Origin: an uncultured Aliarcobacter sp.
Lineage (GTDB): Bacteria > Campylobacterota > Campylobacteria > Campylobacterales > Arcobacteraceae
Direction: 5' to 3'
DNA: 64,000 nucleotides
NCBI GenBank assembly: GCA_963677435.1
Contig: OY781945.1
Span: forward strand, 252,879 to 316,878
Part shown: piece after piece, positions 1 through 64,000 of the stretch
Layout: each line of letters begins with the position of its first letter
Position numbering within the stretch: position 1 is the stretch's first letter
Notes under the pieces: generated by a model
What the model saw: the letters and a program-made list of their open reading frames with translations, nothing else
Told to the model about the DNA's origin: nothing
The model's database searches: none
Made by a program: the position numbers and the translations under genes

Positions 1-1
1 T

Positions 2-661
2 TTTGCAATTTTTGATAAACCTACAAACCTAATGGTTCATCCTATTTCTAAAAGTACCCCTTACTCTTTACTTGATGAAATTAGGTTTCATTTTGGAGAA
101 GATGCAAATTTAATTCATAGGATTGATGCGGAAACATCAGGTTTAATTATCGTTGGGAAAAACAAAAAAAGTGAAATAGCTTTAAAAGAGATGTTCCAAG
201 ATAAAAAATATCACAAATCATATCTTGCCATTGCACAAGGTGAAATAAAACAAGAGATAAGAATAGACAAAGGACTTGATAGAGAAGGACTTGTAATTGG
301 GGTACGAATGAAAGTTTGTGATGATGGAAAAGAGTCTGTAACTATTATAAAACCTCTTAAATACAATAAAGAAAAAGATTTAACTCTAATTGAAGCATTA
401 CCACTAACTGGACGACAGCATCAAATTAGAGTTCATTTACACTCAATTGGGCATACAATTTTAGGTGATCCCATTTATGGAGTTGATGATGATAGTGCAG
501 AAAATTATCTAAATAAAACCCTAAGTCTTGAAGATAGATTTGAAGTTACAAAATCAAGTAGATTATGGCTTCATGCTAATTATTTGGAGTTTACATACAA
601 AGATGTAACTTATAAAATATTCTCTAAAAACAAAGACCTTTACAATGAATTTTTAAATTAA
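2..661 (+). CDS. RluA-family RNA pseudouridine synthase (5'-truncated by the window edge)
   Basis: Frame open from base 2 (FAIFDKPTNLMVHP). Motifs HRIDAETSG (catalytic Asp), TGRQHQIRVH, GDPIYG, LWLHA. Confidence 0.92.
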   Translation, partial: FAIFDKPTNLMVHPISKSTPYSLLDEIRFHFGEDANLIHRIDAETSGLIIVGKNKKSEIALKEMFQDKKYHKSYLAIAQGEIKQEIRIDKGLDREGLVIGVRMKVCDDGKESVTIIKPLKYNKEKDLTLIEALPLTGRQHQIRVHLHSIGHTILGDPIYGVDDDSAENYLNKTLSLEDRFEVTKSSRLWLHANYLEFTYKDVTYKIFSKNKDLYNEFLN

Positions 662-774
662 TCCATTGTAAAAAATAAAGAAACAAGAACAATTATAAGC
701 TCAAAAGAGACTAAAATAGCTAAATCTTTTTTATTGAAGTTTCTATTTTGAGCCTTATCTTTATTCTTGAACAC
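658..774 (-). CDS. Small 38-aa protein with one C-terminal hydrophobic helix (not in ORF track)
   Basis: AAGGA RBS 7 nt before GTG at 774. Reads MFKNKDKAQNRNFNKKDLAILVSFELIIVLVSLFFTMD*. Starts 10 nt after the nifQ stop; its stop shares TTAA (658-661) with the rluA stop. Confidence 0.55.
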   Translation of the reverse strand: MFKNKDKAQNRNFNKKDLAILVSFELIIVLVSLFFTMD

Positions 775-784
775 TATTTTTCCT

Positions 785-1111
785 TTATTGATTTAAAGAG
801 CAATTAAAACAGTTGCTAATATCATCACAAGCTGCACAAGCAGGTGCAGTTTTGCCAATACAATCATACAAATATTTTTTCCATCGTTTATCTTGAGGTT
901 TTAGTTTTGCTAGAGAGGTGAAATTTTTGCTCATAAATTTCCCCATTTCTTCTCTACTTTGTAAACCTAAATCTGAATATAAATGTCCCATTTGTAGTGA
1001 AGTCTTGGCAATCCAAGGGGCAAGTTCATCTTTTGCATATTGGTCATTTGCATGACTTTGAAGAAGTTTTAAAATTTCACTTTCCATTGATAAATGTACT
1101 AAACTACTCAT
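785..1111 (-). CDS. nifQ: Nitrogen fixation protein NifQ (Mo donor for FeMo-co), short form
   Basis: HLYSDLGL..REEM..FM..NF..LA..K...KRWKKYLY plus C-terminal CxxCxDxxxCF cysteine motif; AAGGAG RBS. Confidence 0.8.
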   Translation of the reverse strand: MSSLVHLSMESEILKLLQSHANDQYAKDELAPWIAKTSLQMGHLYSDLGLQSREEMGKFMSKNFTSLAKLKPQDKRWKKYLYDCIGKTAPACAACDDISNCFNCSLNQ

Positions 1112-1121
1112 GGGATACTCC

Positions 1122-2117
1122 TTATTTCACATCACAAAATTCTAGTTCTAGTGATTTTGGTTTTTTTAATCCATTATTGTTATCTATAAATAAATTATTC
1201 AAATTAGTTAGATTTTTAATTGAATGGGGAATGAAACTTAATTTATTATCTTCAACATCTAACTCTTGAAGATTTACTAAATCACCTATTAACTCAGGCA
1301 ACTCTTCTAGTTTATTAGAACTAACTGACAAGGTACTCAGTTTATTTAACTTACAAATATCTTTTGGAAGTTTTGTTAATAAATTATTGTCCAAAATCAA
1401 TATTTTCAAATCTTCTAAACGACTAACATCAAAATCTAAAGATGTTAAATTATTCCCACTTAAATCAAGTTTTATAAGCATATCATGGGATTCTAAAGAC
1501 GGTAATTCTTTTAAACTATTTCCTTCTAAAATAAGAGTCTCTAACTCTTTGATTTTTGATAAAGAAGAGGGTAAAGAAGTTAAGTGATTAAAAGATAAAT
1601 CTAAATAATATAGTTGTTGCATATTTTCAAATATATCAGGAATATCTTTTAACTCGTTGGTTTCAAGTGAGAGATATAGAAGTTTTGATAATTTTTTAAA
1701 ATCTTCATCTAAACTCTCAATTCTATTTGCAGCAAGAGTGAGTCTTGTAAGGGATTTTAAATCATAAAAACCTTTTGGTAAGGCTTTTAATCTATTTACA
1801 TTTAGATTCAATATCATAAGATTTGCTAGATTTCCTATTTCTGTTGGTAACTCTTCTATTAAATTATTTTCACATTGAAGATTTCTTAAGTTTTTTAATT
1901 CTCCAATTGCTTTTGGAAGTTTTCTAAGTTTGTTATTTGATAGTTTTAAAACGCTTAGATTTCTTAAAACTCCAATAGATTCAGGTAAATCTTTTAGATT
2001 CTTTTTTGATAAATCTAAATGTGTTAATAACTCCAAATCATCTTCAACGACTGACATTATAGGTGTTAAATCGTTAGCTCTTATCCATTTTACAAAATGT
2101 TCGATATCGTAACTCAT
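1122..2117 (-). CDS. Leucine-rich repeat protein (~12 tandem 23-aa LRRs)
   Basis: Repeated LxxLxLxxNxLxxLPxxIxxL units; ATGA overlap with the upstream gene. Confidence 0.92.
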   Translation of the reverse strand: MSYDIEHFVKWIRANDLTPIMSVVEDDLELLTHLDLSKKNLKDLPESIGVLRNLSVLKLSNNKLRKLPKAIGELKNLRNLQCENNLIEELPTEIGNLANLMILNLNVNRLKALPKGFYDLKSLTRLTLAANRIESLDEDFKKLSKLLYLSLETNELKDIPDIFENMQQLYYLDLSFNHLTSLPSSLSKIKELETLILEGNSLKELPSLESHDMLIKLDLSGNNLTSLDFDVSRLEDLKILILDNNLLTKLPKDICKLNKLSTLSVSSNKLEELPELIGDLVNLQELDVEDNKLSFIPHSIKNLTNLNNLFIDNNNGLKKPKSLELEFCDVK

Positions 2118-2362
2118 TCGTCATCCTTTAATCTATCATTTTTTGCATCAATTAAAAATGCAATCTCTTCATAGTCGACTTCACCAAACTCTACCATGTT
2201 AAATAGAGCCATTAAAGGTCTTCTACAACAAGTCTGGCTACAGCCAGTAACAAGTTTTTTTGCTTTTTTATATGGTAAATCAGTATCTTCAAATATTTTT
2301 TGAGCTTGAATAATAGTCATTCCACCACATTCACAAATTTGTTTATCTTTTAAATTTTCCAT
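2114..2362 (-). CDS. BFD-like (2Fe-2S)-binding small protein
   Basis: ICECGG...GCSQTCC cysteine pattern, 82 aa, nif operon context. Confidence 0.65.
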   Translation of the reverse strand: MENLKDKQICECGGMTIIQAQKIFEDTDLPYKKAKKLVTGCSQTCCRRPLMALFNMVEFGEVDYEEIAFLIDAKNDRLKDDE

Positions 2363-2368
2363 TATATA

Positions 2369-2575
2369 CTACTTTAAGTATGGATGTTGTTCTTGAAACT
2401 CATTAACTATTTTCATTGCATTTTTAATATCTTCGCTTAATTTTGGTAATCTCACATAATCAGTCCAGATAGTGTCTTCAACGATGTCATGAACTTCACC
2501 TGCTAACTCAACAACTTTTCTTTTGTATTTAGCCAGCTCTTTTTTTAACTCTTTTTGCTCCGATGTTAATTCCAT
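2369..2575 (-). CDS. Rop-like nitrogen-fixation-associated protein (CCE_0567/DUF683-like)
   Basis: Short helical protein with LKKELAK..RK..ELAGEVHDIVED, matching the K..A...K.DLHDL.EEL pattern; AGGAG RBS. Confidence 0.7.
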   Translation of the reverse strand: MELTSEQKELKKELAKYKRKVVELAGEVHDIVEDTIWTDYVRLPKLSEDIKNAMKIVNEFQEQHPYLK

Positions 2576-2584
2576 AATTACTCC

Positions 2585-3391
2585 TTAAATTGCGTATAAA
2601 TTATCTAACACGATGTTTGGTTTTTCTCTCAAATACATAAGTTTAAAATCTCCATAGATTCTAAACTTATAGCTTTGATATAAATCAACTATCTCTTTTA
2701 CATTTTTTGGAGCATATCCATAAATGCTTTTTAATCCACGATAATATAAAACCCCTCGTAAAAGCTTTTCAGCATCTAAAAAGGCTTCATTATCCATAAT
2801 CCAAGGTGAGATTTTTATAAATCTTTTGTTTACCACATAAGAGTGTAAAAATCCATATCCAGTAGAGAGTTTCAAAGAATTAGTAAAAACACAATCTGTT
2901 TTTAAATACTCTTCTCTATTTAAATTGAAAACTTTTTTATCAACTCTTTTTGCAACTTCTGAGTAGTGTTCACCACTTACTTGTTTTGCTGTTGAATTTG
3001 AAAAGTTAAAAGCAACAGATTCGCCTGAGTGCATAAATCTTAGAAAATCACTATAAGTTTTAAATCCTAATTCTTCCAACTGTTTACTTTTATCATTTTC
3101 AATTAAAACTAAAATATTTTCTTCAGGAAAATTTCTAAGCAACAAAGAGATTAATCTTTTTAAAACATCTTCATATTTACTTATCACATCAATCACATTT
3201 ATATACAAATAGTTTTCAAAAATATAAGCACTTAAAATGCCAACTATTTTTGAATCTTCATAGGCTGCAAAACAGTATTGAGGATAAACATGATATGTTT
3301 GTTTTAATAGTTCTAAATCAAATAGAGGGTTTTCAATTAATAAATCCTCTAATGATTCTTCAAACCCATTTTTTAGATAGCCAATGAACAT
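2585..3391 (-). CDS. GNAT-family acetyltransferase-like protein
   Basis: N-terminal CFAAYEDSKIVGILSAY strand pattern; two-domain length; overlaps the nifV stop. Confidence 0.55.
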   Translation of the reverse strand: MFIGYLKNGFEESLEDLLIENPLFDLELLKQTYHVYPQYCFAAYEDSKIVGILSAYIFENYLYINVIDVISKYEDVLKRLISLLLRNFPEENILVLIENDKSKQLEELGFKTYSDFLRFMHSGESVAFNFSNSTAKQVSGEHYSEVAKRVDKKVFNLNREEYLKTDCVFTNSLKLSTGYGFLHSYVVNKRFIKISPWIMDNEAFLDAEKLLRGVLYYRGLKSIYGYAPKNVKEIVDLYQSYKFRIYGDFKLMYLREKPNIVLDNLYAI

Positions 3392-4485
3392 AGGTATAAC
3401 TCTTTTAATTCATTTGTACTTAAAACTTTTTTTCTATTCGTTACAATTTCTCGAATTTGTGGAAGAATTTTTTGTACAATATCTATATCTGGATCAATTC
3501 CAACAGCTTTTAAATGATAAATCAAAGTTGAACTTCCTGAGTGTTTTCCAATAGGAAAGGCTCTTTTTAAACCAACTTCATCAGGAGTAAAAGGCTCATA
3601 TGCCTGATTTGATTTCATCATTCCATTTACATGAATCCCTGATTCATGTGAAAATATATTTCTACCAATAATTGGCAGATTTGTATCTATTCTTCTATTT
3701 GATGCGTTACTTACTGTTTTTATAAGAGATTTTAAAGCTTTTGAATTAATATTAACTTCTTTTCCTAATAATCTCAAAGTCATTAATACCTGTTCAAAAC
3801 AAGCATTTCCAGCTCTCTCACCAATACCAATAACTGTAGTATTAGAGCTGTATGCTCCTGCTTCATATCCTGCAATTGCATTTGCAGTAGCCATTCCAAA
3901 GTCATTGTGAGTGTGCATTTCTATATCTAAAAGATTTGAAGAACTTAAATCTTTGATATTTTCATAAGTTTTATGAGGTGTTAAAATGCCAACAGTATCA
4001 CAATATCTAAATCTATTTGCACCAAGTTCATATCCTAATGTCATAATCTCTTTTAAAAAAGAGTTGTTCGCGCGACTTGAATCTTCTCCACCGATACAAA
4101 CAAATAAATTTTCTTTTTTGGCTTGTAAAATTACCGTTTCTAGTTGTTTAAGTAATCTTGTTTTATCTCCACCAAATTTAATGTCAATCAAAATATCTGA
4201 AACAGGTATAGATAAGTCAACTGCTTTTAATCCACACTTTAAAGAGGCTTCTAAATCACTCATCGTAGCTCTATTCCAGCTCATTATTTGAATAGGTAAA
4301 TTAAGAGCAAGAATCTCTTTTAAGTCATCTTGTTCTTTTTTACCCATTGCTGGAATTCCAACTTCTAGTTCATCTGCACCAGCTTCATATAAAAGCCTAG
4401 CAATTTGAAGTTTCTCTTTAGTGTTAAAAGCTACGTATGGTGTCTGTTCACCATCTCTTAAAGTTGTATCATTAATAATTGGCAT
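3373..4485 (-). CDS. nifV: Homocitrate synthase NifV
   Basis: DTTLRDGEQ, HTHNDFGMA, GIGERAGNA, HESGIH, GKHSG motifs; sigma54 promoter upstream; no LeuA regulatory domain. Confidence 0.93.
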   Translation of the reverse strand: MPIINDTTLRDGEQTPYVAFNTKEKLQIARLLYEAGADELEVGIPAMGKKEQDDLKEILALNLPIQIMSWNRATMSDLEASLKCGLKAVDLSIPVSDILIDIKFGGDKTRLLKQLETVILQAKKENLFVCIGGEDSSRANNSFLKEIMTLGYELGANRFRYCDTVGILTPHKTYENIKDLSSSNLLDIEMHTHNDFGMATANAIAGYEAGAYSSNTTVIGIGERAGNACFEQVLMTLRLLGKEVNINSKALKSLIKTVSNASNRRIDTNLPIIGRNIFSHESGIHVNGMMKSNQAYEPFTPDEVGLKRAFPIGKHSGSSTLIYHLKAVGIDPDIDIVQKILPQIREIVTNRKKVLSTNELKELYLCSLAI

Positions 4486-4518
4486 TATACTAACCTTTAA
4501 TTTCGATATTAAAAGTTA

Positions 4519-4534
4519 TGCAAATAGTGTTCCG
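4519..4534 (-). promoter_or_regulatory. sigma54 -24/-12 promoter of the nifV operon
   Basis: Minus strand CGGAACACTATTTGCA, GG-N10-GC, ~35 nt before the nifV ATG. Confidence 0.85.
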
Positions 4535-4665
4535 AAGTAAGAGTTAAGGAAAAGAATTTGGTGAGGATTAGACTTAAAACTTATAAATTTTAGTTTTTAG
4601 ACTTTAAGAATATATAAAATTTAATAAAATAATATTGAGTCATTTGAATAGTATGATAAAAAAAA

Positions 4666-5043
4666 CTATCTGATATCAAATTTTACAACTGGTTTACTAC
4701 CATCTAAACATGACCAATTACCACAAGTACCAATTATTATATTTTTCCTAGGATTAGCGCAATTTTGATTCTTTTTTAAAGTACTATCAATCAATTTCCT
4801 AGGTAAATAATCTATAGTTAGTGAATTCTTTATATAAAAATTTAAATCTTGTTCTTTTAAAAAAAGAAAAATTTCTTTTTGAAGCTCTTTTTTATTTTTA
4901 TGCTCACAAAAATATTTTTTAGTTTCAATTGAAAGATTCTGATTATTTAGTTTATATATGTTTATTTCATTTTTCCAATTATCATATGAGAACAGTGAAT
5001 TTGAAATAAAAGTTATTAGTATTATAGATTTAATTAAATTCAT
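4666..5043 (-). CDS. Hypothetical protein, probable signal peptide
   Basis: ORF track; hydrophobic N-terminus; very AT-rich; no recognised motif. Confidence 0.55.
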   Translation of the reverse strand: MNLIKSIILITFISNSLFSYDNWKNEINIYKLNNQNLSIETKKYFCEHKNKKELQKEIFLFLKEQDLNFYIKNSLTIDYLPRKLIDSTLKKNQNCANPRKNIIIGTCGNWSCLDGSKPVVKFDIR

Positions 5044-5102
5044 CCTACTATTGTATATAATTATATATTTTTAATATCTTAAATAATTAAAAAAGGAAAG
5101 TA

Positions 5103-5648
5103 GTGAGTAGCAGTTTTAAATCCAACCTTGTAGTATTTGTGTTATTTTGCGCATTTGTTATTACATTTATATTTTCAAAACACTTTATTGTAAATGAAAA
5201 TCTTTTTATTTTTAAATGGCACTATATCGTTTCGTTTACAATTGGCATATTATTTTTAAAAAGTAGCTTTAAAGAAAATAACGAATTTAATAAAAAATTA
5301 AAGAATAAATATATTCAATTATTTATATTAAGAGTAATAATGATAACAGGTATTCCATTTGTTATTCTTTTCTATATTGAAAAAACACTTTTTTTTCCTT
5401 TACATTTAATTTTTAAGAACAAAGAAATAATTGAAAAAAATGTAGTTATTATCAACAAAGAAATAATGGGAAGAAGTAAACTTAAATTTTTAGAGATAAA
5501 TAGGGCAGATAAATTAACATTCTCAATTAAATTAGGTAGATTTAGTAAAGCCTATGATGATTTGAACATAGGTGATACAATGACATTAAGAGGCGAAAAA
5601 TCTATTTTTGGATTCAGTGTTGAGGAAGTAAGTTATAAAAACAATTAA
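5103..5648 (+). CDS. Hypothetical membrane protein (about 3 TM segments)
   Basis: AAGGA RBS before GTG; hydrophobic stretches in the N-terminal half. Confidence 0.6.
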   Translation: MSSSFKSNLVVFVLFCAFVITFIFSKHFIVNENLFIFKWHYIVSFTIGILFLKSSFKENNEFNKKLKNKYIQLFILRVIMITGIPFVILFYIEKTLFFPLHLIFKNKEIIEKNVVIINKEIMGRSKLKFLEINRADKLTFSIKLGRFSKAYDDLNIGDTMTLRGEKSIFGFSVEEVSYKNN

Positions 5649-5665
5649 AAGATTTAATCTTCTAT

Positions 5666-5962
5666 TTAAACTATTCTATCTGCCCAATAATTTGGTTTTC
5701 TACTGTTATGCATAACTACAATTATGAATATTTCTTCATTTGATTCTTTGTATATTATGGAAAAAGGGAATTTATTTAGGACATATCTTTTAAAATCATA
5801 TTGATAATTAGCCCATGCATTTGGAAAGTTTTGAATAGCTTCAAAACCATTTTCTAATTCATATAAAAACTCTTTTCCTAATCCTTCAAGTTGCTTTTCA
5901 TACCAACTATATGAGCCTTTAATATCTATCGCAATTTCAGGGTGAAAAGATAATGGTTTCAT
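5666..5962 (-). CDS. Type II TA toxin, RelE/ParE family
   Basis: FHPEIAIDI....SWY...LEGLG..F...FPFSIIY...IIVVMHNSRKPNYW pattern; directly downstream of the antitoxin. Confidence 0.85.
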   Translation of the reverse strand: MKPLSFHPEIAIDIKGSYSWYEKQLEGLGKEFLYELENGFEAIQNFPNAWANYQYDFKRYVLNKFPFSIIYKESNEEIFIIVVMHNSRKPNYWADRIV

Positions 5963-5963
5963 T

Positions 5964-6185
5964 TTAAGATAAAACTTGTTGTTTTATTTGATTCCAATTT
6001 AGAGTTTGAACTTTTTTTGACTCTATTTCTTCAAATCTATTTTTAGCTATATCTGCCCAAAATTTATCAGAATTATTATCATGACTTTCATCCATAGATG
6101 CAATAAGAATTTTCATTAAATCATTTTTTTCATTTATAGACAATATTTGTATATCTTGTAAAACTCTATTCATGATTTTTGTCAT
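5964..6185 (-). CDS. Putative addiction-module antitoxin (TIGR02574-like)
   Basis: LSINEK..L...L..S....W..IAKNRFEEI.SKKV..L.W..IK pattern. ATG at 6185 fits the AAGGA RBS better than TTG 6191. Confidence 0.8.
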   Translation of the reverse strand: MTKIMNRVLQDIQILSINEKNDLMKILIASMDESHDNNSDKFWADIAKNRFEEIESKKVQTLNWNQIKQQVLS

Positions 6186-6255
6186 TTTCAAATCCTTATA
6201 AAAAGTTAAATGATTCTAACATTTTGGAGCAAAATTTGGTATAAAAATCTTTAAA

Positions 6256-6540
6256 TTATTCTAAAATTTCAAACTCATCAGCTTTAATAAACTCTAAATC
6301 TTTATCTAGTAATTTCTCATAAGAAAAAACAAAACAGCATGGTTTTGTAGTGATTTCTTTTTCAATAGTTAAAAATCTATCATAATCTCTTAGTGTCACA
6401 ACTTTTTGTGCACGAAGATGTTTTAGTGGGAAACCAATAAAACCGTGTGAAGTGGTAATTGTGATTAGCTCCATTAGTTCATTATTTATTGAAATTGGGC
6501 CATTACCTTTTAGAAGTATTACTGTAGGTTTTGTTTTCAT
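6256..6540 (-). CDS. Hypothetical protein co-transcribed with nifB
   Basis: 94-aa ORF starting 10 nt after the nifB stop. Confidence 0.7.
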   Translation of the reverse strand: MKTKPTVILLKGNGPISINNELMELITITTSHGFIGFPLKHLRAQKVVTLRDYDRFLTIEKEITTKPCCFVFSYEKLLDKDLEFIKADEFEILE

Positions 6541-6550
6541 AAGTTAGGGA

Positions 6551-7999
6551 TTACCCTAACTCATGTTCAGTTTTTGAATCTTGCGAATAAAAATATTTTT
6601 GAACCGCTGCAAATACTGATTTTTCAATTGGTTGAAGGGCATAAGAATCGTCACAAATCAAGTTAATTGATTTTAATTCATCCATTGGGCATCCACCGAT
6701 TTTTTCAGTTAATAATAAATCCACATCTTTTAAAGTATTTTTAATATCTTCAATTGGATAAGAACCATCACAATCTTCAGGTCCTTTACAATATGGATTT
6801 TCAACTTTTCTGTGCATTACAAATTTGATTGCTTTATCTCCAGCTTCGTAGATTAAGAACTCTTTAGCATTACCAAAGTGTAAGTTAATAGTTCCCTCAC
6901 CAGCAGTTGTAACAGCTACAAGTTTAGTTTCACCTGTTGAACTCAATTGCTCTTTAGATGCTTGTGCAATTTTTACTTTTTCATTTGCAACTTCAAGAGC
7001 TGCTCTCCAGTTTTCAATAACTTGGTGTTTTTGTGCTCGTGCTGCAATATCATATTTTTTAGTTAAAGCATCCCAGTCCATTTTTACAAAAGTATCTTTT
7101 GTAAATTCATCCCCTCTATCTTCACCAATTAGTCCAACAGCATCAGCACGACACTGTCTACAGTGAGACATAAGTTTCATGTCCATTCCACAAGCTTCTT
7201 GAGCTGCCATTACTTCTTGGTCTGTTGCGCTTTCTTGCCCATTTAATCCATAATATGTACCAAATTCAGGTTTAGATAATAGAGGCATAATGTTATGTAA
7301 AAATACACCTAACTCTTTTAATTTTTTAGCAACATTTGGTAACTCTTTGTCATTAACACCTGGAATTAAAACAGAGTTTGCTTTAACTAAAATTCCTCTT
7401 TCTGTTAACATCTTGATTCCCTCAAGTTGTCTTTGTAAAAGAATTTTTGCTGCTTCTTTTCCAAATACTTTTTTATGATTCCATAAAATCCATGGATATA
7501 TTTTTGAACCAACTTCACCAGTTTCATCAACAGAGTTGATTGTAACTGTTACATGGTCAACATTATATTTTTGGATTTGGTCAATATAATCTGGTAACAT
7601 AAGACCATTTGTAGATAAACACATTTTTAAATCTGGTGCTTTTTCATATAGCATTTTAAATGTTTTAAAAGTTTTTTCAGGGTTTGCTAATGCGTCACCA
7701 GGACCTGCGATTCCTACAACAGAAAGTTGTTGAATTTCTCCACCAACAAATAAAATCTTCTTAACAGCTTCTTCTGGTGATAATTTACCACTAGTTACAC
7801 CTGGTCTACTCTCATTTGAACAATCATATTTTCTATTACAGTAGTTACATTGAATATTACAAGCAGGTGCAACGGCAACATGTATTCTAGCGTAGTGCTG
7901 ATGAGCACCTTCACTATAACATGGGTGATTATTAATCTTTGCCATTACCTCTTCTTGGATTGATTCTTGAGAACTACTTGAAGTACACGAACAACTCAT
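6551..7999 (-). CDS. nifB: FeMo-cofactor biosynthesis radical-SAM protein NifB with C-terminal NifX-like domain
   Basis: HPC, CNIQCNYC (CxxxCxxC), ESRPG, AGPGDALAN, CRQCRADA motifs. True start is ATG 7999 (AGGAG RBS); the track start 8110 lies upstream of the promoter. Confidence 0.97.
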   Translation of the reverse strand: MSCSCTSSSSQESIQEEVMAKINNHPCYSEGAHQHYARIHVAVAPACNIQCNYCNRKYDCSNESRPGVTSGKLSPEEAVKKILFVGGEIQQLSVVGIAGPGDALANPEKTFKTFKMLYEKAPDLKMCLSTNGLMLPDYIDQIQKYNVDHVTVTINSVDETGEVGSKIYPWILWNHKKVFGKEAAKILLQRQLEGIKMLTERGILVKANSVLIPGVNDKELPNVAKKLKELGVFLHNIMPLLSKPEFGTYYGLNGQESATDQEVMAAQEACGMDMKLMSHCRQCRADAVGLIGEDRGDEFTKDTFVKMDWDALTKKYDIAARAQKHQVIENWRAALEVANEKVKIAQASKEQLSSTGETKLVAVTTAGEGTINLHFGNAKEFLIYEAGDKAIKFVMHRKVENPYCKGPEDCDGSYPIEDIKNTLKDVDLLLTEKIGGCPMDELKSINLICDDSYALQPIEKSVFAAVQKYFYSQDSKTEHELG

Positions 8000-8031
8000 A
8001 GATAACTCCTTATTTAAATTTAGAAATATAA

Positions 8032-8047
8032 TGCACATATTGTTCCA
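8032..8047 (-). promoter_or_regulatory. sigma54 promoter of nifB
   Basis: Minus strand TGGAACAATATGTGCA, GG-N10-GC. Confidence 0.8.
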
Positions 8048-8057
8048 CACGAATTTT

Positions 8058-8073
8058 AGGAATAGTAAATGCA
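8058..8073 (+). promoter_or_regulatory. sigma54 promoter of the 61-aa ORF (divergent from nifB)
   Basis: AGGAATAGTAAATGCA, GG-N10-GC, 25 nt before ATG 8099. Confidence 0.7.
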
Positions 8074-8098
8074 AGTTTTTAGTAAAAAAGGATTCAAG

Positions 8099-8284
8099 AT
8101 GAGAATACAAGAAGAGATTAAAAAAGAGCTACTAAAAGAAGTGTATGGAAACATCGATAATATCTATGATTTTGTGAGTTTGAGATTTAGTCTTGACAAG
8201 CCATGTGATGAGGCAGTTATAAAAAAGTTGAATGAATTAAAAGATGTGATTTATAAAGTTTCAAGTTTGAGTGATTTAAATTAA
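8099..8284 (+). CDS. Small 61-aa hypothetical protein under a sigma54 promoter
   Basis: AAGGA RBS then ATG 8099 (MRIQEEIKKELLKEVYGNIDNIYDF...); track start 8069 overlaps the promoter. Confidence 0.7.
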   Translation: MRIQEEIKKELLKEVYGNIDNIYDFVSLRFSLDKPCDEAVIKKLNELKDVIYKVSSLSDLN

Positions 8285-8357
8285 GATAAATAAGCGATGA
8301 GTACATGTTTTAGTTAAACCCCTGTAAAGTTTTATACTCATCGGTTATTCATCTTAT

Positions 8358-9596
8358 TTAATTCATATCTAATTCTATCATTTTCCCGTTTACAATTTCC
8401 GCAAATTCTCTACCAAATTCGAAACAATCTTCTAATTCTTTTTTTGTAGGTATTAATTTTATCTTCATAGGTTCAATCGGTGGAACTCTAAAATGTAAAG
8501 ATTTCATTCTATCAAGAATCATATTAACAGCTTCTCCACTCCAACCATAAGAGCCAAAGGCCATTCCTGTTTTTCCTCTTTTTTCCAAGTACATCATACA
8601 AGAGAGCAAATCCCAAACTGGTTTTGGAGCATCTGCATTTATTGTTGGTGTTCCTATTAATATTCCATCGCTTTCTTCTAGAATATCAATCATGTTTTGT
8701 TCTTCAATTGAAGCTAAATCATATAAACTAGCTCTTATTGTTTTTATACTTTCTGCACCATCAAAAATAGCATCTGCCATATCTCTTGTATTTTTATAAC
8801 TTGTTAGATAAAAAATAGAGATAATTTTGTTGTTCTCTTTAATATTTTCAGGTCTAGCTAAACTCCATTTTCTATAAAGTTCAATATATTTATATGGTTT
8901 TTCCCTAATAATTGGACCATGTAAAGTAGCTATCATCTTTATATCTAGTTTATCATATAACTTTAGCGCACTTAAAACATAAGATTTAAAAGGTCTCATT
9001 ATATGGTCATAGTAATACTTAAATGAGTAAGAAAAATCTCCAACTAAATCATCAAAAAGTCTTTTATCATAATAGTGACTTCCAAAAACATCTCCACTAA
9101 ATAAAAGAGAATCTTCAACAACATAAGAGCTCATTGTCTCTGGCCAATGTAAATATGGAGTTGTTAAAAATCTAATTGTTTTATCACCCAAAGTTAAACT
9201 TTTATTTGTCCAAACTGTTTCAAAATCAATGTTTTCATTGTTTGTAATTGCTTTTAACATTGGTGTTGCTTGGGGTGAGATTAAAACTTTTGCATTTGGA
9301 ACTCTTTTGATTAACTCAGGAATTGCTCCTGCATGATCTGGTTCTAAATGGTGACAAAGTACATACTTTATTTCATCATAAGAACAAAGTTGTTCTATTT
9401 TTGAAAAAAATTCTTTTTCAAAACCCAACTTTACAGTATCAACAATAATAACACCTTCCGTTGTTTTTATTAAGTAGGCATTATATGAAGAACCATTTGC
9501 TGTTTTCATGATAATATCAAAAGTTCTAATATCAGGGTCAAAAGCACCTATAAAAAATATATTATTTGCTATTTCTATTGGTTTTTTATGATTCAT
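8358..9596 (-). CDS. fprA: A-type flavoprotein (flavodiiron protein, FprA family; O2/NO reductase)
   Basis: GSSYNAYLI, HHLEPDHAG, HWPETM, FSGDVFG, HGP di-iron ligands; C-terminal flavodoxin domain with FGSYGWSGEA. Confidence 0.92.
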   Translation of the reverse strand: MNHKKPIEIANNIFFIGAFDPDIRTFDIIMKTANGSSYNAYLIKTTEGVIIVDTVKLGFEKEFFSKIEQLCSYDEIKYVLCHHLEPDHAGAIPELIKRVPNAKVLISPQATPMLKAITNNENIDFETVWTNKSLTLGDKTIRFLTTPYLHWPETMSSYVVEDSLLFSGDVFGSHYYDKRLFDDLVGDFSYSFKYYYDHIMRPFKSYVLSALKLYDKLDIKMIATLHGPIIREKPYKYIELYRKWSLARPENIKENNKIISIFYLTSYKNTRDMADAIFDGAESIKTIRASLYDLASIEEQNMIDILEESDGILIGTPTINADAPKPVWDLLSCMMYLEKRGKTGMAFGSYGWSGEAVNMILDRMKSLHFRVPPIEPMKIKLIPTKKELEDCFEFGREFAEIVNGKMIELDMN

Positions 9597-9951
9597 TTTC
9601 TAATAACCTTCTCATCCATATTGGAGGATTAGATCTCATTTTTATAAGTAAATTAAGAATATCTTCAATCTTTTCATTTTCTTTAGCTGATTGCATAGGG
9701 AAAATTTTACAAGCTTGAACCATTCTTGAAGCCTTTGGGCCAATTTGTTGTACATATAAAATGTCACTATCTTCCAAACATTCTATTTTGTAAGTTAACT
9801 TCTCAATTTCATCTGAAATTTCAATTGAAGAATCAATACTTTTTACAAAATTGTAAGAATCTTCTATGATTTCGTAGACATAAAACTCTTTGCACCAACC
9901 AAAATGTTGGTTAACATGAATATTATCCGTTGATGCAAATGCGATTTTCAT
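9586..9951 (-). CDS. NifX/NifB/NifY-family FeMo-co-binding protein
   Basis: MKIAFAS.D...VNQHFG.CKEF.VYEI; IGPKA motif. Confidence 0.85.
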   Translation of the reverse strand: MKIAFASTDNIHVNQHFGWCKEFYVYEIIEDSYNFVKSIDSSIEISDEIEKLTYKIECLEDSDILYVQQIGPKASRMVQACKIFPMQSAKENEKIEDILNLLIKMRSNPPIWMRRLLENES

Positions 9952-10916
9952 AATACATAAATCCTTACTCTTTTATCTATTACTTGCTCAATTGTACTTT
10001 TAATCATTTCATAAGTTCCAGTTGAAGCAATAGAACAACCAACACAAGCCCCTTGATATGCAAGTCTTAACTCAATTTCTGGCTCATTTAAATAATCAAT
10101 TAAAATTAGGTTTCCACCATCTTTTTTCAAAATTGGTCTAATAAATCTCTCAAGAGCATCATTTATAATTTCAAGTTGATCTTCTAACTTTTTTGTTCTA
10201 AAGTTTTGATTTAATTCCCCATCTTCTAAAGGTTTATCAACACCTGTTAACTGCACGGTTGCCATTACATGACCAGCCTTTGCAGCTTTTAACATACAGT
10301 CGAAACCTTCTTTTATTCCACTTAAATTTGTTCTATCTTTTAGTTGAATTAATGCAAGTCTAAATGCAGCTTGAATATGATCTTTTGCAACTGAGCGTCT
10401 GAAATAATCAACAGCTTTTTGAATATCTTCTTCAACACCAATTTTTGTTTGGTACATTAATGCTAAATTAAAATTAGCAGAATCATTATCATAAGTACTT
10501 GCTTGTTCAAACCACTCTTTTGCTTTTGTATAATCTTTTTCAACACCTTCACCTTTTAAATACATCAAACCTAAGTTTGTCATTGCTTGGTCATTTTTTA
10601 ATTTGGCTTCTTCAACCCAAATATCATGTGCTGTTTTAAAATCTTTGTTTTTATATGCATCAAGTGCCGCTCTATGTTCCATAAATCTTGTTCCTTCATT
10701 TGGGTTTGGAATTGGATTATTCAATTCTAATTGTTTTTGTAAATGCTTTTTCAAATACTCTTTTGCTAATAAAACAGCTTCATCATAATCTTCACTAGAA
10801 GCTTTTATATCAAAATCAATATATTCAACTAAATATGCATCACCAATCTCATTTTCTCCACTATAAACTTCAAGGGGATAATTTAATGATAAATAATAAT
10901 CCAAATCTTTTTTCAT
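9948..10916 (-). CDS. Fusion: HicB-like N-terminal domain + Sel1 repeats + NifU-C/NfuA domain
   Basis: N-term KDLDYYLSLNYPLEV...IPNP; Sel1 units AMTNLGLMYLKGEGVEKDYTKAKEWFEQA and ANFNLALMY..KIGVEEDIQKAVDYFRRS; C-term IRPILKKDGGN...GACVGC (CxxC). Confidence 0.8.
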   Translation of the reverse strand: MKKDLDYYLSLNYPLEVYSGENEIGDAYLVEYIDFDIKASSEDYDEAVLLAKEYLKKHLQKQLELNNPIPNPNEGTRFMEHRAALDAYKNKDFKTAHDIWVEEAKLKNDQAMTNLGLMYLKGEGVEKDYTKAKEWFEQASTYDNDSANFNLALMYQTKIGVEEDIQKAVDYFRRSVAKDHIQAAFRLALIQLKDRTNLSGIKEGFDCMLKAAKAGHVMATVQLTGVDKPLEDGELNQNFRTKKLEDQLEIINDALERFIRPILKKDGGNLILIDYLNEPEIELRLAYQGACVGCSIASTGTYEMIKSTIEQVIDKRVRIYVL

Positions 10917-10934
10917 CTATTAAAACCTACTTTT

Positions 10935-11315
10935 TTATTTTGCTTTGCAAGTACAAGCACTATTTCCTGAGTCTAAAAGTGTTGAACTATTCTCTTTTGT
11001 AACTTCAATACAATCACCAGTTGATAACTGCATATAAATCTCATCTATACTTAAATGAGTTTGTAAGCAGCTATAAACTTTCAAACCTTTTTCAATTAAA
11101 TATTCATAAACCTTATCACCCATATAATAAAAAATTGTGCTGTCGATATTTTGAGAAGAGACAAATTTTGCAGTATTAATCCCATCTCCACAGGCAGGAT
11201 TTTCTACAACTTTAAAACTTCCCGTTTCTTCATCTAAAAAGGCAAAAAAGGCGCTGTTTCCATAAAGTTTAGAAATCTGCGTTGAGTCTTCATTATCCAA
11301 TGGTATTGCTATCAT
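10935..11315 (-). CDS. NifB/NifX-family Mo-Fe cluster-binding protein
   Basis: IAIPL...ISKLYGNSAFFAFLD...VENP..G.G...MG.K pattern of the family; first gene of a sigma54 operon. Confidence 0.75.
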   Translation of the reverse strand: MIAIPLDNEDSTQISKLYGNSAFFAFLDEETGSFKVVENPACGDGINTAKFVSSQNIDSTIFYYMGDKVYEYLIEKGLKVYSCLQTHLSIDEIYMQLSTGDCIEVTKENSSTLLDSGNSACTCKAK

Positions 11316-11345
11316 TTTAACTCCTTTTATTTATATTTTTATGTA

Positions 11346-11361
11346 TGCAAATAGTATTCCT
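11346..11361 (-). promoter_or_regulatory. sigma54 promoter of the nifX-like/Sel1-NfuA/nifX-like/fprA operon
   Basis: Minus strand AGGAATACTATTTGCA, GG-N10-GC. Confidence 0.82.
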
Positions 11362-11369
11362 TAGTAGTG

Positions 11370-11385
11370 AGGAATACAAGTTGCA
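11370..11385 (+). promoter_or_regulatory. sigma54 promoter of nifE
   Basis: AGGAATACAAGTTGCA, GG-N10-GC. Confidence 0.82.
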
Positions 11386-11424
11386 TGACATTAATTAATA
11401 AAATCCAATTATAAAGAGTCTATT

Positions 11425-12771
11425 ATGGTAAATAAAAAATTAATTCGAGAACTCTTGAGCGAAAGCGATTGCTCACATAATAAAACAAAAAAATCTTCAT
11501 GTGATAAACCAAAACCAGGAGCAACAAGTGGTGGTTGTGCATTTGAGGGAGCACAAATTTCACTTTTTCCATTTGCAGATGTTATTCATTTAGTTCATTC
11601 ACCTGCAACTTGTATAGGAGCATCTTGGGAAACTAGACAAACTCTTACTTCCCATAAAGGTGAAAATAATACAGTTATGGGTTACACAACTGATGTTAAT
11701 ACAAATGACATCATTTTTGGTGGAGATAAAAAACTTGAAGTTTCAATTGATTATATAGTTGAACATAAGAATCCAAAAGGAATTTTTGTATATGAAACTT
11801 GTGTAACTGCCATGATTGGTGATGACATGGACAATGTTTGTGGGAGAATGGAGAAGAAACACGGTATTCCAATTGTTGTTATTCACTCTCCTGGTTTCGT
11901 TGGTGGTAAAAATCTAGGCTCAAGACTTGGTGGAGAATCAGTTCTGCATCAACTAATAGGAACAAAAGAACCTGAAGTTATACACCCTTTTGGAATAAAT
12001 CTAATTGGTGAATATAATGTTACAGGTGATATGTGGCAATACACACCACTTTTAGAAAAAATTGGAATAAAAGTAATCTCAACACTAGCAGGTGATGGAA
12101 GAATTGAAAATATTCAAATGGCTCACACTGCAAAATTAAATGTAATTGTTTGTGCAAAATCATTAATTAGTTTAACTAGAAAAATGCAAGAGAAATATCA
12201 AATTCCTTATATTTCTATCTCATTTTATGGGAAACGTGACACATCAAATGCAATAAGAAGTATTGTAAACGCCTTTGGTGATGAAGCACTAACAGCTCGA
12301 GCTGAAGCACTAATCGCAGAAGAAGAAGCAAAACTTGAAGAGATATTAATTCCTTATAGAAAAATATTAGAGGGTAAAAAAGCTATTTTAAATACAGGTG
12401 GAAATAAAACTTGGTCAATAGCTTCTGCTTTACAAGATATAGGAGTTGATGTTGTTGCAACTAGCGTTCAAAAAGCTACTTTAGAAGATAAAGAGATTTG
12501 TGCACAATATGTAAAAATCTTAATAACAAATCCAGGAGTTGAACAAGCTCAACTAATAGATGAACATAAAATTGATATTTTACTTGCAGGTGGAAGAAGT
12601 TTATATACAGCTATTAAGAAAAAAGTAGCCTTTGTAGATGTAAACCAAGAGAAAAAAGTATCTTATGGAGCATATTCAGGACTTGTAAATCTTGCAATTG
12701 ATGTTTGTAATGCTGTAAATAATAAAGTATTTAAAGTAGTTGGTGCACCGGAACCTTGGAGTGTTGATTAA
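11425..12771 (+). CDS. nifE: Nitrogenase FeMo-cofactor scaffold subunit NifE
   Basis: GGCAFEGA, HSPATC, YETCVTAMIGDD, GSRLGG, LNVIVCAKS, C-terminal PW. Confidence 0.95.
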   Translation: MVNKKLIRELLSESDCSHNKTKKSSCDKPKPGATSGGCAFEGAQISLFPFADVIHLVHSPATCIGASWETRQTLTSHKGENNTVMGYTTDVNTNDIIFGGDKKLEVSIDYIVEHKNPKGIFVYETCVTAMIGDDMDNVCGRMEKKHGIPIVVIHSPGFVGGKNLGSRLGGESVLHQLIGTKEPEVIHPFGINLIGEYNVTGDMWQYTPLLEKIGIKVISTLAGDGRIENIQMAHTAKLNVIVCAKSLISLTRKMQEKYQIPYISISFYGKRDTSNAIRSIVNAFGDEALTARAEALIAEEEAKLEEILIPYRKILEGKKAILNTGGNKTWSIASALQDIGVDVVATSVQKATLEDKEICAQYVKILITNPGVEQAQLIDEHKIDILLAGGRSLYTAIKKKVAFVDVNQEKKVSYGAYSGLVNLAIDVCNAVNNKVFKVVGAPEPWSVD

Positions 12772-12783
12772 TCAACACTCCAA
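12756..12783. repeat. Perfect 28-bp palindrome centred on the nifE stop codon
   Basis: TTGGAGTGTTGATTAATCAACACTCCAA equals its own reverse complement. Confidence 0.95.
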
Positions 12784-12786
12784 AAA

Positions 12787-13935
12787 TTATGCAGCATTAT
12801 TTAGAATCTCTGATAATACTTCTTTTGTATAAATAGAGTCTAATCCAAAATGTTTTGCATTTTCATAAGCATTATCTACAATTAGAGGAATATCTTCTTT
12901 TTTTATCGAGAATTGTGATAATTTAGTTGGTGTACCAATTTTATTAAACCAATTCTCTAAAGCTTCAATTCCCTCTTGAGCAGAATAAACACCAAAAATC
13001 TCATTTGCAAATCGTTCAAATTGAGTTGGATTCTTTTTGTAATACCATTTCATCCAAGCTGGCATTATTACAGATAAACCTGCACCATGGGGAACATTAA
13101 AAAGTGCAGATAAAGTGTGCTCAATCATATGATTTGGATATGAATATCCTGCAACTCCCAAATATGTAGTTCCATTTAAAGCATTTGTAGCAGCCCAAGC
13201 AAACTCTGCTCTTGCATCATAATTTTCACTATCTTTTAATAAAATCTCCGTTGATTCAATAACAGTTGAAATATTTGCTTCAATATATTTTGAAATAATT
13301 GTAGGATGTACAGTTGCAGTAAAATATCCCTCAATAGAGTGAGCAATAATATCAGCTGCTGAATAAACCAAATAATCTTTTGATACTGATTTTTGTAATT
13401 CTGGATTAATTACAGAAACTTTTGGATAAATAAAAGCTGATGTAATTGAGTATTTTTGTTTTGTTTCTTCATTTGTAACAACTGCAAAAGCATTCATTTC
13501 ACTTCCCGTTGCTGCCATTGTTATAATATCAAATACAGGCAGTGCTTTTGTAATCTCTCTTTTTCCTAAAAAGAAATCCCAAACATCTCCTTCATCTAAA
13601 GCTCCAACAGCAATAGCTTTTGAACTATCAAGAACAGAACCTCCACCAACACTTAAAATTCCATCTACTTTATTCTCTTTTGCTTTTTTGATTCCTTCAT
13701 AAACTGTCGAAAGAGTTGGATTACTGACAATTCCACCTAATTCAACAAACTCAATATCAAACTCTTTTAAACTATTTATTACAGAATCATACAATCCATC
13801 TTTTTTAATTCTATCACTTCCAAAAGTAAGTAATACTTTTTTAACTCCATATGAACTTATATATTTTCCTATATTTTTCTCTTTATCTTTTCCAAATTCT
13901 ATTTGTGTTGGATTTTTATATGTAAATTTTTCCAT
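12787..13935 (-). CDS. Iron-containing alcohol dehydrogenase (YqhD/BdhA-like, NADPH-dependent)
   Basis: NPTQIEFGK, GGGSVLDSSK, TMAATGSE, HSIEGY, HMIEHTLSA, HGAGL metal ligands. Confidence 0.92.
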   Translation of the reverse strand: MEKFTYKNPTQIEFGKDKEKNIGKYISSYGVKKVLLTFGSDRIKKDGLYDSVINSLKEFDIEFVELGGIVSNPTLSTVYEGIKKAKENKVDGILSVGGGSVLDSSKAIAVGALDEGDVWDFFLGKREITKALPVFDIITMAATGSEMNAFAVVTNEETKQKYSITSAFIYPKVSVINPELQKSVSKDYLVYSAADIIAHSIEGYFTATVHPTIISKYIEANISTVIESTEILLKDSENYDARAEFAWAATNALNGTTYLGVAGYSYPNHMIEHTLSALFNVPHGAGLSVIMPAWMKWYYKKNPTQFERFANEIFGVYSAQEGIEALENWFNKIGTPTKLSQFSIKKEDIPLIVDNAYENAKHFGLDSIYTKEVLSEILNNAA

Positions 13936-13951
13936 TTATAATCTCCTAGTT

Positions 13952-14032
13952 TTTCTACAAATTATAAATGAATTTAAAAAAAGCCAATAGAAAAATAATC
14001 CCTTATTCTTGCCTATTTCTACAAATTATAAA
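13952..14032. repeat. 17-bp exact direct repeat TTTCTACAAATTATAAA (13952-13968 and 14016-14032) in the adh promoter region
   Basis: Direct reading; a related 19-mer occurs inverted at 14967-14985 upstream of the AraC gene. Confidence 0.85.
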
Positions 14033-14035
14033 AAA

Positions 14036-14938
14036 TCAGGCAATATCTTTATTTTTTATTGAATTTGTATGAGCAATTGGTGACATTCCAAACATCCTTG
14101 TGTATTCTCTACTAAATTGAGAAGGGCTTTCATAGCCAATTGCAAAAGCCACTTGAGTAGCTTCGATATTTTGAGATATTAACATCTGTTTAGCTTCTTC
14201 AAGTCTAATCTTTTTTTGAAATTGTAAAGGACTCATAGAAGTGATTTTTTTGAAGTTATGATATAAAGATGACTCACTAATTCCTACAGTTTTAGCTAAA
14301 TCCTTCATATTTATATTTTCTGAAAAGTTGTTTTTTATCTCTGTTATTGCTTTTACTATCTGATTGGTTAAAGTTCCTTCTAAAACATGTTGTTTTAAGA
14401 AGTCTCCATTTCTTTCTAATAGTGTATAAATTATCTCTTTCATAATCAATGAAGATAAAAATTTAATATCATTTGTTGGTTTATCCAAAAGTTTAATTAA
14501 TCTTGATAAAGGTTCAAGTAAACTATCATTTAAATCATCAAAACATAAGCCCTTTACTAGACCTTTTTTTTCGCTAATTCCTGTATTATTGATTTCTTTT
14601 AATACTTCATAAATTTGTTCAAGGGAAAATCTTAGCATAACAGCAACATAAGGAACTTCTTTTGAAGCTCTTTGTATTTTAACATTTGCGGGGATATGTG
14701 TACAAGCTAAAAGATATTTTGTTTCTGAATAACTAAACATCTCATTTGCAAAACCAACTGCCTTTTCACCTTGTAACACTATACATAAAGATGGTTCATA
14801 AATAACACTTGTAAATTCAGATAAAGAAGTAGTTGTATAAAACTTAAGTGATGGGATTTGTGTAGAAATAATCCCATCATCTTTATATTTGTCTTTTATA
14901 TAATTTATTAATTCTTTTTGATAATTTGATTGATTCAT
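14036..14938 (-). CDS. AraC-family transcriptional regulator (YqhC-like)
   Basis: YEPSLCIVLQGEK N-terminal domain; SPLQFQKKIRLEEA...GYESPSQFSREY..MFG.SP HTH domain. Confidence 0.93.
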   Translation of the reverse strand: MNQSNYQKELINYIKDKYKDDGIISTQIPSLKFYTTTSLSEFTSVIYEPSLCIVLQGEKAVGFANEMFSYSETKYLLACTHIPANVKIQRASKEVPYVAVMLRFSLEQIYEVLKEINNTGISEKKGLVKGLCFDDLNDSLLEPLSRLIKLLDKPTNDIKFLSSLIMKEIIYTLLERNGDFLKQHVLEGTLTNQIVKAITEIKNNFSENINMKDLAKTVGISESSLYHNFKKITSMSPLQFQKKIRLEEAKQMLISQNIEATQVAFAIGYESPSQFSREYTRMFGMSPIAHTNSIKNKDIA

Positions 14939-15013
14939 ATTAACTCCTAAAATCTAATTATTACAGAATTTGTAGAATTAGGCAATAGATATAAATAAAT
15001 TAATAGAAAATAG

Positions 15014-15442
15014 TTATCCTACTTTTTCTAATAAAGCTTTCATTAAATCAGCACTATTTTGTAAATCATAACCTCTTTCTTTCAACCAATCATTTATTAC
15101 ATCTTTTTTATATGCCAACTCTTTTTCTTTATAAGATGCATATTCTGCTTCTTCGTCCCAATTACCATTTTTATCTAAAAATTGATCTTGATATTCCATA
15201 TTAACTGTAAGTTTAGTTGGTATTGCATATGTCTTATCATCTACTTGCTCAAATCTAACTCCATCTATTTCTCGAGTTCGTACTGGATTGTATGGTTCAT
15301 TATTTACCATTTGCATGGTTCCTTCAAAATCACCATATTCAGAATCTTTTAGATTATCTAAATTAAGATGCTCTTTATTATTGTTAATTGTTGAAAAGAA
15401 ACCAATATTAAATTCACTTACTACTTCGTTAATTGAGGCCAT
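15014..15442 (-). CDS. Hypothetical acidic protein
   Basis: GGGAG RBS; 142-aa ORF; no motif recognised. Confidence 0.7.
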   Translation of the reverse strand: MASINEVVSEFNIGFFSTINNNKEHLNLDNLKDSEYGDFEGTMQMVNNEPYNPVRTREIDGVRFEQVDDKTYAIPTKLTVNMEYQDQFLDKNGNWDEEAEYASYKEKELAYKKDVINDWLKERGYDLQNSADLMKALLEKVG

Positions 15443-15626
15443 AAGAACTCCCTAATTATAATATTATTTAATTATAAATAATAACTTGCTACCCTTAAGA
15501 TAAAATAAATTTATCTATACTTTTCTCACTTTTAACTTATTAATTATTTAGATATAATAATTTATGGATTTATTTATTTATTTGAAGAATAGGAATGTAG
15601 AATTAAATAATTAAAGGATAAATACA

Positions 15627-16010
15627 ATGGAGCAAGAAATAACTTTAAATAGAAACACTATGATTGTTTCAGAAACTGATGAAAAAGGTATCATTGTCTA
15701 TGCAAATGCAGATTTCTGCTCTATTGCAGGATATACAAAAGATGAACTAATTGGACAACCTCACAATATGGTTAGACATCCTGATATGCCAAAAGCTGCA
15801 TTTGAAGATTTATGGAAAACAATTCAATCTGGTAATGTTTGGAAGGGAATAGTTAAAAACAGGACAAAAAATGGTGATTTTTATTGGGTAAATGCAACTG
15901 CATATCCATCAAAAACCCATGATGGTAAAATAAGATATATTTCAGTAAGAGTTAGTCCAACTCAAGATGAAATAAAAAATGCTGAGACTTTATATAAAAC
16001 ATTAAAATAA
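15627..16010 (+). CDS. Stand-alone Aer-type PAS protein (CetB-like)
   Basis: IVSETD.KG.I.YAN.DF..IAGY...[16 protein letters not shown]...[12 protein letters not shown]. Confidence 0.9.
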
Positions 16011-16020
16011 GGAGTTATCC

Positions 16021-17283
16021 ATGTTTTTCCCAAATAAAGGTAATGAAGCTATCTTAAAAGCTTTAGATGATATTGACTCTTTTATAAATAATCACATTAA
16101 TTCAATGCCTCAAATAGAAGGTTCCTGTTCAGGTTTTAATTTAGAAATCAAAAAAAGACTTGAAAAAATTTCTTCATCTTTACAAATAAAAAATGACGAA
16201 GAACTAAAAGTTTATGGTGAAATCATGTTAATTTCAGAGAAATTATCTGATGGAAATATAAACGATAAAATCTATCATACAAAAACTTCAAATGAAAAGC
16301 TGAATTATATTGCTAAAACTTTTAACAATTTAGTTAATCACCTAAAGTTTATGATTCAATCTATTTTAGATATATTGGGAGAGTATTCAAAACATAATTA
16401 CTTAAAAAAAGTAGAAATTCCAAATCTAAAAGGCGAGTTTAAACTGCTTACAGAGGGAGTTAATACTTTAAGAGAAACAATTACTTTAATGTTAAAAGAG
16501 AATAAAGAAAATGGCCTAACACTCGACAGAACTTCAGATATTTTATTAACAAATGTTGATAAATTAAATCAAAGCTCTACTGAAGCTGCAGCAAGTCTTG
16601 AACAATCAGCTGCTGCTATGGAGCAAATGACAAGTAACATTAAAAGTAATACAGAAAATATCTCTAAAATGGCTAAACTCTCAGATGAACTAATCACAGC
16701 CACAAATACTGGCGAAGATTTAGCAAATCAAACAACAGTAGCAATGGAAGAGATAAATACTCAAGTAAATTCAATTAGTGATGCGATTAGTATTATTGAT
16801 CAAATTGCATTTCAAACAAATATTCTTTCTTTAAATGCAGCAGTTGAAGCAGCAACTGCTGGTGAAGCTGGTCGTGGTTTTGCTGTTGTTGCAGCAGAAG
16901 TGAGAAATCTTGCTTCAAGAAGTGCAGAAGCAGCCAAAGAGATAAAAAATATAGTTGAAACAGCAACTGTAAAAGCAAATAATGGAAAAAATATCGCAAA
17001 TAAAATGATAAGTGGTTATAGAGAATTAAGTGAAAATATTTCCCATACTACAAATATTATTCAAGATATTCAAGTTGCTTCAAAAGAACAATTAGATGGA
17101 ATAGTTCAAATTAATGATGCAATAAACCTTTTGGATAAACAAACACAAGTAAATGCAGGTATTGCTTCTGAGTCTCACGATGTAGCACTAGTTACAGATA
17201 AAATCGCCAAATTAATTGTTGAAAATGCAAATAAAAAGCAGTTTGAAGGAAAAGATAAAATACAAATAAAAGAAGAGTTTTAA
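16021..17283 (+). CDS. Soluble methyl-accepting chemotaxis protein
   Basis: [40 protein letters not shown] signalling hairpin; no TM segment evident. Confidence 0.93.
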
Positions 17284-17286
17284 CTT

Positions 17287-17302
17287 AGGAATAGTTTTTG
17301 CA
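17287..17302 (+). promoter_or_regulatory. sigma54 promoter of the nifN operon
   Basis: AGGAATAGTTTTTGCA, GG-N10-GC, 3 nt after the MCP stop. Confidence 0.82.
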
Positions 17303-17336
17303 TAATCTTCCATAATTATCCATTCAAGGAAATATT

Positions 17337-18632
17337 ATGGAAGCAATATCAGCAAAACCTTTACAATTAAATCCAATAAAATTATCTCAACCAATGGGAG
17401 CAATGTTATGCTTCTTAGGTATAAAAAACTGCATGCCTTTAATGCACGGAGCTCAAGGGTGTGCATCATTCTCAAAAGTATTTTTCACAAGACATTTTAA
17501 TGACCCAATCGCAGTTCAAACAACAGCAGTAAATGATATTACAGCTGTTATTGATGGTGGAGATTATGCCATTAGTGAAAGTATAAAAAACATCACTGCA
17601 AAAGTAAAACCAGATTTAGTAGGACTTTTTACAACTGGTCTTACTGAAACAAAAGGTGACGACATTAAGGGTGCGAGTAAACTTGTTGAAGATATTCAAC
17701 AAATGGTTTATGTAAATACACCTGATTTTGAAGGCTCAATTGAGAGTGGATTTTCTAAATCTATTGAAGCAATAATCCAACAATTAGTTGCCTCATCAAC
17801 AGAAATCGATACAAACAAAGCTTTAATCATTCCAAATGTAAATTTAAAACCAATAGAAGTGGAAAAAATCAAAGATACAATCTCTTTATTTGGTTATGAA
17901 GTTTTTTCACTTCCAGATTTAAGTGAATCACTTGATGGTCACTTAGGATTAAAACAAGGTGCACTAACAAGTGGGGGAATATGCGTTGAAGATATAAAAA
18001 AACTTGCAACTTCTTCACTTGTTTTTACAATTGGTAAAAGTGTTGAAAAATGTGGTGAAAAAATTCTTGAAAAGAATCCAAATATAAAACTATTTCACTT
18101 TGACTCTTTAGGTGGATTAGAACAAAGTGATAAATTCTTCAAAATCTTATGCAAGGTAAAAAATATTTCTCAACCACATCCCTCAATTGTAAGATGGAGG
18201 AAAAGACACCAAGATGCACTTTTAGATACTCACTTTGTTATTGGAAGCTCAAATGTTGTAATTGCTCTTGAGCCTGACCAAGCAATAAGTGTAGCAAATA
18301 CAATCATCGAAGCAGGTGCCCATATTAAAGCTATAGTAACCACTCATAGAAATGATTTATTAGATGAAATTCCATGCGACAACCTTTTAATTGGGGATTT
18401 TGAAGATGTGGAATCATTTTTGCATGAGAGTGATTTAGTTATATCAAATTTTCATGCAGAAAGACTTGCTATTAAACACAAAAAAGCGTTGTTAGTTCGT
18501 GGTTATCCTGATTTTGAAAGCTTAGGAAACCAACTTAAAAATGACATTTTATATGAGGGAAGCTCTTATTTGCTTTTCGAATTAGCAAATTTGATAAATC
18601 ATCATAAATTAGGAGTTGAAAATGAGCATTAA
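17337..18632 (+). CDS. nifN: Nitrogenase FeMo-cofactor scaffold subunit NifN
   Basis: NPIKLSQPMGA, HGAQGCASF, TGLTETKGDDI, TPDFEGS, GYPDFESLG. Confidence 0.94.
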   Translation: MEAISAKPLQLNPIKLSQPMGAMLCFLGIKNCMPLMHGAQGCASFSKVFFTRHFNDPIAVQTTAVNDITAVIDGGDYAISESIKNITAKVKPDLVGLFTTGLTETKGDDIKGASKLVEDIQQMVYVNTPDFEGSIESGFSKSIEAIIQQLVASSTEIDTNKALIIPNVNLKPIEVEKIKDTISLFGYEVFSLPDLSESLDGHLGLKQGALTSGGICVEDIKKLATSSLVFTIGKSVEKCGEKILEKNPNIKLFHFDSLGGLEQSDKFFKILCKVKNISQPHPSIVRWRKRHQDALLDTHFVIGSSNVVIALEPDQAISVANTIIEAGAHIKAIVTTHRNDLLDEIPCDNLLIGDFEDVESFLHESDLVISNFHAERLAIKHKKALLVRGYPDFESLGNQLKNDILYEGSSYLLFELANLINHHKLGVENEH

Positions 18633-18999
18633 TCCAACTTTACAACTGGTTCCATTTACAAGCGTAAAAATGTTAAATGAAACAATGAAATTAATAGGAA
18701 TGCCAAGACTAAATGCACAAATCATCATTACATTACCAAATATTGATGAATTTAATGAGCAAATAAGAAATAGCATTCACTGTTCAAAAAATGATATTGA
18801 GTGTTTTATCATAACATCAAGTTCAAAAGAAGAAATAAAAAATGTTCTAGATAAATTTGAGTTAAATGAAACAATGGTATCTAATGATTTTAAATCATTT
18901 GCAAAAATATTTAATCTAAAAGACAATGAGAATAAATTAATAAAATCTTTAATAATGATAAATAAAGATTGTCAAATAATACACAAGGAAATTTTATAG
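18622..18999 (+). CDS. Redoxin/Tpx-fold-like protein (short, lacks peroxidatic Cys), paralogue of the next gene
   Basis: Aligns with 19000-19521 (KLIGM..AQIIITL / KVIGL..VQVMITL; IITSS; SNDFK.F); AGGAG RBS before ATG 18622. Confidence 0.6.
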   Translation: MSINPTLQLVPFTSVKMLNETMKLIGMPRLNAQIIITLPNIDEFNEQIRNSIHCSKNDIECFIITSSSKEEIKNVLDKFELNETMVSNDFKSFAKIFNLKDNENKLIKSLIMINKDCQIIHKEIL

Positions 19000-19521
19000 A
19001 TGGAAGTTACATACAAAAATAAGGCTTATACTCTAGGTAAAAAAGAAAGAGTTGTAGAGGGTGAAGCACCAGCAGTTAGAGTAAAAATGGTTAATAATGA
19101 AGATAAAGTAATTGGTTTAATGGCTCCTGCTGTTCAAGTTATGATTACATTAAATGATATTAGTAAATACAACAGTAAAGTACATGAAGTAATAAATACA
19201 ACAAAAAGAAAAGTTTATTCATATATTATTACTTCAAGTGATCAAGAACAAATCGAAGATGTTGCAGAGAAATTTGCTTTAGAAAAAGATTTTATTTCAA
19301 ATGATTTCAAAGATTTTTCACTTAAATTTGGTGTAAATATTGATGATTCAATGCTTGCAAATTCAATCTTTGTTATCGACAAAGAGGGAGTTATAAAATA
19401 TAAAGAGATTCCAAGAGATTTAGAAGAAGATTTTAAAGTAGATGATTTTTCTGTTACTTTAAATGAAGTTGTAAATTTTAAACCAACAGGTCACACTCAT
19501 GAAAACTGGATGGGTGTTTGA
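19000..19521 (+). CDS. Tpx (thiol peroxidase)-fold protein with no cysteine
   Basis: M.VTYK..AYTL.K....VEGEAP and SIFVIDKEGVIKYKEI match Tpx N- and C-terminal patterns; zero Cys. Confidence 0.7.
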   Translation: MEVTYKNKAYTLGKKERVVEGEAPAVRVKMVNNEDKVIGLMAPAVQVMITLNDISKYNSKVHEVINTTKRKVYSYIITSSDQEQIEDVAEKFALEKDFISNDFKDFSLKFGVNIDDSMLANSIFVIDKEGVIKYKEIPRDLEEDFKVDDFSVTLNEVVNFKPTGHTHENWMGV

Positions 19522-19522
19522 T

Positions 19523-19966
19523 ATGACAACTCTATTAAAAGAGTGGCTTATACAAAATGAATATCCAATTGATGATTTAAATGCAGTTGGAAAATATGGA
19601 AATTCACCACTTATGAAAGCAAGCAGAGAAGCTAATATCATAATAGTTGATGAATTATTATCTTTAAATGCAGATTTAAATATCAAAAATGTAGATGGAA
19701 ATTCAGCACTTTGGAATGCCTGTTTTGGTAACTCTTATGAGTGTTTCGAAGCATTAGTTCGTGCGGGAATTGATATAGATTCACAAAATGTAAATGATGT
19801 GACTGCATTAATGTATTGTGCAAGTGCTGGAAAAGAAGATTTTGTTGAATTACTTTTAAAATATAATGCACGCACTGATTTTGAAAGCTTAGATGGATTT
19901 AAAGCAATCGATTTAGCTGTAACTCCTAAAATTGTAAAACTACTAAAAAATGCAAATTTATCATGA
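19523..19966 (+). CDS. Ankyrin repeat protein
   Basis: GNSPLMKA, GNSALWNAC, TALMYCA...GK..FVELLLKYNA repeats; probable start ATG 19523. Confidence 0.9.
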   Translation: MTTLLKEWLIQNEYPIDDLNAVGKYGNSPLMKASREANIIIVDELLSLNADLNIKNVDGNSALWNACFGNSYECFEALVRAGIDIDSQNVNDVTALMYCASAGKEDFVELLLKYNARTDFESLDGFKAIDLAVTPKIVKLLKNANLS

Positions 19967-21203
19967 TCAAACTGATATAAATCAAAAGAAGTTTTTTAAT
20001 CAAGCAAACTTTATAGATTACAGAACTCAACCAAGAGCTTATAAAAAATATCCTCATTTTTATCAAAGATTTAATCTTGATGATTATGAGGAGTTAAAAT
20101 TTATAAAAAACTTTGGAAAAATCACCGCAACAAAAGCCTATGGAAAAGAAAAAGTTGATTTAAGAGCAAATCCAAGTGCTGGAGGATTATATCCTTGTGA
20201 GATTTATATTCAAATTCGAGCTGTGAAAGGTTTTGTAAGTGGGATATATCATTATGAAGCACTTGAAAACACTCTTACATTAATCCATGAGTTAAGTAAT
20301 GATGGAGTTGAATTTTATTTTAAAGAGAAAGTTCAAAGAAAATTTGTAATTTTAATCTCAAATGCCTATTTTAGAACTGTTTGGAAATATGAAAAACGAG
20401 CAATAAGATACTTATTACTTGATACTGGTCACCAATTAGGTTCAATTGTTTCTGCTTTAGAATTAACAGATTTAGAATATGAGATTGATTTTAATTTTGA
20501 TAAAAATAGTTTAAATGAAGAGTTTTCCTTTGATAATTATGAATCTTTTTATACAAGTATTACTGTGAAATCTGAAAAAACAATAGAAGCAAAAAAATTG
20601 CGTACACCAATAATAAATGTAAGCGCTTGTGATTATCAATTAAAAGAACCGTTTGTTGAAGAGTTTTATAAAAATTGTCAAAAAGATGAATTTGAAAAAA
20701 TATCTAATGCTAATTTATTAAAAGATATTACAAATGAAAAACTTCAAAATGCAATAAATAAGAGAAGATCAATAAGAGCTTTTACAAATGAATCTATTTT
20801 CGAAGAGGATTTTTTATTTATTACAAAAAATATTTTTGATTTTGCAAATAAATTTGGCATTGAAATATATTTTGTTAATAATAATATTCAAGGGATGAGT
20901 AAAGGTCTTTACAAAAATGTAAGCTTATTAAAACAAGGTGATTTCAAAAATAAAATGACAAATCTTGCCTTAAATCAAAAACTCTCAGGCCAAAGCTGCT
21001 TTTCACTAATTTTTACAAGTAAAGCTGGTCACAACTACTTCTATTGCTATATTCTTGCAGGTTTTATTGCTCATATTTTATATTTAAGAGCAACAACTTT
21101 GAACTTGAATTGTAGTGGAATTGGTGCTTATTTTGATGATATTTGTAAAGAGTTTTTAGAGACAAAAAACAATATTTTTTATCTTTTTGCCATAGGAAAA
21201 TAG
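19950..21203 (+). CDS. SagB/ThcOx-family (nitroreductase-fold) dehydrogenase, two domains
   Basis: RANPSAGGLYPCEIY, LLDTGH, RRSIRAF, GIGAYFDD motifs. Confidence 0.88.
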   Translation: MQIYHDQTDINQKKFFNQANFIDYRTQPRAYKKYPHFYQRFNLDDYEELKFIKNFGKITATKAYGKEKVDLRANPSAGGLYPCEIYIQIRAVKGFVSGIYHYEALENTLTLIHELSNDGVEFYFKEKVQRKFVILISNAYFRTVWKYEKRAIRYLLLDTGHQLGSIVSALELTDLEYEIDFNFDKNSLNEEFSFDNYESFYTSITVKSEKTIEAKKLRTPIINVSACDYQLKEPFVEEFYKNCQKDEFEKISNANLLKDITNEKLQNAINKRRSIRAFTNESIFEEDFLFITKNIFDFANKFGIEIYFVNNNIQGMSKGLYKNVSLLKQGDFKNKMTNLALNQKLSGQSCFSLIFTSKAGHNYFYCYILAGFIAHILYLRATTLNLNCSGIGAYFDDICKEFLETKNNIFYLFAIGK

Positions 21204-21215
21204 AATTTAATTTTA

Positions 21216-21231
21216 TGGAACACTAATTGCA
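21216..21231 (+). promoter_or_regulatory. sigma54 promoter of the nifX operon
   Basis: TGGAACACTAATTGCA, GG-N10-GC. Confidence 0.88.
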
Positions 21232-21267
21232 TATATCCTAAAAGAATATAACTTTTAGGATAGTAAG

Positions 21268-21663
21268 ATGAAAAGTATAAAAATACAAACAAACGAACCA
21301 ACAAGTGGAACTGTTAGAATTGCTTTTGCTACAAGTGATTTAGAAAATATTGACTCACACTTTGGAAGTGCAAAGCAATTTGCAGTTTATGAAGTAGGTA
21401 AAGAGACAACTACTGTTTGTGAAATCATAAAGATTGAAGATAAAGATACTGATAAAACTGTTGAATTATTAAAAGGTATAGACATTGTTTATTTTACAAA
21501 TATTGGTGCAATTGCTGCTGCCAAGATTATAAACAATGGAATATTTCCTATTAAATACAAAGATGTAGTTTCAATTGAAGAAGAAATTAAAAAATTGACA
21601 ACTATGTTAAATACAAATCCACCTCCATTTATTAAAAAAATTATTGAAAAAAAGGCTGCCTAA
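21268..21663 (+). CDS. nifX: Nitrogen fixation protein NifX
   Basis: RIAFATSD...IDSHFGSAKQFAVYEV, IGAIAAAK, NPPPFIKK; followed by the NifX-associated gene. Confidence 0.88.
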   Translation: MKSIKIQTNEPTSGTVRIAFATSDLENIDSHFGSAKQFAVYEVGKETTTVCEIIKIEDKDTDKTVELLKGIDIVYFTNIGAIAAAKIINNGIFPIKYKDVVSIEEEIKKLTTMLNTNPPPFIKKIIEKKAA

Positions 21664-21664
21664 T

Positions 21665-22096
21665 ATGGATGCTAAAAAACTATTTATTGAAACTTTAGTA
21701 GGACAAGTAAGAGCTTTAGACCAATTTGGAACTTGGGCAAGTAAAAGCAATGAAGAACTATTACAAGAAAAATATATCAGAACAAAAGAAGATTTAAAAA
21801 ATATTCCTATTATTGCGGATATTGATGAAATGCAAATCAAAGATATAAGACTTATTTTCCAAGCAGTTGCACTTGCATTTGAAAAAATAACAGGTGTTAT
21901 GGCTTCTGTTGTAATGGAAATGAGTCATGAAGGATTTGGAAGAGTTGTAGTTTTCGCAGGGAAAATTGTACTTTGTGAAAAATTCTTCAAAGATGCCCAC
22001 AGATACTCTTTTAGAGAGTATTCAAAATTAGAAGAAGAGGGTGAAAAATTTCTTCTAAATGCACAAGAAACTTACGAAAAGTATAAAAACATTTAA
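21665..22096 (+). CDS. NifX-associated nitrogen fixation protein (DUF269-like)
   Basis: LVGQVRALDQFGTW, MSHEGFGRVVVFAG, RYSFREYSKL.EEG; start ATG 21665. Confidence 0.88.
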   Translation: MDAKKLFIETLVGQVRALDQFGTWASKSNEELLQEKYIRTKEDLKNIPIIADIDEMQIKDIRLIFQAVALAFEKITGVMASVVMEMSHEGFGRVVVFAGKIVLCEKFFKDAHRYSFREYSKLEEEGEKFLLNAQETYEKYKNI

Positions 22097-22105
22097 GGAT
22101 TAAAG

Positions 22106-22621
22106 ATGTCAAGTATTGGAATATTTTGTGGAACTGCTGGTGGAACTTCAATGGCTATTGCAAAAGCACTAGCAAAAGAGTTTGATGTTGATGAAATCAT
22201 AAATATGGAAGAAGATTTTGACAATGTTGATCAACTTTTGGAATATGATGTTTTATTTTTAGGAAGTTCAACTTGGGGACAAGGTGATGTTCATCACTCT
22301 TGGGTTGATCCAATTTTAGAAATTGAATCTGATAATGTTGATTTTTCAGGAAAAACTGTTGCATTTTTTGGAGCAGGGGATTGTGTGAAACATGGAGAAC
22401 ATTTCTGTTCAGCACTAGGAAAACTTTACAAAACATTCACAAAAGCTGGAGCAAATGCAGTTGGATTTGTTCCATTAGATGGATATAAATATGAGTTCTC
22501 TTTATCTCAAATGGATGACAAACTTTGTGGTTTAGCAATTGATAACCACAATGAAAAAGCTAAGACTAAAGAGAGAATTAAAAACTGGATTGAAACATTA
22601 AAAGATGAAGTAGACTTATAA
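22106..22621 (+). CDS. Long-chain flavodoxin (NifF-like electron donor)
   Basis: GTAGGTS FMN loop, GSSTWGQG, FFGAGD, F.SALG, GLAID. Confidence 0.93.
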   Translation: MSSIGIFCGTAGGTSMAIAKALAKEFDVDEIINMEEDFDNVDQLLEYDVLFLGSSTWGQGDVHHSWVDPILEIESDNVDFSGKTVAFFGAGDCVKHGEHFCSALGKLYKTFTKAGANAVGFVPLDGYKYEFSLSQMDDKLCGLAIDNHNEKAKTKERIKNWIETLKDEVDL

Positions 22622-22635
22622 AAAAAGGATATGAA

Positions 22636-22977
22636 ATGCAAAGTGTAAATGATTTTTATAAACTAAGAGATACAGAAGATTTTTTTAATTTTTTTGATCT
22701 TGAATATGATCAAAAGTTAATTAATGTAAAAAGATTTCATATGATGAAAGAGTATGGAAGTCTAATTAAAAAAGGTCTTGATTCTATTTCAGATGAAAAT
22801 AAACTTTTAGAATTTCTAAAATTCTCACTACTTAGAGTTTATGGTGACTATAAAACTGGTCACTCTCCAAGTGCTGCTGATGTTTGGAATATGTATGAAA
22901 CTGGAAAGCTAGATGGTTGTTCATCATGTGGAACAAGTACTACAGGAACTACTCAAGGAGGAAGTTGTGGGTGTTAA
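22636..22977 (+). CDS. nifW: Nitrogenase-stabilising protein NifW with Cys-rich tail
   Basis: L.DTEDFFNFFDLEYD..LINVKRFHMMK, matching SAEDFF.FF...YD....V.RLHIL. Confidence 0.8.
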   Translation: MQSVNDFYKLRDTEDFFNFFDLEYDQKLINVKRFHMMKEYGSLIKKGLDSISDENKLLEFLKFSLLRVYGDYKTGHSPSAADVWNMYETGKLDGCSSCGTSTTGTTQGGSCGC

Positions 22978-23359
22978 TCATAAAGATATAGTTGATGCAG
23001 ATACAATTTTACACGATAGTGTAACAGCATCAAGATCAGGTAGAGATGAAGATGAACCAAAATTTGGTATAGGTCAAAAAGTAAAACTTCTTGAAGATAT
23101 AAAAAATGATGGAACTTATCCTCACGCTCCTGTGGGAACTATTATGGTTCAAGCAGGTGCCATTGGTTATATCAAATCAATTGGAGAGTTTTTACAAGTA
23201 ATCAGAGTGTATGAAGTTCATTTTTTGGATTTAAATGCTCTTATTGAAGTAGTTGGTTGCCGGGAACACGAACTATTAGCAATGGAAGATTATAGAGATG
23301 AAGTTAAAGAAGAACTTGAATTCATGAGACAACATAGAGAAAAGTATTACTCAAAATAG
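22967..23359 (+). CDS. nifZ: Nitrogen fixation protein NifZ
   Basis: PKF.IGQKV....DIKNDGTYP...G.I.V..G..GYI..IGEFLQ...Y.V.F...VGCREHEL; start GTG 22967 after AGGAGG. Confidence 0.92.
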   Translation: MGVNHKDIVDADTILHDSVTASRSGRDEDEPKFGIGQKVKLLEDIKNDGTYPHAPVGTIMVQAGAIGYIKSIGEFLQVIRVYEVHFLDLNALIEVVGCREHELLAMEDYRDEVKEELEFMRQHREKYYSK

Positions 23360-23367
23360 TTTTCATT

Positions 23368-23411
23368 CAAGCCAAGTGAAAGAGTTTAAATGAACCTTTT
23401 CACTTGGCTTG
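23368..23411 (+). other. Strong intergenic stem-loop (14-bp perfect stem) without U-tract
   Basis: CAAGCCAAGTGAAA (23368-23381) pairs with TTTCACTTGGCTTG (23398-23411). Confidence 0.8.
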
Positions 23412-23463
23412 GTGATCTTATTTTAGTAAACAAGTCTATTAAAAAGTAGTAAGGAGGAAAAGT

Positions 23464-23808
23464 ATGGCAAAAGTGATTTTTATGCATTTTGACACGGTAA
23501 CTGATGGGGTATATGATGCCAAAACTGGTGAACCAATTGTTAGGTTAGCAAAAGAGAAGAATGTACCAATTCCATTTGCAACTGATGGTGATTATTCTAA
23601 GTGTTTAATTTATGTTGAAAACTTAAGTGAAGAAGAACCAACAAGTTATATGGAAGATGAGGAGTTAGATATTTTAGTTAAACTTGGAGCAATAACTGCA
23701 AGTGAAGCTGAACAATGTCAACAATTTACAATCAGTCCAAAAGTAAGAATTGCGCCTATGATGTTAATCAAAGGTGATATTTTAGTAAAACCATTTAAAT
23801 TAAAATAA
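23464..23808 (+). CDS. 2Fe-2S ferredoxin-fold, FeSII (Shethna)-like protein lacking 3 of 4 cluster ligands
   Basis: VPIPFATDGDYSKCL and RIAPM replace IPFxCxxGxCxxCL and RLxCQ; long helical insertion; AAGGAGG RBS. Confidence 0.65.
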   Translation: MAKVIFMHFDTVTDGVYDAKTGEPIVRLAKEKNVPIPFATDGDYSKCLIYVENLSEEEPTSYMEDEELDILVKLGAITASEAEQCQQFTISPKVRIAPMMLIKGDILVKPFKLK

Positions 23809-23818
23809 GGGAAATAAG

Positions 23819-24115
23819 ATGACAACAAGAGTAGAAATCGTAAATGACTTTTTAGCAATTAATGTAAAACCAGGAAGTACAATTCAAGATGTTGTTGAAG
23901 CATCTGGTTCAGCTTTACCATTTGGTTGTAGAGATGGTGAATGTGGAACATGTTTAGTTTCAATTGAGCAAGGTATGGAATTTATCTCTGAAATCAATGA
24001 AAAAGAGAAAAAAGTTATTGCTGAAGCTGGAGCTGGGATGAATATAGAAAAAGCAAGATTATCTTGTCAAATGAAAATAGTTAAACCAAACGGTGTAATT
24101 AGAATTAAGTATTAA
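23819..24115 (+). CDS. 2Fe-2S ferredoxin
   Basis: LPFGCRDGECGTCLV...RLSCQ with all four Cys. Confidence 0.92.
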   Translation: MTTRVEIVNDFLAINVKPGSTIQDVVEASGSALPFGCRDGECGTCLVSIEQGMEFISEINEKEKKVIAEAGAGMNIEKARLSCQMKIVKPNGVIRIKY

Positions 24116-24168
24116 AAAATATACTAAGGAATGTCCAAATTCTTTTAGAATTTGGGCAAAATAATATT

Positions 24169-25416
24169 ATGGCACAAACACTTTCAATATCAACTGCTCA
24201 AAAGCAGAATTTAAATCTATCATTAAAGTTGTGGCTTCCAATGCTACAAACATCTATCCAAGATTTAGAATCGTACTTGACAAATTTGTCATACGAAAAT
24301 CCTTTTTTGGAAGTAACAAAATCAAAAGACTTTTATAGTAACTTTACCTCAAATGGCACAAGTGGAGAGTTTATTGAATCCCTAGCTTTTTATTCAAAAT
24401 CTTTGAATGATAAAATTAGTGAACAAATTGAAAATGAAGCACTATTTCCAACACCAAACTCACAAAAAGTTGCACTTGAAATCTTGTGTGATATCGATGA
24501 AAATGGATATTTTGATGGAGATATAGAAAAAATAGCAAATACTTGTAATGTATATAAAGAGTATGTAGAATCAATTAGACAAAGATTTGCAAGATTAGAA
24601 CCAAGTGGAATTGGAGCTAGAAATCTTCAAGAGTCTTTCTTATTTCAATTAGATTCATTTGATAGAAAAATTGATGATGAATTATATAATTTCACAAAAA
24701 AAATCATAAAAGATATTGCACATGTTGATAAATATGCAGGACATCATAGATTTAATGATGCAAAAGATATTATTAAATATTTTAATAATCCACCCGCAAT
24801 TGATTATATCAATGATAATGTTCAAGTTGTTCCTGATTTTTTCATAGAGATCAATGAAGACATTGATATAAAAATAAATAATGCTTATTATCCAGATATA
24901 AAAGTAAAAAATCCATTTATTACGAAAAATGAAAATATAAAAGAGAAACTAAAAGAAGCAAAAGATTTAGTAAATTTATTGAATTTACGAAAATCAACCC
25001 TTTATAAAATTGTTTTAATTATTGTTGAAAAACAGATATCTTTTTTTGTTGGAGGAGAGTTAAAACCTTTTTCTATGCAAGAAATAGCAGCTGAATTAGG
25101 ATTTGCAGAATCAACAATAAGTAGGGCAGTAGCAAACAAATATGTAGAATGTAACTTGGGAATTTTCCCACTTAAATTCTTTTTTTCAAATGCTGTTGAT
25201 AAGGATTTATCTTCATCACAAATTAAAAGTTATATAAAAAGTCTTGTTGATTATGAAGATAAAGAGACTCCTTTAACTGATGAATCAATATTAGAATTTA
25301 TTGAAACTAAATTTGGTTTAAAAATGGTTAGAAGAACAATTACTAAATATAGAAAGATATTAGATATACCATCTTCTAAAGAGAGAAAAAAATTATATAA
25401 GGTTGAAAATTTATAA
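24169..25416 (+). CDS. rpoN: RNA polymerase sigma-54 factor RpoN
   Basis: LKLWLPMLQ region I, ENPFLE, EPSGIGARNLQE, ESTISRAVANKY HTH, RpoN box VRRTITKYR. Confidence 0.95.
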   Translation: MAQTLSISTAQKQNLNLSLKLWLPMLQTSIQDLESYLTNLSYENPFLEVTKSKDFYSNFTSNGTSGEFIESLAFYSKSLNDKISEQIENEALFPTPNSQKVALEILCDIDENGYFDGDIEKIANTCNVYKEYVESIRQRFARLEPSGIGARNLQESFLFQLDSFDRKIDDELYNFTKKIIKDIAHVDKYAGHHRFNDAKDIIKYFNNPPAIDYINDNVQVVPDFFIEINEDIDIKINNAYYPDIKVKNPFITKNENIKEKLKEAKDLVNLLNLRKSTLYKIVLIIVEKQISFFVGGELKPFSMQEIAAELGFAESTISRAVANKYVECNLGIFPLKFFFSNAVDKDLSSSQIKSYIKSLVDYEDKETPLTDESILEFIETKFGLKMVRRTITKYRKILDIPSSKERKKLYKVENL

Positions 25417-25610
25417 ATTCTTCACTTAATACATATACACTAAAATACCAATAAAAAAATAATATTTTAATGATATTTAAGATATTAATTATTTTTTTAC
25501 TATAAAATAAAAAATGATACCATTTTAATACACTTTATCACTATTATTTTAAAATAACATTATCATTAAGATGATACTCATTTTAATAATAATAATTCAA
25601 GGAGATTATT

Positions 25611-27071
25611 ATGTTTAATATTGGAAAGACAGAAGAAGAAAAAGCACGATTAGTTGCAATGGATGAAAACTTTGCAATTATTTCATTTAAACCAGATGGT
25701 ACAATTATACACGCAAATGATAATTTTTTAAATGTACTAGGTTATACACAAAATGAAGTAGTTGGTAATCATCATAGAATGTTTTGTAAAAAAGAGTACA
25801 CAAATTCACAAGCATATAGTGATTTTTGGAAAAACTTAGCTGATGGAAAAGCTCAAATAGATGAGTTTGAAAGAATTCATAAAAATGGTAGTTCTGTTTG
25901 GATTCAAGCTTCATATACAACTGTAAAAAATAAAAGTGGAAAAGTTACAAGAGTTGTTAAATTTGCGCAAGATATTACTGAAGCTAAAAAAGTAATTGAT
26001 GCTGTAAAAAAAGCTATTGAGTTGGCAAAAACAGGAATTATGAAACAAACAATAATTGAAACAACTAAAAATGAAGGAATAGAAGCACTTAAAAATGGTG
26101 TTAATGATTTATTTGGAATTGTATCTTCTAAAGTTGATGGTGATTTAAATAAAATATCTGAAGCTTTATCATTTTATCAAAAGTTAGACTTTAGACATAG
26201 AATTACAGGAAATAATTTAGGAGCAGTATCAGAAGGACTAAATAACTTTGCTAATGTTGTAAATGATATGTTAGTAGAAAATAAATCAAATGGATTAACT
26301 CTTGATGAGGGTTCAGATTTACTTTTAGCAAATGTTGATAAATTAAATATTAGCTCAAATGAAGCAGCAGCATCACTTGAAGAAACAGCAGCAGCATTAG
26401 AAGAGATTACTTCAAATATTAGAAATAATACGCAAAATATTCAAAAAATGGCTACTTATTCAAATAGTGTTACAAAATCTGCACATGATGGGGAAAAATT
26501 AGCAAATCAAACAACAGTTGCTATGGAAGAGATAAATGTTCAAGTAAATTCAATAAATGAAGCAATTAGTGTAATTGACCAAATAGCTTTCCAAACAAAT
26601 ATTCTTTCTTTAAATGCAGCAGTAGAAGCAGCAACTGCAGGAGAAGCTGGAAAAGGATTTGCAGTAGTTGCAGCAGAAGTGCGAAATCTAGCAAGTAGAA
26701 GTGCAGAAGCAGCAAAAGAGATAAAAAATATAGTGGGAAATGCAACTTCTAAAGCGAATCAAGGTAAAGAAATAGCAAATCATATGATAAATGGATATAA
26801 AGAATTAAATCAAAATATTCAACAAACAATAAATCTAATTCAAGATATAGAGATGTCAAGTAAAGAACAGCTTACAGGAATTGAACAAATTAATGATGCT
26901 GTAAATAGCCTTGATCAACAAACTCAACAAAATGCAGCAGTAGCATCACAAACTCATGATGTAGCACTGACAACAGACAGTATTGCGAAACTTATTGTTT
27001 CAAGTGCAAATGAAAAAGAGTTTATTGGTAAAAATGAAGTTAAATCAAAAGAAATAAAGTTGAAAAAATAA
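25611..27071 (+). CDS. Soluble PAS-domain chemoreceptor (MCP)
   Basis: PAS ([19 protein letters not shown]...HHRMFC...WIQASY) plus MCP signalling domain; no TM. Confidence 0.93.
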
Positions 27072-27101
27072 AAAGAGAAAGCATTAAGAGCTTTCCTTTT
27101 T
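27071..27101 (+). terminator. Probable intrinsic terminator after the MCP
   Basis: GAAAGC-7nt-GCTTTC stem followed by CTTTTT. Confidence 0.5.
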
Positions 27102-27226
27102 ATAAAAATTAATTGTAACAAGAGGAAAAAGCTCAAAAAAATACAAAACATATAAGAAAATAAAAAAATTATAGGATAATTAGTATCTTATTTATATATA
27201 ATAACGATTATATGGAAAGGATTTCT

Positions 27227-28645
27227 ATGGATACTCAAAAAATAAATCTATTATCTACTTTATTTAATGAATCCCTTGATGCCATTTTAATCTTAGATTT
27301 AAAAACACAAAAATTTATCTTATCTAATCAAAAAGCTTTAGAATTATATAACTACACAGAAGAAGAGATCAAACAAATCACTCCCAAAGATTTAACTTTA
27401 GAATTTATGACAAATGAAGAAATGCAAAAAAGACAAAAAAATATTGTAGAAAAAGGCTGGGATAGATTTACAACTAAACATAAAACAAAAGAGGGAAAAG
27501 CCCTAGATGTTTTAATCAAAAGTAAAAAAGTTGAACTTAATCCAGAATCTCCATTATTATATATTACAATTATTAATTTAACTAAAGAGAGAAAAACAGA
27601 GCAAGAGTTTGAGACAATATTTTATAGCTCAAAAGATGGAATTGCAACTATTGATTTAAATGGTAACTTGATAAAATTTAATGATTCATTTAAACAATTA
27701 AGTGAATATTCTTACAAAGAGCTCATTAATATTCCAGTATTTAAGTTATTTCCACAAAATAGTGAAGAAAAAATCAAAGAACTTATAAATCAAGTAATAA
27801 AAGAAAAATATATAGAAAATTTTGAAACTACATTTATTACAAAATATGAAAAATCAATGATTATTTATATTACAATGAATTTAATGCCAAATCAAAAAGA
27901 GATTTTATTAATTATCAAAAATTTTACTCTTTTAAAGCTTATTGAATTAGAGAAAAAATTTAGATCATTAAATGAATTAATTCAAAATATTTCACATCAA
28001 TGGAAACAACCATTAAGTACAATTTCAATTATTGCAAGTGGAATTAAACTACAAAATGAACTAAATTTATATGATGTTTCAAATATAGATAAAGATATGA
28101 ACAAAATTGTAGAAATTACAAATTATTTATCAAATATCATTAATAATTTTGATGATATGGCTTTTGAAAATCTTGAGAAATCTTATAGTATTTGCCAACT
28201 AATCAATGAAGTTTTGCATGATATGAAAAAGGATTTCAATAAAAATGATATAGAAATTATTATAAACAATAAAGTTGATAATAAAATTTATATAGATAAA
28301 TTTAAATTCTCAGAAGCAATTAAAAATATTCTAAATAATTCAATTGAAGCATTTATTGAAACTAATGTTGATAATAGAGTAATTATTATAAAAACTGAAG
28401 ATATAGACAATCATCTTAATTTGAAAATCCAAGATAATGCAGGAGGAGTTGATGAAAAGATACTTCCTAAAATACTTGAACCATATTTCACAACAAAACA
28501 TCAAAGCCAAGGGACAGGATTAGGATTAACAAATGCATATAAAACCATTGTAGAAATGCATAAATACTTATTAACTTTTGATAATAGTGAAATGACCTAT
28601 GATAATAAAAGATATAAAGGCTTAACTGTAACTATTACTTTTTAG
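27227..28645 (+). CDS. Cytoplasmic PAS-PAS sensor histidine kinase (no adjacent response regulator)
   Basis: Two PAS-like segments; H-box ISHQWKQPL; N-box NILNNSIEA; DNAGG; PYFTTK..GTGLGL. ATG 27227 follows AAGGA. Confidence 0.9.
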   Translation: MDTQKINLLSTLFNESLDAILILDLKTQKFILSNQKALELYNYTEEEIKQITPKDLTLEFMTNEEMQKRQKNIVEKGWDRFTTKHKTKEGKALDVLIKSKKVELNPESPLLYITIINLTKERKTEQEFETIFYSSKDGIATIDLNGNLIKFNDSFKQLSEYSYKELINIPVFKLFPQNSEEKIKELINQVIKEKYIENFETTFITKYEKSMIIYITMNLMPNQKEILLIIKNFTLLKLIELEKKFRSLNELIQNISHQWKQPLSTISIIASGIKLQNELNLYDVSNIDKDMNKIVEITNYLSNIINNFDDMAFENLEKSYSICQLINEVLHDMKKDFNKNDIEIIINNKVDNKIYIDKFKFSEAIKNILNNSIEAFIETNVDNRVIIIKTEDIDNHLNLKIQDNAGGVDEKILPKILEPYFTTKHQSQGTGLGLTNAYKTIVEMHKYLLTFDNSEMTYDNKRYKGLTVTITF

Positions 28646-28653
28646 TAGGAATT

Positions 28654-29898
28654 CTATAAAAGAAATCCTACTGCTATTGTTAAAACTCCTAAAATCATAA
28701 GTAAAACAAAACTTGTGATTGTTTTATCTTTTCCAAACCACAAAGTATAAATTGATTTTAAAATATTATTACTTCCTGCTGATATGATAATAGCAGATGC
28801 GATGTGTGAAGGTTCGATTGTATATTTACCTGTTAAAAGAGATAAGATAAATGGGTCAATATCTGTAAAGCCCACAATTGTTGACAAAAACTGCAAACCA
28901 CTAGTTCCATAATTTTGAATAACAAAATTTGTAATCATCATTGTAATAACAAACAAAAATGCAAAAATAAATGCCGTTCCTAATTCAAGTGGGTTTGAAT
29001 CTTTTATCTCAAAATTACCCACAACTCTTGATGCTTTTTTATAATAAACATAAGTAGTAATACCTGTTAAAAGAATAAAAAACAAAAATGGTAACAAAAT
29101 TGTTTTTGCAACTTCCATATTAAAAATAGCAGAAATTGCAAGAATTCTTATGTACATCATAGAAGTTGCTGCAACAATTGCCGCAGTTATAATGTGATTT
29201 TTTTCTAAAGTTTGAGCTTTTTTTGATAAAACAACTGTCGTTGCTGTTGAAGAGTATGTTCCTCCAATTAAACCTGTTAAAAAAATACCTTTTGATGGAA
29301 ATAGATATTTTTGAACAATATATCCAGCATATGAAATAGCAGAAATCACAACAACTGTTAACCATATTTTATAAAGAGAGATACCTAAATATGGGATTAA
29401 TTTATCTTGAGGAAGTAATGGCAGAACAACAGATGAAAGTAAAACCATTTTCCCTAAAGTTTCAAATTCATAAATATTTATTTTCATATTAAAACTTAAG
29501 AACTTTTTCTTTGCATTTAATAAAAATATCGTTGATACAAAGATTAAAGAAGGAAACCAAAAAGGGAAAAGATTTGATAAAGGACCAAAACTATAAACTA
29601 ACATTAAAACCAAATATAAAACTATACTATGCTTCTTTTCATTTAATGATTTATAATAAAATAGTGTAAAAAGTAAAGAGATTCCAATAAATCCAACAAT
29701 ATAAACAGAAAAATTAATTGGTTCAATTTTATATAAAACGAATCCTAAAATACCCACAAAAGTGTATGTTCTAGCTGTTCCAAAAAACTCTTTATCATTT
29801 GGATGAAAGGTTAATTTATAAGCTCTTAATTCCAATCCTATTAAAAAACTATATACAATAGTTAAAATAAAATGTGTTAATAAAGAATCTAAAATCAT
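28654..29898 (-). CDS. MgtC/SapB- and DUF4010-like multi-pass membrane protein
   Basis: LIGLELR...GTARTY; GGTYSSTATT; GFTDIDPF; ~12 hydrophobic segments. Confidence 0.8.
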   Translation of the reverse strand: MILDSLLTHFILTIVYSFLIGLELRAYKLTFHPNDKEFFGTARTYTFVGILGFVLYKIEPINFSVYIVGFIGISLLFTLFYYKSLNEKKHSIVLYLVLMLVYSFGPLSNLFPFWFPSLIFVSTIFLLNAKKKFLSFNMKINIYEFETLGKMVLLSSVVLPLLPQDKLIPYLGISLYKIWLTVVVISAISYAGYIVQKYLFPSKGIFLTGLIGGTYSSTATTVVLSKKAQTLEKNHIITAAIVAATSMMYIRILAISAIFNMEVAKTILLPFLFFILLTGITTYVYYKKASRVVGNFEIKDSNPLELGTAFIFAFLFVITMMITNFVIQNYGTSGLQFLSTIVGFTDIDPFILSLLTGKYTIEPSHIASAIIISAGSNNILKSIYTLWFGKDKTITSFVLLMILGVLTIAVGFLL

Positions 29899-30653
29899 TT
29901 TTTGATTAATCCTTTCTCATAACAAATTGGGTCAAATTTACAAACAATATCCCTATCAAAAGCCAAAAGTTTTTCCTCTTTTTTAGCATAATCCATATTT
30001 GATAAAAAATGTTTTATTACATTTATTCTAGCTTCTTTTTTATCATCAGCATTTACAACATACCAAGGAGCATAACTATATGAAGTTCGTATAAACATAT
30101 CATCTCTAGCTTTTGAATATTCATTCCAATATTCTTCTGCTTTTTGATCAATTGGGCTTATTTTCCATTGTTTTAAAGGATTTGTCTTTCTATCTTTTAA
30201 TCTTTTCTTTTGTTCATCTTTTGAAATATCAAGATAATATTTAAAAAATATAATTCCTGAATGATTTAACATTTGTTCAAAATTGCTTACTTCATTAAAA
30301 AAAGATTTTAACTGTTTTGGAGTACAAAAATTCATTACTCTTTCAACACCAGCTCTGTTATACCAACTTCTATTAAATAAAATGATTTCTTGACATGAAG
30401 GTAAATGAGGGACATATCTTTGAAAATACCAAGATTTTTTTTCTTTATCTGTAGGTATTCCAAGAGCTATAGTTTTTACTTCCCTTGGACTTAAATGTTG
30501 TAAAAACCTTTTTATAACTCCATCTTTTCCAGCTGAGTCTCGACCTTCAAAGATGATACAAACTTGTAAATCTTTTTCAATTACTTCTTTTTGGAACTTA
30601 ACCAGTTCAACTTGTAAATCATATAACTCTTTTTTGTATTCTTTCTTTTTCAT
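29895..30653 (-). CDS. ppk2: Polyphosphate kinase 2
   Basis: FEGRDSAGKDG Walker A, WYFQRY, FNRSWYNRAGVERVM, WKISPID. Confidence 0.94.
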   Translation of the reverse strand: MKKKEYKKELYDLQVELVKFQKEVIEKDLQVCIIFEGRDSAGKDGVIKRFLQHLSPREVKTIALGIPTDKEKKSWYFQRYVPHLPSCQEIILFNRSWYNRAGVERVMNFCTPKQLKSFFNEVSNFEQMLNHSGIIFFKYYLDISKDEQKKRLKDRKTNPLKQWKISPIDQKAEEYWNEYSKARDDMFIRTSYSYAPWYVVNADDKKEARINVIKHFLSNMDYAKKEEKLLAFDRDIVCKFDPICYEKGLIKK

Positions 30654-30896
30654 TTTAAACCTACATTTTATAAATAAACTACATCTATTTTATTTTTATA
30701 TCTTAATTTTACTACTCTAATACTATCTTAAAAATAAATTATTTGACATTTTAGGTATAGATATTTTTCTAAATTTACAAAAATATTTACAAAATTTGTA
30801 TGAATAAAATCGGATAAAAAATGTCTTGAAAATAAATTTCAAAATTTTTTTGCTCATAAAATATCGTATTTTAGGGCTTTCTTAAAAAAATTATAA

Positions 30897-31889
<993 letters not shown>

Positions 31890-31936
31890 TAATTTAGATT
31901 TAAAAATAAAATAAAAATAGTAGTAAGGAGAAAATT

Positions 31937-32296
31937 ATGTTTGTATGTGGATACCACTTTCCAGCGAGTGAAGGTAATAATGTAAGTTTTGAGAAAGTTA
32001 TTGAAAAAGTAACTGAAGGTATTGATGCTGCAGGGAAAACAGTAACTTTAACAAGTGAAACAAGAGAAGGTGTTAAATTAGAAACTTTAGAAGTTCCTGC
32101 TGATACTTTTTTACATACTGCATTAGTTGATTATTATACAAATACTGAATGTGCAGAAAAAGATGGTTTCAAAATGGTTTATTATACAAATAAATACCAA
32201 ATTTCTGAAATCTCAAAAAGCGTAGATGGTGATGTAACTAAAGCTGTTTGTAAAAAATTAGATGACATGAATCTATACAGAGTTAAAGTAGCGTAA
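31937..32296 (+). CDS. Uncharacterised 119-aa protein between nifH and nifD
   Basis: AAGGAG RBS; same strand, 47 nt after nifH and 27 nt before nifD; no PII or ferredoxin motif. Confidence 0.85.
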   Translation: MFVCGYHFPASEGNNVSFEKVIEKVTEGIDAAGKTVTLTSETREGVKLETLEVPADTFLHTALVDYYTNTECAEKDGFKMVYYTNKYQISEISKSVDGDVTKAVCKKLDDMNLYRVKVA

Positions 32297-32306
32297 GCTA
32301 CTTTTT
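32285..32306 (+). terminator. Stem-loop with stop codon in the loop plus short U-tract, before nifD (possible attenuator)
   Basis: AAAGTAGC-GTAA-GCTACTTT-TT. Confidence 0.55.
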
Positions 32307-32323
32307 CTTTAAAGGAGAAAATT

Positions 32324-33781
32324 ATGGGACCAGAAACATTAGAAAGCCTACAAAAAGAGGCAATAGCTGAAGTACTAGAAGCATATCCAGACAAAGCTAA
32401 AAAAAGTAGGGCAAAACATTTAGGTGTAGATTCACCTGAAACAGGAAAAGGTTCTTGTGATACAACAAGAAGTAACAAACAAACAGTACCAGGTGTAATG
32501 TCACAAAGAGGTTGTGCATATGCGGGTTCTAAAGGGGTTGTTTGGGGACCAATTAAAGATATGATTCATATCTCTCATGGACCAATTGGATGTGGACAAT
32601 ATTCAAGAGGTGGTAGAAGAAATTATTATATTGGAACAACAGGTGTTGACACTTTTGTTACTATGAATTTTTCTACAGATTTTAATGAAAAAGATATTGT
32701 ATTTGGTGGAGATAAAAAACTTAAAAAAGCTCTTGAAGAGATTGATGAGTTATTCCCATTAAATAATGGAATTTCTGTTCAATCAGAGTGTCCAATCGGA
32801 TTAATTGGGGACGATATTCATGCAGTTGCAAAAATGCATAAAAAAGAAACAGGTCATCAAACGATTGCAGTTTCATGTGAAGGATTTAGAGGGGTTTCAC
32901 AATCACTTGGTCACCACATTGCAAACGATATGATTAGAGATTATATCATGCCAGATACTTCTTATAGAAAAGATTTCGAATCAACTCCTTATGATGTATC
33001 AATTATTGGGGATTACAACATCGGTGGAGATGCTTGGTCAACAAGAATTATTTTAGAAGAAATGGGTTTAAGAGTTATTGCTCAATGGTCTGGGGATGCT
33101 ACTTATAAAGAGTTAGCTATTGCTCCTCAATCAAAATTAAACCTATTACATTGCTATAGATCTATGAACTATATTGCTAGACATATGGAACAAGAGTTCA
33201 ATGTGCCTTGGATGGAATATAACTTCTTTGGACCTACAAAAACAACTGAGAGTTTAAGAAAAATTGCTTCATTCTTTGATGAAACAATTCAAGCAAAAAC
33301 TGAAGCTGTTATTGCTAAATATACTGCTATGACTGATGCTGTTATTGCAAAATACAGACCAATGTTAGAGGGTAAAAAAGTTATGCTTTATGTTGGTGGA
33401 TTAAGACCAAGACACGTTATTGGAGCTTATGAAGATTTAGGAATGGAAGTAATCGGAACAGGTTATGAATTCGGACATGGGGATGATTATAAAAGAACTA
33501 AAGACGAGATTGAAAGATCTACTTTAATTTATGATGATGCTAATGAGTATGAATTAGAAGCATTCGTTAAAAAATTAAGACCAGACTTAGTTGCTGCTGG
33601 GGTTAAAGAGAAATATGTATTCCAAAAAATGGGATTACCATTCAGACAAATGCACTCATGGGATTACAGTGGTCCTTATCATGGATATGACGCTTTTGCA
33701 ATTTTTGCAAAAGATATGGATTTAGCAATAAATTCACCAGTATGGAACCACACAAAAGCTCCATGGGAAAAAGAAGCGTAA
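32324..33781 (+). CDS. nifD: Nitrogenase MoFe protein alpha chain NifD
   Basis: P-cluster Cys in RGCAYAG, HGPIGCG, SECPIG; FeMo-co ligands LHCYRSMNY and FRQMHSWDY; GGLRPRH. Confidence 0.99.
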
Positions 33782-33791
33782 GGAGAAGGCT

Positions 33792-35336
33792 ATGCAAGAT
33801 TTAGATAATATAGTAAACGGACAAAAACTTTTTTTAAAGCCTGAATACCAAGAAGTTTTAAAAAATAAAAAACAATTTGAGAGTGCTACTGGTGCAACAT
33901 CACCTGAGAAAGTTGCAGAAATTGCAGAATGGACAAAATCTTGGGATTATAGAGAAAAGAATCTTGCAAGAGAAGCTATCACTGTAAATCCAGCAAAAGC
34001 ATGTCAACCTTTAGGTGCTGTAATGGTAGGACTTGGTTTTGAAAACACTATGCCTTATGTTCATGGATCTCATGGATGTGTTGCATATTTTAGAACTTAT
34101 TTCACTAGACACTTTAAAGAACCAACTCCTTGTGTTTCTGATTCAATGAGTGAATCAGCAGCGGTATTTGGTGGACTTGCAAATATGAAAGATGGTTTAA
34201 GAAACTGTAATGCTTTATATAAACCTGAAATGATTTCTGTAAGTACAACTTGTATGGCAGAAGTTATCGGTGATGACTTAAATGCATTCGTAATTGGTGC
34301 AAGAGATGATGCTGAGGGTGATTTAGATAATACTCTTATTACTCATGCACATACTCCTTCTTTTGTTGGGTCACATATTACAGGTTATGATAATATGATG
34401 AAATCAACTTTAGAGCAATTATCGGAAGGTGTTGAAAAATCAGTTGATGAAGAGAGAATTAACATAATTCCTGGATTTGAACCTTATTTAGGGTCATTAA
34501 AAGAAATTAAAAAAATCTCTAAAATGTTTGGTGATAAAATCATCATGATTGGTGACCATGAAGAACAATGGGACACAGGAGCTGGAGAGTATAAATTATA
34601 TGCTGGTGGAACAAAAATAACTGATGCAAAAACTGCTATTAATGCAAAAGCAACTATAAGTTTACAAAAATATTCTTCAATTTTAACAGCTAAAACTATT
34701 AAAAACAAATGGAAACAAACTTATGCTACTTGTAATCCAATCGGATTAAGTGGAACAGATGGTTTTGTTATGAAATTAGCAGAATTAACTGGAAAAGAAG
34801 TTCCTGAAGAATTAAAACAACAAAGAGCTAAACTTGTTGATGCAATGCAAGATTCTTATCCATATATGCATGGTAAAAAAATTGCTATCTGGGGAGATCC
34901 TGACTTCTTATTAGGAATGGTTTCATTCTTAGTTGAAATGGGTTCAGTTCCAACTCACATTGTGTGTAATAATGCACCAAGAAAAGGTTGGGAAGAAGAT
35001 ATGAAAGAGATTTTAGCAAAATCTGCAAGAGCTGCTGAATGTAATATTTGGGGTGGGAAAGATTTATGGCACCTTAGAAGTTTATTATTCACAGAACCAG
35101 TTGACTTTATGATTGGAAATGTTTACGGAAAAGAATTATATAGAGATACAAAAATACCTTTAATCAGAATTGGGTTCCCAATTTTTGATAGACATCACTT
35201 ACATAGATACTCTATTAGTGGTTATGAAGGTGGATTAAATCTATTAACTTGGATTACAAACTCTATCTTAGATCAATTAGATGAAGAGACTAAAGATATT
35301 GCAAAAACAGATTATTTCTTCGATTCAGTGAGATAA
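33792..35336 (+). CDS. nifK: Nitrogenase MoFe protein beta chain NifK
   Basis: NPAKACQPLGA, HGSHGCVAYFR, TTCMAEVIGDDL, GFPIFDRHHLHR. Confidence 0.99.
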   Translation: MQDLDNIVNGQKLFLKPEYQEVLKNKKQFESATGATSPEKVAEIAEWTKSWDYREKNLAREAITVNPAKACQPLGAVMVGLGFENTMPYVHGSHGCVAYFRTYFTRHFKEPTPCVSDSMSESAAVFGGLANMKDGLRNCNALYKPEMISVSTTCMAEVIGDDLNAFVIGARDDAEGDLDNTLITHAHTPSFVGSHITGYDNMMKSTLEQLSEGVEKSVDEERINIIPGFEPYLGSLKEIKKISKMFGDKIIMIGDHEEQWDTGAGEYKLYAGGTKITDAKTAINAKATISLQKYSSILTAKTIKNKWKQTYATCNPIGLSGTDGFVMKLAELTGKEVPEELKQQRAKLVDAMQDSYPYMHGKKIAIWGDPDFLLGMVSFLVEMGSVPTHIVCNNAPRKGWEEDMKEILAKSARAAECNIWGGKDLWHLRSLLFTEPVDFMIGNVYGKELYRDTKIPLIRIGFPIFDRHHLHRYSISGYEGGLNLLTWITNSILDQLDEETKDIAKTDYFFDSVR

Positions 35337-35340
35337 TTTT

Positions 35341-35371
35341 AAAACTAGAAGATTTTCTTCTAGTTTTTTTT
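35341..35371 (+). terminator. Intrinsic terminator after nifK
   Basis: AAAACTAGAAG-ATTTT-CTTCTAGTTTT followed by TTTT. Confidence 0.85.
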
Positions 35372-35378
35372 AAATTAC

Positions 35379-35445
35379 CGTTATATATTAAGTTACATAA
35401 TGGTAATATTTTTTTATTAAGCGTTATATACAAGAATATATAACT
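35379..35445 (+). promoter_or_regulatory. Two tandem ModE operator boxes
   Basis: CGTTATATA-N6-TACATAATG (35379-35402) and CGTTATATA-N6-TATATAACT (35422-35445), matching CG(C/T)TATATA-N6-TATATA(A/G)CG. Confidence 0.82.
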
Positions 35446-35457
35446 AAAAGGATATGT

Positions 35458-36240
35458 GTGGAATTATCATCAAACTTAACTTTAGAGATTTTTAATCAAC
35501 CTTTTTTATTAGAAAAAAGAATTGATTTATTAATTGCAGTTAAAAGAACAGGTTCAATTAGTAAGGCAGCAAAAGAAGTTCCTATGAGTTATAAAGCTGC
35601 ATGGGAAGCCATTGAAGCTATGAACAATCTATCAACAACGCCAATAGTTCAAAGGGAAACTGGTGGTGTTGGAGGTGGAGGAACAACACTTACCTCTTAT
35701 GGAGAGAATTTAATACAAACATATGAAATTCTAAGAAATGAACAAAAAAAATTTCTTGAAAATTTAACTAAAAGAACAGATATAAATACTGGAACATTAA
35801 AAGATATAAGGAGATTATCAATGCAAATAAGTGCTAGAAACCAAATAAGTGGTGTAGTTGAGCTAATAACTCATGGAACAGTAAATGCAGAAGTATATAT
35901 GAAACTAAAAAGTGGATATACAATTGTTTCAGTTATTACAAATACAGCTGTAAATAATTTAAATTTAAAACTAGGTGATGAAATTGTTGCAATATTCAAA
36001 TCAAGTACCGTTTTAATAACAACGGATATAACACTAAATATTAGTGCTAGAAATAAACTTCAAGGAAAAATTGATTCAATAAATCAAGGTGAAATTAATT
36101 CTGAATTGATTATAGATATTGGAAATGGTGACAAAATAGCATCTGTTATTACAACAAATTCAATAGGTCGATTAGGGATAAAAGAGGGTGCACAAGTAAG
36201 TGCAATTATAAAAGCTTCTGATGTAATGATAGGTAAATAA
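35458..36240 (+). CDS. modE: Molybdate-responsive regulator ModE (wHTH + 2 TOBE)
   Basis: GSISKAAK...MSYKAAW..IEAMNN, GGGGTTLT, ISARNQ / ISARNKL TOBE repeats; GTG start. Confidence 0.93.
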   Translation: MELSSNLTLEIFNQPFLLEKRIDLLIAVKRTGSISKAAKEVPMSYKAAWEAIEAMNNLSTTPIVQRETGGVGGGGTTLTSYGENLIQTYEILRNEQKKFLENLTKRTDINTGTLKDIRRLSMQISARNQISGVVELITHGTVNAEVYMKLKSGYTIVSVITNTAVNNLNLKLGDEIVAIFKSSTVLITTDITLNISARNKLQGKIDSINQGEINSELIIDIGNGDKIASVITTNSIGRLGIKEGAQVSAIIKASDVMIGK

Positions 36241-36249
36241 GGGAAAAAG

Positions 36250-36996
36250 ATGAAAAAAATAGTTTTAGCATTAATGGTTTTATGTTCAAGTATATTTGCA
36301 GGTCAAGTAAATATAGCAGTTGCAGCAAATGTTAGTTATGCAATAAATGAATTAATTGCCCAGTTTAATAAAACAAATCCTGATACACAAATTCAAGTAA
36401 CTTTAGGAAGTAGTGGAAAATTAACTGCACAAATTAAAAATGGTGCTCCATTTAATATCTTTATGGCTGCAAATATGAAATTTCCTGAGTCACTTTATGA
36501 AGAAAATATAGCAATTACTAAACCTGTTGTTTATGCTCAAGGTGCAATTGCAATGCTAAGTTCAAAAGAGCTTGATTTCAAAAAAGGAATAGATTTAATT
36601 AAGGATAATTCAATATCAAAAGTTGCAATTGCAAACCCAAAAACTGCACCTTATGGAACAGCTGCTGTTGAAGCTATAAAAAATGCAAAAATTCCTGATT
36701 CAATTGAGAGTAAATTTGTATATGCAGAATCAATTTCACAAGTTGTAACTTATGCAACAACAGCTGCTGATATTGGATTTATTGCAAAATCTTCATTATA
36801 TGATGAAAAAATGTCTCAATATAAAGAAAATATAAACTGGATAAGTGTTAATCCAACTTTATATACACCCATAAAACAAGGTATTGTAATCATCAATAAT
36901 GCAAAAGATAATCTAGAAGTAAAGGCATTTTATGACTTTATATTAAGTGAAAAAGCGAAAAAAATATTTGAAGATTATGGATATTTAGTAAAATGA
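36250..36996 (+). CDS. modA: Molybdate ABC transporter substrate-binding protein
   Basis: Signal peptide; AVAANV, GSSGKL, ANPKTAPYG. Confidence 0.95.
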   Translation: MKKIVLALMVLCSSIFAGQVNIAVAANVSYAINELIAQFNKTNPDTQIQVTLGSSGKLTAQIKNGAPFNIFMAANMKFPESLYEENIAITKPVVYAQGAIAMLSSKELDFKKGIDLIKDNSISKVAIANPKTAPYGTAAVEAIKNAKIPDSIESKFVYAESISQVVTYATTAADIGFIAKSSLYDEKMSQYKENINWISVNPTLYTPIKQGIVIINNAKDNLEVKAFYDFILSEKAKKIFEDYGYLVK

Positions 36997-37394
36997 GTCA
37001 ATTAGTTGCAACAATAAAAAAGATAAATAATATCGACAACTTAAACATTGTTGAGTTTGATTTTTTTGGGAAAACTCTAAAAATGATGAGTTTAGATTTA
37101 AGTCAAAATGTTCAAGTAGGTAAAAAAGTAAAATTATTAGTAAAACCTACAAATATATCAATTGCAAAAAATCTAAATGGCGATATTAGCTTTTCAAATC
37201 AACTTGTTGCAACTATACAAAGCCTAGAAAATGGTCAACTTCTAAGTAGTGTTATTTTAAAAGTTAATGATATTTTTCTTGAAAGTATCATAACAAAAGA
37301 CTCTTCTATAAGAATGAATCTACAAATAAATGATGAAGTTACAATTTTGATAAAGGCTAGTAACTTATCAATACAGGAAATTATAAATGATTGA
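36993..37394 (+). CDS. TOBE/molbindin-type molybdate-binding protein
   Basis: Two TOBE-like halves; ISFSNQL.ATI, ESIITKDS..RM.L..ND.V..LIKAS. Confidence 0.8.
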   Translation: MSQLVATIKKINNIDNLNIVEFDFFGKTLKMMSLDLSQNVQVGKKVKLLVKPTNISIAKNLNGDISFSNQLVATIQSLENGQLLSSVILKVNDIFLESIITKDSSIRMNLQINDEVTILIKASNLSIQEIIND

Positions 37395-38079
37395 GTTATT
37401 GAAAAATATAGAATTTGAACCTTTTTTAATCTCGTTCAAATTAGCTGGTATTACTACTTTAATTCTATTTTTTATTAGTTTACCACTTGCTTGGTTTCTA
37501 TCCCAATCAAAATCAAAACTAAAACCATTTTTCGAAGCAATTACAGCACTTCCTATAGTTTTACCTCCTTCTGTTATTGGATTTTATATACTTTGGGCGC
37601 TATCATATAACTCTCCAATTGGAGCATTTTTTGAAAGTACTTTTGGAATAAAACTTGTGTTTAATTTTACAGGTCTTATTATTGCTAGTTGTTTTTATTC
37701 TTTGCCTTTTATGGTTCAACCTTTACAAGGTGGTTTTGAAAGCCTAAATAAAAATATGTTAGAAGCTAGTTATATCTCAGGGAAAAATAAGTTAACAACT
37801 ATTTTTAGAGTTGCTTTACCAAATATGAAACCAGCACTATTAACAGCAATAATCATAACTTTTTCTCATACTGTAGGAGAGTTTGGAGTTGTTTTAATGG
37901 TTGGAGGAAGTATTCCTGGAGTTACAAAAGTAGCCTCAGTTGCTATTTATGAATTTGTTGAAATCATGGATTACACAAATGCTCATATTTATAGTGCAAT
38001 TATGATAACACTTAGTTTTCTTACTCTTTTAGGTGTTTATATTTTTAATGGAAAACAAAAAAAAGTTTTAGGAATTTAA
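37387..38079 (+). CDS. modB: Molybdate ABC transporter permease
   Basis: LPIVLPPSVIGF, EASY..G, GEFGVVLMVGGSIPG.T. Confidence 0.95.
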   Translation: MIELLKNIEFEPFLISFKLAGITTLILFFISLPLAWFLSQSKSKLKPFFEAITALPIVLPPSVIGFYILWALSYNSPIGAFFESTFGIKLVFNFTGLIIASCFYSLPFMVQPLQGGFESLNKNMLEASYISGKNKLTTIFRVALPNMKPALLTAIIITFSHTVGEFGVVLMVGGSIPGVTKVASVAIYEFVEIMDYTNAHIYSAIMITLSFLTLLGVYIFNGKQKKVLGI

Positions 38080-38082
38080 TAA

Positions 38083-38937
38083 ATGATAACAATAGATATA
38101 GATAAACAACTACATGGCTCAAATGGAGAGATGGATTTAAAAGTAAATCTTGAAATAAAACAAGGTGAATTCTTAGCTCTTGCTGGACTTAGCGGAAGTG
38201 GTAAAACTACACTTCTTAGAATTTTAGCTGGACTTGAAAGTGCAAGTGGAACAATAAAAATTGATGAAAATATTTGGTTAGATAATAAGTTTTGTTTAGC
38301 ACCACAAAAAAGAGAAATAGGATTTGTCTTTCAAGATTATGCACTTTTTCCAAACTTTACAATATTAGATAATCTTTTGTATGTAAATAAAGATAAAGAG
38401 TTAGCTAATCACTTATTAAAAATGACCGAATTAGAAGAGTTAAAAAACAGATTTCCCCAAACACTAAGTGGCGGTCAAAAACAAAGAGTTAGCCTTTGTC
38501 GAGCGTTGATGAATAAACCAAAACTTTTACTTATGGATGAGCCTTTATCCGCTCTTGACCCTGAAATGAGAACAAAACTTCAAAATGAAATTTTAACTTT
38601 ACATAAAGAGTTTAACACAACAACTATAATGGTAAGTCATGACCCAAGTGAAATCTATCGTTTAGCAAATCGAGTTGTTGTTTTAAATCAAGGTCAAATT
38701 ATAAATGATGGAACACCAAAAGATGTTCTTTTGAAAACAAAAGGTAGCCAAAAGTTTTCCTTTGAAGGAGAGCTTTTAGATATTGTAAAAGTTGATGTTA
38801 TTCATATTGCTATTGTATCTATTGGACAACAATTAGTTGAAGTTGTTGTTGGAAATGATGAAGCAAAAAATTTAGAAATAGGGCAAAAAGTAAGTATTAG
38901 TACAAAAGCATTTAGCCCAACAATCCAGAAAATATAA
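38083..38937 (+). CDS. modC: Molybdate ABC transporter ATPase
   Basis: GLSGSGKTT, LSGGQKQR, LLLMDEP, VSHD. Confidence 0.92.
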   Translation: MITIDIDKQLHGSNGEMDLKVNLEIKQGEFLALAGLSGSGKTTLLRILAGLESASGTIKIDENIWLDNKFCLAPQKREIGFVFQDYALFPNFTILDNLLYVNKDKELANHLLKMTELEELKNRFPQTLSGGQKQRVSLCRALMNKPKLLLMDEPLSALDPEMRTKLQNEILTLHKEFNTTTIMVSHDPSEIYRLANRVVVLNQGQIINDGTPKDVLLKTKGSQKFSFEGELLDIVKVDVIHIAIVSIGQQLVEVVVGNDEAKNLEIGQKVSISTKAFSPTIQKI

Positions 38938-38938
38938 A

Positions 38939-39784
38939 ATGTTTAATTTATCAATAAGCGAATTAGAAAAATATATCCAAGATGATATACCTTATTTTGA
39001 TTTAACTACAAGTTTACAAAATTGTAATGGAATAAAAGCACAAATTGAAGTATTCACAAAGGAAGATATTATCGTATCTTGTAGTGAAGAAGCTGTAAAA
39101 ATAGCTGAACTTTTAAACTGTAAAGTTGAATTTTATGAAAAAAGTAAAACAAAAATCGAAAAAAGTTCTACAATATTGAAATTCTCAGGAAATTATGAAG
39201 ATATCCACAAAGCTTGGAGATTAACTCAAATTCTTTTAGAATATAGTTGCAAAATAAGCACTTATTCACATCAGATGAAAGAAAAAATAGAAAAAATAAA
39301 TCCTACTTGTGAACTATTAACAACCAGAAAAACTTTCCCTTTTTCAAAAAGATTTTGTATAAAAGCAGCTTTTTGTGGAGGAGCAATGCCCCATAGGTTG
39401 AACCTTTCAGAAACTATTTTATTTTTTGAAGGACATAGAATTTTGTATAAAAACAATGTTGAATTTTATGAAGATTTAAAAAGAATAAAAATAAAAATCC
39501 CAGAAAAAAAACTAAATGTCGAAAGTGATAACTTTGAAGATAGTATAAATTTAATGAAAATTGGAGTTGATGTAATTCAGCTTGATAAAATTGATTTTGA
39601 AGAACTAGAAAAAATCATCACTTACAAAAATGAAAACTATCCATTTGTGAAAATATTAGTAGCAGGTGGAATAAATCTAACAAATATCGAAAAATACGCC
39701 TCATATAAAATAGATGGAGTGGTTACAAGTTCTGTTTATAACTGTGGAATGGCAAATATTAGTAGTAAATTAAAAATCATATAA
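38939..39784 (+). CDS. modD: ModD (NadC/QPRTase-like) protein
   Basis: DIPYFDLTT, TTRKTFP, HRLNLSETIL, QLDK, AGGIN. Confidence 0.9.
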   Translation: MFNLSISELEKYIQDDIPYFDLTTSLQNCNGIKAQIEVFTKEDIIVSCSEEAVKIAELLNCKVEFYEKSKTKIEKSSTILKFSGNYEDIHKAWRLTQILLEYSCKISTYSHQMKEKIEKINPTCELLTTRKTFPFSKRFCIKAAFCGGAMPHRLNLSETILFFEGHRILYKNNVEFYEDLKRIKIKIPEKKLNVESDNFEDSINLMKIGVDVIQLDKIDFEELEKIITYKNENYPFVKILVAGGINLTNIEKYASYKIDGVVTSSVYNCGMANISSKLKII

Positions 39785-39801
39785 CTTCATAATAGTTCTT
39801 T

Positions 39802-39817
39802 AGGAACACTTCTTGCA
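39802..39817 (+). promoter_or_regulatory. sigma54 promoter of the akr-flavoprotein-nifT operon
   Basis: AGGAACACTTCTTGCA, GG-N10-GC. Confidence 0.85.
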
Positions 39818-39908
39818 TAGTACTAAATACACCTTTAAATATTAATGGGGGAGTAAATCTCATTTATTCCCTTGTTATTATGTAATTTTAGAAAAAGAAG
39901 AAAAAATC

Positions 39909-41015
39909 ATGATAGCAACATTTGATGAAACTTACAATTTTGCAAGAAAATTCTCTCATTATAAAGATTTTTATATTAAACACAATAATTTAATATTTTC
40001 AAAATTGGGACTTGGAACTTTTAATAAAGAACCATACAAAGAAGAAAACTATCTATTTCACTATATAGAGGGTGTAAAAGAAGCGGTAAAAAGTGGAATA
40101 AATCTAATAGATACAGCAAGTAATTATAGATATGGTCAAAGTGAAAAAGAGATTGGTATTGCACTAAAAGAGCTATTTGAAGAAGGCATTACTAAAAGAG
40201 AAGAATTAATTATATGTTCAAAAGGTGGCTTTATTCAACTAGAATATCCCTTTCCTGCAAATCCATATACATGGATTGAAGAGAATATAATTAATAATTC
40301 ATTAGCAACAAAAGATGATATAGAACTTGATCAACACTGTATGACACCTGATTATTTGGAGTGGTCATGTAAAAAATCCCTTGAGAATTTAGGTGTTAAA
40401 ACTATTGACATCTATTTTTTACATAATCCAGAAATACAAATTTCAAAAATTGGATATAAAAAATTCCTAAAAAAAATTGAAACTATTTTTAAAAGATTTG
40501 AAAAAATGGTTGAAATGAAAATGATAAGATATTATGGTATTGCAGTTTGGAATGGTTTTATTGACGAAAGTACAAATGAACATATTAACTTAGAAGATTT
40601 AGTGGATATTGCCATCAAAGTAGGCGGTGAAAATCATAATTTTAAATACATTCAAACTCCATTTAATATGGGAAAAACATCAATTTACACAATGCCCTCA
40701 CAAAAAGTAAAAGGTGAAGAGTGCACTTTATTACAAGCAGCTCATAGATTAAGAATTGGCGTAATATCAAGTTCATCACTTCTTCAAATGAATCTATTTA
40801 AAAAATCTTTCAAACCTGAAACTGGTTACTTGCTTGATTCTAAAATAGTATTAGAAAATGATATTCAACTAGCACTTCAATTTGTTAGATCAACACCTGG
40901 AATAATAAGTTCATTATTCGCATCAAAAGTTCCTGTACATATTAAAAAAAATCTAGAAATTACAAAAATTCCAGCAACATCTAGAGCAAAATATGATTTG
41001 ATGTACAGAGTATAA
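39909..41015 (+). CDS. Aldo/keto reductase
   Basis: LGLGT, NLIDTASNY (Asp/Tyr), ICSKGG (Lys), YFLHNP (His). Confidence 0.9.
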   Translation: MIATFDETYNFARKFSHYKDFYIKHNNLIFSKLGLGTFNKEPYKEENYLFHYIEGVKEAVKSGINLIDTASNYRYGQSEKEIGIALKELFEEGITKREELIICSKGGFIQLEYPFPANPYTWIEENIINNSLATKDDIELDQHCMTPDYLEWSCKKSLENLGVKTIDIYFLHNPEIQISKIGYKKFLKKIETIFKRFEKMVEMKMIRYYGIAVWNGFIDESTNEHINLEDLVDIAIKVGGENHNFKYIQTPFNMGKTSIYTMPSQKVKGEECTLLQAAHRLRIGVISSSSLLQMNLFKKSFKPETGYLLDSKIVLENDIQLALQFVRSTPGIISSLFASKVPVHIKKNLEITKIPATSRAKYDLMYRV

Positions 41016-41016
41016 A

Positions 41017-42663
41017 ATGATTTATGATGTAATTGTAGTTGGAGGGGGAATTGCTGGTCTTATGGCTGCAATTGAAGCTAAAGATGAACAAAATAGAGTT
41101 GCTTTAATTACAAAAGGAAATATTTTTAAATCAAACTCTTCAATGGCAAGTGGCGGAATAAATGCCGTACTTGATTCAAACAATAGCAAAGAGATAAATC
41201 AACACATTACAGATACTTTTAATTCAGCAAAAGGAATAGGAAATAAAAAAGCTATTACTTTTATGTGCAAACAAGCCTCAACAATCATAGAAAAATTAGT
41301 TTCTTATGGTGTTGAATTTGATAGAGATGAAAGTGGAAATATAGCCCAAAGACCTTTTGGTGGTGGAAGTTCAAATAGAACTTGTTATGTGGGAGATAAA
41401 ACTGGAAGCGCCATAACTATGAGCCTTATAAAAAAAGCTAAAGCTAAAGGTATAACTTTTTTACCAAACAATTTTATTTTAAATCTAGCAAAATATCAAG
41501 ATAGAGTAAGTGGAGTTGTAGCTTTAAATAAAGAAAATTCACAAGTAGTAATATACGCATCAAAAGCTGTAATTCTAGCAGGTGGAGGATATGCTGGTAT
41601 TTATAGAGGATATTCTACAAATGCACCTGATTATACGGGAGATTTATTAGCTGTTGCTTTAAGAGCTGGACTTCATTTAAAAGATATGGAGTTTGTACAA
41701 TTTCATCCTACTGGTTTTGTGAAAACAAACTATTTAGTAACAGAAGCAGCAAGAGGTGAGGGTGGTTACCTTGTCAATAGTGAGGGTTTAAGATTTGTAA
41801 ATGAATTAGGAACAAGGGATGAAGTTGCTCGTGCAATATTAAAAGAGCAACTAGAAAAGAAAAAAGTTTACATTGATTTAAGACATTTAGGACTTGAAAA
41901 AATTCAACAAAAATTACCTTCACTTTACAATGCAGCACTTATGCAATGTGGTGTAGATATTAGCGAAGAGTTATTAGAAATAAAACCCGTTGCCCATTAT
42001 ACAATGGGTGGAGTTGATGTAAATATGACAAGTTGTGAACTAAAAGGTCTTTATATTTGTGGAGAAATGGCTTCAAATGGAGTGCATGGAGCAAATAGAT
42101 TAGGAGGAAACTCTTTACTTGAAGGTTGTGTATTTGGAAATCTAGCAGGAAATAATGCAAAAGAGTATGCAAAGCAAAATGAATTTTCACCAATAGATTA
42201 TAACACTGTTGTAAAAGATATTGAAATGATTGATTTTATTTTCAAAGGAGATACAACTAAAAACTTTAATGCCATTAGAGTTAGTTTAGGAAAATATCTA
42301 TTTGAAAAAGTGGGAATTATAAAAAATGAAAAAAGCCTAACTGAAGCCTTTGATTATGTAAAATATTTAAGACAAATATCATATAACCTTCATTGTATCA
42401 ACAAAGAAAAAAACAATAATGTAGAATTAAGTGCCATTTTAGAGCTAAGAAATGCCCTTGAAATATCAGAAGCAATAATATTATGTGCACAAAAAAGACA
42501 TGAAAGTAGAGGAGCTCACTATAGAGAAGATTATGCTTTTATGTCAAAAAGATTTAATAAAAGTTTTGTAGTTAAAGAGCTAAAAAAAGGTTATTTTAAA
42601 ATCTCATTTAAAGAGGGTGAGTTTTTAAAACAATTAAAAAATCTATTTATAAATAAGGAGTAA
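41017..42663 (+). CDS. SdhA/FrdA-family flavoprotein, non-covalent FAD, no Fe-S or membrane partner in the operon
   Basis: GGGIAG, RPFGG, FVQFHPTG, EAARGEG, TRD, HYTMGG, HGANRLGGNSL, ESRGAHYR; covalent-FAD His replaced (KSNSSMASGG). Confidence 0.85.
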   Translation: MIYDVIVVGGGIAGLMAAIEAKDEQNRVALITKGNIFKSNSSMASGGINAVLDSNNSKEINQHITDTFNSAKGIGNKKAITFMCKQASTIIEKLVSYGVEFDRDESGNIAQRPFGGGSSNRTCYVGDKTGSAITMSLIKKAKAKGITFLPNNFILNLAKYQDRVSGVVALNKENSQVVIYASKAVILAGGGYAGIYRGYSTNAPDYTGDLLAVALRAGLHLKDMEFVQFHPTGFVKTNYLVTEAARGEGGYLVNSEGLRFVNELGTRDEVARAILKEQLEKKKVYIDLRHLGLEKIQQKLPSLYNAALMQCGVDISEELLEIKPVAHYTMGGVDVNMTSCELKGLYICGEMASNGVHGANRLGGNSLLEGCVFGNLAGNNAKEYAKQNEFSPIDYNTVVKDIEMIDFIFKGDTTKNFNAIRVSLGKYLFEKVGIIKNEKSLTEAFDYVKYLRQISYNLHCINKEKNNNVELSAILELRNALEISEAIILCAQKRHESRGAHYREDYAFMSKRFNKSFVVKELKKGYFKISFKEGEFLKQLKNLFINKE

Positions 42664-42666
42664 AAA

Positions 42667-42876
42667 ATGGCAAAAGTTATGTTAAGAGAAGTAGATGGGG
42701 TTGTATCTTTTTATTTTGCAAAAAAAGATATGGAAGAAACAATTGAAGAAATAGAGTTTGATACACAAGAAAAATGGGGCGGAAATGCAACTTTATCAAA
42801 TGGTGAAACTTGGTGGATTCAACCAGGTATTAAAAAACTTCCTAAAGAAGAAGTATGTAAAAAGATTGCGGATTAA
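42667..42876 (+). CDS. nifT: Nitrogen fixation protein NifT/FixU
   Basis: KVMLR......YFAKKDMEE.I......KWGG..TLSNG..W.....LP. Confidence 0.92.
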   Translation: MAKVMLREVDGVVSFYFAKKDMEETIEEIEFDTQEKWGGNATLSNGETWWIQPGIKKLPKEEVCKKIAD

Positions 42877-42926
42877 TCTTTTGTATATTTTTTATATAAA
42901 CGGTTATTCATTATGAGTTGCGGAAT

Positions 42927-42935
42927 TGTTATAAT
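42927..42935 (+). promoter_or_regulatory. Probable RpoD extended -10 promoter of nifA
   Basis: TG-T-TATAAT 26 nt before the nifA ATG (AGGAGG RBS between). Confidence 0.6.
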
Positions 42936-42961
42936 TAAATTATTAAAAATAGGAGGCAATA

Positions 42962-44491
42962 ATGTTTGATAAATCTGCCTGTATGAGCTGCCTAACAATA
43001 AGAGAATTAACAACACTTTATGAAATTTCTTCAGTTATTTCAAATCATTATGATTTGCAAACTTCCCTTGAGAAATCAATGAAAATTTTAAAAAACTCGT
43101 TAAGTCTTGAAAATTGTGTAGTTCATATTTTAGATGATGATGTTTTAAATGTTTTTGCGTCTATTGAATTATCAAAATTCCAAAAAACACTTGCTACTTA
43201 TAAAGTAGGAGAGGGAGTTACTGGAATGGTTGCTGAATCAAAAGAACCAGTTGTTGTAGAAAATATTCATAATAACTCTATTTTTCTAAATAAATCAGGA
43301 AAAAGAGATTTTAATGGGAAATCTTATGCAGCAGTTCCTTTAATGATAGACAATGAATCCATAGGTGTTTTAGGTGCAGTGATTACTAAAAATGCTGAAA
43401 TACAACTAGATGATACAGTAAGAATTTTAACAATTGTAAGTTCAATCTTTGCACAAACAATTCATTCTTATCAACTATATCAAAAAGAAAAAGAGAGATT
43501 ACAAGAACTAAAACTTTATTACAAAATGGAATGGGATTCAAAAGTTCATAATTTTGGGGATATTATTGGAGATAGTCCAAAAATGGAACAAGTTTTCAAA
43601 GTTATTCAAAGAATTGCCCAATCTGATGTAACTGTATTAGTTAGAGGAGAAACAGGAACTGGAAAAGAACTAGTTGCTGCTGCCATTCATAAAAGAAGTA
43701 ACAGAAAAGATGAACCATTTATCAAACTAAATTGTGCTGCTATTACTGATACTTTACTTGAAAGCGAACTTTTTGGACATGAAAAAGGCGCATTTACAGA
43801 TGCAAGAGAAACTAGAAAAGGAAGATTTGAACTAGCAGATGGAGGAACTCTTTTTTTAGATGAAATAGGAGATATTTCACCCTCAGCTCAAGTAAAACTT
43901 CTAAGAGTTCTACAAGAAAGAGAATTTGAAAGAGTTGGTGGAAGTAAAACTATAAAAGTAAATGTTAGACTCGTAGCTGCAACAAATAGAAATCTTGAAC
44001 AAATGGTTAAAGATGGGAAGTTTAGAGAAGATTTATATTATAGATTAAATGTTATTCCTATTGATTTACCGCCACTTAGAGAAAGAGGTGAGGATATTAA
44101 ACAACTTGTAAACTTCTTTTTAGAAAGAGCTATGAGAAACCACAAAAAAAGAGTAACAATCACAGATGAAGCTATGGATGCGCTCTGTAGTTACCCGTGG
44201 CCGGGCAATGTAAGAGAATTAGAAAATACAATTGAGCGTATTGTTTTAATGGGGAATGAAGAAGGAATAAACAAATATGATATGTTACTTTTACTTCCTG
44301 CACTTAATGATCAAAAACTAAAAAGTGATTATAAACCAATTTCTAAAAAAAGTTTGACTTTAGAAGAATTGGAAAAAGAAGCAATTATTGAGGCACTTGA
44401 AAATAACGACTATAATCAATCAAATGCGGCAATAGAGTTAGGAATAACTCTTAGACAAATGGGGTATAAAATAAAAAAATATGAAATCTAA
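42962..44491 (+). CDS. nifA: sigma54-dependent activator NifA (GAF-AAA+-HTH)
   Basis: GAF with GEGVTG; GETGTGKE; ESELFGHEKGAFTDA; FLDEIG; WPGNVRELEN; C-terminal Q..AA..LG.T.RQ..YKI HTH. Confidence 0.92.
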   Translation: MFDKSACMSCLTIRELTTLYEISSVISNHYDLQTSLEKSMKILKNSLSLENCVVHILDDDVLNVFASIELSKFQKTLATYKVGEGVTGMVAESKEPVVVENIHNNSIFLNKSGKRDFNGKSYAAVPLMIDNESIGVLGAVITKNAEIQLDDTVRILTIVSSIFAQTIHSYQLYQKEKERLQELKLYYKMEWDSKVHNFGDIIGDSPKMEQVFKVIQRIAQSDVTVLVRGETGTGKELVAAAIHKRSNRKDEPFIKLNCAAITDTLLESELFGHEKGAFTDARETRKGRFELADGGTLFLDEIGDISPSAQVKLLRVLQEREFERVGGSKTIKVNVRLVAATNRNLEQMVKDGKFREDLYYRLNVIPIDLPPLRERGEDIKQLVNFFLERAMRNHKKRVTITDEAMDALCSYPWPGNVRELENTIERIVLMGNEEGINKYDMLLLLPALNDQKLKSDYKPISKKSLTLEELEKEAIIEALENNDYNQSNAAIELGITLRQMGYKIKKYEI

Positions 44492-45002
44492 AATAATATA
44501 CAAAAATGAAGAGATGGAATTAACAGATGATTTTATCGACATTGGTTATATGGCTGAAAATATCGATGTAATTAAACTTAATGGTGAAAAATTCACAATT
44601 AAAAAAGCCAGCCCAAATAGAAATATTCAAATATTTTTATCTTTTCCAAATTTTGATGATTTTAAAGAAGAAATTATAGCTTTTGATGAGTTTATAAATG
44701 GTGCTAAAATTGATATATATACATATATTATTTTTAATGAAAAAATTTATTTTCCCTATGAATTTAAAAAAATCATACCAGTATTTGATATAAATGAAGA
44801 GTTTGCAGAGATGTATGGAACAAAAATCGTAAGTGGTAGCTTAGAAAATAAATTAACAAAAGCTCTTTTTTTAATTGGTAAAGATGGAGCTATTTATCAT
44901 ATTGATATGCCTAATAACTTAGATAAACCACTTGATTTAGAACGAATCAGAGTAGAATTAAACAAAGTTTATCAGTCATATACAGGAACTGGTTGTCATT
45001 AA
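44481..45002 (+). CDS. Tpx/redoxin-fold protein lacking the peroxidatic Cys, C-terminal YTGTGCH
   Basis: I.YKNEEMEL.D.FIDIG..AE, LSFPNFD, YGTKI..G.L...LTKALFLIGKDGAIYH; overlaps the nifA stop. Confidence 0.7.
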   Translation: MKSKIIYKNEEMELTDDFIDIGYMAENIDVIKLNGEKFTIKKASPNRNIQIFLSFPNFDDFKEEIIAFDEFINGAKIDIYTYIIFNEKIYFPYEFKKIIPVFDINEEFAEMYGTKIVSGSLENKLTKALFLIGKDGAIYHIDMPNNLDKPLDLERIRVELNKVYQSYTGTGCH

Positions 45003-45006
45003 AATA

Positions 45007-46986
45007 TTAATCTTCCAACCATGAACTTAAAGGTCTTGGTTTACCTAAAAAGTAACCTTGACCATAAGTTATCCCTAACTTTCTGAGTTCATCAACATCT
45101 TGTTTTGTTTCCACATATTCAGCAACAGTTTCTTGATTTTTTAAAGTTGCAATTTCTTGAATATATTTAATTACAGCCTTATCAGTGGGATCCGTATGCA
45201 TATCTTTTACAAAACTTCCATCAATTTTAACAACATCAAAGGGCATACTTTTTAAGTATTCAAAAGAAGCCATTCCCGTACCAAAATCATCAAGGGCAAG
45301 ACCTATTTTTTCACTTTTCAAAAATGAAATAAATTCATTTGCCTTATTAAAACTACCAATTGCCGAACTTTCTGTAACTTCTAATTCTAGCTTTTCCCAT
45401 GGAAAATCAAAATGTTTTATTGCTTCTTTTACTTTTGTTTGGAAGTCAATATTATTTAAACTAGAACCTGCTAGATTTATATGAGCAGAGTGAAGTTTTT
45501 CCAGATGTTTTTTATCTTTTGTGACAATCTCAAGATAACTCCATAATACATGAATATCAATATCTGTCATAAGTTGGTATCTCTCCGCAGTTGGTAAAAA
45601 ATCCAAAGGAGAAATAAATTTCCCATCTTTATCCCACATTCTAATCAATATTTCATAAGATATTTTGTCACTTTCATATTGTAAAGGAACAATATCTTGA
45701 GCAAAAAGTTCAAATCTTGAAGGTCCATTTCCCAAAGCTTCTTTAATAAATTTTGCAGTATCAAGTTCTACCGAAAATCTTTTTATATTTTCGTCGCTTT
45801 TATCAAAAATATGTGATTTATTTCTTCCACTTGCTTTTGCGGTATAAAGGGAGTTATTACTAGCTTTTAATAACTCTTTTAAGGTATATTCAAAGGCTTT
45901 AAAATGAACTAAAGAGATACAAGCTGAAATACTAAATGTTTCATTTTTATTTGAAAATCTAAAATCACTTAATTTTTCTAAACTTACTTGTAAAAAATCT
46001 TTAGAATCTTCAAAAGAAATATTCTTTAATAAAAGAACAAAACCATCAGCATCCAATCTTGCAAAAATAGAATTTTCAGGTAGAAATGATTTATAATAAG
46101 TACTTATCATTTTTAAAAGTTCATCACCAGTTTGATAATCAGCTGATTCATTAATAAGTTTAAATTGATCTAAATTAATATGAAAAAGAGCATAACCTTT
46201 TTCATTTACTGTTTTTAAAGCAAGTAAAAGTTCATCTTCAATAAAAAATCTATTATAAATATTTGTAAGTTGGTCATGGCTTGCATTAAATTGTAGTTGT
46301 TTTGTAGATAAAGATATCTGATCCATTAGATTATTAAAACCACTAAATAACTCTTTTATCTCATTATTCGCACTTGTTTTAACTTCTATAATCTCATTTT
46401 TTGTAGGGTCACTTTTTCTCATTGCATTTAAGAGATTTAAAAAAGGTTTAGTGTAACTTTTACTTAAAAATAGACTAAGAATTATTCCAAATATCAAAGC
46501 AAAAGGGAAAATTGCTAAGATTATATATGTTATTTTTTCTTGTTTAATTTTAAAAGATGTTAAATCAACAGATAAAAGAGTTGAGCCAAACTCCTGATTA
46601 TTTATGGTAATTGAATTTTTAATTAATAGATGATTCTCTTTAAAAAGCGTATTGTTTTTATTTAGTTTTTCATTTATATTTTTAATATCCCCAAATTTAT
46701 AAATAGGATTATTTGAATCATCAAATAAAACCATCGCATCAATTTTTTCAAAGGCAGATAGTCTAAAGTTTATATCTGAAAGCATATCAGCACTAGGAGC
46801 TAATAAATACTTTAATAAATCATTATTTAAAGATTTAGTAATAGCATTTGCTTCTGTTATTGCATTTAGATTATTCTCTTCTTTTTGTATTTTTAATACA
46901 AAAAATAGTGTTGCAACTTCAACAGCCATAACAATTAACGACATAAATACTATAAGTTGAACTTTTATACTAAATTTATTCCACAT
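45007..46986 (-). CDS. Membrane-anchored HAMP-GGDEF(degenerate)-EAL protein, likely c-di-GMP phosphodiesterase
   Basis: Two TM segments; HDQLTNIYNR; GGDEF site reads DADGF; EIL, LEVTES, ALDDFGTG, VKIDGSFV, AEYVE, YGQGY. Confidence 0.9.
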   Translation of the reverse strand: MWNKFSIKVQLIVFMSLIVMAVEVATLFFVLKIQKEENNLNAITEANAITKSLNNDLLKYLLAPSADMLSDINFRLSAFEKIDAMVLFDDSNNPIYKFGDIKNINEKLNKNNTLFKENHLLIKNSITINNQEFGSTLLSVDLTSFKIKQEKITYIILAIFPFALIFGIILSLFLSKSYTKPFLNLLNAMRKSDPTKNEIIEVKTSANNEIKELFSGFNNLMDQISLSTKQLQFNASHDQLTNIYNRFFIEDELLLALKTVNEKGYALFHINLDQFKLINESADYQTGDELLKMISTYYKSFLPENSIFARLDADGFVLLLKNISFEDSKDFLQVSLEKLSDFRFSNKNETFSISACISLVHFKAFEYTLKELLKASNNSLYTAKASGRNKSHIFDKSDENIKRFSVELDTAKFIKEALGNGPSRFELFAQDIVPLQYESDKISYEILIRMWDKDGKFISPLDFLPTAERYQLMTDIDIHVLWSYLEIVTKDKKHLEKLHSAHINLAGSSLNNIDFQTKVKEAIKHFDFPWEKLELEVTESSAIGSFNKANEFISFLKSEKIGLALDDFGTGMASFEYLKSMPFDVVKIDGSFVKDMHTDPTDKAVIKYIQEIATLKNQETVAEYVETKQDVDELRKLGITYGQGYFLGKPRPLSSWLED

Positions 46987-47000
46987 TTATTATCTTCTTT

Positions 47001-47861
47001 TTATTTCTTTGATGGCTCTATAATTGGTAAATTCAAATCATTTCCCCATTCTTTCCATGATGCATCATAATTTGTTACATCGTAACCCAATTCTCTTAAA
47101 GCAAAATAATTAGTTGAGGCAATTTTTCCAATAGAGCAATATAATACAATTTTTTTATTTTTATCTAAATCTTTATAAATATCTTTTAATTCATTTATAT
47201 CTTTTAATCTTGAAACAAATCCATCATTTTTGATATTGTTTGAAGCTGGTAAACTTATAGCTTTTGGGATATGTCCAAATCTTTTAGCAGCAGATTCTTC
47301 TCCTAAATAAGATTTATATGATCTTGCATCTACAACTATTTCTGATTTACTTTTTGTTGCAATTTGTGTAATAAATTTAGTAGCTAATTTTTGATTATCA
47401 ATAGAAACAATATAATTACTTTTTTCAACTTTTGGAATATCTTTTGAAATTGCAAAGTCTTTATCTTTCCAATCTAAATAACTAGCATTTAAAAGTTTTA
47501 CATTTTTGAATCCATAAACTTCCAATGCCCAAAAAAGCCTAGAAGCAGGGAAAAAACTTCCATCTCCATAAATTACAATTTTATCCTGCGTATTTAAACC
47601 TAATTCTTTAATAATATTTTGCATCTTTGTTGGTTCTGTAATCTTTCCATCAATTGATTCATGCTCATAAGTTAAAGATGAGGGAAAACTCAAAGCTGAT
47701 TTTATATGTCCATCTAAATACTCACTATTTACTCTTGAATCTATGATTTTGTAAGTAGATAAATCTTTTGATAACTCATCTAATTCAACTCTAAGATTTT
47801 GAGCATTTAAATTAAAACTAAATGTTAATAAAATTAATAGGGCATAAACTATTCTTTTCAT
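47001..47861 (-). CDS. Two-domain rhodanese/sulfurtransferase with signal peptide
   Basis: MKRIVYALLILLTFSFNLNA leader after GGAGG; IIDSR...Y..GHI, GHIPKA, LYCSIG, YDASWKEW. Confidence 0.88.
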   Translation of the reverse strand: MKRIVYALLILLTFSFNLNAQNLRVELDELSKDLSTYKIIDSRVNSEYLDGHIKSALSFPSSLTYEHESIDGKITEPTKMQNIIKELGLNTQDKIVIYGDGSFFPASRLFWALEVYGFKNVKLLNASYLDWKDKDFAISKDIPKVEKSNYIVSIDNQKLATKFITQIATKSKSEIVVDARSYKSYLGEESAAKRFGHIPKAISLPASNNIKNDGFVSRLKDINELKDIYKDLDKNKKIVLYCSIGKIASTNYFALRELGYDVTNYDASWKEWGNDLNLPIIEPSKK

Positions 47862-47929
47862 TGTTTCCTCCATTTATTGTATAGATACGATTTTAGCATT
47901 AATTTACTTTGAATGTACGATATATCTTA

Positions 47930-47945
47930 TGGAATAATTCTTGCA
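47930..47945 (+). promoter_or_regulatory. sigma54 promoter of the SIR2-like/clpX2 operon
   Basis: TGGAATAATTCTTGCA, GG-N10-GC. Confidence 0.85.
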
Positions 47946-47977
47946 TAGTATTCGTTAAATATTAGATAGGTCACATC

Positions 47978-48802
47978 ATGAACGATATAATAGAAAAATT
48001 AAAAAGTGGGCAATTAATTCCTTTTTTAGGGATGGGTGTATTTAAAGATACAAAAAACAGCGATGGAGTTCAGATTCCCTTTGATAGTGATTCAATGATA
48101 TTAAGCCTTAATAATGGAAGGGCAATGAGCCCAAGACTTATGTATGAATATTCAAGAGCTGCCATGAGTTTAGAGCAAAGAAAAGGTAGAGAATTTATAA
48201 TTCAAATGACTAATCACATCTTTACTTCAAAAGAGTATGAAATTCCTTTAACTTATAAATGGCTACAAAAAATCAAACCAAAATATATCATCGACACAAA
48301 TATGGATGATAGCTTACAAAAAATATATAGCGACTGTGAACACTTTTTAATCACAGGAGTATCAAGAATAACTGCTGATTGGGATAGATTTTTAATTTAT
48401 TCTTTTGATGTAGCTACTAAAACATATACAAGAATTGAAAAAGAAAAATTAAATTTGGATATTCCAATACTATTTAAACCTATGGGTTCTACTAAACCTG
48501 AAATGAATTTCATTATCTCAGATGCTGATTTTGTTGATTGGTTAACTGAAGCTATGGGTGGTTATGCGATGCCTCCAATTTTAAAAGAACATAGAAAAGA
48601 TAAAGAGTACCTATTTTTAGGAGTTGATTTTTCAAAAGATACTTTTAGAATGGTTGCAAATGAGATAACAGTAGATTTAAAAGGTGGTACATCTGTACTT
48701 GACAAAATAGAATTAACAAAAAAAGAGGATAAATTTATTAAAACTCACAATTTAACTAATTTAGATGTGAGTATTAATGAATTTATAAAAAGCCATGAAT
48801 GA
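47978..48802 (+). CDS. SIR2-like (SIR2_2) domain protein
   Basis: LIPFLGMG, IIDTNMDD, LFKPMGS, IISDADF, YLFLGVDF: sirtuin-like Rossmann pattern. Confidence 0.75.
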   Translation: MNDIIEKLKSGQLIPFLGMGVFKDTKNSDGVQIPFDSDSMILSLNNGRAMSPRLMYEYSRAAMSLEQRKGREFIIQMTNHIFTSKEYEIPLTYKWLQKIKPKYIIDTNMDDSLQKIYSDCEHFLITGVSRITADWDRFLIYSFDVATKTYTRIEKEKLNLDIPILFKPMGSTKPEMNFIISDADFVDWLTEAMGGYAMPPILKEHRKDKEYLFLGVDFSKDTFRMVANEITVDLKGGTSVLDKIELTKKEDKFIKTHNLTNLDVSINEFIKSHE

Positions 48803-50048
48803 AAAATTTAATTGCGATTTCTGTGGTAAAGAGATTACAGAAGTAAAAAAAATATTCTCAAGTGAAGTTTCACACATCTGCGATGAATGTGTGACAATGT
48901 GTTCAAAAGTTCTTGAAAAAGAGCTTATAAAAGATAGTAAAAAAGAGTTCCAAAAAGGACTTAGCGTTCCTATTAAAATAAAAGAACATTTAGATGACTA
49001 TGTAATTGGACAAGTTGAAGCTAAAAAAGTTTTAGCTGTTGCTTTATATAATCACTATAAAAGAATTGATAAACCAGTAGTTAAAAATGTTGAAATTGAA
49101 AAATCAAACATTATGCTTATTGGTCCCACCGGAAGCGGTAAAACACTTCTTGCAAAATCACTAGCACGAATCATGGATGTTCCATTTGCAGTTGCTGATG
49201 CTACTGCACTAACTGAAGCTGGTTATGTTGGAGAAGATGTTGAATCAATTCTTTCAAGATTACTTGCTGCTGCTGATTATGATTTAGAAAAAGCAAAAAG
49301 AGGAATCGTTTATATTGATGAGATTGATAAAATCGCAAATAAAAGCGAAAGCTCAACAAGTGGAAGAGATGTAAGTGGAGAAGGAGTTCAACAAGGACTT
49401 TTAAAAATTCTTGAAGGTGCAGAAGTTTATGTTCCTGTAAAAGGAAGTAGAAAAAATTCATCTGCTGAAACTATTTTATTTGATACAACACATGTTTTAT
49501 TTATTTGTGGTGGTGCTTTTGTTGGATTAAGAGAAGATGATACTCTAAAGAAAAATAAAAAAGCTCCTAAAATGGGATTCTTAAAAAAAGAGGACGAAGC
49601 CTTAGAAAGAAAGGCTATTGAAGCAAAAGAACTTATCTCTTTTGGTTTAATTCCTGAATTTATTGGAAGAATTCCAGTAATTGCTGAACTTAATAAACTT
49701 TCAAAAGAAGACTTGATTAGAGTTCTAAAAGAGCCAAAAAATGCAATTATCAAACAATATGAAATTTTATTTGAACTTGATGGAGTTGAATTAGAATTTA
49801 CAGATGATGCTTTAGAGAGAATTGCAGAAATAGCAGTTGAAAAAGATGTTGGAGCAAGAGGTCTTAGAGGAATTATAGAAAATATAATGCTTCCATTACA
49901 ATATATTACTCCATCTGAAAATAATCTTGAGAAATGTAGAATCACAAGAAAATACATAGATAAAGAAGAAGATGTTGAACTAAAATACAACGAAGATTCA
50001 AATGAAGAACCAACAAAAGAGATTTTATTTAGAAAAATTGTAAATTAA
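48795..50048 (+). CDS. clpX: ATP-dependent Clp protease ATPase subunit ClpX paralogue (nif-associated ClpX2-like)
   Basis: Zn finger CDFC...CDEC; GPTGSGKT; YIDEIDK; RDVSGEGVQQ; IPEFIGR; VGARGLR; IGF loop reads MGF. Confidence 0.93.
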   Translation: MNEKFNCDFCGKEITEVKKIFSSEVSHICDECVTMCSKVLEKELIKDSKKEFQKGLSVPIKIKEHLDDYVIGQVEAKKVLAVALYNHYKRIDKPVVKNVEIEKSNIMLIGPTGSGKTLLAKSLARIMDVPFAVADATALTEAGYVGEDVESILSRLLAAADYDLEKAKRGIVYIDEIDKIANKSESSTSGRDVSGEGVQQGLLKILEGAEVYVPVKGSRKNSSAETILFDTTHVLFICGGAFVGLREDDTLKKNKKAPKMGFLKKEDEALERKAIEAKELISFGLIPEFIGRIPVIAELNKLSKEDLIRVLKEPKNAIIKQYEILFELDGVELEFTDDALERIAEIAVEKDVGARGLRGIIENIMLPLQYITPSENNLEKCRITRKYIDKEEDVELKYNEDSNEEPTKEILFRKIVN

Positions 50049-50056
50049 GTTCATAA

Positions 50057-50072
50057 TGGAATAAATCTTGCA
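50057..50072 (+). promoter_or_regulatory. sigma54 promoter of the ferredoxin gene
   Basis: TGGAATAAATCTTGCA, GG-N10-GC. Confidence 0.85.
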
Positions 50073-50107
50073 TCTATTTTATTATATTTTTATAAAAAGG
50101 ATAAAAA

Positions 50108-50494
50108 ATGGCAGTTAGAATTACTGAAGAGTGTATAAGTTGTGAAGCATGTGCATCTGAATGCCCAGTAGCAGCAATATTAGCAGATGGAAATGACAAA
50201 AATCCACAAGATGGGATTTTATATGTAAAACCAGAATCATGTGTTGAGTGTGTTGACCATGCAGATGTTCCAAGATGTGCAGAAGCCTGTCCAACAGTTG
50301 GTGCTATTGTTTGGGATATGCCTTATACTACTGATTTTAGTTCATATTACTTATCTGGCCATGAAAATGGAACTTATAAAATAAGAGAACACAAATCTAA
50401 AGGCTTAATGCTTCCAGAAGTTAAAGCTCAAAAATTTAGACCTGAGATTACAATGGCTAGCAGAGAAGCTAACGCAAACGTATCTGATTTCTAA
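50108..50494 (+). CDS. 2[4Fe-4S] ferredoxin (FdxN-like) with C-terminal extension
   Basis: CISCEACASECP and CVECVDHADVPRCAEACP. Confidence 0.92.
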   Translation: MAVRITEECISCEACASECPVAAILADGNDKNPQDGILYVKPESCVECVDHADVPRCAEACPTVGAIVWDMPYTTDFSSYYLSGHENGTYKIREHKSKGLMLPEVKAQKFRPEITMASREANANVSDF

Positions 50495-50501
50495 TCATTA
50501 A

Positions 50502-50528
50502 GGTAAATATACTAAAAGTATATTTACC
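50502..50528. terminator. Stem-loop between convergent genes, marking the right end of the nif cluster
   Basis: GGTAAATATACT-AAA-AGTATATTTACC, 12-bp perfect stem. Confidence 0.65.
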
Positions 50529-50532
50529 GAAA

Positions 50533-50940
50533 CTAAACTATCCAAGCTAAAAATAAATATCTAGAAAACTTAGCAATTACAACTAAAATCAAAAATCTTT
50601 TAAAATCATACTTTAGCGTGCCAGCTATGAAAGTAATTGGATCACCAATTATAGGAAGCCAAGAAAAAAGTAAAGAAAATCCACCATATTTATCAAAATA
50701 GTATTTACTTTTTATGATATATTTTTCTTTTATAAGATTCTTTTTTACTAAATACTCTTCACCTTTTAGTCCTAAAAAATAGTTTATTACTGCACCTAAA
50801 CTATTCCCAAGTGTTGCTATAAATATCAAAAAATAAAGATTATATCCTTGTTTAATATCATAAATTAATAAAGCTTCACTTCCTAGGGGAAATAGTGTTG
50901 CAGATATTAAGGCACTAAAAAATAAAACTAAATATATCAT
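50533..50940 (-). CDS. YqaA/DedA (VTT)-family membrane protein
   Basis: SATLFPLGSE, GNSLG, WLPIIGDPI, AKFSRY. Confidence 0.9.
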   Translation of the reverse strand: MIYLVLFFSALISATLFPLGSEALLIYDIKQGYNLYFLIFIATLGNSLGAVINYFLGLKGEEYLVKKNLIKEKYIIKSKYYFDKYGGFSLLFSWLPIIGDPITFIAGTLKYDFKRFLILVVIAKFSRYLFLAWIV

Positions 50941-51836
50941 CTTCTCTTTTTAAACCAAGAAGATGAAACTTCTGAAACAAATACCCCAAACATAATTACA
51001 AAACAAGCTACAAATTCAAAAAATGATAATTTTTCATTCAAAACAAAGTAGGCTAATATCAAAGTAAACACAGGAATCAAATATATAAAAACAGCAGCTT
51101 TTGAAGCTGGGATTTTTGTTAAAGCATAATTATATAAACCATAACCAGCTAAAGTTACCACAACTCCTAAATAAATAGTCCAAAGAAATGAATTTAGAGT
51201 AAAATTCATAGGAATAGTATTATATTCATATATGAAAAGTGGTGTGAAAAATATAGCACCTATAAATACCTGAATTGCAGTTATAAACAGTGCTGAATAC
51301 TTACTACTTAAATATCTAGCAGTTATTGTATATCCTGCTCCACAAGCCATTGCTAGTAATTCAAAAAAATTCCCTAAAAGGGGATTCGGAGAACTAATTG
51401 ATGTACTTCCTTGAAGACTAAGCCAAATAGCTGCACTCATGGCTATTAAAGAGCCAATTATAAGCTGCTTTGAAATAATCTCTTTTAAAAAATATCCAGC
51501 TGCCATAGCTGTAATTATAGGCATTAATGAAGTAATCATACCAGCTTGAGATGCTGATGTAAGTTGTAATGCTTTTGATTCAAATACAAAATATAAACAA
51601 GGCTCAAATAAAGCCAAAAGTAGAATAAATTTTATATCTTTTTTTGAAAAATCATATTTTATAAAATCTTTTATAAAATAAACAAAACATAAGGATGCAA
51701 ATACCATACGGAAAAATATAACTGTAAAAGGTCCTAAATCTTCCATTGCAGCTTTTAGTGCAATAAATGAACTAGCCCAAATAAACATGGCAAATATTAA
51801 CGATAAAATACCAATATAACTAAAATTTTTTGTCAA
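50937..51836 (-). CDS. DMT/EamA-family transporter
   Basis: IWASSF, FEPCLYF, Y.LYNYAL..IPASKAA.F..LIPVF; ten TM-like segments. Confidence 0.9.
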   Translation of the reverse strand: MTKNFSYIGILSLIFAMFIWASSFIALKAAMEDLGPFTVIFFRMVFASLCFVYFIKDFIKYDFSKKDIKFILLLALFEPCLYFVFESKALQLTSASQAGMITSLMPIITAMAAGYFLKEIISKQLIIGSLIAMSAAIWLSLQGSTSISSPNPLLGNFFELLAMACGAGYTITARYLSSKYSALFITAIQVFIGAIFFTPLFIYEYNTIPMNFTLNSFLWTIYLGVVVTLAGYGLYNYALTKIPASKAAVFIYLIPVFTLILAYFVLNEKLSFFEFVACFVIMFGVFVSEVSSSWFKKRR

Positions 51837-51987
51837 ACTTTTATTCTCAACTTTCTATTAAAATCGTATTATACAGATTATTTTTCATAAGAAAATTAAT
51901 TTATAATAAATTAAAGATTTTTAATGTATAATTCCAATCTCAAAAGAAAAGCATTGAGAATATATCTAAATATTTTGAATGCTCTTC

Positions 51988-52077
51988 TTTAGACCTTTAC
52001 AATTGTTATTTGAGATAACGCCCCAGGATGGGAACATAGCAAGGCACCTTACTTAGTAGTGTGTTTGGGTATCTGGA
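51988..52077 (+). ncRNA. ffs: Signal recognition particle RNA (4.5S); ends approximate
   Basis: Helix-8 core GCCC-CAGG-ATG-GGAA-CAT-AGCA-AGGC (CAGG/AGCA symmetric loop, 3-bp stem, GGAA tetraloop); TATAAT at 51927-51932; terminator directly after. Confidence 0.88.
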
Positions 52078-52078
52078 G

Positions 52079-52105
52079 AAGAGTACTTAGGTACTCTTTT
52101 TTTTT
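52079..52105 (+). terminator. Intrinsic terminator of ffs
   Basis: AAGAGTAC-TTAG-GTACTCTT followed by T7. Confidence 0.88.
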
Positions 52106-52114
52106 GCTTATTTT

Positions 52115-52750
52115 TTAGATTAAATCTAAAAAATCTGAATTCAAAATCAACAATTTTTTTTCAACTTTATTATAAATAAATCTTTTATCACCAATTTTGA
52201 TTCTATTTAATATTATTAATTTAATTTCTTGTTCTTTTTTATTATATCTTTTCATTAATACAAAAAAATCTTTTACAGTAATAAAATCATACAGAGGATT
52301 ATCTTTTTTTTGATTTCTCAAATTTGATTCAATTTGAGGTTTATAAATAGAGCGCATTTCATTAAATGCACTTTGCAAAAGTTTGATTTCTGAATTAAAA
52401 ACTTCTATTATTCTTTTTTGATTTTTTTCCAATCTAAAAATTTCTGAGATATACTGTTTTTTCATCCATTTCATTGATTTTTTTAATAACTCAATTTGTT
52501 CATCTTTTACATCAATAACAGCTTGAACAGCATCAAAAGAGGGCTGTTTTGTTGATGTTGTTTGAGCTTTTGGTTTAGCTTGAACTTTAGATTCAGGCTT
52601 ATCAACTTTTTCATCTTCATCTAAATAAACAAAAGTTTTCCCATCTTTTTTAATAGATTTTAATTGTTCTTTTTTAATTCTATAATGTATTCCTTGTAAA
52701 GATAAGCCCAGTATTTCAGCAGCTTGTGAAGTTGTAACTAATCTTTCCAA
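52115..52750 (-). CDS. DNA-binding protein (N-terminal HTH + coiled coil), hypothetical
   Basis: TTSQAAEILGLSLQGIHYRIK MerR/excisionase-like HTH; TTG start. Confidence 0.75.
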   Translation of the reverse strand: MERLVTTSQAAEILGLSLQGIHYRIKKEQLKSIKKDGKTFVYLDEDEKVDKPESKVQAKPKAQTTSTKQPSFDAVQAVIDVKDEQIELLKKSMKWMKKQYISEIFRLEKNQKRIIEVFNSEIKLLQSAFNEMRSIYKPQIESNLRNQKKDNPLYDFITVKDFFVLMKRYNKKEQEIKLIILNRIKIGDKRFIYNKVEKKLLILNSDFLDLI

Positions 52751-52760
52751 GGTCTAAATC

Positions 52761-53144
52761 CTAAAATTTTGAGCTATCTATTTCAATAACTGTATGTACA
52801 TTTCCTCTTGGTTTAAAATCTCCAACAACTTTCATCCATTTAGGCTCTAATTTTGAATATAAAGTATCAAAAATTTCATTAATAGAATTTTCATGAGATA
52901 CTTCTCTATACATAAATGAATTAATATAAATTTTTAATGCTTTTAATTCTATAACTCTTTTATTTGGAGTATATTGCAATTTTATTGTTGCAAAATCTGG
53001 ATAACCACTTCTTGGACATTTTGCCATAAATTCTGGTAACTCAATATCAATTATATAATTTTTATCATGAGCATTTGGCCAGAAATTTTCTTCTTTATTT
53101 ATATCAAACTCTAATATTTCTCTTTCACCATATTTCATTTCCAT
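52761..53144 (-). CDS. queF: NADPH-dependent preQ0 reductase QueF
   Basis: PEFMAKCPRSGYPDFA, ELKALKIY, SHE, FKPRGNV. Confidence 0.95.
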   Translation of the reverse strand: MEMKYGEREILEFDINKEENFWPNAHDKNYIIDIELPEFMAKCPRSGYPDFATIKLQYTPNKRVIELKALKIYINSFMYREVSHENSINEIFDTLYSKLEPKWMKVVGDFKPRGNVHTVIEIDSSKF

Positions 53145-53277
53145 AATTTTTATAACCTTTTATAAATATAAATTTTAGGCATTTTAGCGAAAAAAGCCTT
53201 ATAAGTGTTACAAATTGAATTAATGTATAAAATCATGTATAATTTATTGTGAATCAAATTTAATATGAAAGAGAATT

Positions 53278-54279
53278 ATGAAAAATAAAATTTATGATAT
53301 TGTAATTATCGGTGGAGGCCCAGGTGGTATTGGTTGTGCTATTGAATCAGCAGCTCACAAAATTGGTGAAATTTTACTAATAGAAAAAACAGATAATCAT
53401 TCAAACACTATTAGAAAATTTTATAAAGATAATAAAAGAGTTGACAAAGATTATAAAGGTCAAGTCACAACTTTACAAGGTAATGTTGATTTTTTTGATG
53501 GAACAAAAGAGACTACTTTGGATTATTTTAATGATTTATTAGATAATGAAAAAATTGATTCTATATTTAATACTGAAGTTGAAAAAATTATTAGAAATGA
53601 ACAAACTGACTTATTAGAAGTTCATACTTCAAAAGGTTTAATCCAAACAAAAAATGCAATTATAGCCATTGGAAAAATGGGAAAACCAAATAAACCAGAT
53701 TATAAAATCCCACCATCTATAAAATCTCAAGTAGGTTTTAATTTAGATAGATGTTCATCAAATGAGAAAATTTTAGTCGTTGGTGGTGGAAATAGTGCAG
53801 CTGAATATGCATATCATTTGGCAGATCAAAAAAATAATGTAACTTTAGTTTATAGAAAAGCAGCTTTTACAAGATTGAATGACTTAAATGAAGATATCTT
53901 AAATAAATATAATGGTGAAGAGAAATTAAGACTAAGAATGGATACAGATATAGATTCTGTGGAAAATGAAGAGGGAAAAGTAAAAGTTACTTTTACAGAT
54001 GGATATAGTGTTATTTATGATCGAATTATTTATGCTATTGGAGGAACAACACCTGTTGATTTCCTAAAAAATTGTGGAGTTGATTATGATGAAGATTTAA
54101 AACCAATTTTTGATGAACACCAAGAGACAAGTGCAAAAGATGTATATGTAGCTGGTGATATTGCTTTTGCATCAGGTGGATCAATCGCTATTGCATTAAA
54201 TCATGGTTATAACATAGTAAATAATATTTTAAGAAAAAGAGGGAATATTTTCGCTTTTACAGAAAATATTTCAGAGTAA
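53278..54279 (+). CDS. TrxB-like NAD(P)/FAD oxidoreductase (FqrB/HP1164-like)
   Basis: GGGPGG, GGGNSAAE, AGDI motifs; no CxxC active site. Confidence 0.8.
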   Translation: MKNKIYDIVIIGGGPGGIGCAIESAAHKIGEILLIEKTDNHSNTIRKFYKDNKRVDKDYKGQVTTLQGNVDFFDGTKETTLDYFNDLLDNEKIDSIFNTEVEKIIRNEQTDLLEVHTSKGLIQTKNAIIAIGKMGKPNKPDYKIPPSIKSQVGFNLDRCSSNEKILVVGGGNSAAEYAYHLADQKNNVTLVYRKAAFTRLNDLNEDILNKYNGEEKLRLRMDTDIDSVENEEGKVKVTFTDGYSVIYDRIIYAIGGTTPVDFLKNCGVDYDEDLKPIFDEHQETSAKDVYVAGDIAFASGGSIAIALNHGYNIVNNILRKRGNIFAFTENISE

Positions 54280-54306
54280 AAAAGCATAGTTAAAACTATG
54301 CTTTTT
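54279..54306. terminator. Bidirectional intrinsic terminator
   Basis: AAAAAGCATAGT-TAAA-ACTATGCTTTTT between convergent genes. Confidence 0.85.
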
Positions 54307-54313
54307 AAATATA

Positions 54314-56656
<2,343 letters not shown>

Positions 56657-56664
56657 TTAATTTT

Positions 56665-57735
56665 TTATTTTTCTAAAACTATTGGCATTACAATAGTAAA
56701 AAATTTATCATCTTCTAGTAAAAATGGTAAATTAGATTCATTAAATCCAATTTTTATTTTTTCATTATTTGACATGCTTAAAAAGTCTAATAAATATTTA
56801 GCATTAACAGCTAGATAAAACTCTTTTTCAATATTTAAATCAATATCAATTTGAGTTTTAGATTCACTATCTTCATCAAGAGATTCAAAAAGAATTGATG
56901 TTGAGTTAAATGTGATTTTAATATTTGAAAATAGTGAAGTTACTAATTTTATAGATTCTACTAACATACTTTTTGGTAATGGGAAATTATATTTTAAAGT
57001 ATTAGGAATAATTCTTTCGTAATCTGGGAATTTACCATTTATTAATTTTGTAAAAAATTTAGTTTTTTCATTTGAAATTACAAGATTTGTATCATCGTAA
57101 GAGATTTTAGCTTCATCTAAAAATAGTTTTTGAATTTCAATTATTGCTTTTTTAGGAATAATAAATTGAGTTTCTTGGTTTGTAATATTTTGTAAATGTG
57201 AAACTGCTAATCTTCTAGTATCTGTTGAAACAAAGTTTATTTTTTGACTTTTAATATCTAATAATGCACCATTTAATTCAAATTTAGGATTATTGTTATC
57301 AATAGCAGGAGTAATTTTTCTAATAGAATTTATAAAATTCATTGTTGAGATTGATAATTCTTTTAAATTTTCTGATTTATTTAAAGATGGAAATTCTTCT
57401 GCATCATAAGTTGGTAATTTAAAAGTTGATTTATTTTGTTTTATAACTAGATTGTTATTTGAAGCTTCTATTAAAATATCTTCATTTTTTAATCTTTTTA
57501 TAATTCCTAATAAATTAGAACCATTAACTGTTGCTTTACCATCTATCATATCAGTTATATTATCAATATATGATTCTAAGCCTATTTCATAATCAGTTGC
57601 TTTTATGATTAGTTTAGCATTATTGATTTCTAAATATATATGCGATGTGATTGAACTAGAATCTTTTTTTTCTAAAAAAGGTTGCATTGAAGATACAACA
57701 TTTTCAAAGATATTCTTTGTAATTACGAATCTCAT
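56665..57735 (-). CDS. dnaN: DNA polymerase III beta clamp
   Basis: ATDYEIGL, STDTRRL, GKFPDYERIIP, IVMPI; position between dnaA and gyrB. Confidence 0.97.
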   Translation of the reverse strand: MRFVITKNIFENVVSSMQPFLEKKDSSSITSHIYLEINNAKLIIKATDYEIGLESYIDNITDMIDGKATVNGSNLLGIIKRLKNEDILIEASNNNLVIKQNKSTFKLPTYDAEEFPSLNKSENLKELSISTMNFINSIRKITPAIDNNNPKFELNGALLDIKSQKINFVSTDTRRLAVSHLQNITNQETQFIIPKKAIIEIQKLFLDEAKISYDDTNLVISNEKTKFFTKLINGKFPDYERIIPNTLKYNFPLPKSMLVESIKLVTSLFSNIKITFNSTSILFESLDEDSESKTQIDIDLNIEKEFYLAVNAKYLLDFLSMSNNEKIKIGFNESNLPFLLEDDKFFTIVMPIVLEK

Positions 57736-57903
57736 TTTATCTCCTATATTTTTATTTAATTTAGTGGAAGTAGTAGTCTATGTGAAAAGATGAAAACACC
57801 TGTTCAAACCCTCTGTAAGCGAACTTTGCCCCAGTGATTAGAAAAGTCATTGTATTCACATCTTTTCACATAAGTCTTTAAAACTTATTTTGCTTTAAAG
57901 ATT
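57736..57903 (-). other. oriC2: DnaA boxes, DnaA-trios and AT-rich unwinding element
   Basis: Minus strand TCTTTTCACA (57781-57790) then CTA CTA CTT CCA CTA trios (57762-57776) then AT-rich tract; further boxes GTATTCACA 57852-57860 and CTTTTCACA 57862-57870 on the plus strand. Confidence 0.85.
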
Positions 57904-59220
57904 CTACCACTCCTTATTTATGATTTTATTCTTTAAATTTTCAATAATTAATTTAAAGTTTTCATCTTTTTCAATTAACTCATTTGCTTTTTTAATATTG
58001 TGTGAAATTGAACTGTGATCTTTCATTCCTAAGAACTTTGCAATATCTGGCATAGAGTTATGAGTTAATTCTCTTGTAAGATAAATCACAATTCTTCTAG
58101 CATTTGCAACAGTTGCAGTTCTTTTTTTAGATTTTATATCACTTGGCTTAATATTTAACTGATTTGCAACAATATTAATAACATCAGGAAGTTTTATATT
58201 CTCTTTTGTCTCTTTTATTTGATCTTTTAATAAATTTTGAACCATTGGAAGTGTAATTTCTTGATTTAATAAAGATGCACTTGCATTTATTCTAATTAAA
58301 ACACCCTCAATCTCTCTAATTGAGTTATCAAGAGTAGTTGCGATGAAATTAATAATTTCTCTACTTAAAGAAATTCCATTTAAATCAGATTTTTTCTCAA
58401 TAATAGCAATTTTTGTTTCAAGTCCTGGAATTTGAACATCAGCTGTTAATCCCCATTCAAATCTTGATTTTAATCTATCAACAAGTCCAGCTATTTGTGA
58501 AGGAAGTCTATCACTTGTCATTACTATTTGTTTTTTTGCATTATGTAATTCATTAAAAGTGTGGAAAAACTCCTCTTGAGTTTGCTCTTTTCCACTTAAA
58601 AACTGAATATCATCAATTAAAAGCACATCACATTTTCTATATTTATTTCTAAAATGTTCCATACTTTTATTTTTTAAAGAAAAAGTAAAATCATTCATAA
58701 ATTGCTCAATAGTTACATAAATAACTGTACTTCCTTTTTCAATTGCTTGATTTCCAACAGCTTGTAAAAGGTGAGTTTTTCCTAGACCCGTCCCACCATA
58801 AATAAACAGAGGATTATATTGAGTTCCTGGTTTATTTGAAACGGCAAGTGAAGCATTATATGCCATTTGATTAGAAGGTCCTACAACAAATGAATCAAAA
58901 GTATAAGATGGATTAAGTATGGTACTTTCGGCTGTTTCGTTTTGAACTTGCTCTTTTAAAATCTCTTTTTTAGATTTTTTTTCACCTGCAAGTTTGATTT
59001 CTACAGAAGGTTTAGAACCATCATAAATTTCAAAACAATGTTGAATTAAATTTGTAAATTTACTCTTTATCCAAGAGGCAATATATTTATTATTTACTTC
59101 AAAAATAGCGATTTTTTCATCTGAAGATACCTTTTTGTAAACTAACTGTTTTAAGTATCTATCAAAATCTGTTTTTGATGCTTCTTTTTGAATTATTGTT
59201 TGAAAATCTTTGGTTGTCAT
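57904..59220 (-). CDS. dnaA: Chromosomal replication initiator DnaA
   Basis: YNPLFIYGGTGLGKTHL, LLIDDIQF, RLKSRFEWG, IREIEG, KDHSSI. Confidence 0.99.
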   Translation of the reverse strand: MTTKDFQTIIQKEASKTDFDRYLKQLVYKKVSSDEKIAIFEVNNKYIASWIKSKFTNLIQHCFEIYDGSKPSVEIKLAGEKKSKKEILKEQVQNETAESTILNPSYTFDSFVVGPSNQMAYNASLAVSNKPGTQYNPLFIYGGTGLGKTHLLQAVGNQAIEKGSTVIYVTIEQFMNDFTFSLKNKSMEHFRNKYRKCDVLLIDDIQFLSGKEQTQEEFFHTFNELHNAKKQIVMTSDRLPSQIAGLVDRLKSRFEWGLTADVQIPGLETKIAIIEKKSDLNGISLSREIINFIATTLDNSIREIEGVLIRINASASLLNQEITLPMVQNLLKDQIKETKENIKLPDVINIVANQLNIKPSDIKSKKRTATVANARRIVIYLTRELTHNSMPDIAKFLGMKDHSSISHNIKKANELIEKDENFKLIIENLKNKIINKEW

Positions 59221-59447
59221 TTATTTGTAAACTCTTTAATCGTAATTAGTAAATATTATATCAAAATTTTTTATAAAACAGCTTCATTTGTTGCTAAAGG
59301 GCTTAAATTTAGCAAATAAAATAAGTTATACACATAGTGAATAAGTAGTGAATAAAATTTTTCCTTTAAGTGAAAATTTATCAAAAAGATACCATTATAC
59401 GGGCTATAGATCAATGTGAATAGAAATTAAACAGAAAGAGTGAAAAG
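59221..59447. other. oriC1: DnaA-box cluster upstream of dnaA
   Basis: TTATACACA 59326-59334; reverse boxes AGTGAATAA 59336-59344 and 59347-59355, AGTGAAAAT 59369-59377, TGTGAATAG 59415-59423. Confidence 0.75.
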
Positions 59448-59912
59448 TTGAAAATATTAGGAATTGACCCAGGTACTCGAAACTGTGGATATGCTATTGT
59501 AGAAAAGAGTGGAAACAGTGTAAAACTTATTGAAGCTGGATTAATAAAAATCAAAACAAAAATCTTACAAGAGCAAATTGTAGAGATGACAGAGGGCTTT
59601 GATTTGATATTTGCAAAACATGTAATAGATGAAGTTTCAATAGAAGATATGTTTTATGCCTTTAATCCAAAAACAGTAATAAAACTTGCTCAATTTAGAG
59701 GAGCAATATCTTTAAAAATTTTGCAAAAATTTGGCAATTTTGCTGAATATACTCCACTTCAAGTAAAACAAGCAGTAACAGGAAATGGAAAAGCAACAAA
59801 AGAACAAGTAGCATTTATGGTTAAAAGGCTTTTAGGAGTGAAAAAAGAGATTAAACCTCTTGATATTACAGATGCTATTGCAATCGCTTTAACGCACGCT
59901 CAAAGATTGTAA
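59448..59912 (+). CDS. ruvC: Holliday junction resolvase RuvC
   Basis: [40 protein letters not shown]; TTG start. Confidence 0.97.
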
Positions 59913-59962
59913 ACTAATTTTAAAATAGATATAATTCAGCCCCAAAAAATTAGGATAAATTA

Positions 59963-60550
59963 ATGATAAAAAAAATCGGAATATTAGCTTCATATAATGG
60001 AAGTGGATTTGAAACTATTCAAAAAGCTATAATTGAAAAAAAATTAAATGCAAAAGTTGTTGTAGTAATTACAAATAATACTAATGCAGGAGTTTTAGAA
60101 AAAGCAGAATCGTATGATATTCCTTATTTTATTATAAATGATAAAAGATATCCAGGACAAAATATAGATGATAAAATTGCTAGACTACTTTTAGAGTTTG
60201 GTTGTGATTATATATTTTTATCTGGATTTATGAAAAAAATAGAATCAAACCTTTTAAGTGCATTTCCAAATAAAATAATAAATACTCATCCAGCACTTTT
60301 ACCATCAATTTATGGCGGAATTGGTATGTATGGAAGATTCGTACATGAAGCTGTTATTAAAAATGGTGAAAAAAAATCAGGCGTTACAATTCATTATGTA
60401 AATGAAGTTTATGATGAGGGTGAAATTATTCTTACAAAAGAGCTTGAACTTACTAATGATGAAACAGTTGATTCTTTAGAAAATAGAATAAAAGAGCTTG
60501 AAAGTATAGCAATTGTTGAGGCATTTGAGAAACTACTAGCTAAAAGCTAG
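59963..60550 (+). CDS. purN: Phosphoribosylglycinamide formyltransferase
   Basis: ASYNGS, LSGFMK, INTHPALLP, GVTIHYV...YDEG. Confidence 0.93.
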   Translation: MIKKIGILASYNGSGFETIQKAIIEKKLNAKVVVVITNNTNAGVLEKAESYDIPYFIINDKRYPGQNIDDKIARLLLEFGCDYIFLSGFMKKIESNLLSAFPNKIINTHPALLPSIYGGIGMYGRFVHEAVIKNGEKKSGVTIHYVNEVYDEGEIILTKELELTNDETVDSLENRIKELESIAIVEAFEKLLAKS

Positions 60551-60561
60551 TAGTCAAATCT

Positions 60562-61017
60562 TTATTTAAAAATAGCTGCTAATTCTTCAGTAGTTTTAAC
60601 ATATTTAATATCTGTGATTTTAGAGTTTTCTAAAGTAATTATAGAAATTTTATCCGCTTCAACTGGAAATAATCCTTTATTTTCTTCATCAACTAAAAGA
60701 ATAGGAAAAGCATAATCTCTCATTTTTGGTAAAGCAAAAAATTTAGAAATTAAACTTGGCATTCCTGTAATATCTGCCACATAATCAATATTATTTGCAC
60801 TTAAATAGTTTTTATCCTTTGTAGATAAAAAATCTTTTATAGTAGCACTTTCAGCTTTTGTAGCTGAGAAAATTATTGTTTTGATATTTTCATCAACTGC
60901 ATGTTCTTTTTCAAATTGATCTTTGATTGTTAATGTTGGAAGAGTTTGTCCAACTGTTAATGAAGCTGCAAATGCACTTAAACCAAAAAAAACTGTAAAT
61001 AGAAATTTTTTTATCAT
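60562..61017 (-). CDS. Exported thioredoxin-like/YtfJ-like hypothetical protein
   Basis: Signal peptide; GQTLP.LTIKDQF; ADITGMP.LI..FFALPKMR. Confidence 0.65.
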   Translation of the reverse strand: MIKKFLFTVFFGLSAFAASLTVGQTLPTLTIKDQFEKEHAVDENIKTIIFSATKAESATIKDFLSTKDKNYLSANNIDYVADITGMPSLISKFFALPKMRDYAFPILLVDEENKGLFPVEADKISIITLENSKITDIKYVKTTEELAAIFK

Positions 61018-61088
61018 TTTTTCTCCTGTATCTTTAAAATTGCCGAATCATACCTGCAAAAAGTAAATGAAAGGTTAAAGAGAAAAAA

Positions 61089-61703
61089 TTATTCCTTTGA
61101 TAAAGTTGGTAAATGCCATTTTTTATAGTATGCAAGAAGTCTCAGAACTACACCGAAAATAAAGACTATTGTAATAGTTGGTAAACTTCTTAAGTGTAAA
61201 ATTTCTAATACAAATATTACAGAAGCGATGATTAATGCAACTGTTGCATAAAATTCTGATACTAAAATAGAAGGAACTCTATTGATTAAAATATCTCTGA
61301 TCGTTCCACCACCAACAGCTGTTAAAAATGCAAGTATTAAAACTCCCAAGAAATTAAAATCATTTTGAATTGCTACGATTGAGCCTGTAATTGAAAAAGA
61401 TACTAAACCAATAGCATCAGAAATTATAAAAGCTGTTTTACCTTCTAAATCATCAATTTTATGTAGTTTAAATAATAACGCTATTAAAACAGTAGCAACA
61501 ACTAAAAAAACAGGAAGATTTGTTGTAAAAACATATGGAGTTCTATCAGCAAGTACATCTCTAATCATTCCACCACCAAGAGCAGTTAAAAATGAAGAGA
61601 TGAAAACACCTAAAATATCAAGTTTATAATGAACAGAAATTAAAAAGCCACTCAGTGCAAAACAAATAATTCCAATAATATCAGCAATTTCTAATGCACT
61701 CAT
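61089..61703 (-). CDS. Trimeric intracellular cation channel family (YadS/UPF0126) protein
   Basis: Twin GI..FA.SG / TALGGG.IRD and DAIGL / TAVGGG.IRD repeats. Confidence 0.9.
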   Translation of the reverse strand: MSALEIADIIGIICFALSGFLISVHYKLDILGVFISSFLTALGGGMIRDVLADRTPYVFTTNLPVFLVVATVLIALLFKLHKIDDLEGKTAFIISDAIGLVSFSITGSIVAIQNDFNFLGVLILAFLTAVGGGTIRDILINRVPSILVSEFYATVALIIASVIFVLEILHLRSLPTITIVFIFGVVLRLLAYYKKWHLPTLSKE

Positions 61704-61769
61704 AATTTTAAATCTCCAAAAAAGAATTGATATAAACTTTGTATAATTTGAGATTATACAAAATTTAGG

Positions 61770-62687
61770 TTAAAAAATTGAAAGTCCTGTTTTTGTAGTG
61801 AATAATTCTAAAGCTTTTGTTCCAATAAGTGAATTTCCTTGTTGATTTAATCTTGGAGAATATACACAAATTGCCATTTTTTTAGGAACAATAGCAACTA
61901 TTCCTCCTCCAACACCACTTTTTCCTGGAAGTCCAACTTTATATGCAAAATCACCTGAAGCATCATAATGACCACATGTAAGCATAAGTGAGTTTATTCT
62001 TTTTGCTTTTGATTCAGTTATGATAGTTTCATTTGTAAGTGGATTTTCACCATGATTTGCTAAAAAAAGCATAGAACAAGCTAGTTGAGCTGGACTCATC
62101 ATAATTGAACATTGTTTAAAATAGGTATTTATTACATCATCTATATTATTATAAATATTTCCATAACTTTTTATCATATTTATAAGGGCATAATTTCTAA
62201 ATCCATGTTCTAATTCTGAATGAAAAATTTCTTCATCATAACTTATTGTTTGGTCATTTGAAACCATTTTTATAAATTCTAAAATTTGATTAAAACTATT
62301 TTCTTTATAAATAGAAATTAAACTATCAGCTGTAACAATCGCACCTGCATTTATAAAAGGATTTCTTGGAATTCCATTTTCATATTCAAGTTGTACTAAA
62401 GAGTTAAATGGATTACCAGATGGTTCATGCCCAACTCTTTTATATAAGTTTTTTCCATAATGATTTAAAGCTAAGGTAAATGTAAAAACTTTTGAGATAC
62501 TTTGAATTGAGAATTTTTTATTTACATCCCCAATACCAAAAGAAGTACCATCAAACATCTGAATAGACATAGAAAATTGGTTTGGGTTTACTTTGGCAAG
62601 TGCAGGTATATAGTCTGCAACATTACCTTCTAAAAATAGAGGTTGAATCTCTTGTTCAATCTCTTCTAATACTTTTTGATAATTCAT
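61770..62687 (-). CDS. glsA: Glutaminase
   Basis: FSIQSISKV (Ser-x-x-Lys), EPSGNPFNS, NPFINAGA, GLPGKSGVGGG. Confidence 0.95.
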   Translation of the reverse strand: MNYQKVLEEIEQEIQPLFLEGNVADYIPALAKVNPNQFSMSIQMFDGTSFGIGDVNKKFSIQSISKVFTFTLALNHYGKNLYKRVGHEPSGNPFNSLVQLEYENGIPRNPFINAGAIVTADSLISIYKENSFNQILEFIKMVSNDQTISYDEEIFHSELEHGFRNYALINMIKSYGNIYNNIDDVINTYFKQCSIMMSPAQLACSMLFLANHGENPLTNETIITESKAKRINSLMLTCGHYDASGDFAYKVGLPGKSGVGGGIVAIVPKKMAICVYSPRLNQQGNSLIGTKALELFTTKTGLSIF

Positions 62688-63526
62688 TAATTTCCTAATA
62701 ATTCCTTCATCGCTTCGGCTGTTTTTCTAATCTCCCATTGAGCATGAGAATCAAGTCTTAGTTTGAAGTAGTTTTCTAATTGAGTTGGTTGAAAACCTCC
62801 CCATATTTGAGAATATCCTGCTTGTGGTATTATTCTTCTAGCTTCTTGTGGTTTTACACCATCTTCTAAAGCTTTGTAATAATGTTCTAAGCAAATATCT
62901 AATATTTTTTGAGTATCACCAGCTTCACTAGTTACATCTTTCATTTTTTCACTTACATAAAAATCAAAAGGTACTCTTTTCCCACTAACATATCTTCTTG
63001 AAAGTTCTTGCCAGTTTACTCTATGTCTTACCATTTGAGATCTTGTTGGAAAGTCTACTTTAAATAAAAATACTTTGAAATATTCTTCAACAATTTTACA
63101 CTCTTCAAGTGTGTTATAAGTGGTTCTAATATCAAAGCTATATTCCTTTGGATTATTCTCAAAATCATAAACTAAAGCTCTATAATTTGTAAGAAGATAT
63201 TTGCCATCACAAATTAATTCTCCAAACTTTTTTGTATTTGAAAATTCAAGAGCTAAAATCTCTTTATGTTTTTCATTTGTAAAATCAAGTAAAACAGGTA
63301 CAAATTCAAAAGATGAAGATGGTAGACCTTGTGATTCTGCCATAAGTCTGTTATATAAACTTTCACTTCCTAAGGCTTTTGGTGATTGATAACAAATTGA
63401 AGCAACTTGAGTGATAGCTAAGATTCTATTCTCTTCATTTAAATTGGCTTTTGAAAAGTCCCAATTCTCTACAAAAGCGATATCATCACCAAATATATTC
63501 TCTTTTTTGTTAATCATGTTTATCAT
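62687..63526 (-). CDS. thyX: Flavin-dependent thymidylate synthase ThyX
   Basis: RHRVNWQELSRRY (RHR-x7-S-x-R), EARRIIP, LR...HAQWEIR. Confidence 0.9.
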   Translation of the reverse strand: MINMINKKENIFGDDIAFVENWDFSKANLNEENRILAITQVASICYQSPKALGSESLYNRLMAESQGLPSSSFEFVPVLLDFTNEKHKEILALEFSNTKKFGELICDGKYLLTNYRALVYDFENNPKEYSFDIRTTYNTLEECKIVEEYFKVFLFKVDFPTRSQMVRHRVNWQELSRRYVSGKRVPFDFYVSEKMKDVTSEAGDTQKILDICLEHYYKALEDGVKPQEARRIIPQAGYSQIWGGFQPTQLENYFKLRLDSHAQWEIRKTAEAMKELLGN

Positions 63527-63604
63527 TTTTTAGCACCTTATTGTATAATTAAATCAGATTATACAAAAAACTACATACATAGATAATTAATTTCAAGGAT
63601 ACAC

Positions 63605-64000
63605 ATGAGTATAAAAAAAATTGTTAAATTTAGTTTCGTGATAATTCTATTTATAATTACAGTGATTGGAATTATAAACACAGTGATAATTTATCAAATA
63701 AAAGAGAATAATTTAACTGAACAATTAATTAGCAATTTAGTTTTGATGCAAGAAAGAATGAATGAATTATTAAAAGATACAATAACTTTAGACTCTATTG
63801 TTAAGTTAGATAAGGCAAAAGATGATTTTGTTAAATATGAATTAGAATTTGAAAAAATTGAAAATTCATTTAAAGAACAAGATAAAAATAATATAGTAGA
63901 TTACATAATAAATGATATAAATAAAGATGAAGTTGTATCTAAAAAATTAACTCTTTTATTTGAAAGTGAACAAGATATTGAAAAAGCATTTGATACAATT
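63605..64000 (+). CDS. Membrane-anchored sensor-type protein, N-terminal part (3'-truncated; absent from the ORF track)
   Basis: AAGGA RBS then MSIKKIVKFSFVIILFIITVIGII... with one TM helix and a helical extracytoplasmic segment; open to the window end. Confidence 0.65.
   Translation, partial: MSIKKIVKFSFVIILFIITVIGIINTVIIYQIKENNLTEQLISNLVLMQERMNELLKDTITLDSIVKLDKAKDDFVKYELEFEKIENSFKEQDKNNIVDYIINDINKDEVVSKKLTLLFESEQDIEKAFDTI

What the first reader, a model, noticed from the sequence alone, without database searches (positions are those of the whole stretch)
11346..11385. Back-to-back divergent sigma54 promoters (nifE versus the nifX-like/fprA operon), 10 bp between -24 GG dinucleotides
Seen: TGCAAATAGTATTCCT-TAGTAGTG-AGGAATACAAGTTGCA is an imperfect inverted repeat made of two complete -24/-12 promoters. 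The whole intergenic region is only 109 bp. Established: sigma54 holoenzyme covers roughly -34 to -5, and NifA normally acts from TGT-N10-ACA enhancers ~100 bp upstream. Inference: both promoters probably cannot be occupied at once (a toggle or competition between FeMo-co scaffold and O2-detox/Fe-S repair genes), and there is no intergenic room for an enhancer.
Basis: partly seen in the sequence, partly recalled or inferred. Interest (0 to 1): 0.62.

Follow-up and report, generated by a model that had tools for sequence, protein, structure and literature searches.

The report
Tight back-to-back sigma-54 nif promoters
Two real-looking sigma-54 promoters sit back to back, 10 bp apart, and drive nifE one way and a nifX-like/flavodiiron operon the other; this very tight layout, with no room for an enhancer, recurs in related nitrogen-fixing Campylobacterales, but whether the two promoters compete is untested.

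Summary
Positions 11346-11385 hold two outward-facing GG-N10-GC sites: AGGAATACTATTTGCA on the minus strand and AGGAATACAAGTTGCA on the plus strand. Ten bp separate the GG dinucleotides, inside a 109-bp intergenic region.

They match the lineage's sigma-54 consensus (GGAAY-N6-TGCA). That pattern occurs 16 times in the window against 0.93 expected. Eleven copies are intergenic and face a gene; nine of these lie 31-40 nt before a start codon, one about 26 nt and one 92 nt.

The genome has one rpoN and one true activator, a NifA equivalog, and both lie in this nif island. In the family, rpoN occurs in the nif genomes.

Comparative data settle the identity. Where nifE has the divergent neighbour, both motifs are present; where it does not, only the nifE-facing one is. 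A second pair (nifB versus a 61-aa ORF, gap 12) lies at 8032-8073. Such pairs occur in 38 nif genomes of 151 family genomes, with zero hits for the reversed-pattern control.

The spacer sequence is not conserved, but its length clusters at about 10-13, 20-24 and 32-35 bp.

No TGT-N10-ACA site or any shared enhancer was found. The 'toggle' idea is neither supported nor excluded.

The scan has noted back-to-back sigma-54 pairs elsewhere, but the followed-up ones that state a spacing lie far wider apart, several with an enhancer between.

The parts
11346..11361 (-). Sigma-54 promoter of the nifX-like operon: AGGAATACTATTTGCA, with GG at 11360-11359 and GC at 11348-11347. The predicted TSS is about 11335, which gives a 20-nt leader with AAGGAG before the ATG at 11315.
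   Evidence: The reverse motif is present in relatives only when the divergent gene is present.
11370..11385 (+). Sigma-54 promoter of nifE: AGGAATACAAGTTGCA, with GG at 11371-72 and GC at 11383-84. The predicted TSS is about 11396, which gives a 29-nt leader with AAAGAG before the ATG at 11425.
   Evidence: A forward motif lies 47-54 nt before the nifE ATG in most relatives, and further upstream (59-164 nt) in a minority with longer leaders. It is present in 29 of 30 family loci, whatever gene lies upstream.
11361..11370 (.). The 10-bp spacer between the two -24 GG dinucleotides. Its outer bases A11361 and A11370 are the -26 bases of the two 16-mers. It has no conserved sequence. It contains both promoters' '-29 regions' (11361-64 and 11367-70), where an activator's L1 loops touch DNA in the model system.
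   Evidence: The spacer sequences differ in every lineage. For the L1 contact at -30 to -27 see PMC3467059.
11425..12771 (+). nifE, 448 aa. It is monocistronic here: a convergent alcohol dehydrogenase gene follows, and nifN lies 4.5 kb away.
   Evidence: Pfam Oxidored_nitro 1e-82. TIGR01283 nifE scores 494.7 bits, just under its cut-off of 505.1.
8358..11315 (-). The divergent operon: a NifX-family protein (10935-11315), a Sel1-repeat/NifU-C protein (9948-10916), a NifX-like protein (9586-9951) and an FprA-type flavodiiron protein (8358-9596).
8032..8073 (.). The second back-to-back sigma-54 pair. TGGAACAATATGTGCA (minus strand, 8047-8032) faces nifB, whose ATG I place at 7999. AGGAATAGTAAATGCA (plus strand, 8058-8073) faces a 61-aa ORF at 8099-8284. 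The gap between the GGs is 12 bp.
   Evidence: The pair is conserved in relatives with gaps of 12-13 or 20-24 bp.
24169..25416 (+). rpoN, the only sigma-54 gene in the genome.
   Evidence: In the family it is found in 54 of 151 genomes, essentially the nif genomes.
42962..44491 (+). NifA (GAF-AAA+-HTH_8), the only genuine sigma-54 activator in the genome.
   Evidence: TIGR01817 scores 541.3 bits against a cut-off of 528.85.
30920..30935 (+). The nifH sigma-54 promoter TGGAACGCAAAGTGCA, the reference member of the regulon. The other single promoters are at 4519-4534 (-), 17287-17302 (+), 21216-21231 (+), 39802-39817 (+), 47930-47945 (+) and 50057-50072 (+).

Best explanation
These are two separate, genuine sigma-54 promoters placed back to back. 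PnifE has a predicted start near 11396 and the promoter of the nifX-like/NifU-C/NifX/FprA operon has one near 11335, so the two starts are 61 bp apart. Both are read by the island's own sigma-54 and switched on by the island's NifA, the only activator of this type in the genome. The two operons are therefore co-induced during nitrogen fixation, not alternated. The inverted repeat is a by-product of two copies of the lineage's promoter consensus facing outwards; it is not a binding site in its own right. The layout is old and conserved. It is found at two places in this nif island and in nif islands across the order Campylobacterales. Only the length of the spacer is constrained, not its sequence. 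No enhancer lies between or beside the promoters, so NifA must act from a distant site or without a promoter-proximal site. This last step is inferred, not shown. In the model system the activator touches DNA just upstream of GG, and here that patch abuts the partner's -24 element. The two promoters may therefore fire one at a time on a given DNA copy. I read any such interference as a tolerated side effect of compaction, not as a regulatory switch.
For: 1. Register and fit. Both sites are GG-N10-GC with TTGCA at -12. They match the consensus of the other island promoters, including nifH.

2. Enrichment. The pattern occurs 16 times in the window against 0.93 expected. By a crude gene call, 9 of the genome's 16 intergenic, gene-facing sites are in this 64-kb window, and all but one of them lie 31-40 nt before a start codon. 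The nifB/61-aa-ORF pair, confirmed by reading the sequence, brings the window's total to 11.

3. Machinery. There is one rpoN and one true activator, both in the island, and the activator passes the NifA equivalog cut-off. In the family, rpoN is found in 54 of 151 genomes, nifH in 54 and nifE in 53, in essentially the same genomes.

4. Each motif follows its gene. In all 21 family loci where a divergent nifX-like gene was detected within 300 bp of nifE, both motifs are present. In eight of the nine other loci only the nifE-facing motif is present. The ninth (L017) also carries a pair, although the nifX-like query found no gene there.

5. Specificity of pairs. The back-to-back pattern is found in 40 of 151 family genomes, of which 38 are nif genomes, with up to two pairs per genome. 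The reversed-pattern control gives 0 of 151 and 0 of 401.

6. Not a palindromic operator. The two arms of a pair are no more alike at variable positions than arms from different genomes (3.69 versus 3.58 of 6 positions, p=0.28). The gap ranges from 2 to 35 bp.

7. No enhancer found.

8. Function. Both operons encode cofactor-assembly proteins.
Against: The start sites and the dependence on sigma-54 and NifA are therefore predictions. Both sites have A at -26 and T at -21, where nifH has T and C, so they are weaker matches than the nifH promoter. NifA keeps an HTH_8 domain, which argues that it binds DNA somewhere, yet no site was found; a degenerate or lineage-specific enhancer in coding DNA cannot be excluded. 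The clustering of spacer lengths near 11-12, 22-24 and 32-35 bp hints at coupling between the two complexes that 'independent promoters' does not explain.
Confidence: 0.6

Rival explanations
1. Mutual exclusion used as a control device. Only one sigma-54 holoenzyme, or one activator ring, can sit on the 40-bp module at a time. The two operons would then compete, and their output ratio would be set by relative promoter affinity.
For: The modelled closed-complex DNA reaches about -33 (PMC5505868). With starts 61 bp apart, the two complexes would overlap by about 6-8 bp. The activator's L1 loops contact -30 to -27, and that DNA matters for isomerisation (PMC3467059). Here those patches (11361-64 and 11367-70) fill the spacer and abut the partner's GG. 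Very short gaps (2-8 bp) exist in other lineages.
Against: The same gene pairs have gaps of 20-24 bp in several genera, where the footprints would not overlap, so exclusion cannot be an essential function. Both promoters use the same sigma factor and the only activator, and both serve the same pathway. The two sites are near-identical in quality, so nothing biases a switch. No direct test was possible.
Confidence: 0.15
2. A phase-locked twin promoter. The two closed complexes are held in a fixed rotational relation so that one NifA assembly, or one DNA loop from a remote site, can serve both. The promoters would then be positively coupled, possibly helped by negative supercoiling generated by divergent transcription.
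For: Spacer length is conserved but its sequence is not. In 59 nif pairs of the family the gaps are 7-13 bp (42 pairs) or 20-24 bp (17 pairs), with none at 14-19. When other families are added, the values above 14 are 20-24 and 32-35 only. Shifts between about 12 and about 23 occurred in both pairs and in at least four genera; one is a clean 11-bp tandem duplication (G009 versus G087). [quoted passage not shown]
Against: The short class spans 2-14 bp across the order, more than a full helical turn, so phase is not strictly kept. The genomes are related and the length windows were chosen after seeing the data, so the statistics overstate the case. No remote NifA site was identified.
Confidence: 0.15
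3. The inverted repeat is an operator for a dimeric transcription factor, or a cruciform, and not a pair of sigma-54 promoters.
For: The site has 14 of 16 arm symmetry.
Against: A single arm occurs alone upstream of nifE when there is no divergent gene, and at seven other genes in the island. The gap varies from 2 to 35 bp. The arms do not co-evolve. The motif is confined to genomes that carry rpoN; only two chance-looking hits, both of which look to lie inside coding sequence, occur in genomes without it.
Confidence: 0.03

Closest known systems
Canonical sigma-54 (-24/-12) promoters activated by NifA in Proteobacteria, such as Klebsiella or Sinorhizobium nifH
   Same: They share GG-N10-GC spacing and TTGCA at -12. 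The genome has a dedicated rpoN and an activator that passes the NifA equivalog cut-off. The target genes are nif genes.
   Different: The -24 half-site is GGAAY, not GGCAC. That is the lineage's own consensus and, from my own knowledge, resembles the flagellar sigma-54 promoters of Campylobacter and Helicobacter. No TGT-N10-ACA enhancer lies near any island promoter.
Divergent sigma-54 operon pairs that share an intergenic enhancer: E. coli hyc/hyp and zraP/zraSR (listed as bidirectional spacers with RpoN binding in PMC8743547), and pairs noted earlier by this scan
   Same: Two outward-facing sigma-54 promoters in one intergenic region control functionally linked operons through one activator.
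   Different: In those cases the promoters are roughly 80-420 bp apart and several have the activator sites between them (own knowledge for E. coli). Here the -24 elements are 10 bp apart, the spacer is not conserved, and there is no room for an enhancer.
The dmp system of Pseudomonas putida CF600: back-to-back sigma-54 Po and sigma-70 Pr promoters coupled through supercoiling (PMC5175336)
   Same: The geometry is back-to-back and non-overlapping. Firing of one promoter can stimulate the other through DNA topology.
   Different: In dmp the partner promoter is sigma-70-dependent, the Po-to-Pr region shown in that paper is 266 bp, and the enhancer and IHF site lie between the promoters. Here both promoters are sigma-54-dependent and their starts are 61 bp apart.
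Enhancer-independent sigma-54 activation by FlgR in Helicobacter and Campylobacter (own knowledge; not checked in a paper here)
   Same: The phylum is the same, and the sigma-54 promoters have no detectable upstream activator site.
   Different: FlgR in H. pylori lacks a DNA-binding domain. This NifA keeps an HTH_8 domain, so enhancer-free action is only an inference.

Membership tests
Sigma-54-dependent (-24/-12) promoter | GG and GC dinucleotides in the fixed register GG-N10-GC | tested here: met
   Both sites meet this: GG 11371-72 with GC 11383-84, and GG 11360-59 with GC 11348-47.
Sigma-54-dependent (-24/-12) promoter | Match to the extended consensus TGGCAC-N5-TTGCW | tested here: inconclusive
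   The -12 half (TTGCA) is perfect. The -24 half is AGGAAT. That fits the lineage consensus GGAAY seen at 11 island promoters and at nifH in 15 distinct relatives' sequences. It departs from the textbook GGCAC and scored below 9 bits on my heuristic textbook matrix.
Sigma-54-dependent (-24/-12) promoter | The genome encodes sigma-54 and at least one AAA+ enhancer-binding activator | tested here: met
   There is one rpoN and one activator with a GAF-AAA-HTH architecture, which is a NifA equivalog.
Sigma-54-dependent (-24/-12) promoter | The site is intergenic, faces a gene, lies at a plausible distance from the start codon, and is conserved at the orthologous position | tested here: met
   The -11 base lies 31 and 40 nt before the two ATGs, each with a ribosome-binding site. 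The sites are conserved across at least 7 genera of the family and in other families of the order.
Sigma-54-dependent (-24/-12) promoter | The transcription start lies about 12 nt downstream of GC, and transcription depends on rpoN and the activator | not testable with these tools
No genetics can be done here.
Classical NifA-dependent promoter with an upstream activator sequence | TGT-N10-ACA about 80-150 bp upstream of the start | tested here: not met
   The window has 21 such sites against 19.1 expected, so there is no enrichment, and none lies upstream of either promoter. No dyad is shared upstream of 14 promoters. The flanking coding DNA shows no conserved patch at synonymous sites.
Divergent sigma-54 pair with a shared intergenic enhancer (hyc/hyp type) | Activator sites located between the two promoters | tested here: not met
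   Only 10 bp lie between the GGs, and their sequence differs in every lineage.
Palindromic operator of a dimeric regulator | Fixed half-site spacing, half-sites that always occur together, and symmetry kept beyond any other constraint | tested here: not met
   The gap ranges from 2 to 35 bp. Single arms occur alone. The arms are no more similar to each other than chance allows.

The most novel reading that the evidence does not exclude
The tight pair works as one unit and not as two promoters. The two sigma-54 closed complexes would be held about one helical turn apart (or two or three turns in lineages with gaps of about 23 or 33 bp). A single NifA ring, acting without a promoter-proximal enhancer, would contact both complexes or fire them in strict alternation. 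That would fix the output ratio of the two cofactor-assembly operons. It would be a new architecture for enhancer-dependent transcription, found twice per nif island across Campylobacterales.
Probability: 0.15. Interest if true: 0.75.

Novelty: new variant of a known kind. Interest (0 to 1): 0.5.

Why it matters
Sigma-54 promoters are the model for enhancer-dependent transcription in bacteria. In that model the activator binds about 100 bp upstream and loops over to the polymerase. Here two such promoters share a 40-bp module with no space for an enhancer. The arrangement is conserved in dozens of species and duplicated within the island. The system has a single sigma-54 and a single activator that travel with the nif genes.

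This gives a clean natural test case for two open questions. First, can two sigma-54 holoenzymes, and their roughly 120-Å activator rings, occupy adjacent -24 elements? Second, how does a NifA that keeps its DNA-binding domain activate promoters that have no recognisable site?

It also matters for anyone transplanting or refactoring compact nif clusters. If both promoters simply fire independently, the result is a tidy annotation of an undescribed nif regulon in Arcobacteraceae and no more.

Tried and rejected
- **Canonical NifA enhancer.** TGT-N10-ACA is not enriched and is absent near the pair. The hit at 17181, upstream of the nifN promoter, lies in the 3' end of a chemoreceptor gene. The paralogous chemoreceptor gene has a similar TGT-N10-ACA site at 26960, also near its 3' end, with no promoter behind it, so a coding origin is likely.
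- **nifH upstream elements.** The nifH upstream region has conserved palindromes: GGATA-N5-TATCC at about -127 and a CCCTATTTTAGGG-like box at about -76. I tested whether they recur at the pair or at other promoters. They do not, so they are nifH-specific and do not explain activation here.
- **De novo motif search.** I looked for a shared dyad or 7-mer from -230 to -30 of 14 promoters. Nothing survives multiple testing.
- **Hidden enhancer in coding DNA.** There is no window of suppressed synonymous variation in the first 110 codons of nifE (93 sequences) or the nifX-like gene (32 sequences).
- **Palindrome or operator reading.** Rejected (and the single-arm cases).
- **Sigma-70 promoters.** Matches in the region are not above chance (3 against 1.6 +/- 1.3).
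- **Literature.** No paper in the held library describes nif or sigma-54 regulation in Campylobacterota.
- **Textbook matrix.** My first scoring matrix, built from memory of the textbook consensus, scored the two sites below threshold. I replaced it with the lineage's own pattern.
- **Steric docking.** Docking two closed complexes could not be done, because no structure coordinates are available in the sandbox.

Full report
**What is there.** Positions 11346-11385 read TGCAAATAGTATTCCTTAGTAGTGAGGAATACAAGTTGCA.
- The plus strand reads AGGAATACAAGTTGCA at 11370-85. The minus strand reads AGGAATACTATTTGCA from 11361 down to 11346.
- Each site has GG and GC in the sigma-54 register; the second G and the C are 12 nt apart.
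- The two -24 elements are innermost, with 10 bp (11361-11370) between the GG dinucleotides.
- The intergenic region, 11316-11424, is 109 bp.
- The arms match at 14 of 16 positions. Both mismatches fall at -18 and -16, in the part of a sigma-54 promoter that is free to vary.
- Taking +1 as 12 nt after the C of GC, the predicted starts are about 11396 (+) and about 11335 (-), 61 bp apart.
- The leaders would be 29 nt and 20 nt, each with a ribosome-binding site (AAAGAG and AAGGAG).

**The setting.** The window is a nif island in a 3.12-Mb genome of 27.5% G+C. Its closest relatives are named Aliarcobacter or Arcobacter, family Arcobacteraceae.
- nifE (11425-12771) stands alone. A convergent alcohol dehydrogenase gene follows it.
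- The divergent operon encodes a NifX-family protein, a Sel1/NifU-C fusion, a second NifX-like protein and an FprA-type flavodiiron protein.
- The window also holds nifB, nifV, nifN, nifX-...-nifW-nifZ, nifHDK and the mod genes.
- The genome has a single rpoN (window 24169-25416).
- It has a single genuine sigma-54 activator (window 42962-44491). The architecture is GAF-AAA+-HTH_8, and it passes NCBI's NifA equivalog cut-off (541.3 against 528.85 bits).
- Across 151 genomes of the family, rpoN is found in 54, nifH in 54 and nifE in 53, in essentially the same genomes.
- In this family sigma-54 is therefore an accessory factor that travels with nif.

**Are the sites more than chance?** The island's promoters share GGAAY-N6-TGCA.
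- The pattern occurs 16 times in the window against 0.93 +/- 1.0 in shuffles, and 133 times in the genome.
- By a crude gene call only 16 of the 133 are intergenic and face a gene within 150 nt. Nine of those 16 lie in this 64-kb window. All but one of the nine lie 31-40 nt from a start codon.
- The nifB/61-aa-ORF pair was missed by that crude gene call. Reading the sequence confirmed it and brings the window's total to eleven.
- The eleven face nifV, nifB, the 61-aa ORF, the nifX-like operon, nifE, nifN, nifX, nifH, an aldo-keto reductase operon, a SIR2/ClpX-like pair and a ferredoxin.
- Three further good sites outside the window face a NifS-like gene, a MoxR-like ATPase gene and a hemerythrin-like gene. 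I assigned those three by eye.

**Comparative test of identity.** I fetched the nifE locus from 30 family genomes, and later from 80 species across the order.
- In all 21 family loci where a divergent nifX-like gene was detected within 300 bp of nifE, both motifs are present.
- In eight of the nine other family loci only the nifE-facing motif is present, 48-52 nt before the ATG. In two of these (L006, L012) it directly follows a hairpin that looks like a terminator. The ninth locus (L017) also carries a pair, although the nifX-like query found no gene there.
- Each motif therefore follows its own gene. Two promoters would behave this way; a palindromic operator would not.
- The two arms of a pair are no more alike at the six variable positions than arms from different genomes (3.69 against 3.58, p=0.28).
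- The spacer between the GGs has a different sequence in every lineage.

**The layout recurs.** The genome contains exactly two back-to-back pairs and no face-to-face or tandem ones.
- The second pair is at 8032-8073, between nifB and the 61-aa ORF, with a 12-bp gap.
- A pattern search over 151 family genomes found back-to-back pairs in 40 of them. Of these, 38 are nif genomes, with up to two pairs each, 3-10 kb apart.
- The two non-nif hits look to lie inside coding sequence and are probably chance. The reversed-pattern control scored zero.
- Over 401 genomes of the order, pairs also appear in six other families, again with a zero control.

**Spacer length.** In 59 nif-associated pairs of the family the gaps are distributed as follows:

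| Gap (bp) | 7 | 8 | 10 | 11 | 12 | 13 | 14-19 | 20 | 22 | 23 | 24 |
|---|---|---|---|---|---|---|---|---|---|---|---|
| Pairs | 2 | 1 | 5 | 3 | 29 | 2 | 0 | 1 | 5 | 7 | 4 |

- Other families add gaps of 2, 5, 6, 7, 8, 10, 11, 13, 14, 21, 32 and 35 bp.
- Every lineage-level value above 14 falls in 20-24 or 32-35.
- Shifts between about 12 and about 23 occurred in both pairs and in at least four genera. One is a clean 11-bp tandem duplication (G009 versus G087).
- A Rayleigh analysis on 38 lineage-collapsed values gives R of about 0.5 over periods of 10.5-13 bp.
- I treat this as suggestive only. The genomes are related, the windows were chosen after seeing the data, and the short class spans more than a full turn.

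**Enhancer.** I found none.
- TGT-N10-ACA is not enriched in the window (21 sites against 19.1 expected), and none lies upstream of either promoter.
- No dyad or 7-mer is shared upstream of 14 promoters.
- Neither flanking gene shows suppressed synonymous variation in its first 110 codons.
- The nifH upstream region does carry conserved palindromes, but they do not recur elsewhere.
- Several island promoters begin shortly after the preceding gene's stop codon. The lack of room for an enhancer is therefore general in this regulon and not special to the pair.

**Can both be occupied?** This could not be tested.
- The published closed complex models DNA from about -33 to -5/-9, and the activator 'sandwiches' the promoter DNA from above (PMC5505868).
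- The activator's L1 loops cross-link to -30..-27, just upstream of GG, and that DNA matters for isomerisation (PMC3467059).
- Here those two patches (11361-64 and 11367-70) fill the spacer and abut the partner's -24 element. Interference at the activation step is therefore plausible.
- Against a functional toggle: the same gene pairs have gaps of 20-24 bp in several genera. Both promoters use one sigma factor and one activator. Both operons serve FeMo-cofactor assembly.
- Back-to-back promoters can also help each other through supercoiling (PMC5175336).

**Verdict.**
- These are two real, co-regulated sigma-54 promoters in an unusually tight, conserved and duplicated layout with no enhancer nearby.
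The identification is supported. The 'no room for an enhancer' point is supported by what I could test. The toggle remains an open and less likely reading.
- Divergent sigma-54 pairs are well known, and this scan has noted many. The followed-up ones that give a spacing are 84-422 bp apart, and several have an enhancer between the promoters.
- This is therefore a new variant of a known kind.
- I found no paper in the held library on nif regulation in Campylobacterota.

Noticed in passing
window 12787-17336: nifE and nifN are separated by about 4.5 kb that carries an iron alcohol dehydrogenase gene, an AraC regulator gene, an unknown ORF, a PAS protein gene and a chemoreceptor gene. nifN (17337-18632) has its own sigma-54 promoter at 17288-17302, directly after the chemoreceptor gene's stop codon.
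   Followed up: partly
window 30780-30880: The nifH upstream region has elements conserved across the family: a TTTACAAAATTTGTA-like box, a GGATA-N5-TATCC palindrome (30812-30826, about -127) and a CCCTATTTTAGGG-like palindrome (30864-30876, about -76). They do not recur at the other sigma-54 promoters. They are candidate binding sites for NifA or another regulator, specific to nifH.
   Followed up: partly
window 24169-25416 and 42962-44491; family genomes: The genome's only rpoN and only sigma-54 activator both lie in the nif island. Across 151 family genomes rpoN co-occurs with nifH and nifE (54, 54 and 53 genomes). The sigma factor therefore behaves as part of a mobile or accessory nif module.
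   Followed up: yes
window 11402-11427 and relatives' nifE leaders: The nifE leader keeps a conserved AAAGAGTCTA block around the ribosome-binding site in many genera, including genomes where nifE has no divergent partner. This suggests a nifE-specific translation signal.
   Followed up: no
L013-L019 (one genus of relatives), nifE leader: In this genus the nifE leader is 40-110 nt longer. In four of these loci (L014, L015, L018, L019) the scan found a GGGTAAGA-N3-TTATCC palindrome about 20 nt downstream of the -12 element; L013 shows a similar one by eye. It may form an RNA hairpin or be a protein site. It is absent from the window's genus.
   Followed up: partly
genome C1:363070-363084 (-), 1511038-1511052 (+), 2544133-2544147 (-): Three more good sigma-54-type sites lie outside the window, 29-32 nt before start codons. 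They face a MoxR-like AAA ATPase gene, a hemerythrin-like gene and a NifS-like cysteine desulfurase gene. I assigned these by eye, without a family search.
   Followed up: partly
window 47931-50048: A SIR2-like gene and a ClpX-like AAA+ gene sit behind a sigma-54 promoter inside the nif island. This is an unexpected pairing for a nif regulon.
   Followed up: no
window 8285-8357: A hairpin (CGATGAGTA...TACTCATCG) lies between the convergent 61-aa ORF and the fprA-like gene. It looks like a two-way terminator that closes both sigma-54 transcription units.
   Followed up: no
window 6551-8110: The longest nifB reading frame starts at a TTG at 8110 and would swallow the promoter pair. The ATG at 7999, preceded by GGAG and 22 nt downstream of the predicted start site, is the more likely start and gives a 482-aa protein.
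   Followed up: partly

Follow-up and report, generated by a model that had tools for sequence, protein, structure and literature searches.

The ferredoxin FdxD (ferredoxin V) of Rhodobacter capsulatus is an O2-protection factor and, together with the 'ferredoxin V' of the Magnetospirillum type, it belongs to the nif-linked FeSII-type ferredoxins. The FeSII protein itself (Shethna protein II of A. vinelandii and A. beijerinckii; PDB 5FFI, 8RHO, 8RHP, 9CU0-2 and 9IEY) combines the adrenodoxin-type fold with an extra two-helix N-loop. The 2025 structures explain its action by one principle, viz. that the N-loop is set free when the [2Fe-2S] cluster is oxidised, and then clamps NifH and NifDK. 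In this O2-protection factor of nitrogenase, which is a dimer, cluster oxidation shifts the cluster loop, breaks a D44:K70 latch and frees the N-loop; the freed helix hN1 contacts NifH via R72:E69, K76:E112 and N73, K63 contacts D204 of NifD, the C-terminus (E118, A122) caps the [4Fe-4S] cluster of NifH, and E71:R99 ties the N-loop to the core (PMC11754109). In a literature search covering a part of the journals, no paper was found which links FeSII or FdxD with Campylobacterota.

The window described here is a stretch of 64,000 nucleotides from an uncultured Aliarcobacter sp. (GenBank assembly GCA_963677435.1, contig OY781945.1, positions 252,879 to 316,878), and it includes a nif region of the sigma-54 type; this region and all of the window features named below are on the + strand. 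Based on the ORF list, homology and an AF2 model, the ORF at 23464-23808 (referred to here as ORF114), which has the Shine-Dalgarno sequence AAGGAGG (23451-23457) 6 nt before its ATG, encodes a cluster-less FeSII/FdxD-type protein of ferredoxin fold with a length of 114 aa. Its former [2Fe-2S] cluster-binding loop, as seen in the alignments, consists of residues 36-50 (IPFA-TDGDYSKCLIY; 23569-23613), and no other part of the protein varies as much. When ORF114 is aligned with its four-Cys orthologues and with FeSII, ligand 1 is seen to be removed by a one-codon deletion (IPFA-TDG vs. IPFECQDG), ligand 2 is Tyr44, ligand 3 is Cys47, the only cluster-loop ligand that is left, and ligand 4 is Pro98 in the motif RIAPM (residues 95-99; 23746-23760), where the FeSII type has RLACQ. 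Tyr44, Pro98 and Met99 are thus at or beside former ligand positions, Arg95 (R99 of FeSII) is retained, and within the cluster-less clade position 98 is Pro, Ser or Gln. The FeSII-type N-loop insertion (residues 57-92; 23632-23739), recognised in the alignment and in the AF2 model, has helices predicted by this model at residues 65-73 and 79-88; it is acidic, with a net charge of -9 over residues 53-92, and its sequence (EEPTSYMEDEEL...CQQFT) is near-invariant. The second of its helices includes Cys85 (codon TGT, 23716-23718), which the orthologue alignment shows in 81/81 proteins of the loci set, the four-Cys orthologues included. The elements listed in a preliminary description of this DNA, viz. 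the 114-aa ORF with its AAGGAGG ribosome-binding site, the ligand changes, the remaining Cys47 and a Cys85 within the insertion, are all present in the sequence.

The genes of this type are annotated only as 'hypothetical protein' or 'ferredoxin'. No match to ORF114 is found in Pfam or NCBIfam, and Pfam Fer2 (PF00111), which the four-Cys relatives carry, does not match it at E <= 0.1. In a phmmer search of the PDB, FeSII chains from A. beijerinckii and A. vinelandii are the only significant matches (E 3.5e-6, 2.1e-5 and 5.3e-5); residues 24-108 of ORF114 align with residues 26-112 of FeSII, and this alignment is gapless over residues 61-108, its only gaps, of one residue each, being located at the first ligand and at G64 of FeSII. 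When the AF2 model (pLDDT 75.9; 30 family members as input) is used as a Foldseek query, the ten best matches are all FeSII chains, with FdC and generic adrenodoxins placed below them, and the best of these is 9cu1_N, a FeSII chain inside a nitrogenase filament (TM 0.78, rmsd 2.6 Å, E 9e-7). Further, when run against the genome of the window, a profile made only from four-Cys relatives scores 87 bits with ORF114 (E 2e-24), and no other FeSII-type gene was found in this genome by the same profile. FeSII scores 26 bits with the ORF114 family profile and 30 bits with the single sequence, and in profile searches the next group outside the Campylobacterota proteins is formed by the alphaproteobacterial FdxD/'ferredoxin V' types. 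Hence, the assignment to the FeSII type rather than to generic Fer2, which had been put forward in the preliminary description, is supported by the only PDB match, by the top Foldseek matches and by the four-Cys profile, and the FeSII sequence given in that description agrees with the PDB alignment. In terms of its sequence and its predicted structure, ORF114 is a FeSII-type protein, with an adrenodoxin-type (Fer2, beta-grasp) core and a two-helix N-loop.

Gene calls, protein families and synteny place ORF114 in one operon with the upstream genes nifX (21268-21663), a DUF269/NifX-associated gene, a gene for a long-chain flavodoxin, nifW and nifZ, which together extend over 21268-23359, where nifZ ends. 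At 10 nt after the stop codon of ORF114, and in a different reading frame, starts ORF98 (23819-24115), and it is the intact ferredoxin already pointed out in the preliminary description: a four-Cys [2Fe-2S] protein of 98 aa that matches Pfam Fer2 with E 1.3e-12, and whose Cys residues (37, 42, 45 and 83) are invariant in 81/81 orthologues. In a PDB search, its closest solved relative is FdC of R. capsulatus (E 1e-12), the match to FeSII being weaker (7.5e-6). It is followed by rpoN (sigma-54; 24169-25416), which by family and synteny is a conserved downstream neighbour. The order nifX-DUF269-fld-nifW-nifZ-X-Fer2, where X is the ORF114-type gene, is seen in 80/80 of the related loci fetched, and rpoN is next in most of them. 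A gene for a SagB-type dehydrogenase of nitroreductase fold (19950-21203 in the window) is located directly before nifX in Arcobacteraceae loci (L001-L022, L034, L059, L080), and no such gene was detected in the loci of Sulfurospirillum or Sulfurovum. RNA folding predicts a strong, perfect hairpin of 16-20 bp (23367-23411) between the nifZ stop and ORF114, with no adjacent U-run, the whole 116-nt region having -32.7 kcal/mol and a z of -4.6. No canonical terminator was found between these two genes, and the hairpin may be an element for mRNA processing or stability, or a partial terminator by which the relative amounts of upstream and downstream products are set.

The evolutionary stage at which the cluster was lost can be deduced from the other loci. 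In 17 of the 80 loci, the orthologue is 65-72% identical to ORF114 and has all four Cys (ECQDGxCGSCL, RLACQ). In general, the four-Cys orthologues found at this place in Campylobacterota (e.g. L050, L060, L068; P0151, P0167), with identities of up to 72%, follow nifZ and precede the short Fer2 gene as ORF114 does, but unlike ORF114 they presumably hold a [2Fe-2S] cluster. His8, the EPTSYMED stretch and Cys85 are already found in the 17, and the near-invariant acidic N-loop is likewise present in the closest four-Cys relatives of this slot. It would therefore be incorrect to interpret His8, Cys85 and the acidic loop as having arisen together with the loss of the cluster. In a tree of the 81 proteins and outgroups, the 17 four-Cys proteins are placed as the basal grade of a subfamily with good support (100/99), and the 64 cluster-less proteins, from 64 species of several families, form one clade nested within it (support 100/99, stem 0.22), the trees resting on about 113 columns. 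A tree of the best 120 matches had shown a long stem for the cluster-less clade (1.09 substitutions per site); however, this was due to the best 120 matches being all cluster-less, and the true stem is that of 0.22. The changes that became fixed along with the loss of the cluster are K10D, C44Y, M/K66E, A91S, L96I, C98P/S and Q99M. At positions 7 and 100, an extra Cys is frequent in the four-Cys Campylobacterota relatives (VIFCGFG, RLACQC) and Met is found at both in the ORF114 clade, and this paired change suggests that the two positions are in mutual contact in the core. A candidate intermediate form (P0123) was rejected, as its C-terminus is divergent and the scaffold from which it comes is 647 nt long; full-length proteins of the P0123 type (G386, G187) have four Cys.

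More distant four-Cys proteins (e.g. the Sulfuricurvum-type forms of 126-127 aa) are present in the same slot of other Campylobacterota. There is also a second cluster-less lineage, known from metagenomic contigs (L120 6001-6327; L122 6001-6327), whose proteins of 108 aa have the whole cluster loop deleted and read RLADQ (RLADQC) in place of RLACQ; they lack both His8 and Cys85 and are found in the same nifZ-X-Fer2-rpoN slot. A smaller tree is compatible with a single origin of all of the cluster-less forms, but in the larger tree two losses are the minimum: the second lineage is placed outside the first subfamily by well-supported branches, and the cluster must thus have been lost at least twice independently. 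ORF114 is probably a cluster-free descendant of a nif-linked [2Fe-2S] ferredoxin of the FeSII/FdxD type.

Relatives of ORF114 are limited in their distribution. In a search of 5.8 billion proteins 190 of them were found, and among the 120 matches listed (of the 190) all of the named sources are Campylobacterota. When each species is represented by a single genome, relatives are encoded in 94 species. Of 401 Campylobacterota genomes sampled evenly, 51 are nifH+ and 350 are nifH-, and the relatives of ORF114 are present in 36/51 of the former vs. 0/350 of the latter; nif linkage and restriction to diazotrophs, as in the FdxD-type ferredoxins, hold for ORF114. After the translation of borderline matches, a cluster-less form is seen in 22 of the 51 diazotrophs (divergent in one and frameshifted in another) and a four-Cys FeSII-like protein in 12; a further 2 have remnants, and the other 15 have no FeSII-like gene. 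From these 15 nifH+ genomes it follows that nitrogen fixation as such does not require the FeSII-like function. The slot is also sometimes lost, as is indicated by broken copies in three genomes, viz. a pseudogenised copy with two in-frame stops in G296 (C1:1442773-1443102), where the nifH match is sub-threshold, a short remnant with a stop in G344 (C19:29871-29993), and a gene with a frameshift near codon 94 in G352 (C30:243759-244090). Nine other species of the genus to which the window belongs (genomes of about 2.0-2.4 Mb) have neither nifH nor ORF114, the complete genome here being 3.12 Mb, and in this genus, which would then be largely non-diazotrophic, the nif region may have been acquired as an island. 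A four-Cys FeSII-like subgroup (P0143 type; L081 1737-2084, L082 523-870) is found outside nif clusters, where its genes adjoin a peroxidase gene and are near a thioredoxin gene; this context hints at a wider oxidative-stress role of this type of ferredoxin in Campylobacterota.

The pattern of selection differs between the former cluster loop and the rest of the protein. By pairwise Nei-Gojobori estimates, which are approximate because dS is high (0.6-1.1), the dN/dS of ORF114 is 0.16 overall, compared with 0.12 for ORF98, 0.19 for the flavodoxin and 0.21 for both nifW and nifX. Given the 190 homologues and this value, which is as low as those of the neighbouring nif genes, ORF114 is a real gene and not an ORF that arose by chance. 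For the residues outside the former loop, dN/dS (again approximate) is 0.117 in the cluster-less clade vs. 0.109 in the four-Cys orthologues, whereas inside the loop it is 0.39 vs. 0.24. Column entropy in the cluster-less proteins is likewise highest in the loop (1.70 bits vs. 0.3-0.5 in the N-terminal, N-loop and C-terminal regions), whereas in the four-Cys groups the cluster loop is the most conserved part. After the loss of the cluster, only the former cluster loop has relaxed. The earlier argument that the ligand changes are not due to decay agrees with the conservation of the loss under purifying selection across the 64-species clade; of two signs which the preliminary description had named together as speaking against itself, orthologues keeping four Cys do exist, but no relaxed selection is seen outside the loop.

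A protein which has lost its ligand site and yet is strongly conserved in dozens of species probably works by protein binding and not by redox sensing. Further, the N-loop and the N-terminal hairpin are common to the four-Cys and cluster-less members and did not relax after the loss, which points to protein binding as the core job of the subfamily. The main job of the Campylobacterota family would then be to provide a protein-protein interface, formed by the N-loop and the N-terminal hairpin, for which neither electron transfer nor Fe-S redox sensing is needed, and because such a job is independent of Fe-S, ORF114 could act as a pseudo-ferredoxin that docks on a component of nitrogen fixation. 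From these sequence comparisons, we consider it probable (at about 60%) that ORF114 is a cluster-free, FeSII-derived binding module, i.e. a pseudo-ferredoxin, which serves nitrogen fixation. Its likeliest docking target would be the face of NifH or NifDK on which ferredoxin or flavodoxin docks, the FdC-like ORF98 or the NifW/NifZ maturation complex being less likely targets, and by docking it would shield, stabilise or throttle its target. An acidic protein of ferredoxin shape, presumably co-transcribed with a flavodoxin and a ferredoxin, would fit the basic docking face of NifH, where it could shield the cluster or limit the input of electrons.

If ORF114 binds nitrogenase, it cannot do so in the manner of FeSII. 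The residue roles reported for FeSII (PMC11754109) were mapped onto ORF114 via the PDB sequence alignment, and of these interactions only E71:R99 survives, as E67/R95; both of these residues are found in 81/81 proteins of the loci set, and both columns are invariant in all three groups compared. The NifH contacts R72, N73 and K76 are replaced by L68, D69 and V72, and the NifD contact K63 by T60. The latch residue K70 is E66 in ORF114, and the redox-linked D44:K70 latch is thus gone; Glu is present at this position in 64/64 cluster-less proteins. However, this change should not be interpreted as coinciding exactly with the loss of the cluster, as the closest four-Cys orthologues mostly have Met there. 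Beyond the last strand that the two proteins share, ORF114 has a basic C-terminal tail, shorter by 3 residues than that of FeSII, and it has no counterpart of the acidic E118, which in FeSII is located next to the C-terminal carboxylate that caps the NifH cluster. The nifH gene of the window (30987-31847) encodes a protein that keeps E69, R101, N108 and E112, as read by alignment with the NifH sequence of A. vinelandii, the numbering of which agrees with PMC11754109. This NifH has a 12-residue insertion after about residue 83 (A. vinelandii numbering), and match lengths suggest that an insertion of 10-14 residues is common to the NifH of nearly all Campylobacterota that have one, whatever their FeSII-like type. 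Since the A. vinelandii set of contacts is unusable by ORF114, any binding of nitrogenase would need a re-made interface and would have no cluster-oxidation trigger. The more specific proposal that ORF114 is a cluster-free guard or throttle corresponding to the FeSII paddle, which docks on NifH/NifDK by means of a re-made acidic interface and has arisen at least two times in microaerophilic Campylobacterota, is possible but tentative. Such a guard could be constitutive or otherwise gated, such as by a partner ferredoxin or by expression level, the constitutive cluster-free binder being the preferred form of this idea; a role of ORF114 in O2 protection is at most a possibility.

The next explanation to be considered is that ORF114 is the dead partner subunit of the FdC-like ORF98, the two paralogues pairing as a heterodimer with one live cluster, whose docking or potential would be tuned by ORF114. 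The two genes are adjacent in 80/80 loci, and so they are in the lineages with four Cys and in the second cluster-less lineage; FeSII itself is a dimer (PMC11754109); and a paralogous relationship of the two proteins can be detected (BLASTP E 3e-4), ORF98 showing 31-37% identity to the four-Cys orthologues. However, of 24 genomes checked for the short ferredoxin, 23 have it, and as these include 14 of the 15 nifH+ genomes without a FeSII-like gene, it works alone. Further, the two genes are separated by anything from about 10 to 500 nt, depending on the locus, both proteins are acidic (net charges of -6 for ORF114 and -1 for ORF98), and no natural fusion of the two was seen among the matches of the homologue searches, a read-through fusion being impossible in the window because of the different reading frames. 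Gating of ORF114 by dimerising with its neighbour, as the preliminary description had envisaged, is therefore possible but weakened by the occurrence of ORF98 without a FeSII-like partner and by the variable spacing, and we regard a heterodimer as unlikely.

It is doubtful to a somewhat greater degree that ORF114 is a factor which, together with NifW and NifZ, takes part in the maturation or stabilisation of the MoFe protein (P-cluster formation) and is not a guard of the finished enzyme. The gene is always found directly after nifW-nifZ in one operon, and this synteny is the sole observation in favour of such a role. The described relatives FeSII and FdxD, on the other hand, are known as O2-protection factors, and ORF114 has no similarity to any maturation factor in Pfam or NCBIfam.

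Conserved residues of ORF114 could also be taken to indicate a metal bound by non-canonical ligands (His8, Cys85 and the residual Cys47 or Cys39), perhaps bridging two protomers. In the loci set, His8 and Cys85 are each present in 81/81 proteins and Cys47 in 66/81, and a Cys is found at the former first-ligand column in 29% of a 117-protein cluster-less alignment. However, the four-Cys orthologues already possess His8 and Cys85, so these two residues did not evolve as a substitute for the cluster; both are absent in the second cluster-less lineage, Cys85 is also absent in one divergent cluster-less orthologue (G313), and the former loop, to which Cys47 belongs, is the least constrained region. 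A metal site of this kind is thus very unlikely. The same observations bear on the thiol switch between Cys47 and Cys85 that the preliminary description had suggested: Cys47 is Ser in 15/81 orthologues, which makes the switch unlikely, and Cys85 predates the loss of the cluster. Lastly, although loss of its ligands would normally kill a ferredoxin and a few genomes do have pseudogenised or frameshifted copies (G296, G344 and G352), a functionless, decaying relic is hardly credible for a gene which has a strong ribosome-binding site, is intact in 64 species of several families, has 47 invariant residues in a 30-sequence family alignment, and outside the loop evolves under the same dN/dS as its four-Cys orthologues.

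The significance of the pseudo-ferredoxin reading lies in what it implies for the principle by which FeSII is explained. With the cluster removed at least two times and the rest of the protein held under the same selection, the binding role of the scaffold is separated from its sensing role, and this separation is testable, since the four-Cys and cluster-less orthologues are up to 72% identical and directly comparable. If ORF114 binds nitrogenase, a guard which needs no Fe-S assembly would be of interest for moving nitrogenase into aerobic hosts, and it would bear on nitrogen fixation by the microaerophilic Arcobacter, Sulfurospirillum and Sulfurovum at oxic-anoxic interfaces.

In comparison with the known systems, FdC (R. 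capsulatus, PDB 9I2A) has no long N-loop and is related to the neighbouring ORF98, not to ORF114. The FdxD-type proteins, unlike ORF114, have four Cys and basic hN1 residues of the K70/K72/K76 type. FeSII (122 aa) and ORF114 (114 aa) are both tied to nitrogen fixation, and the Glu-Arg latch E71/R99 of FeSII is conserved as E67/R95; however, three of the four FeSII ligands (C42, C47, C50 and C102) are gone in ORF114, the net charge of the N-loop is -9 in ORF114 vs. +1 in FeSII, where it is mildly basic, and the ORF114 gene, unlike that of FeSII, lies inside the nif operon.
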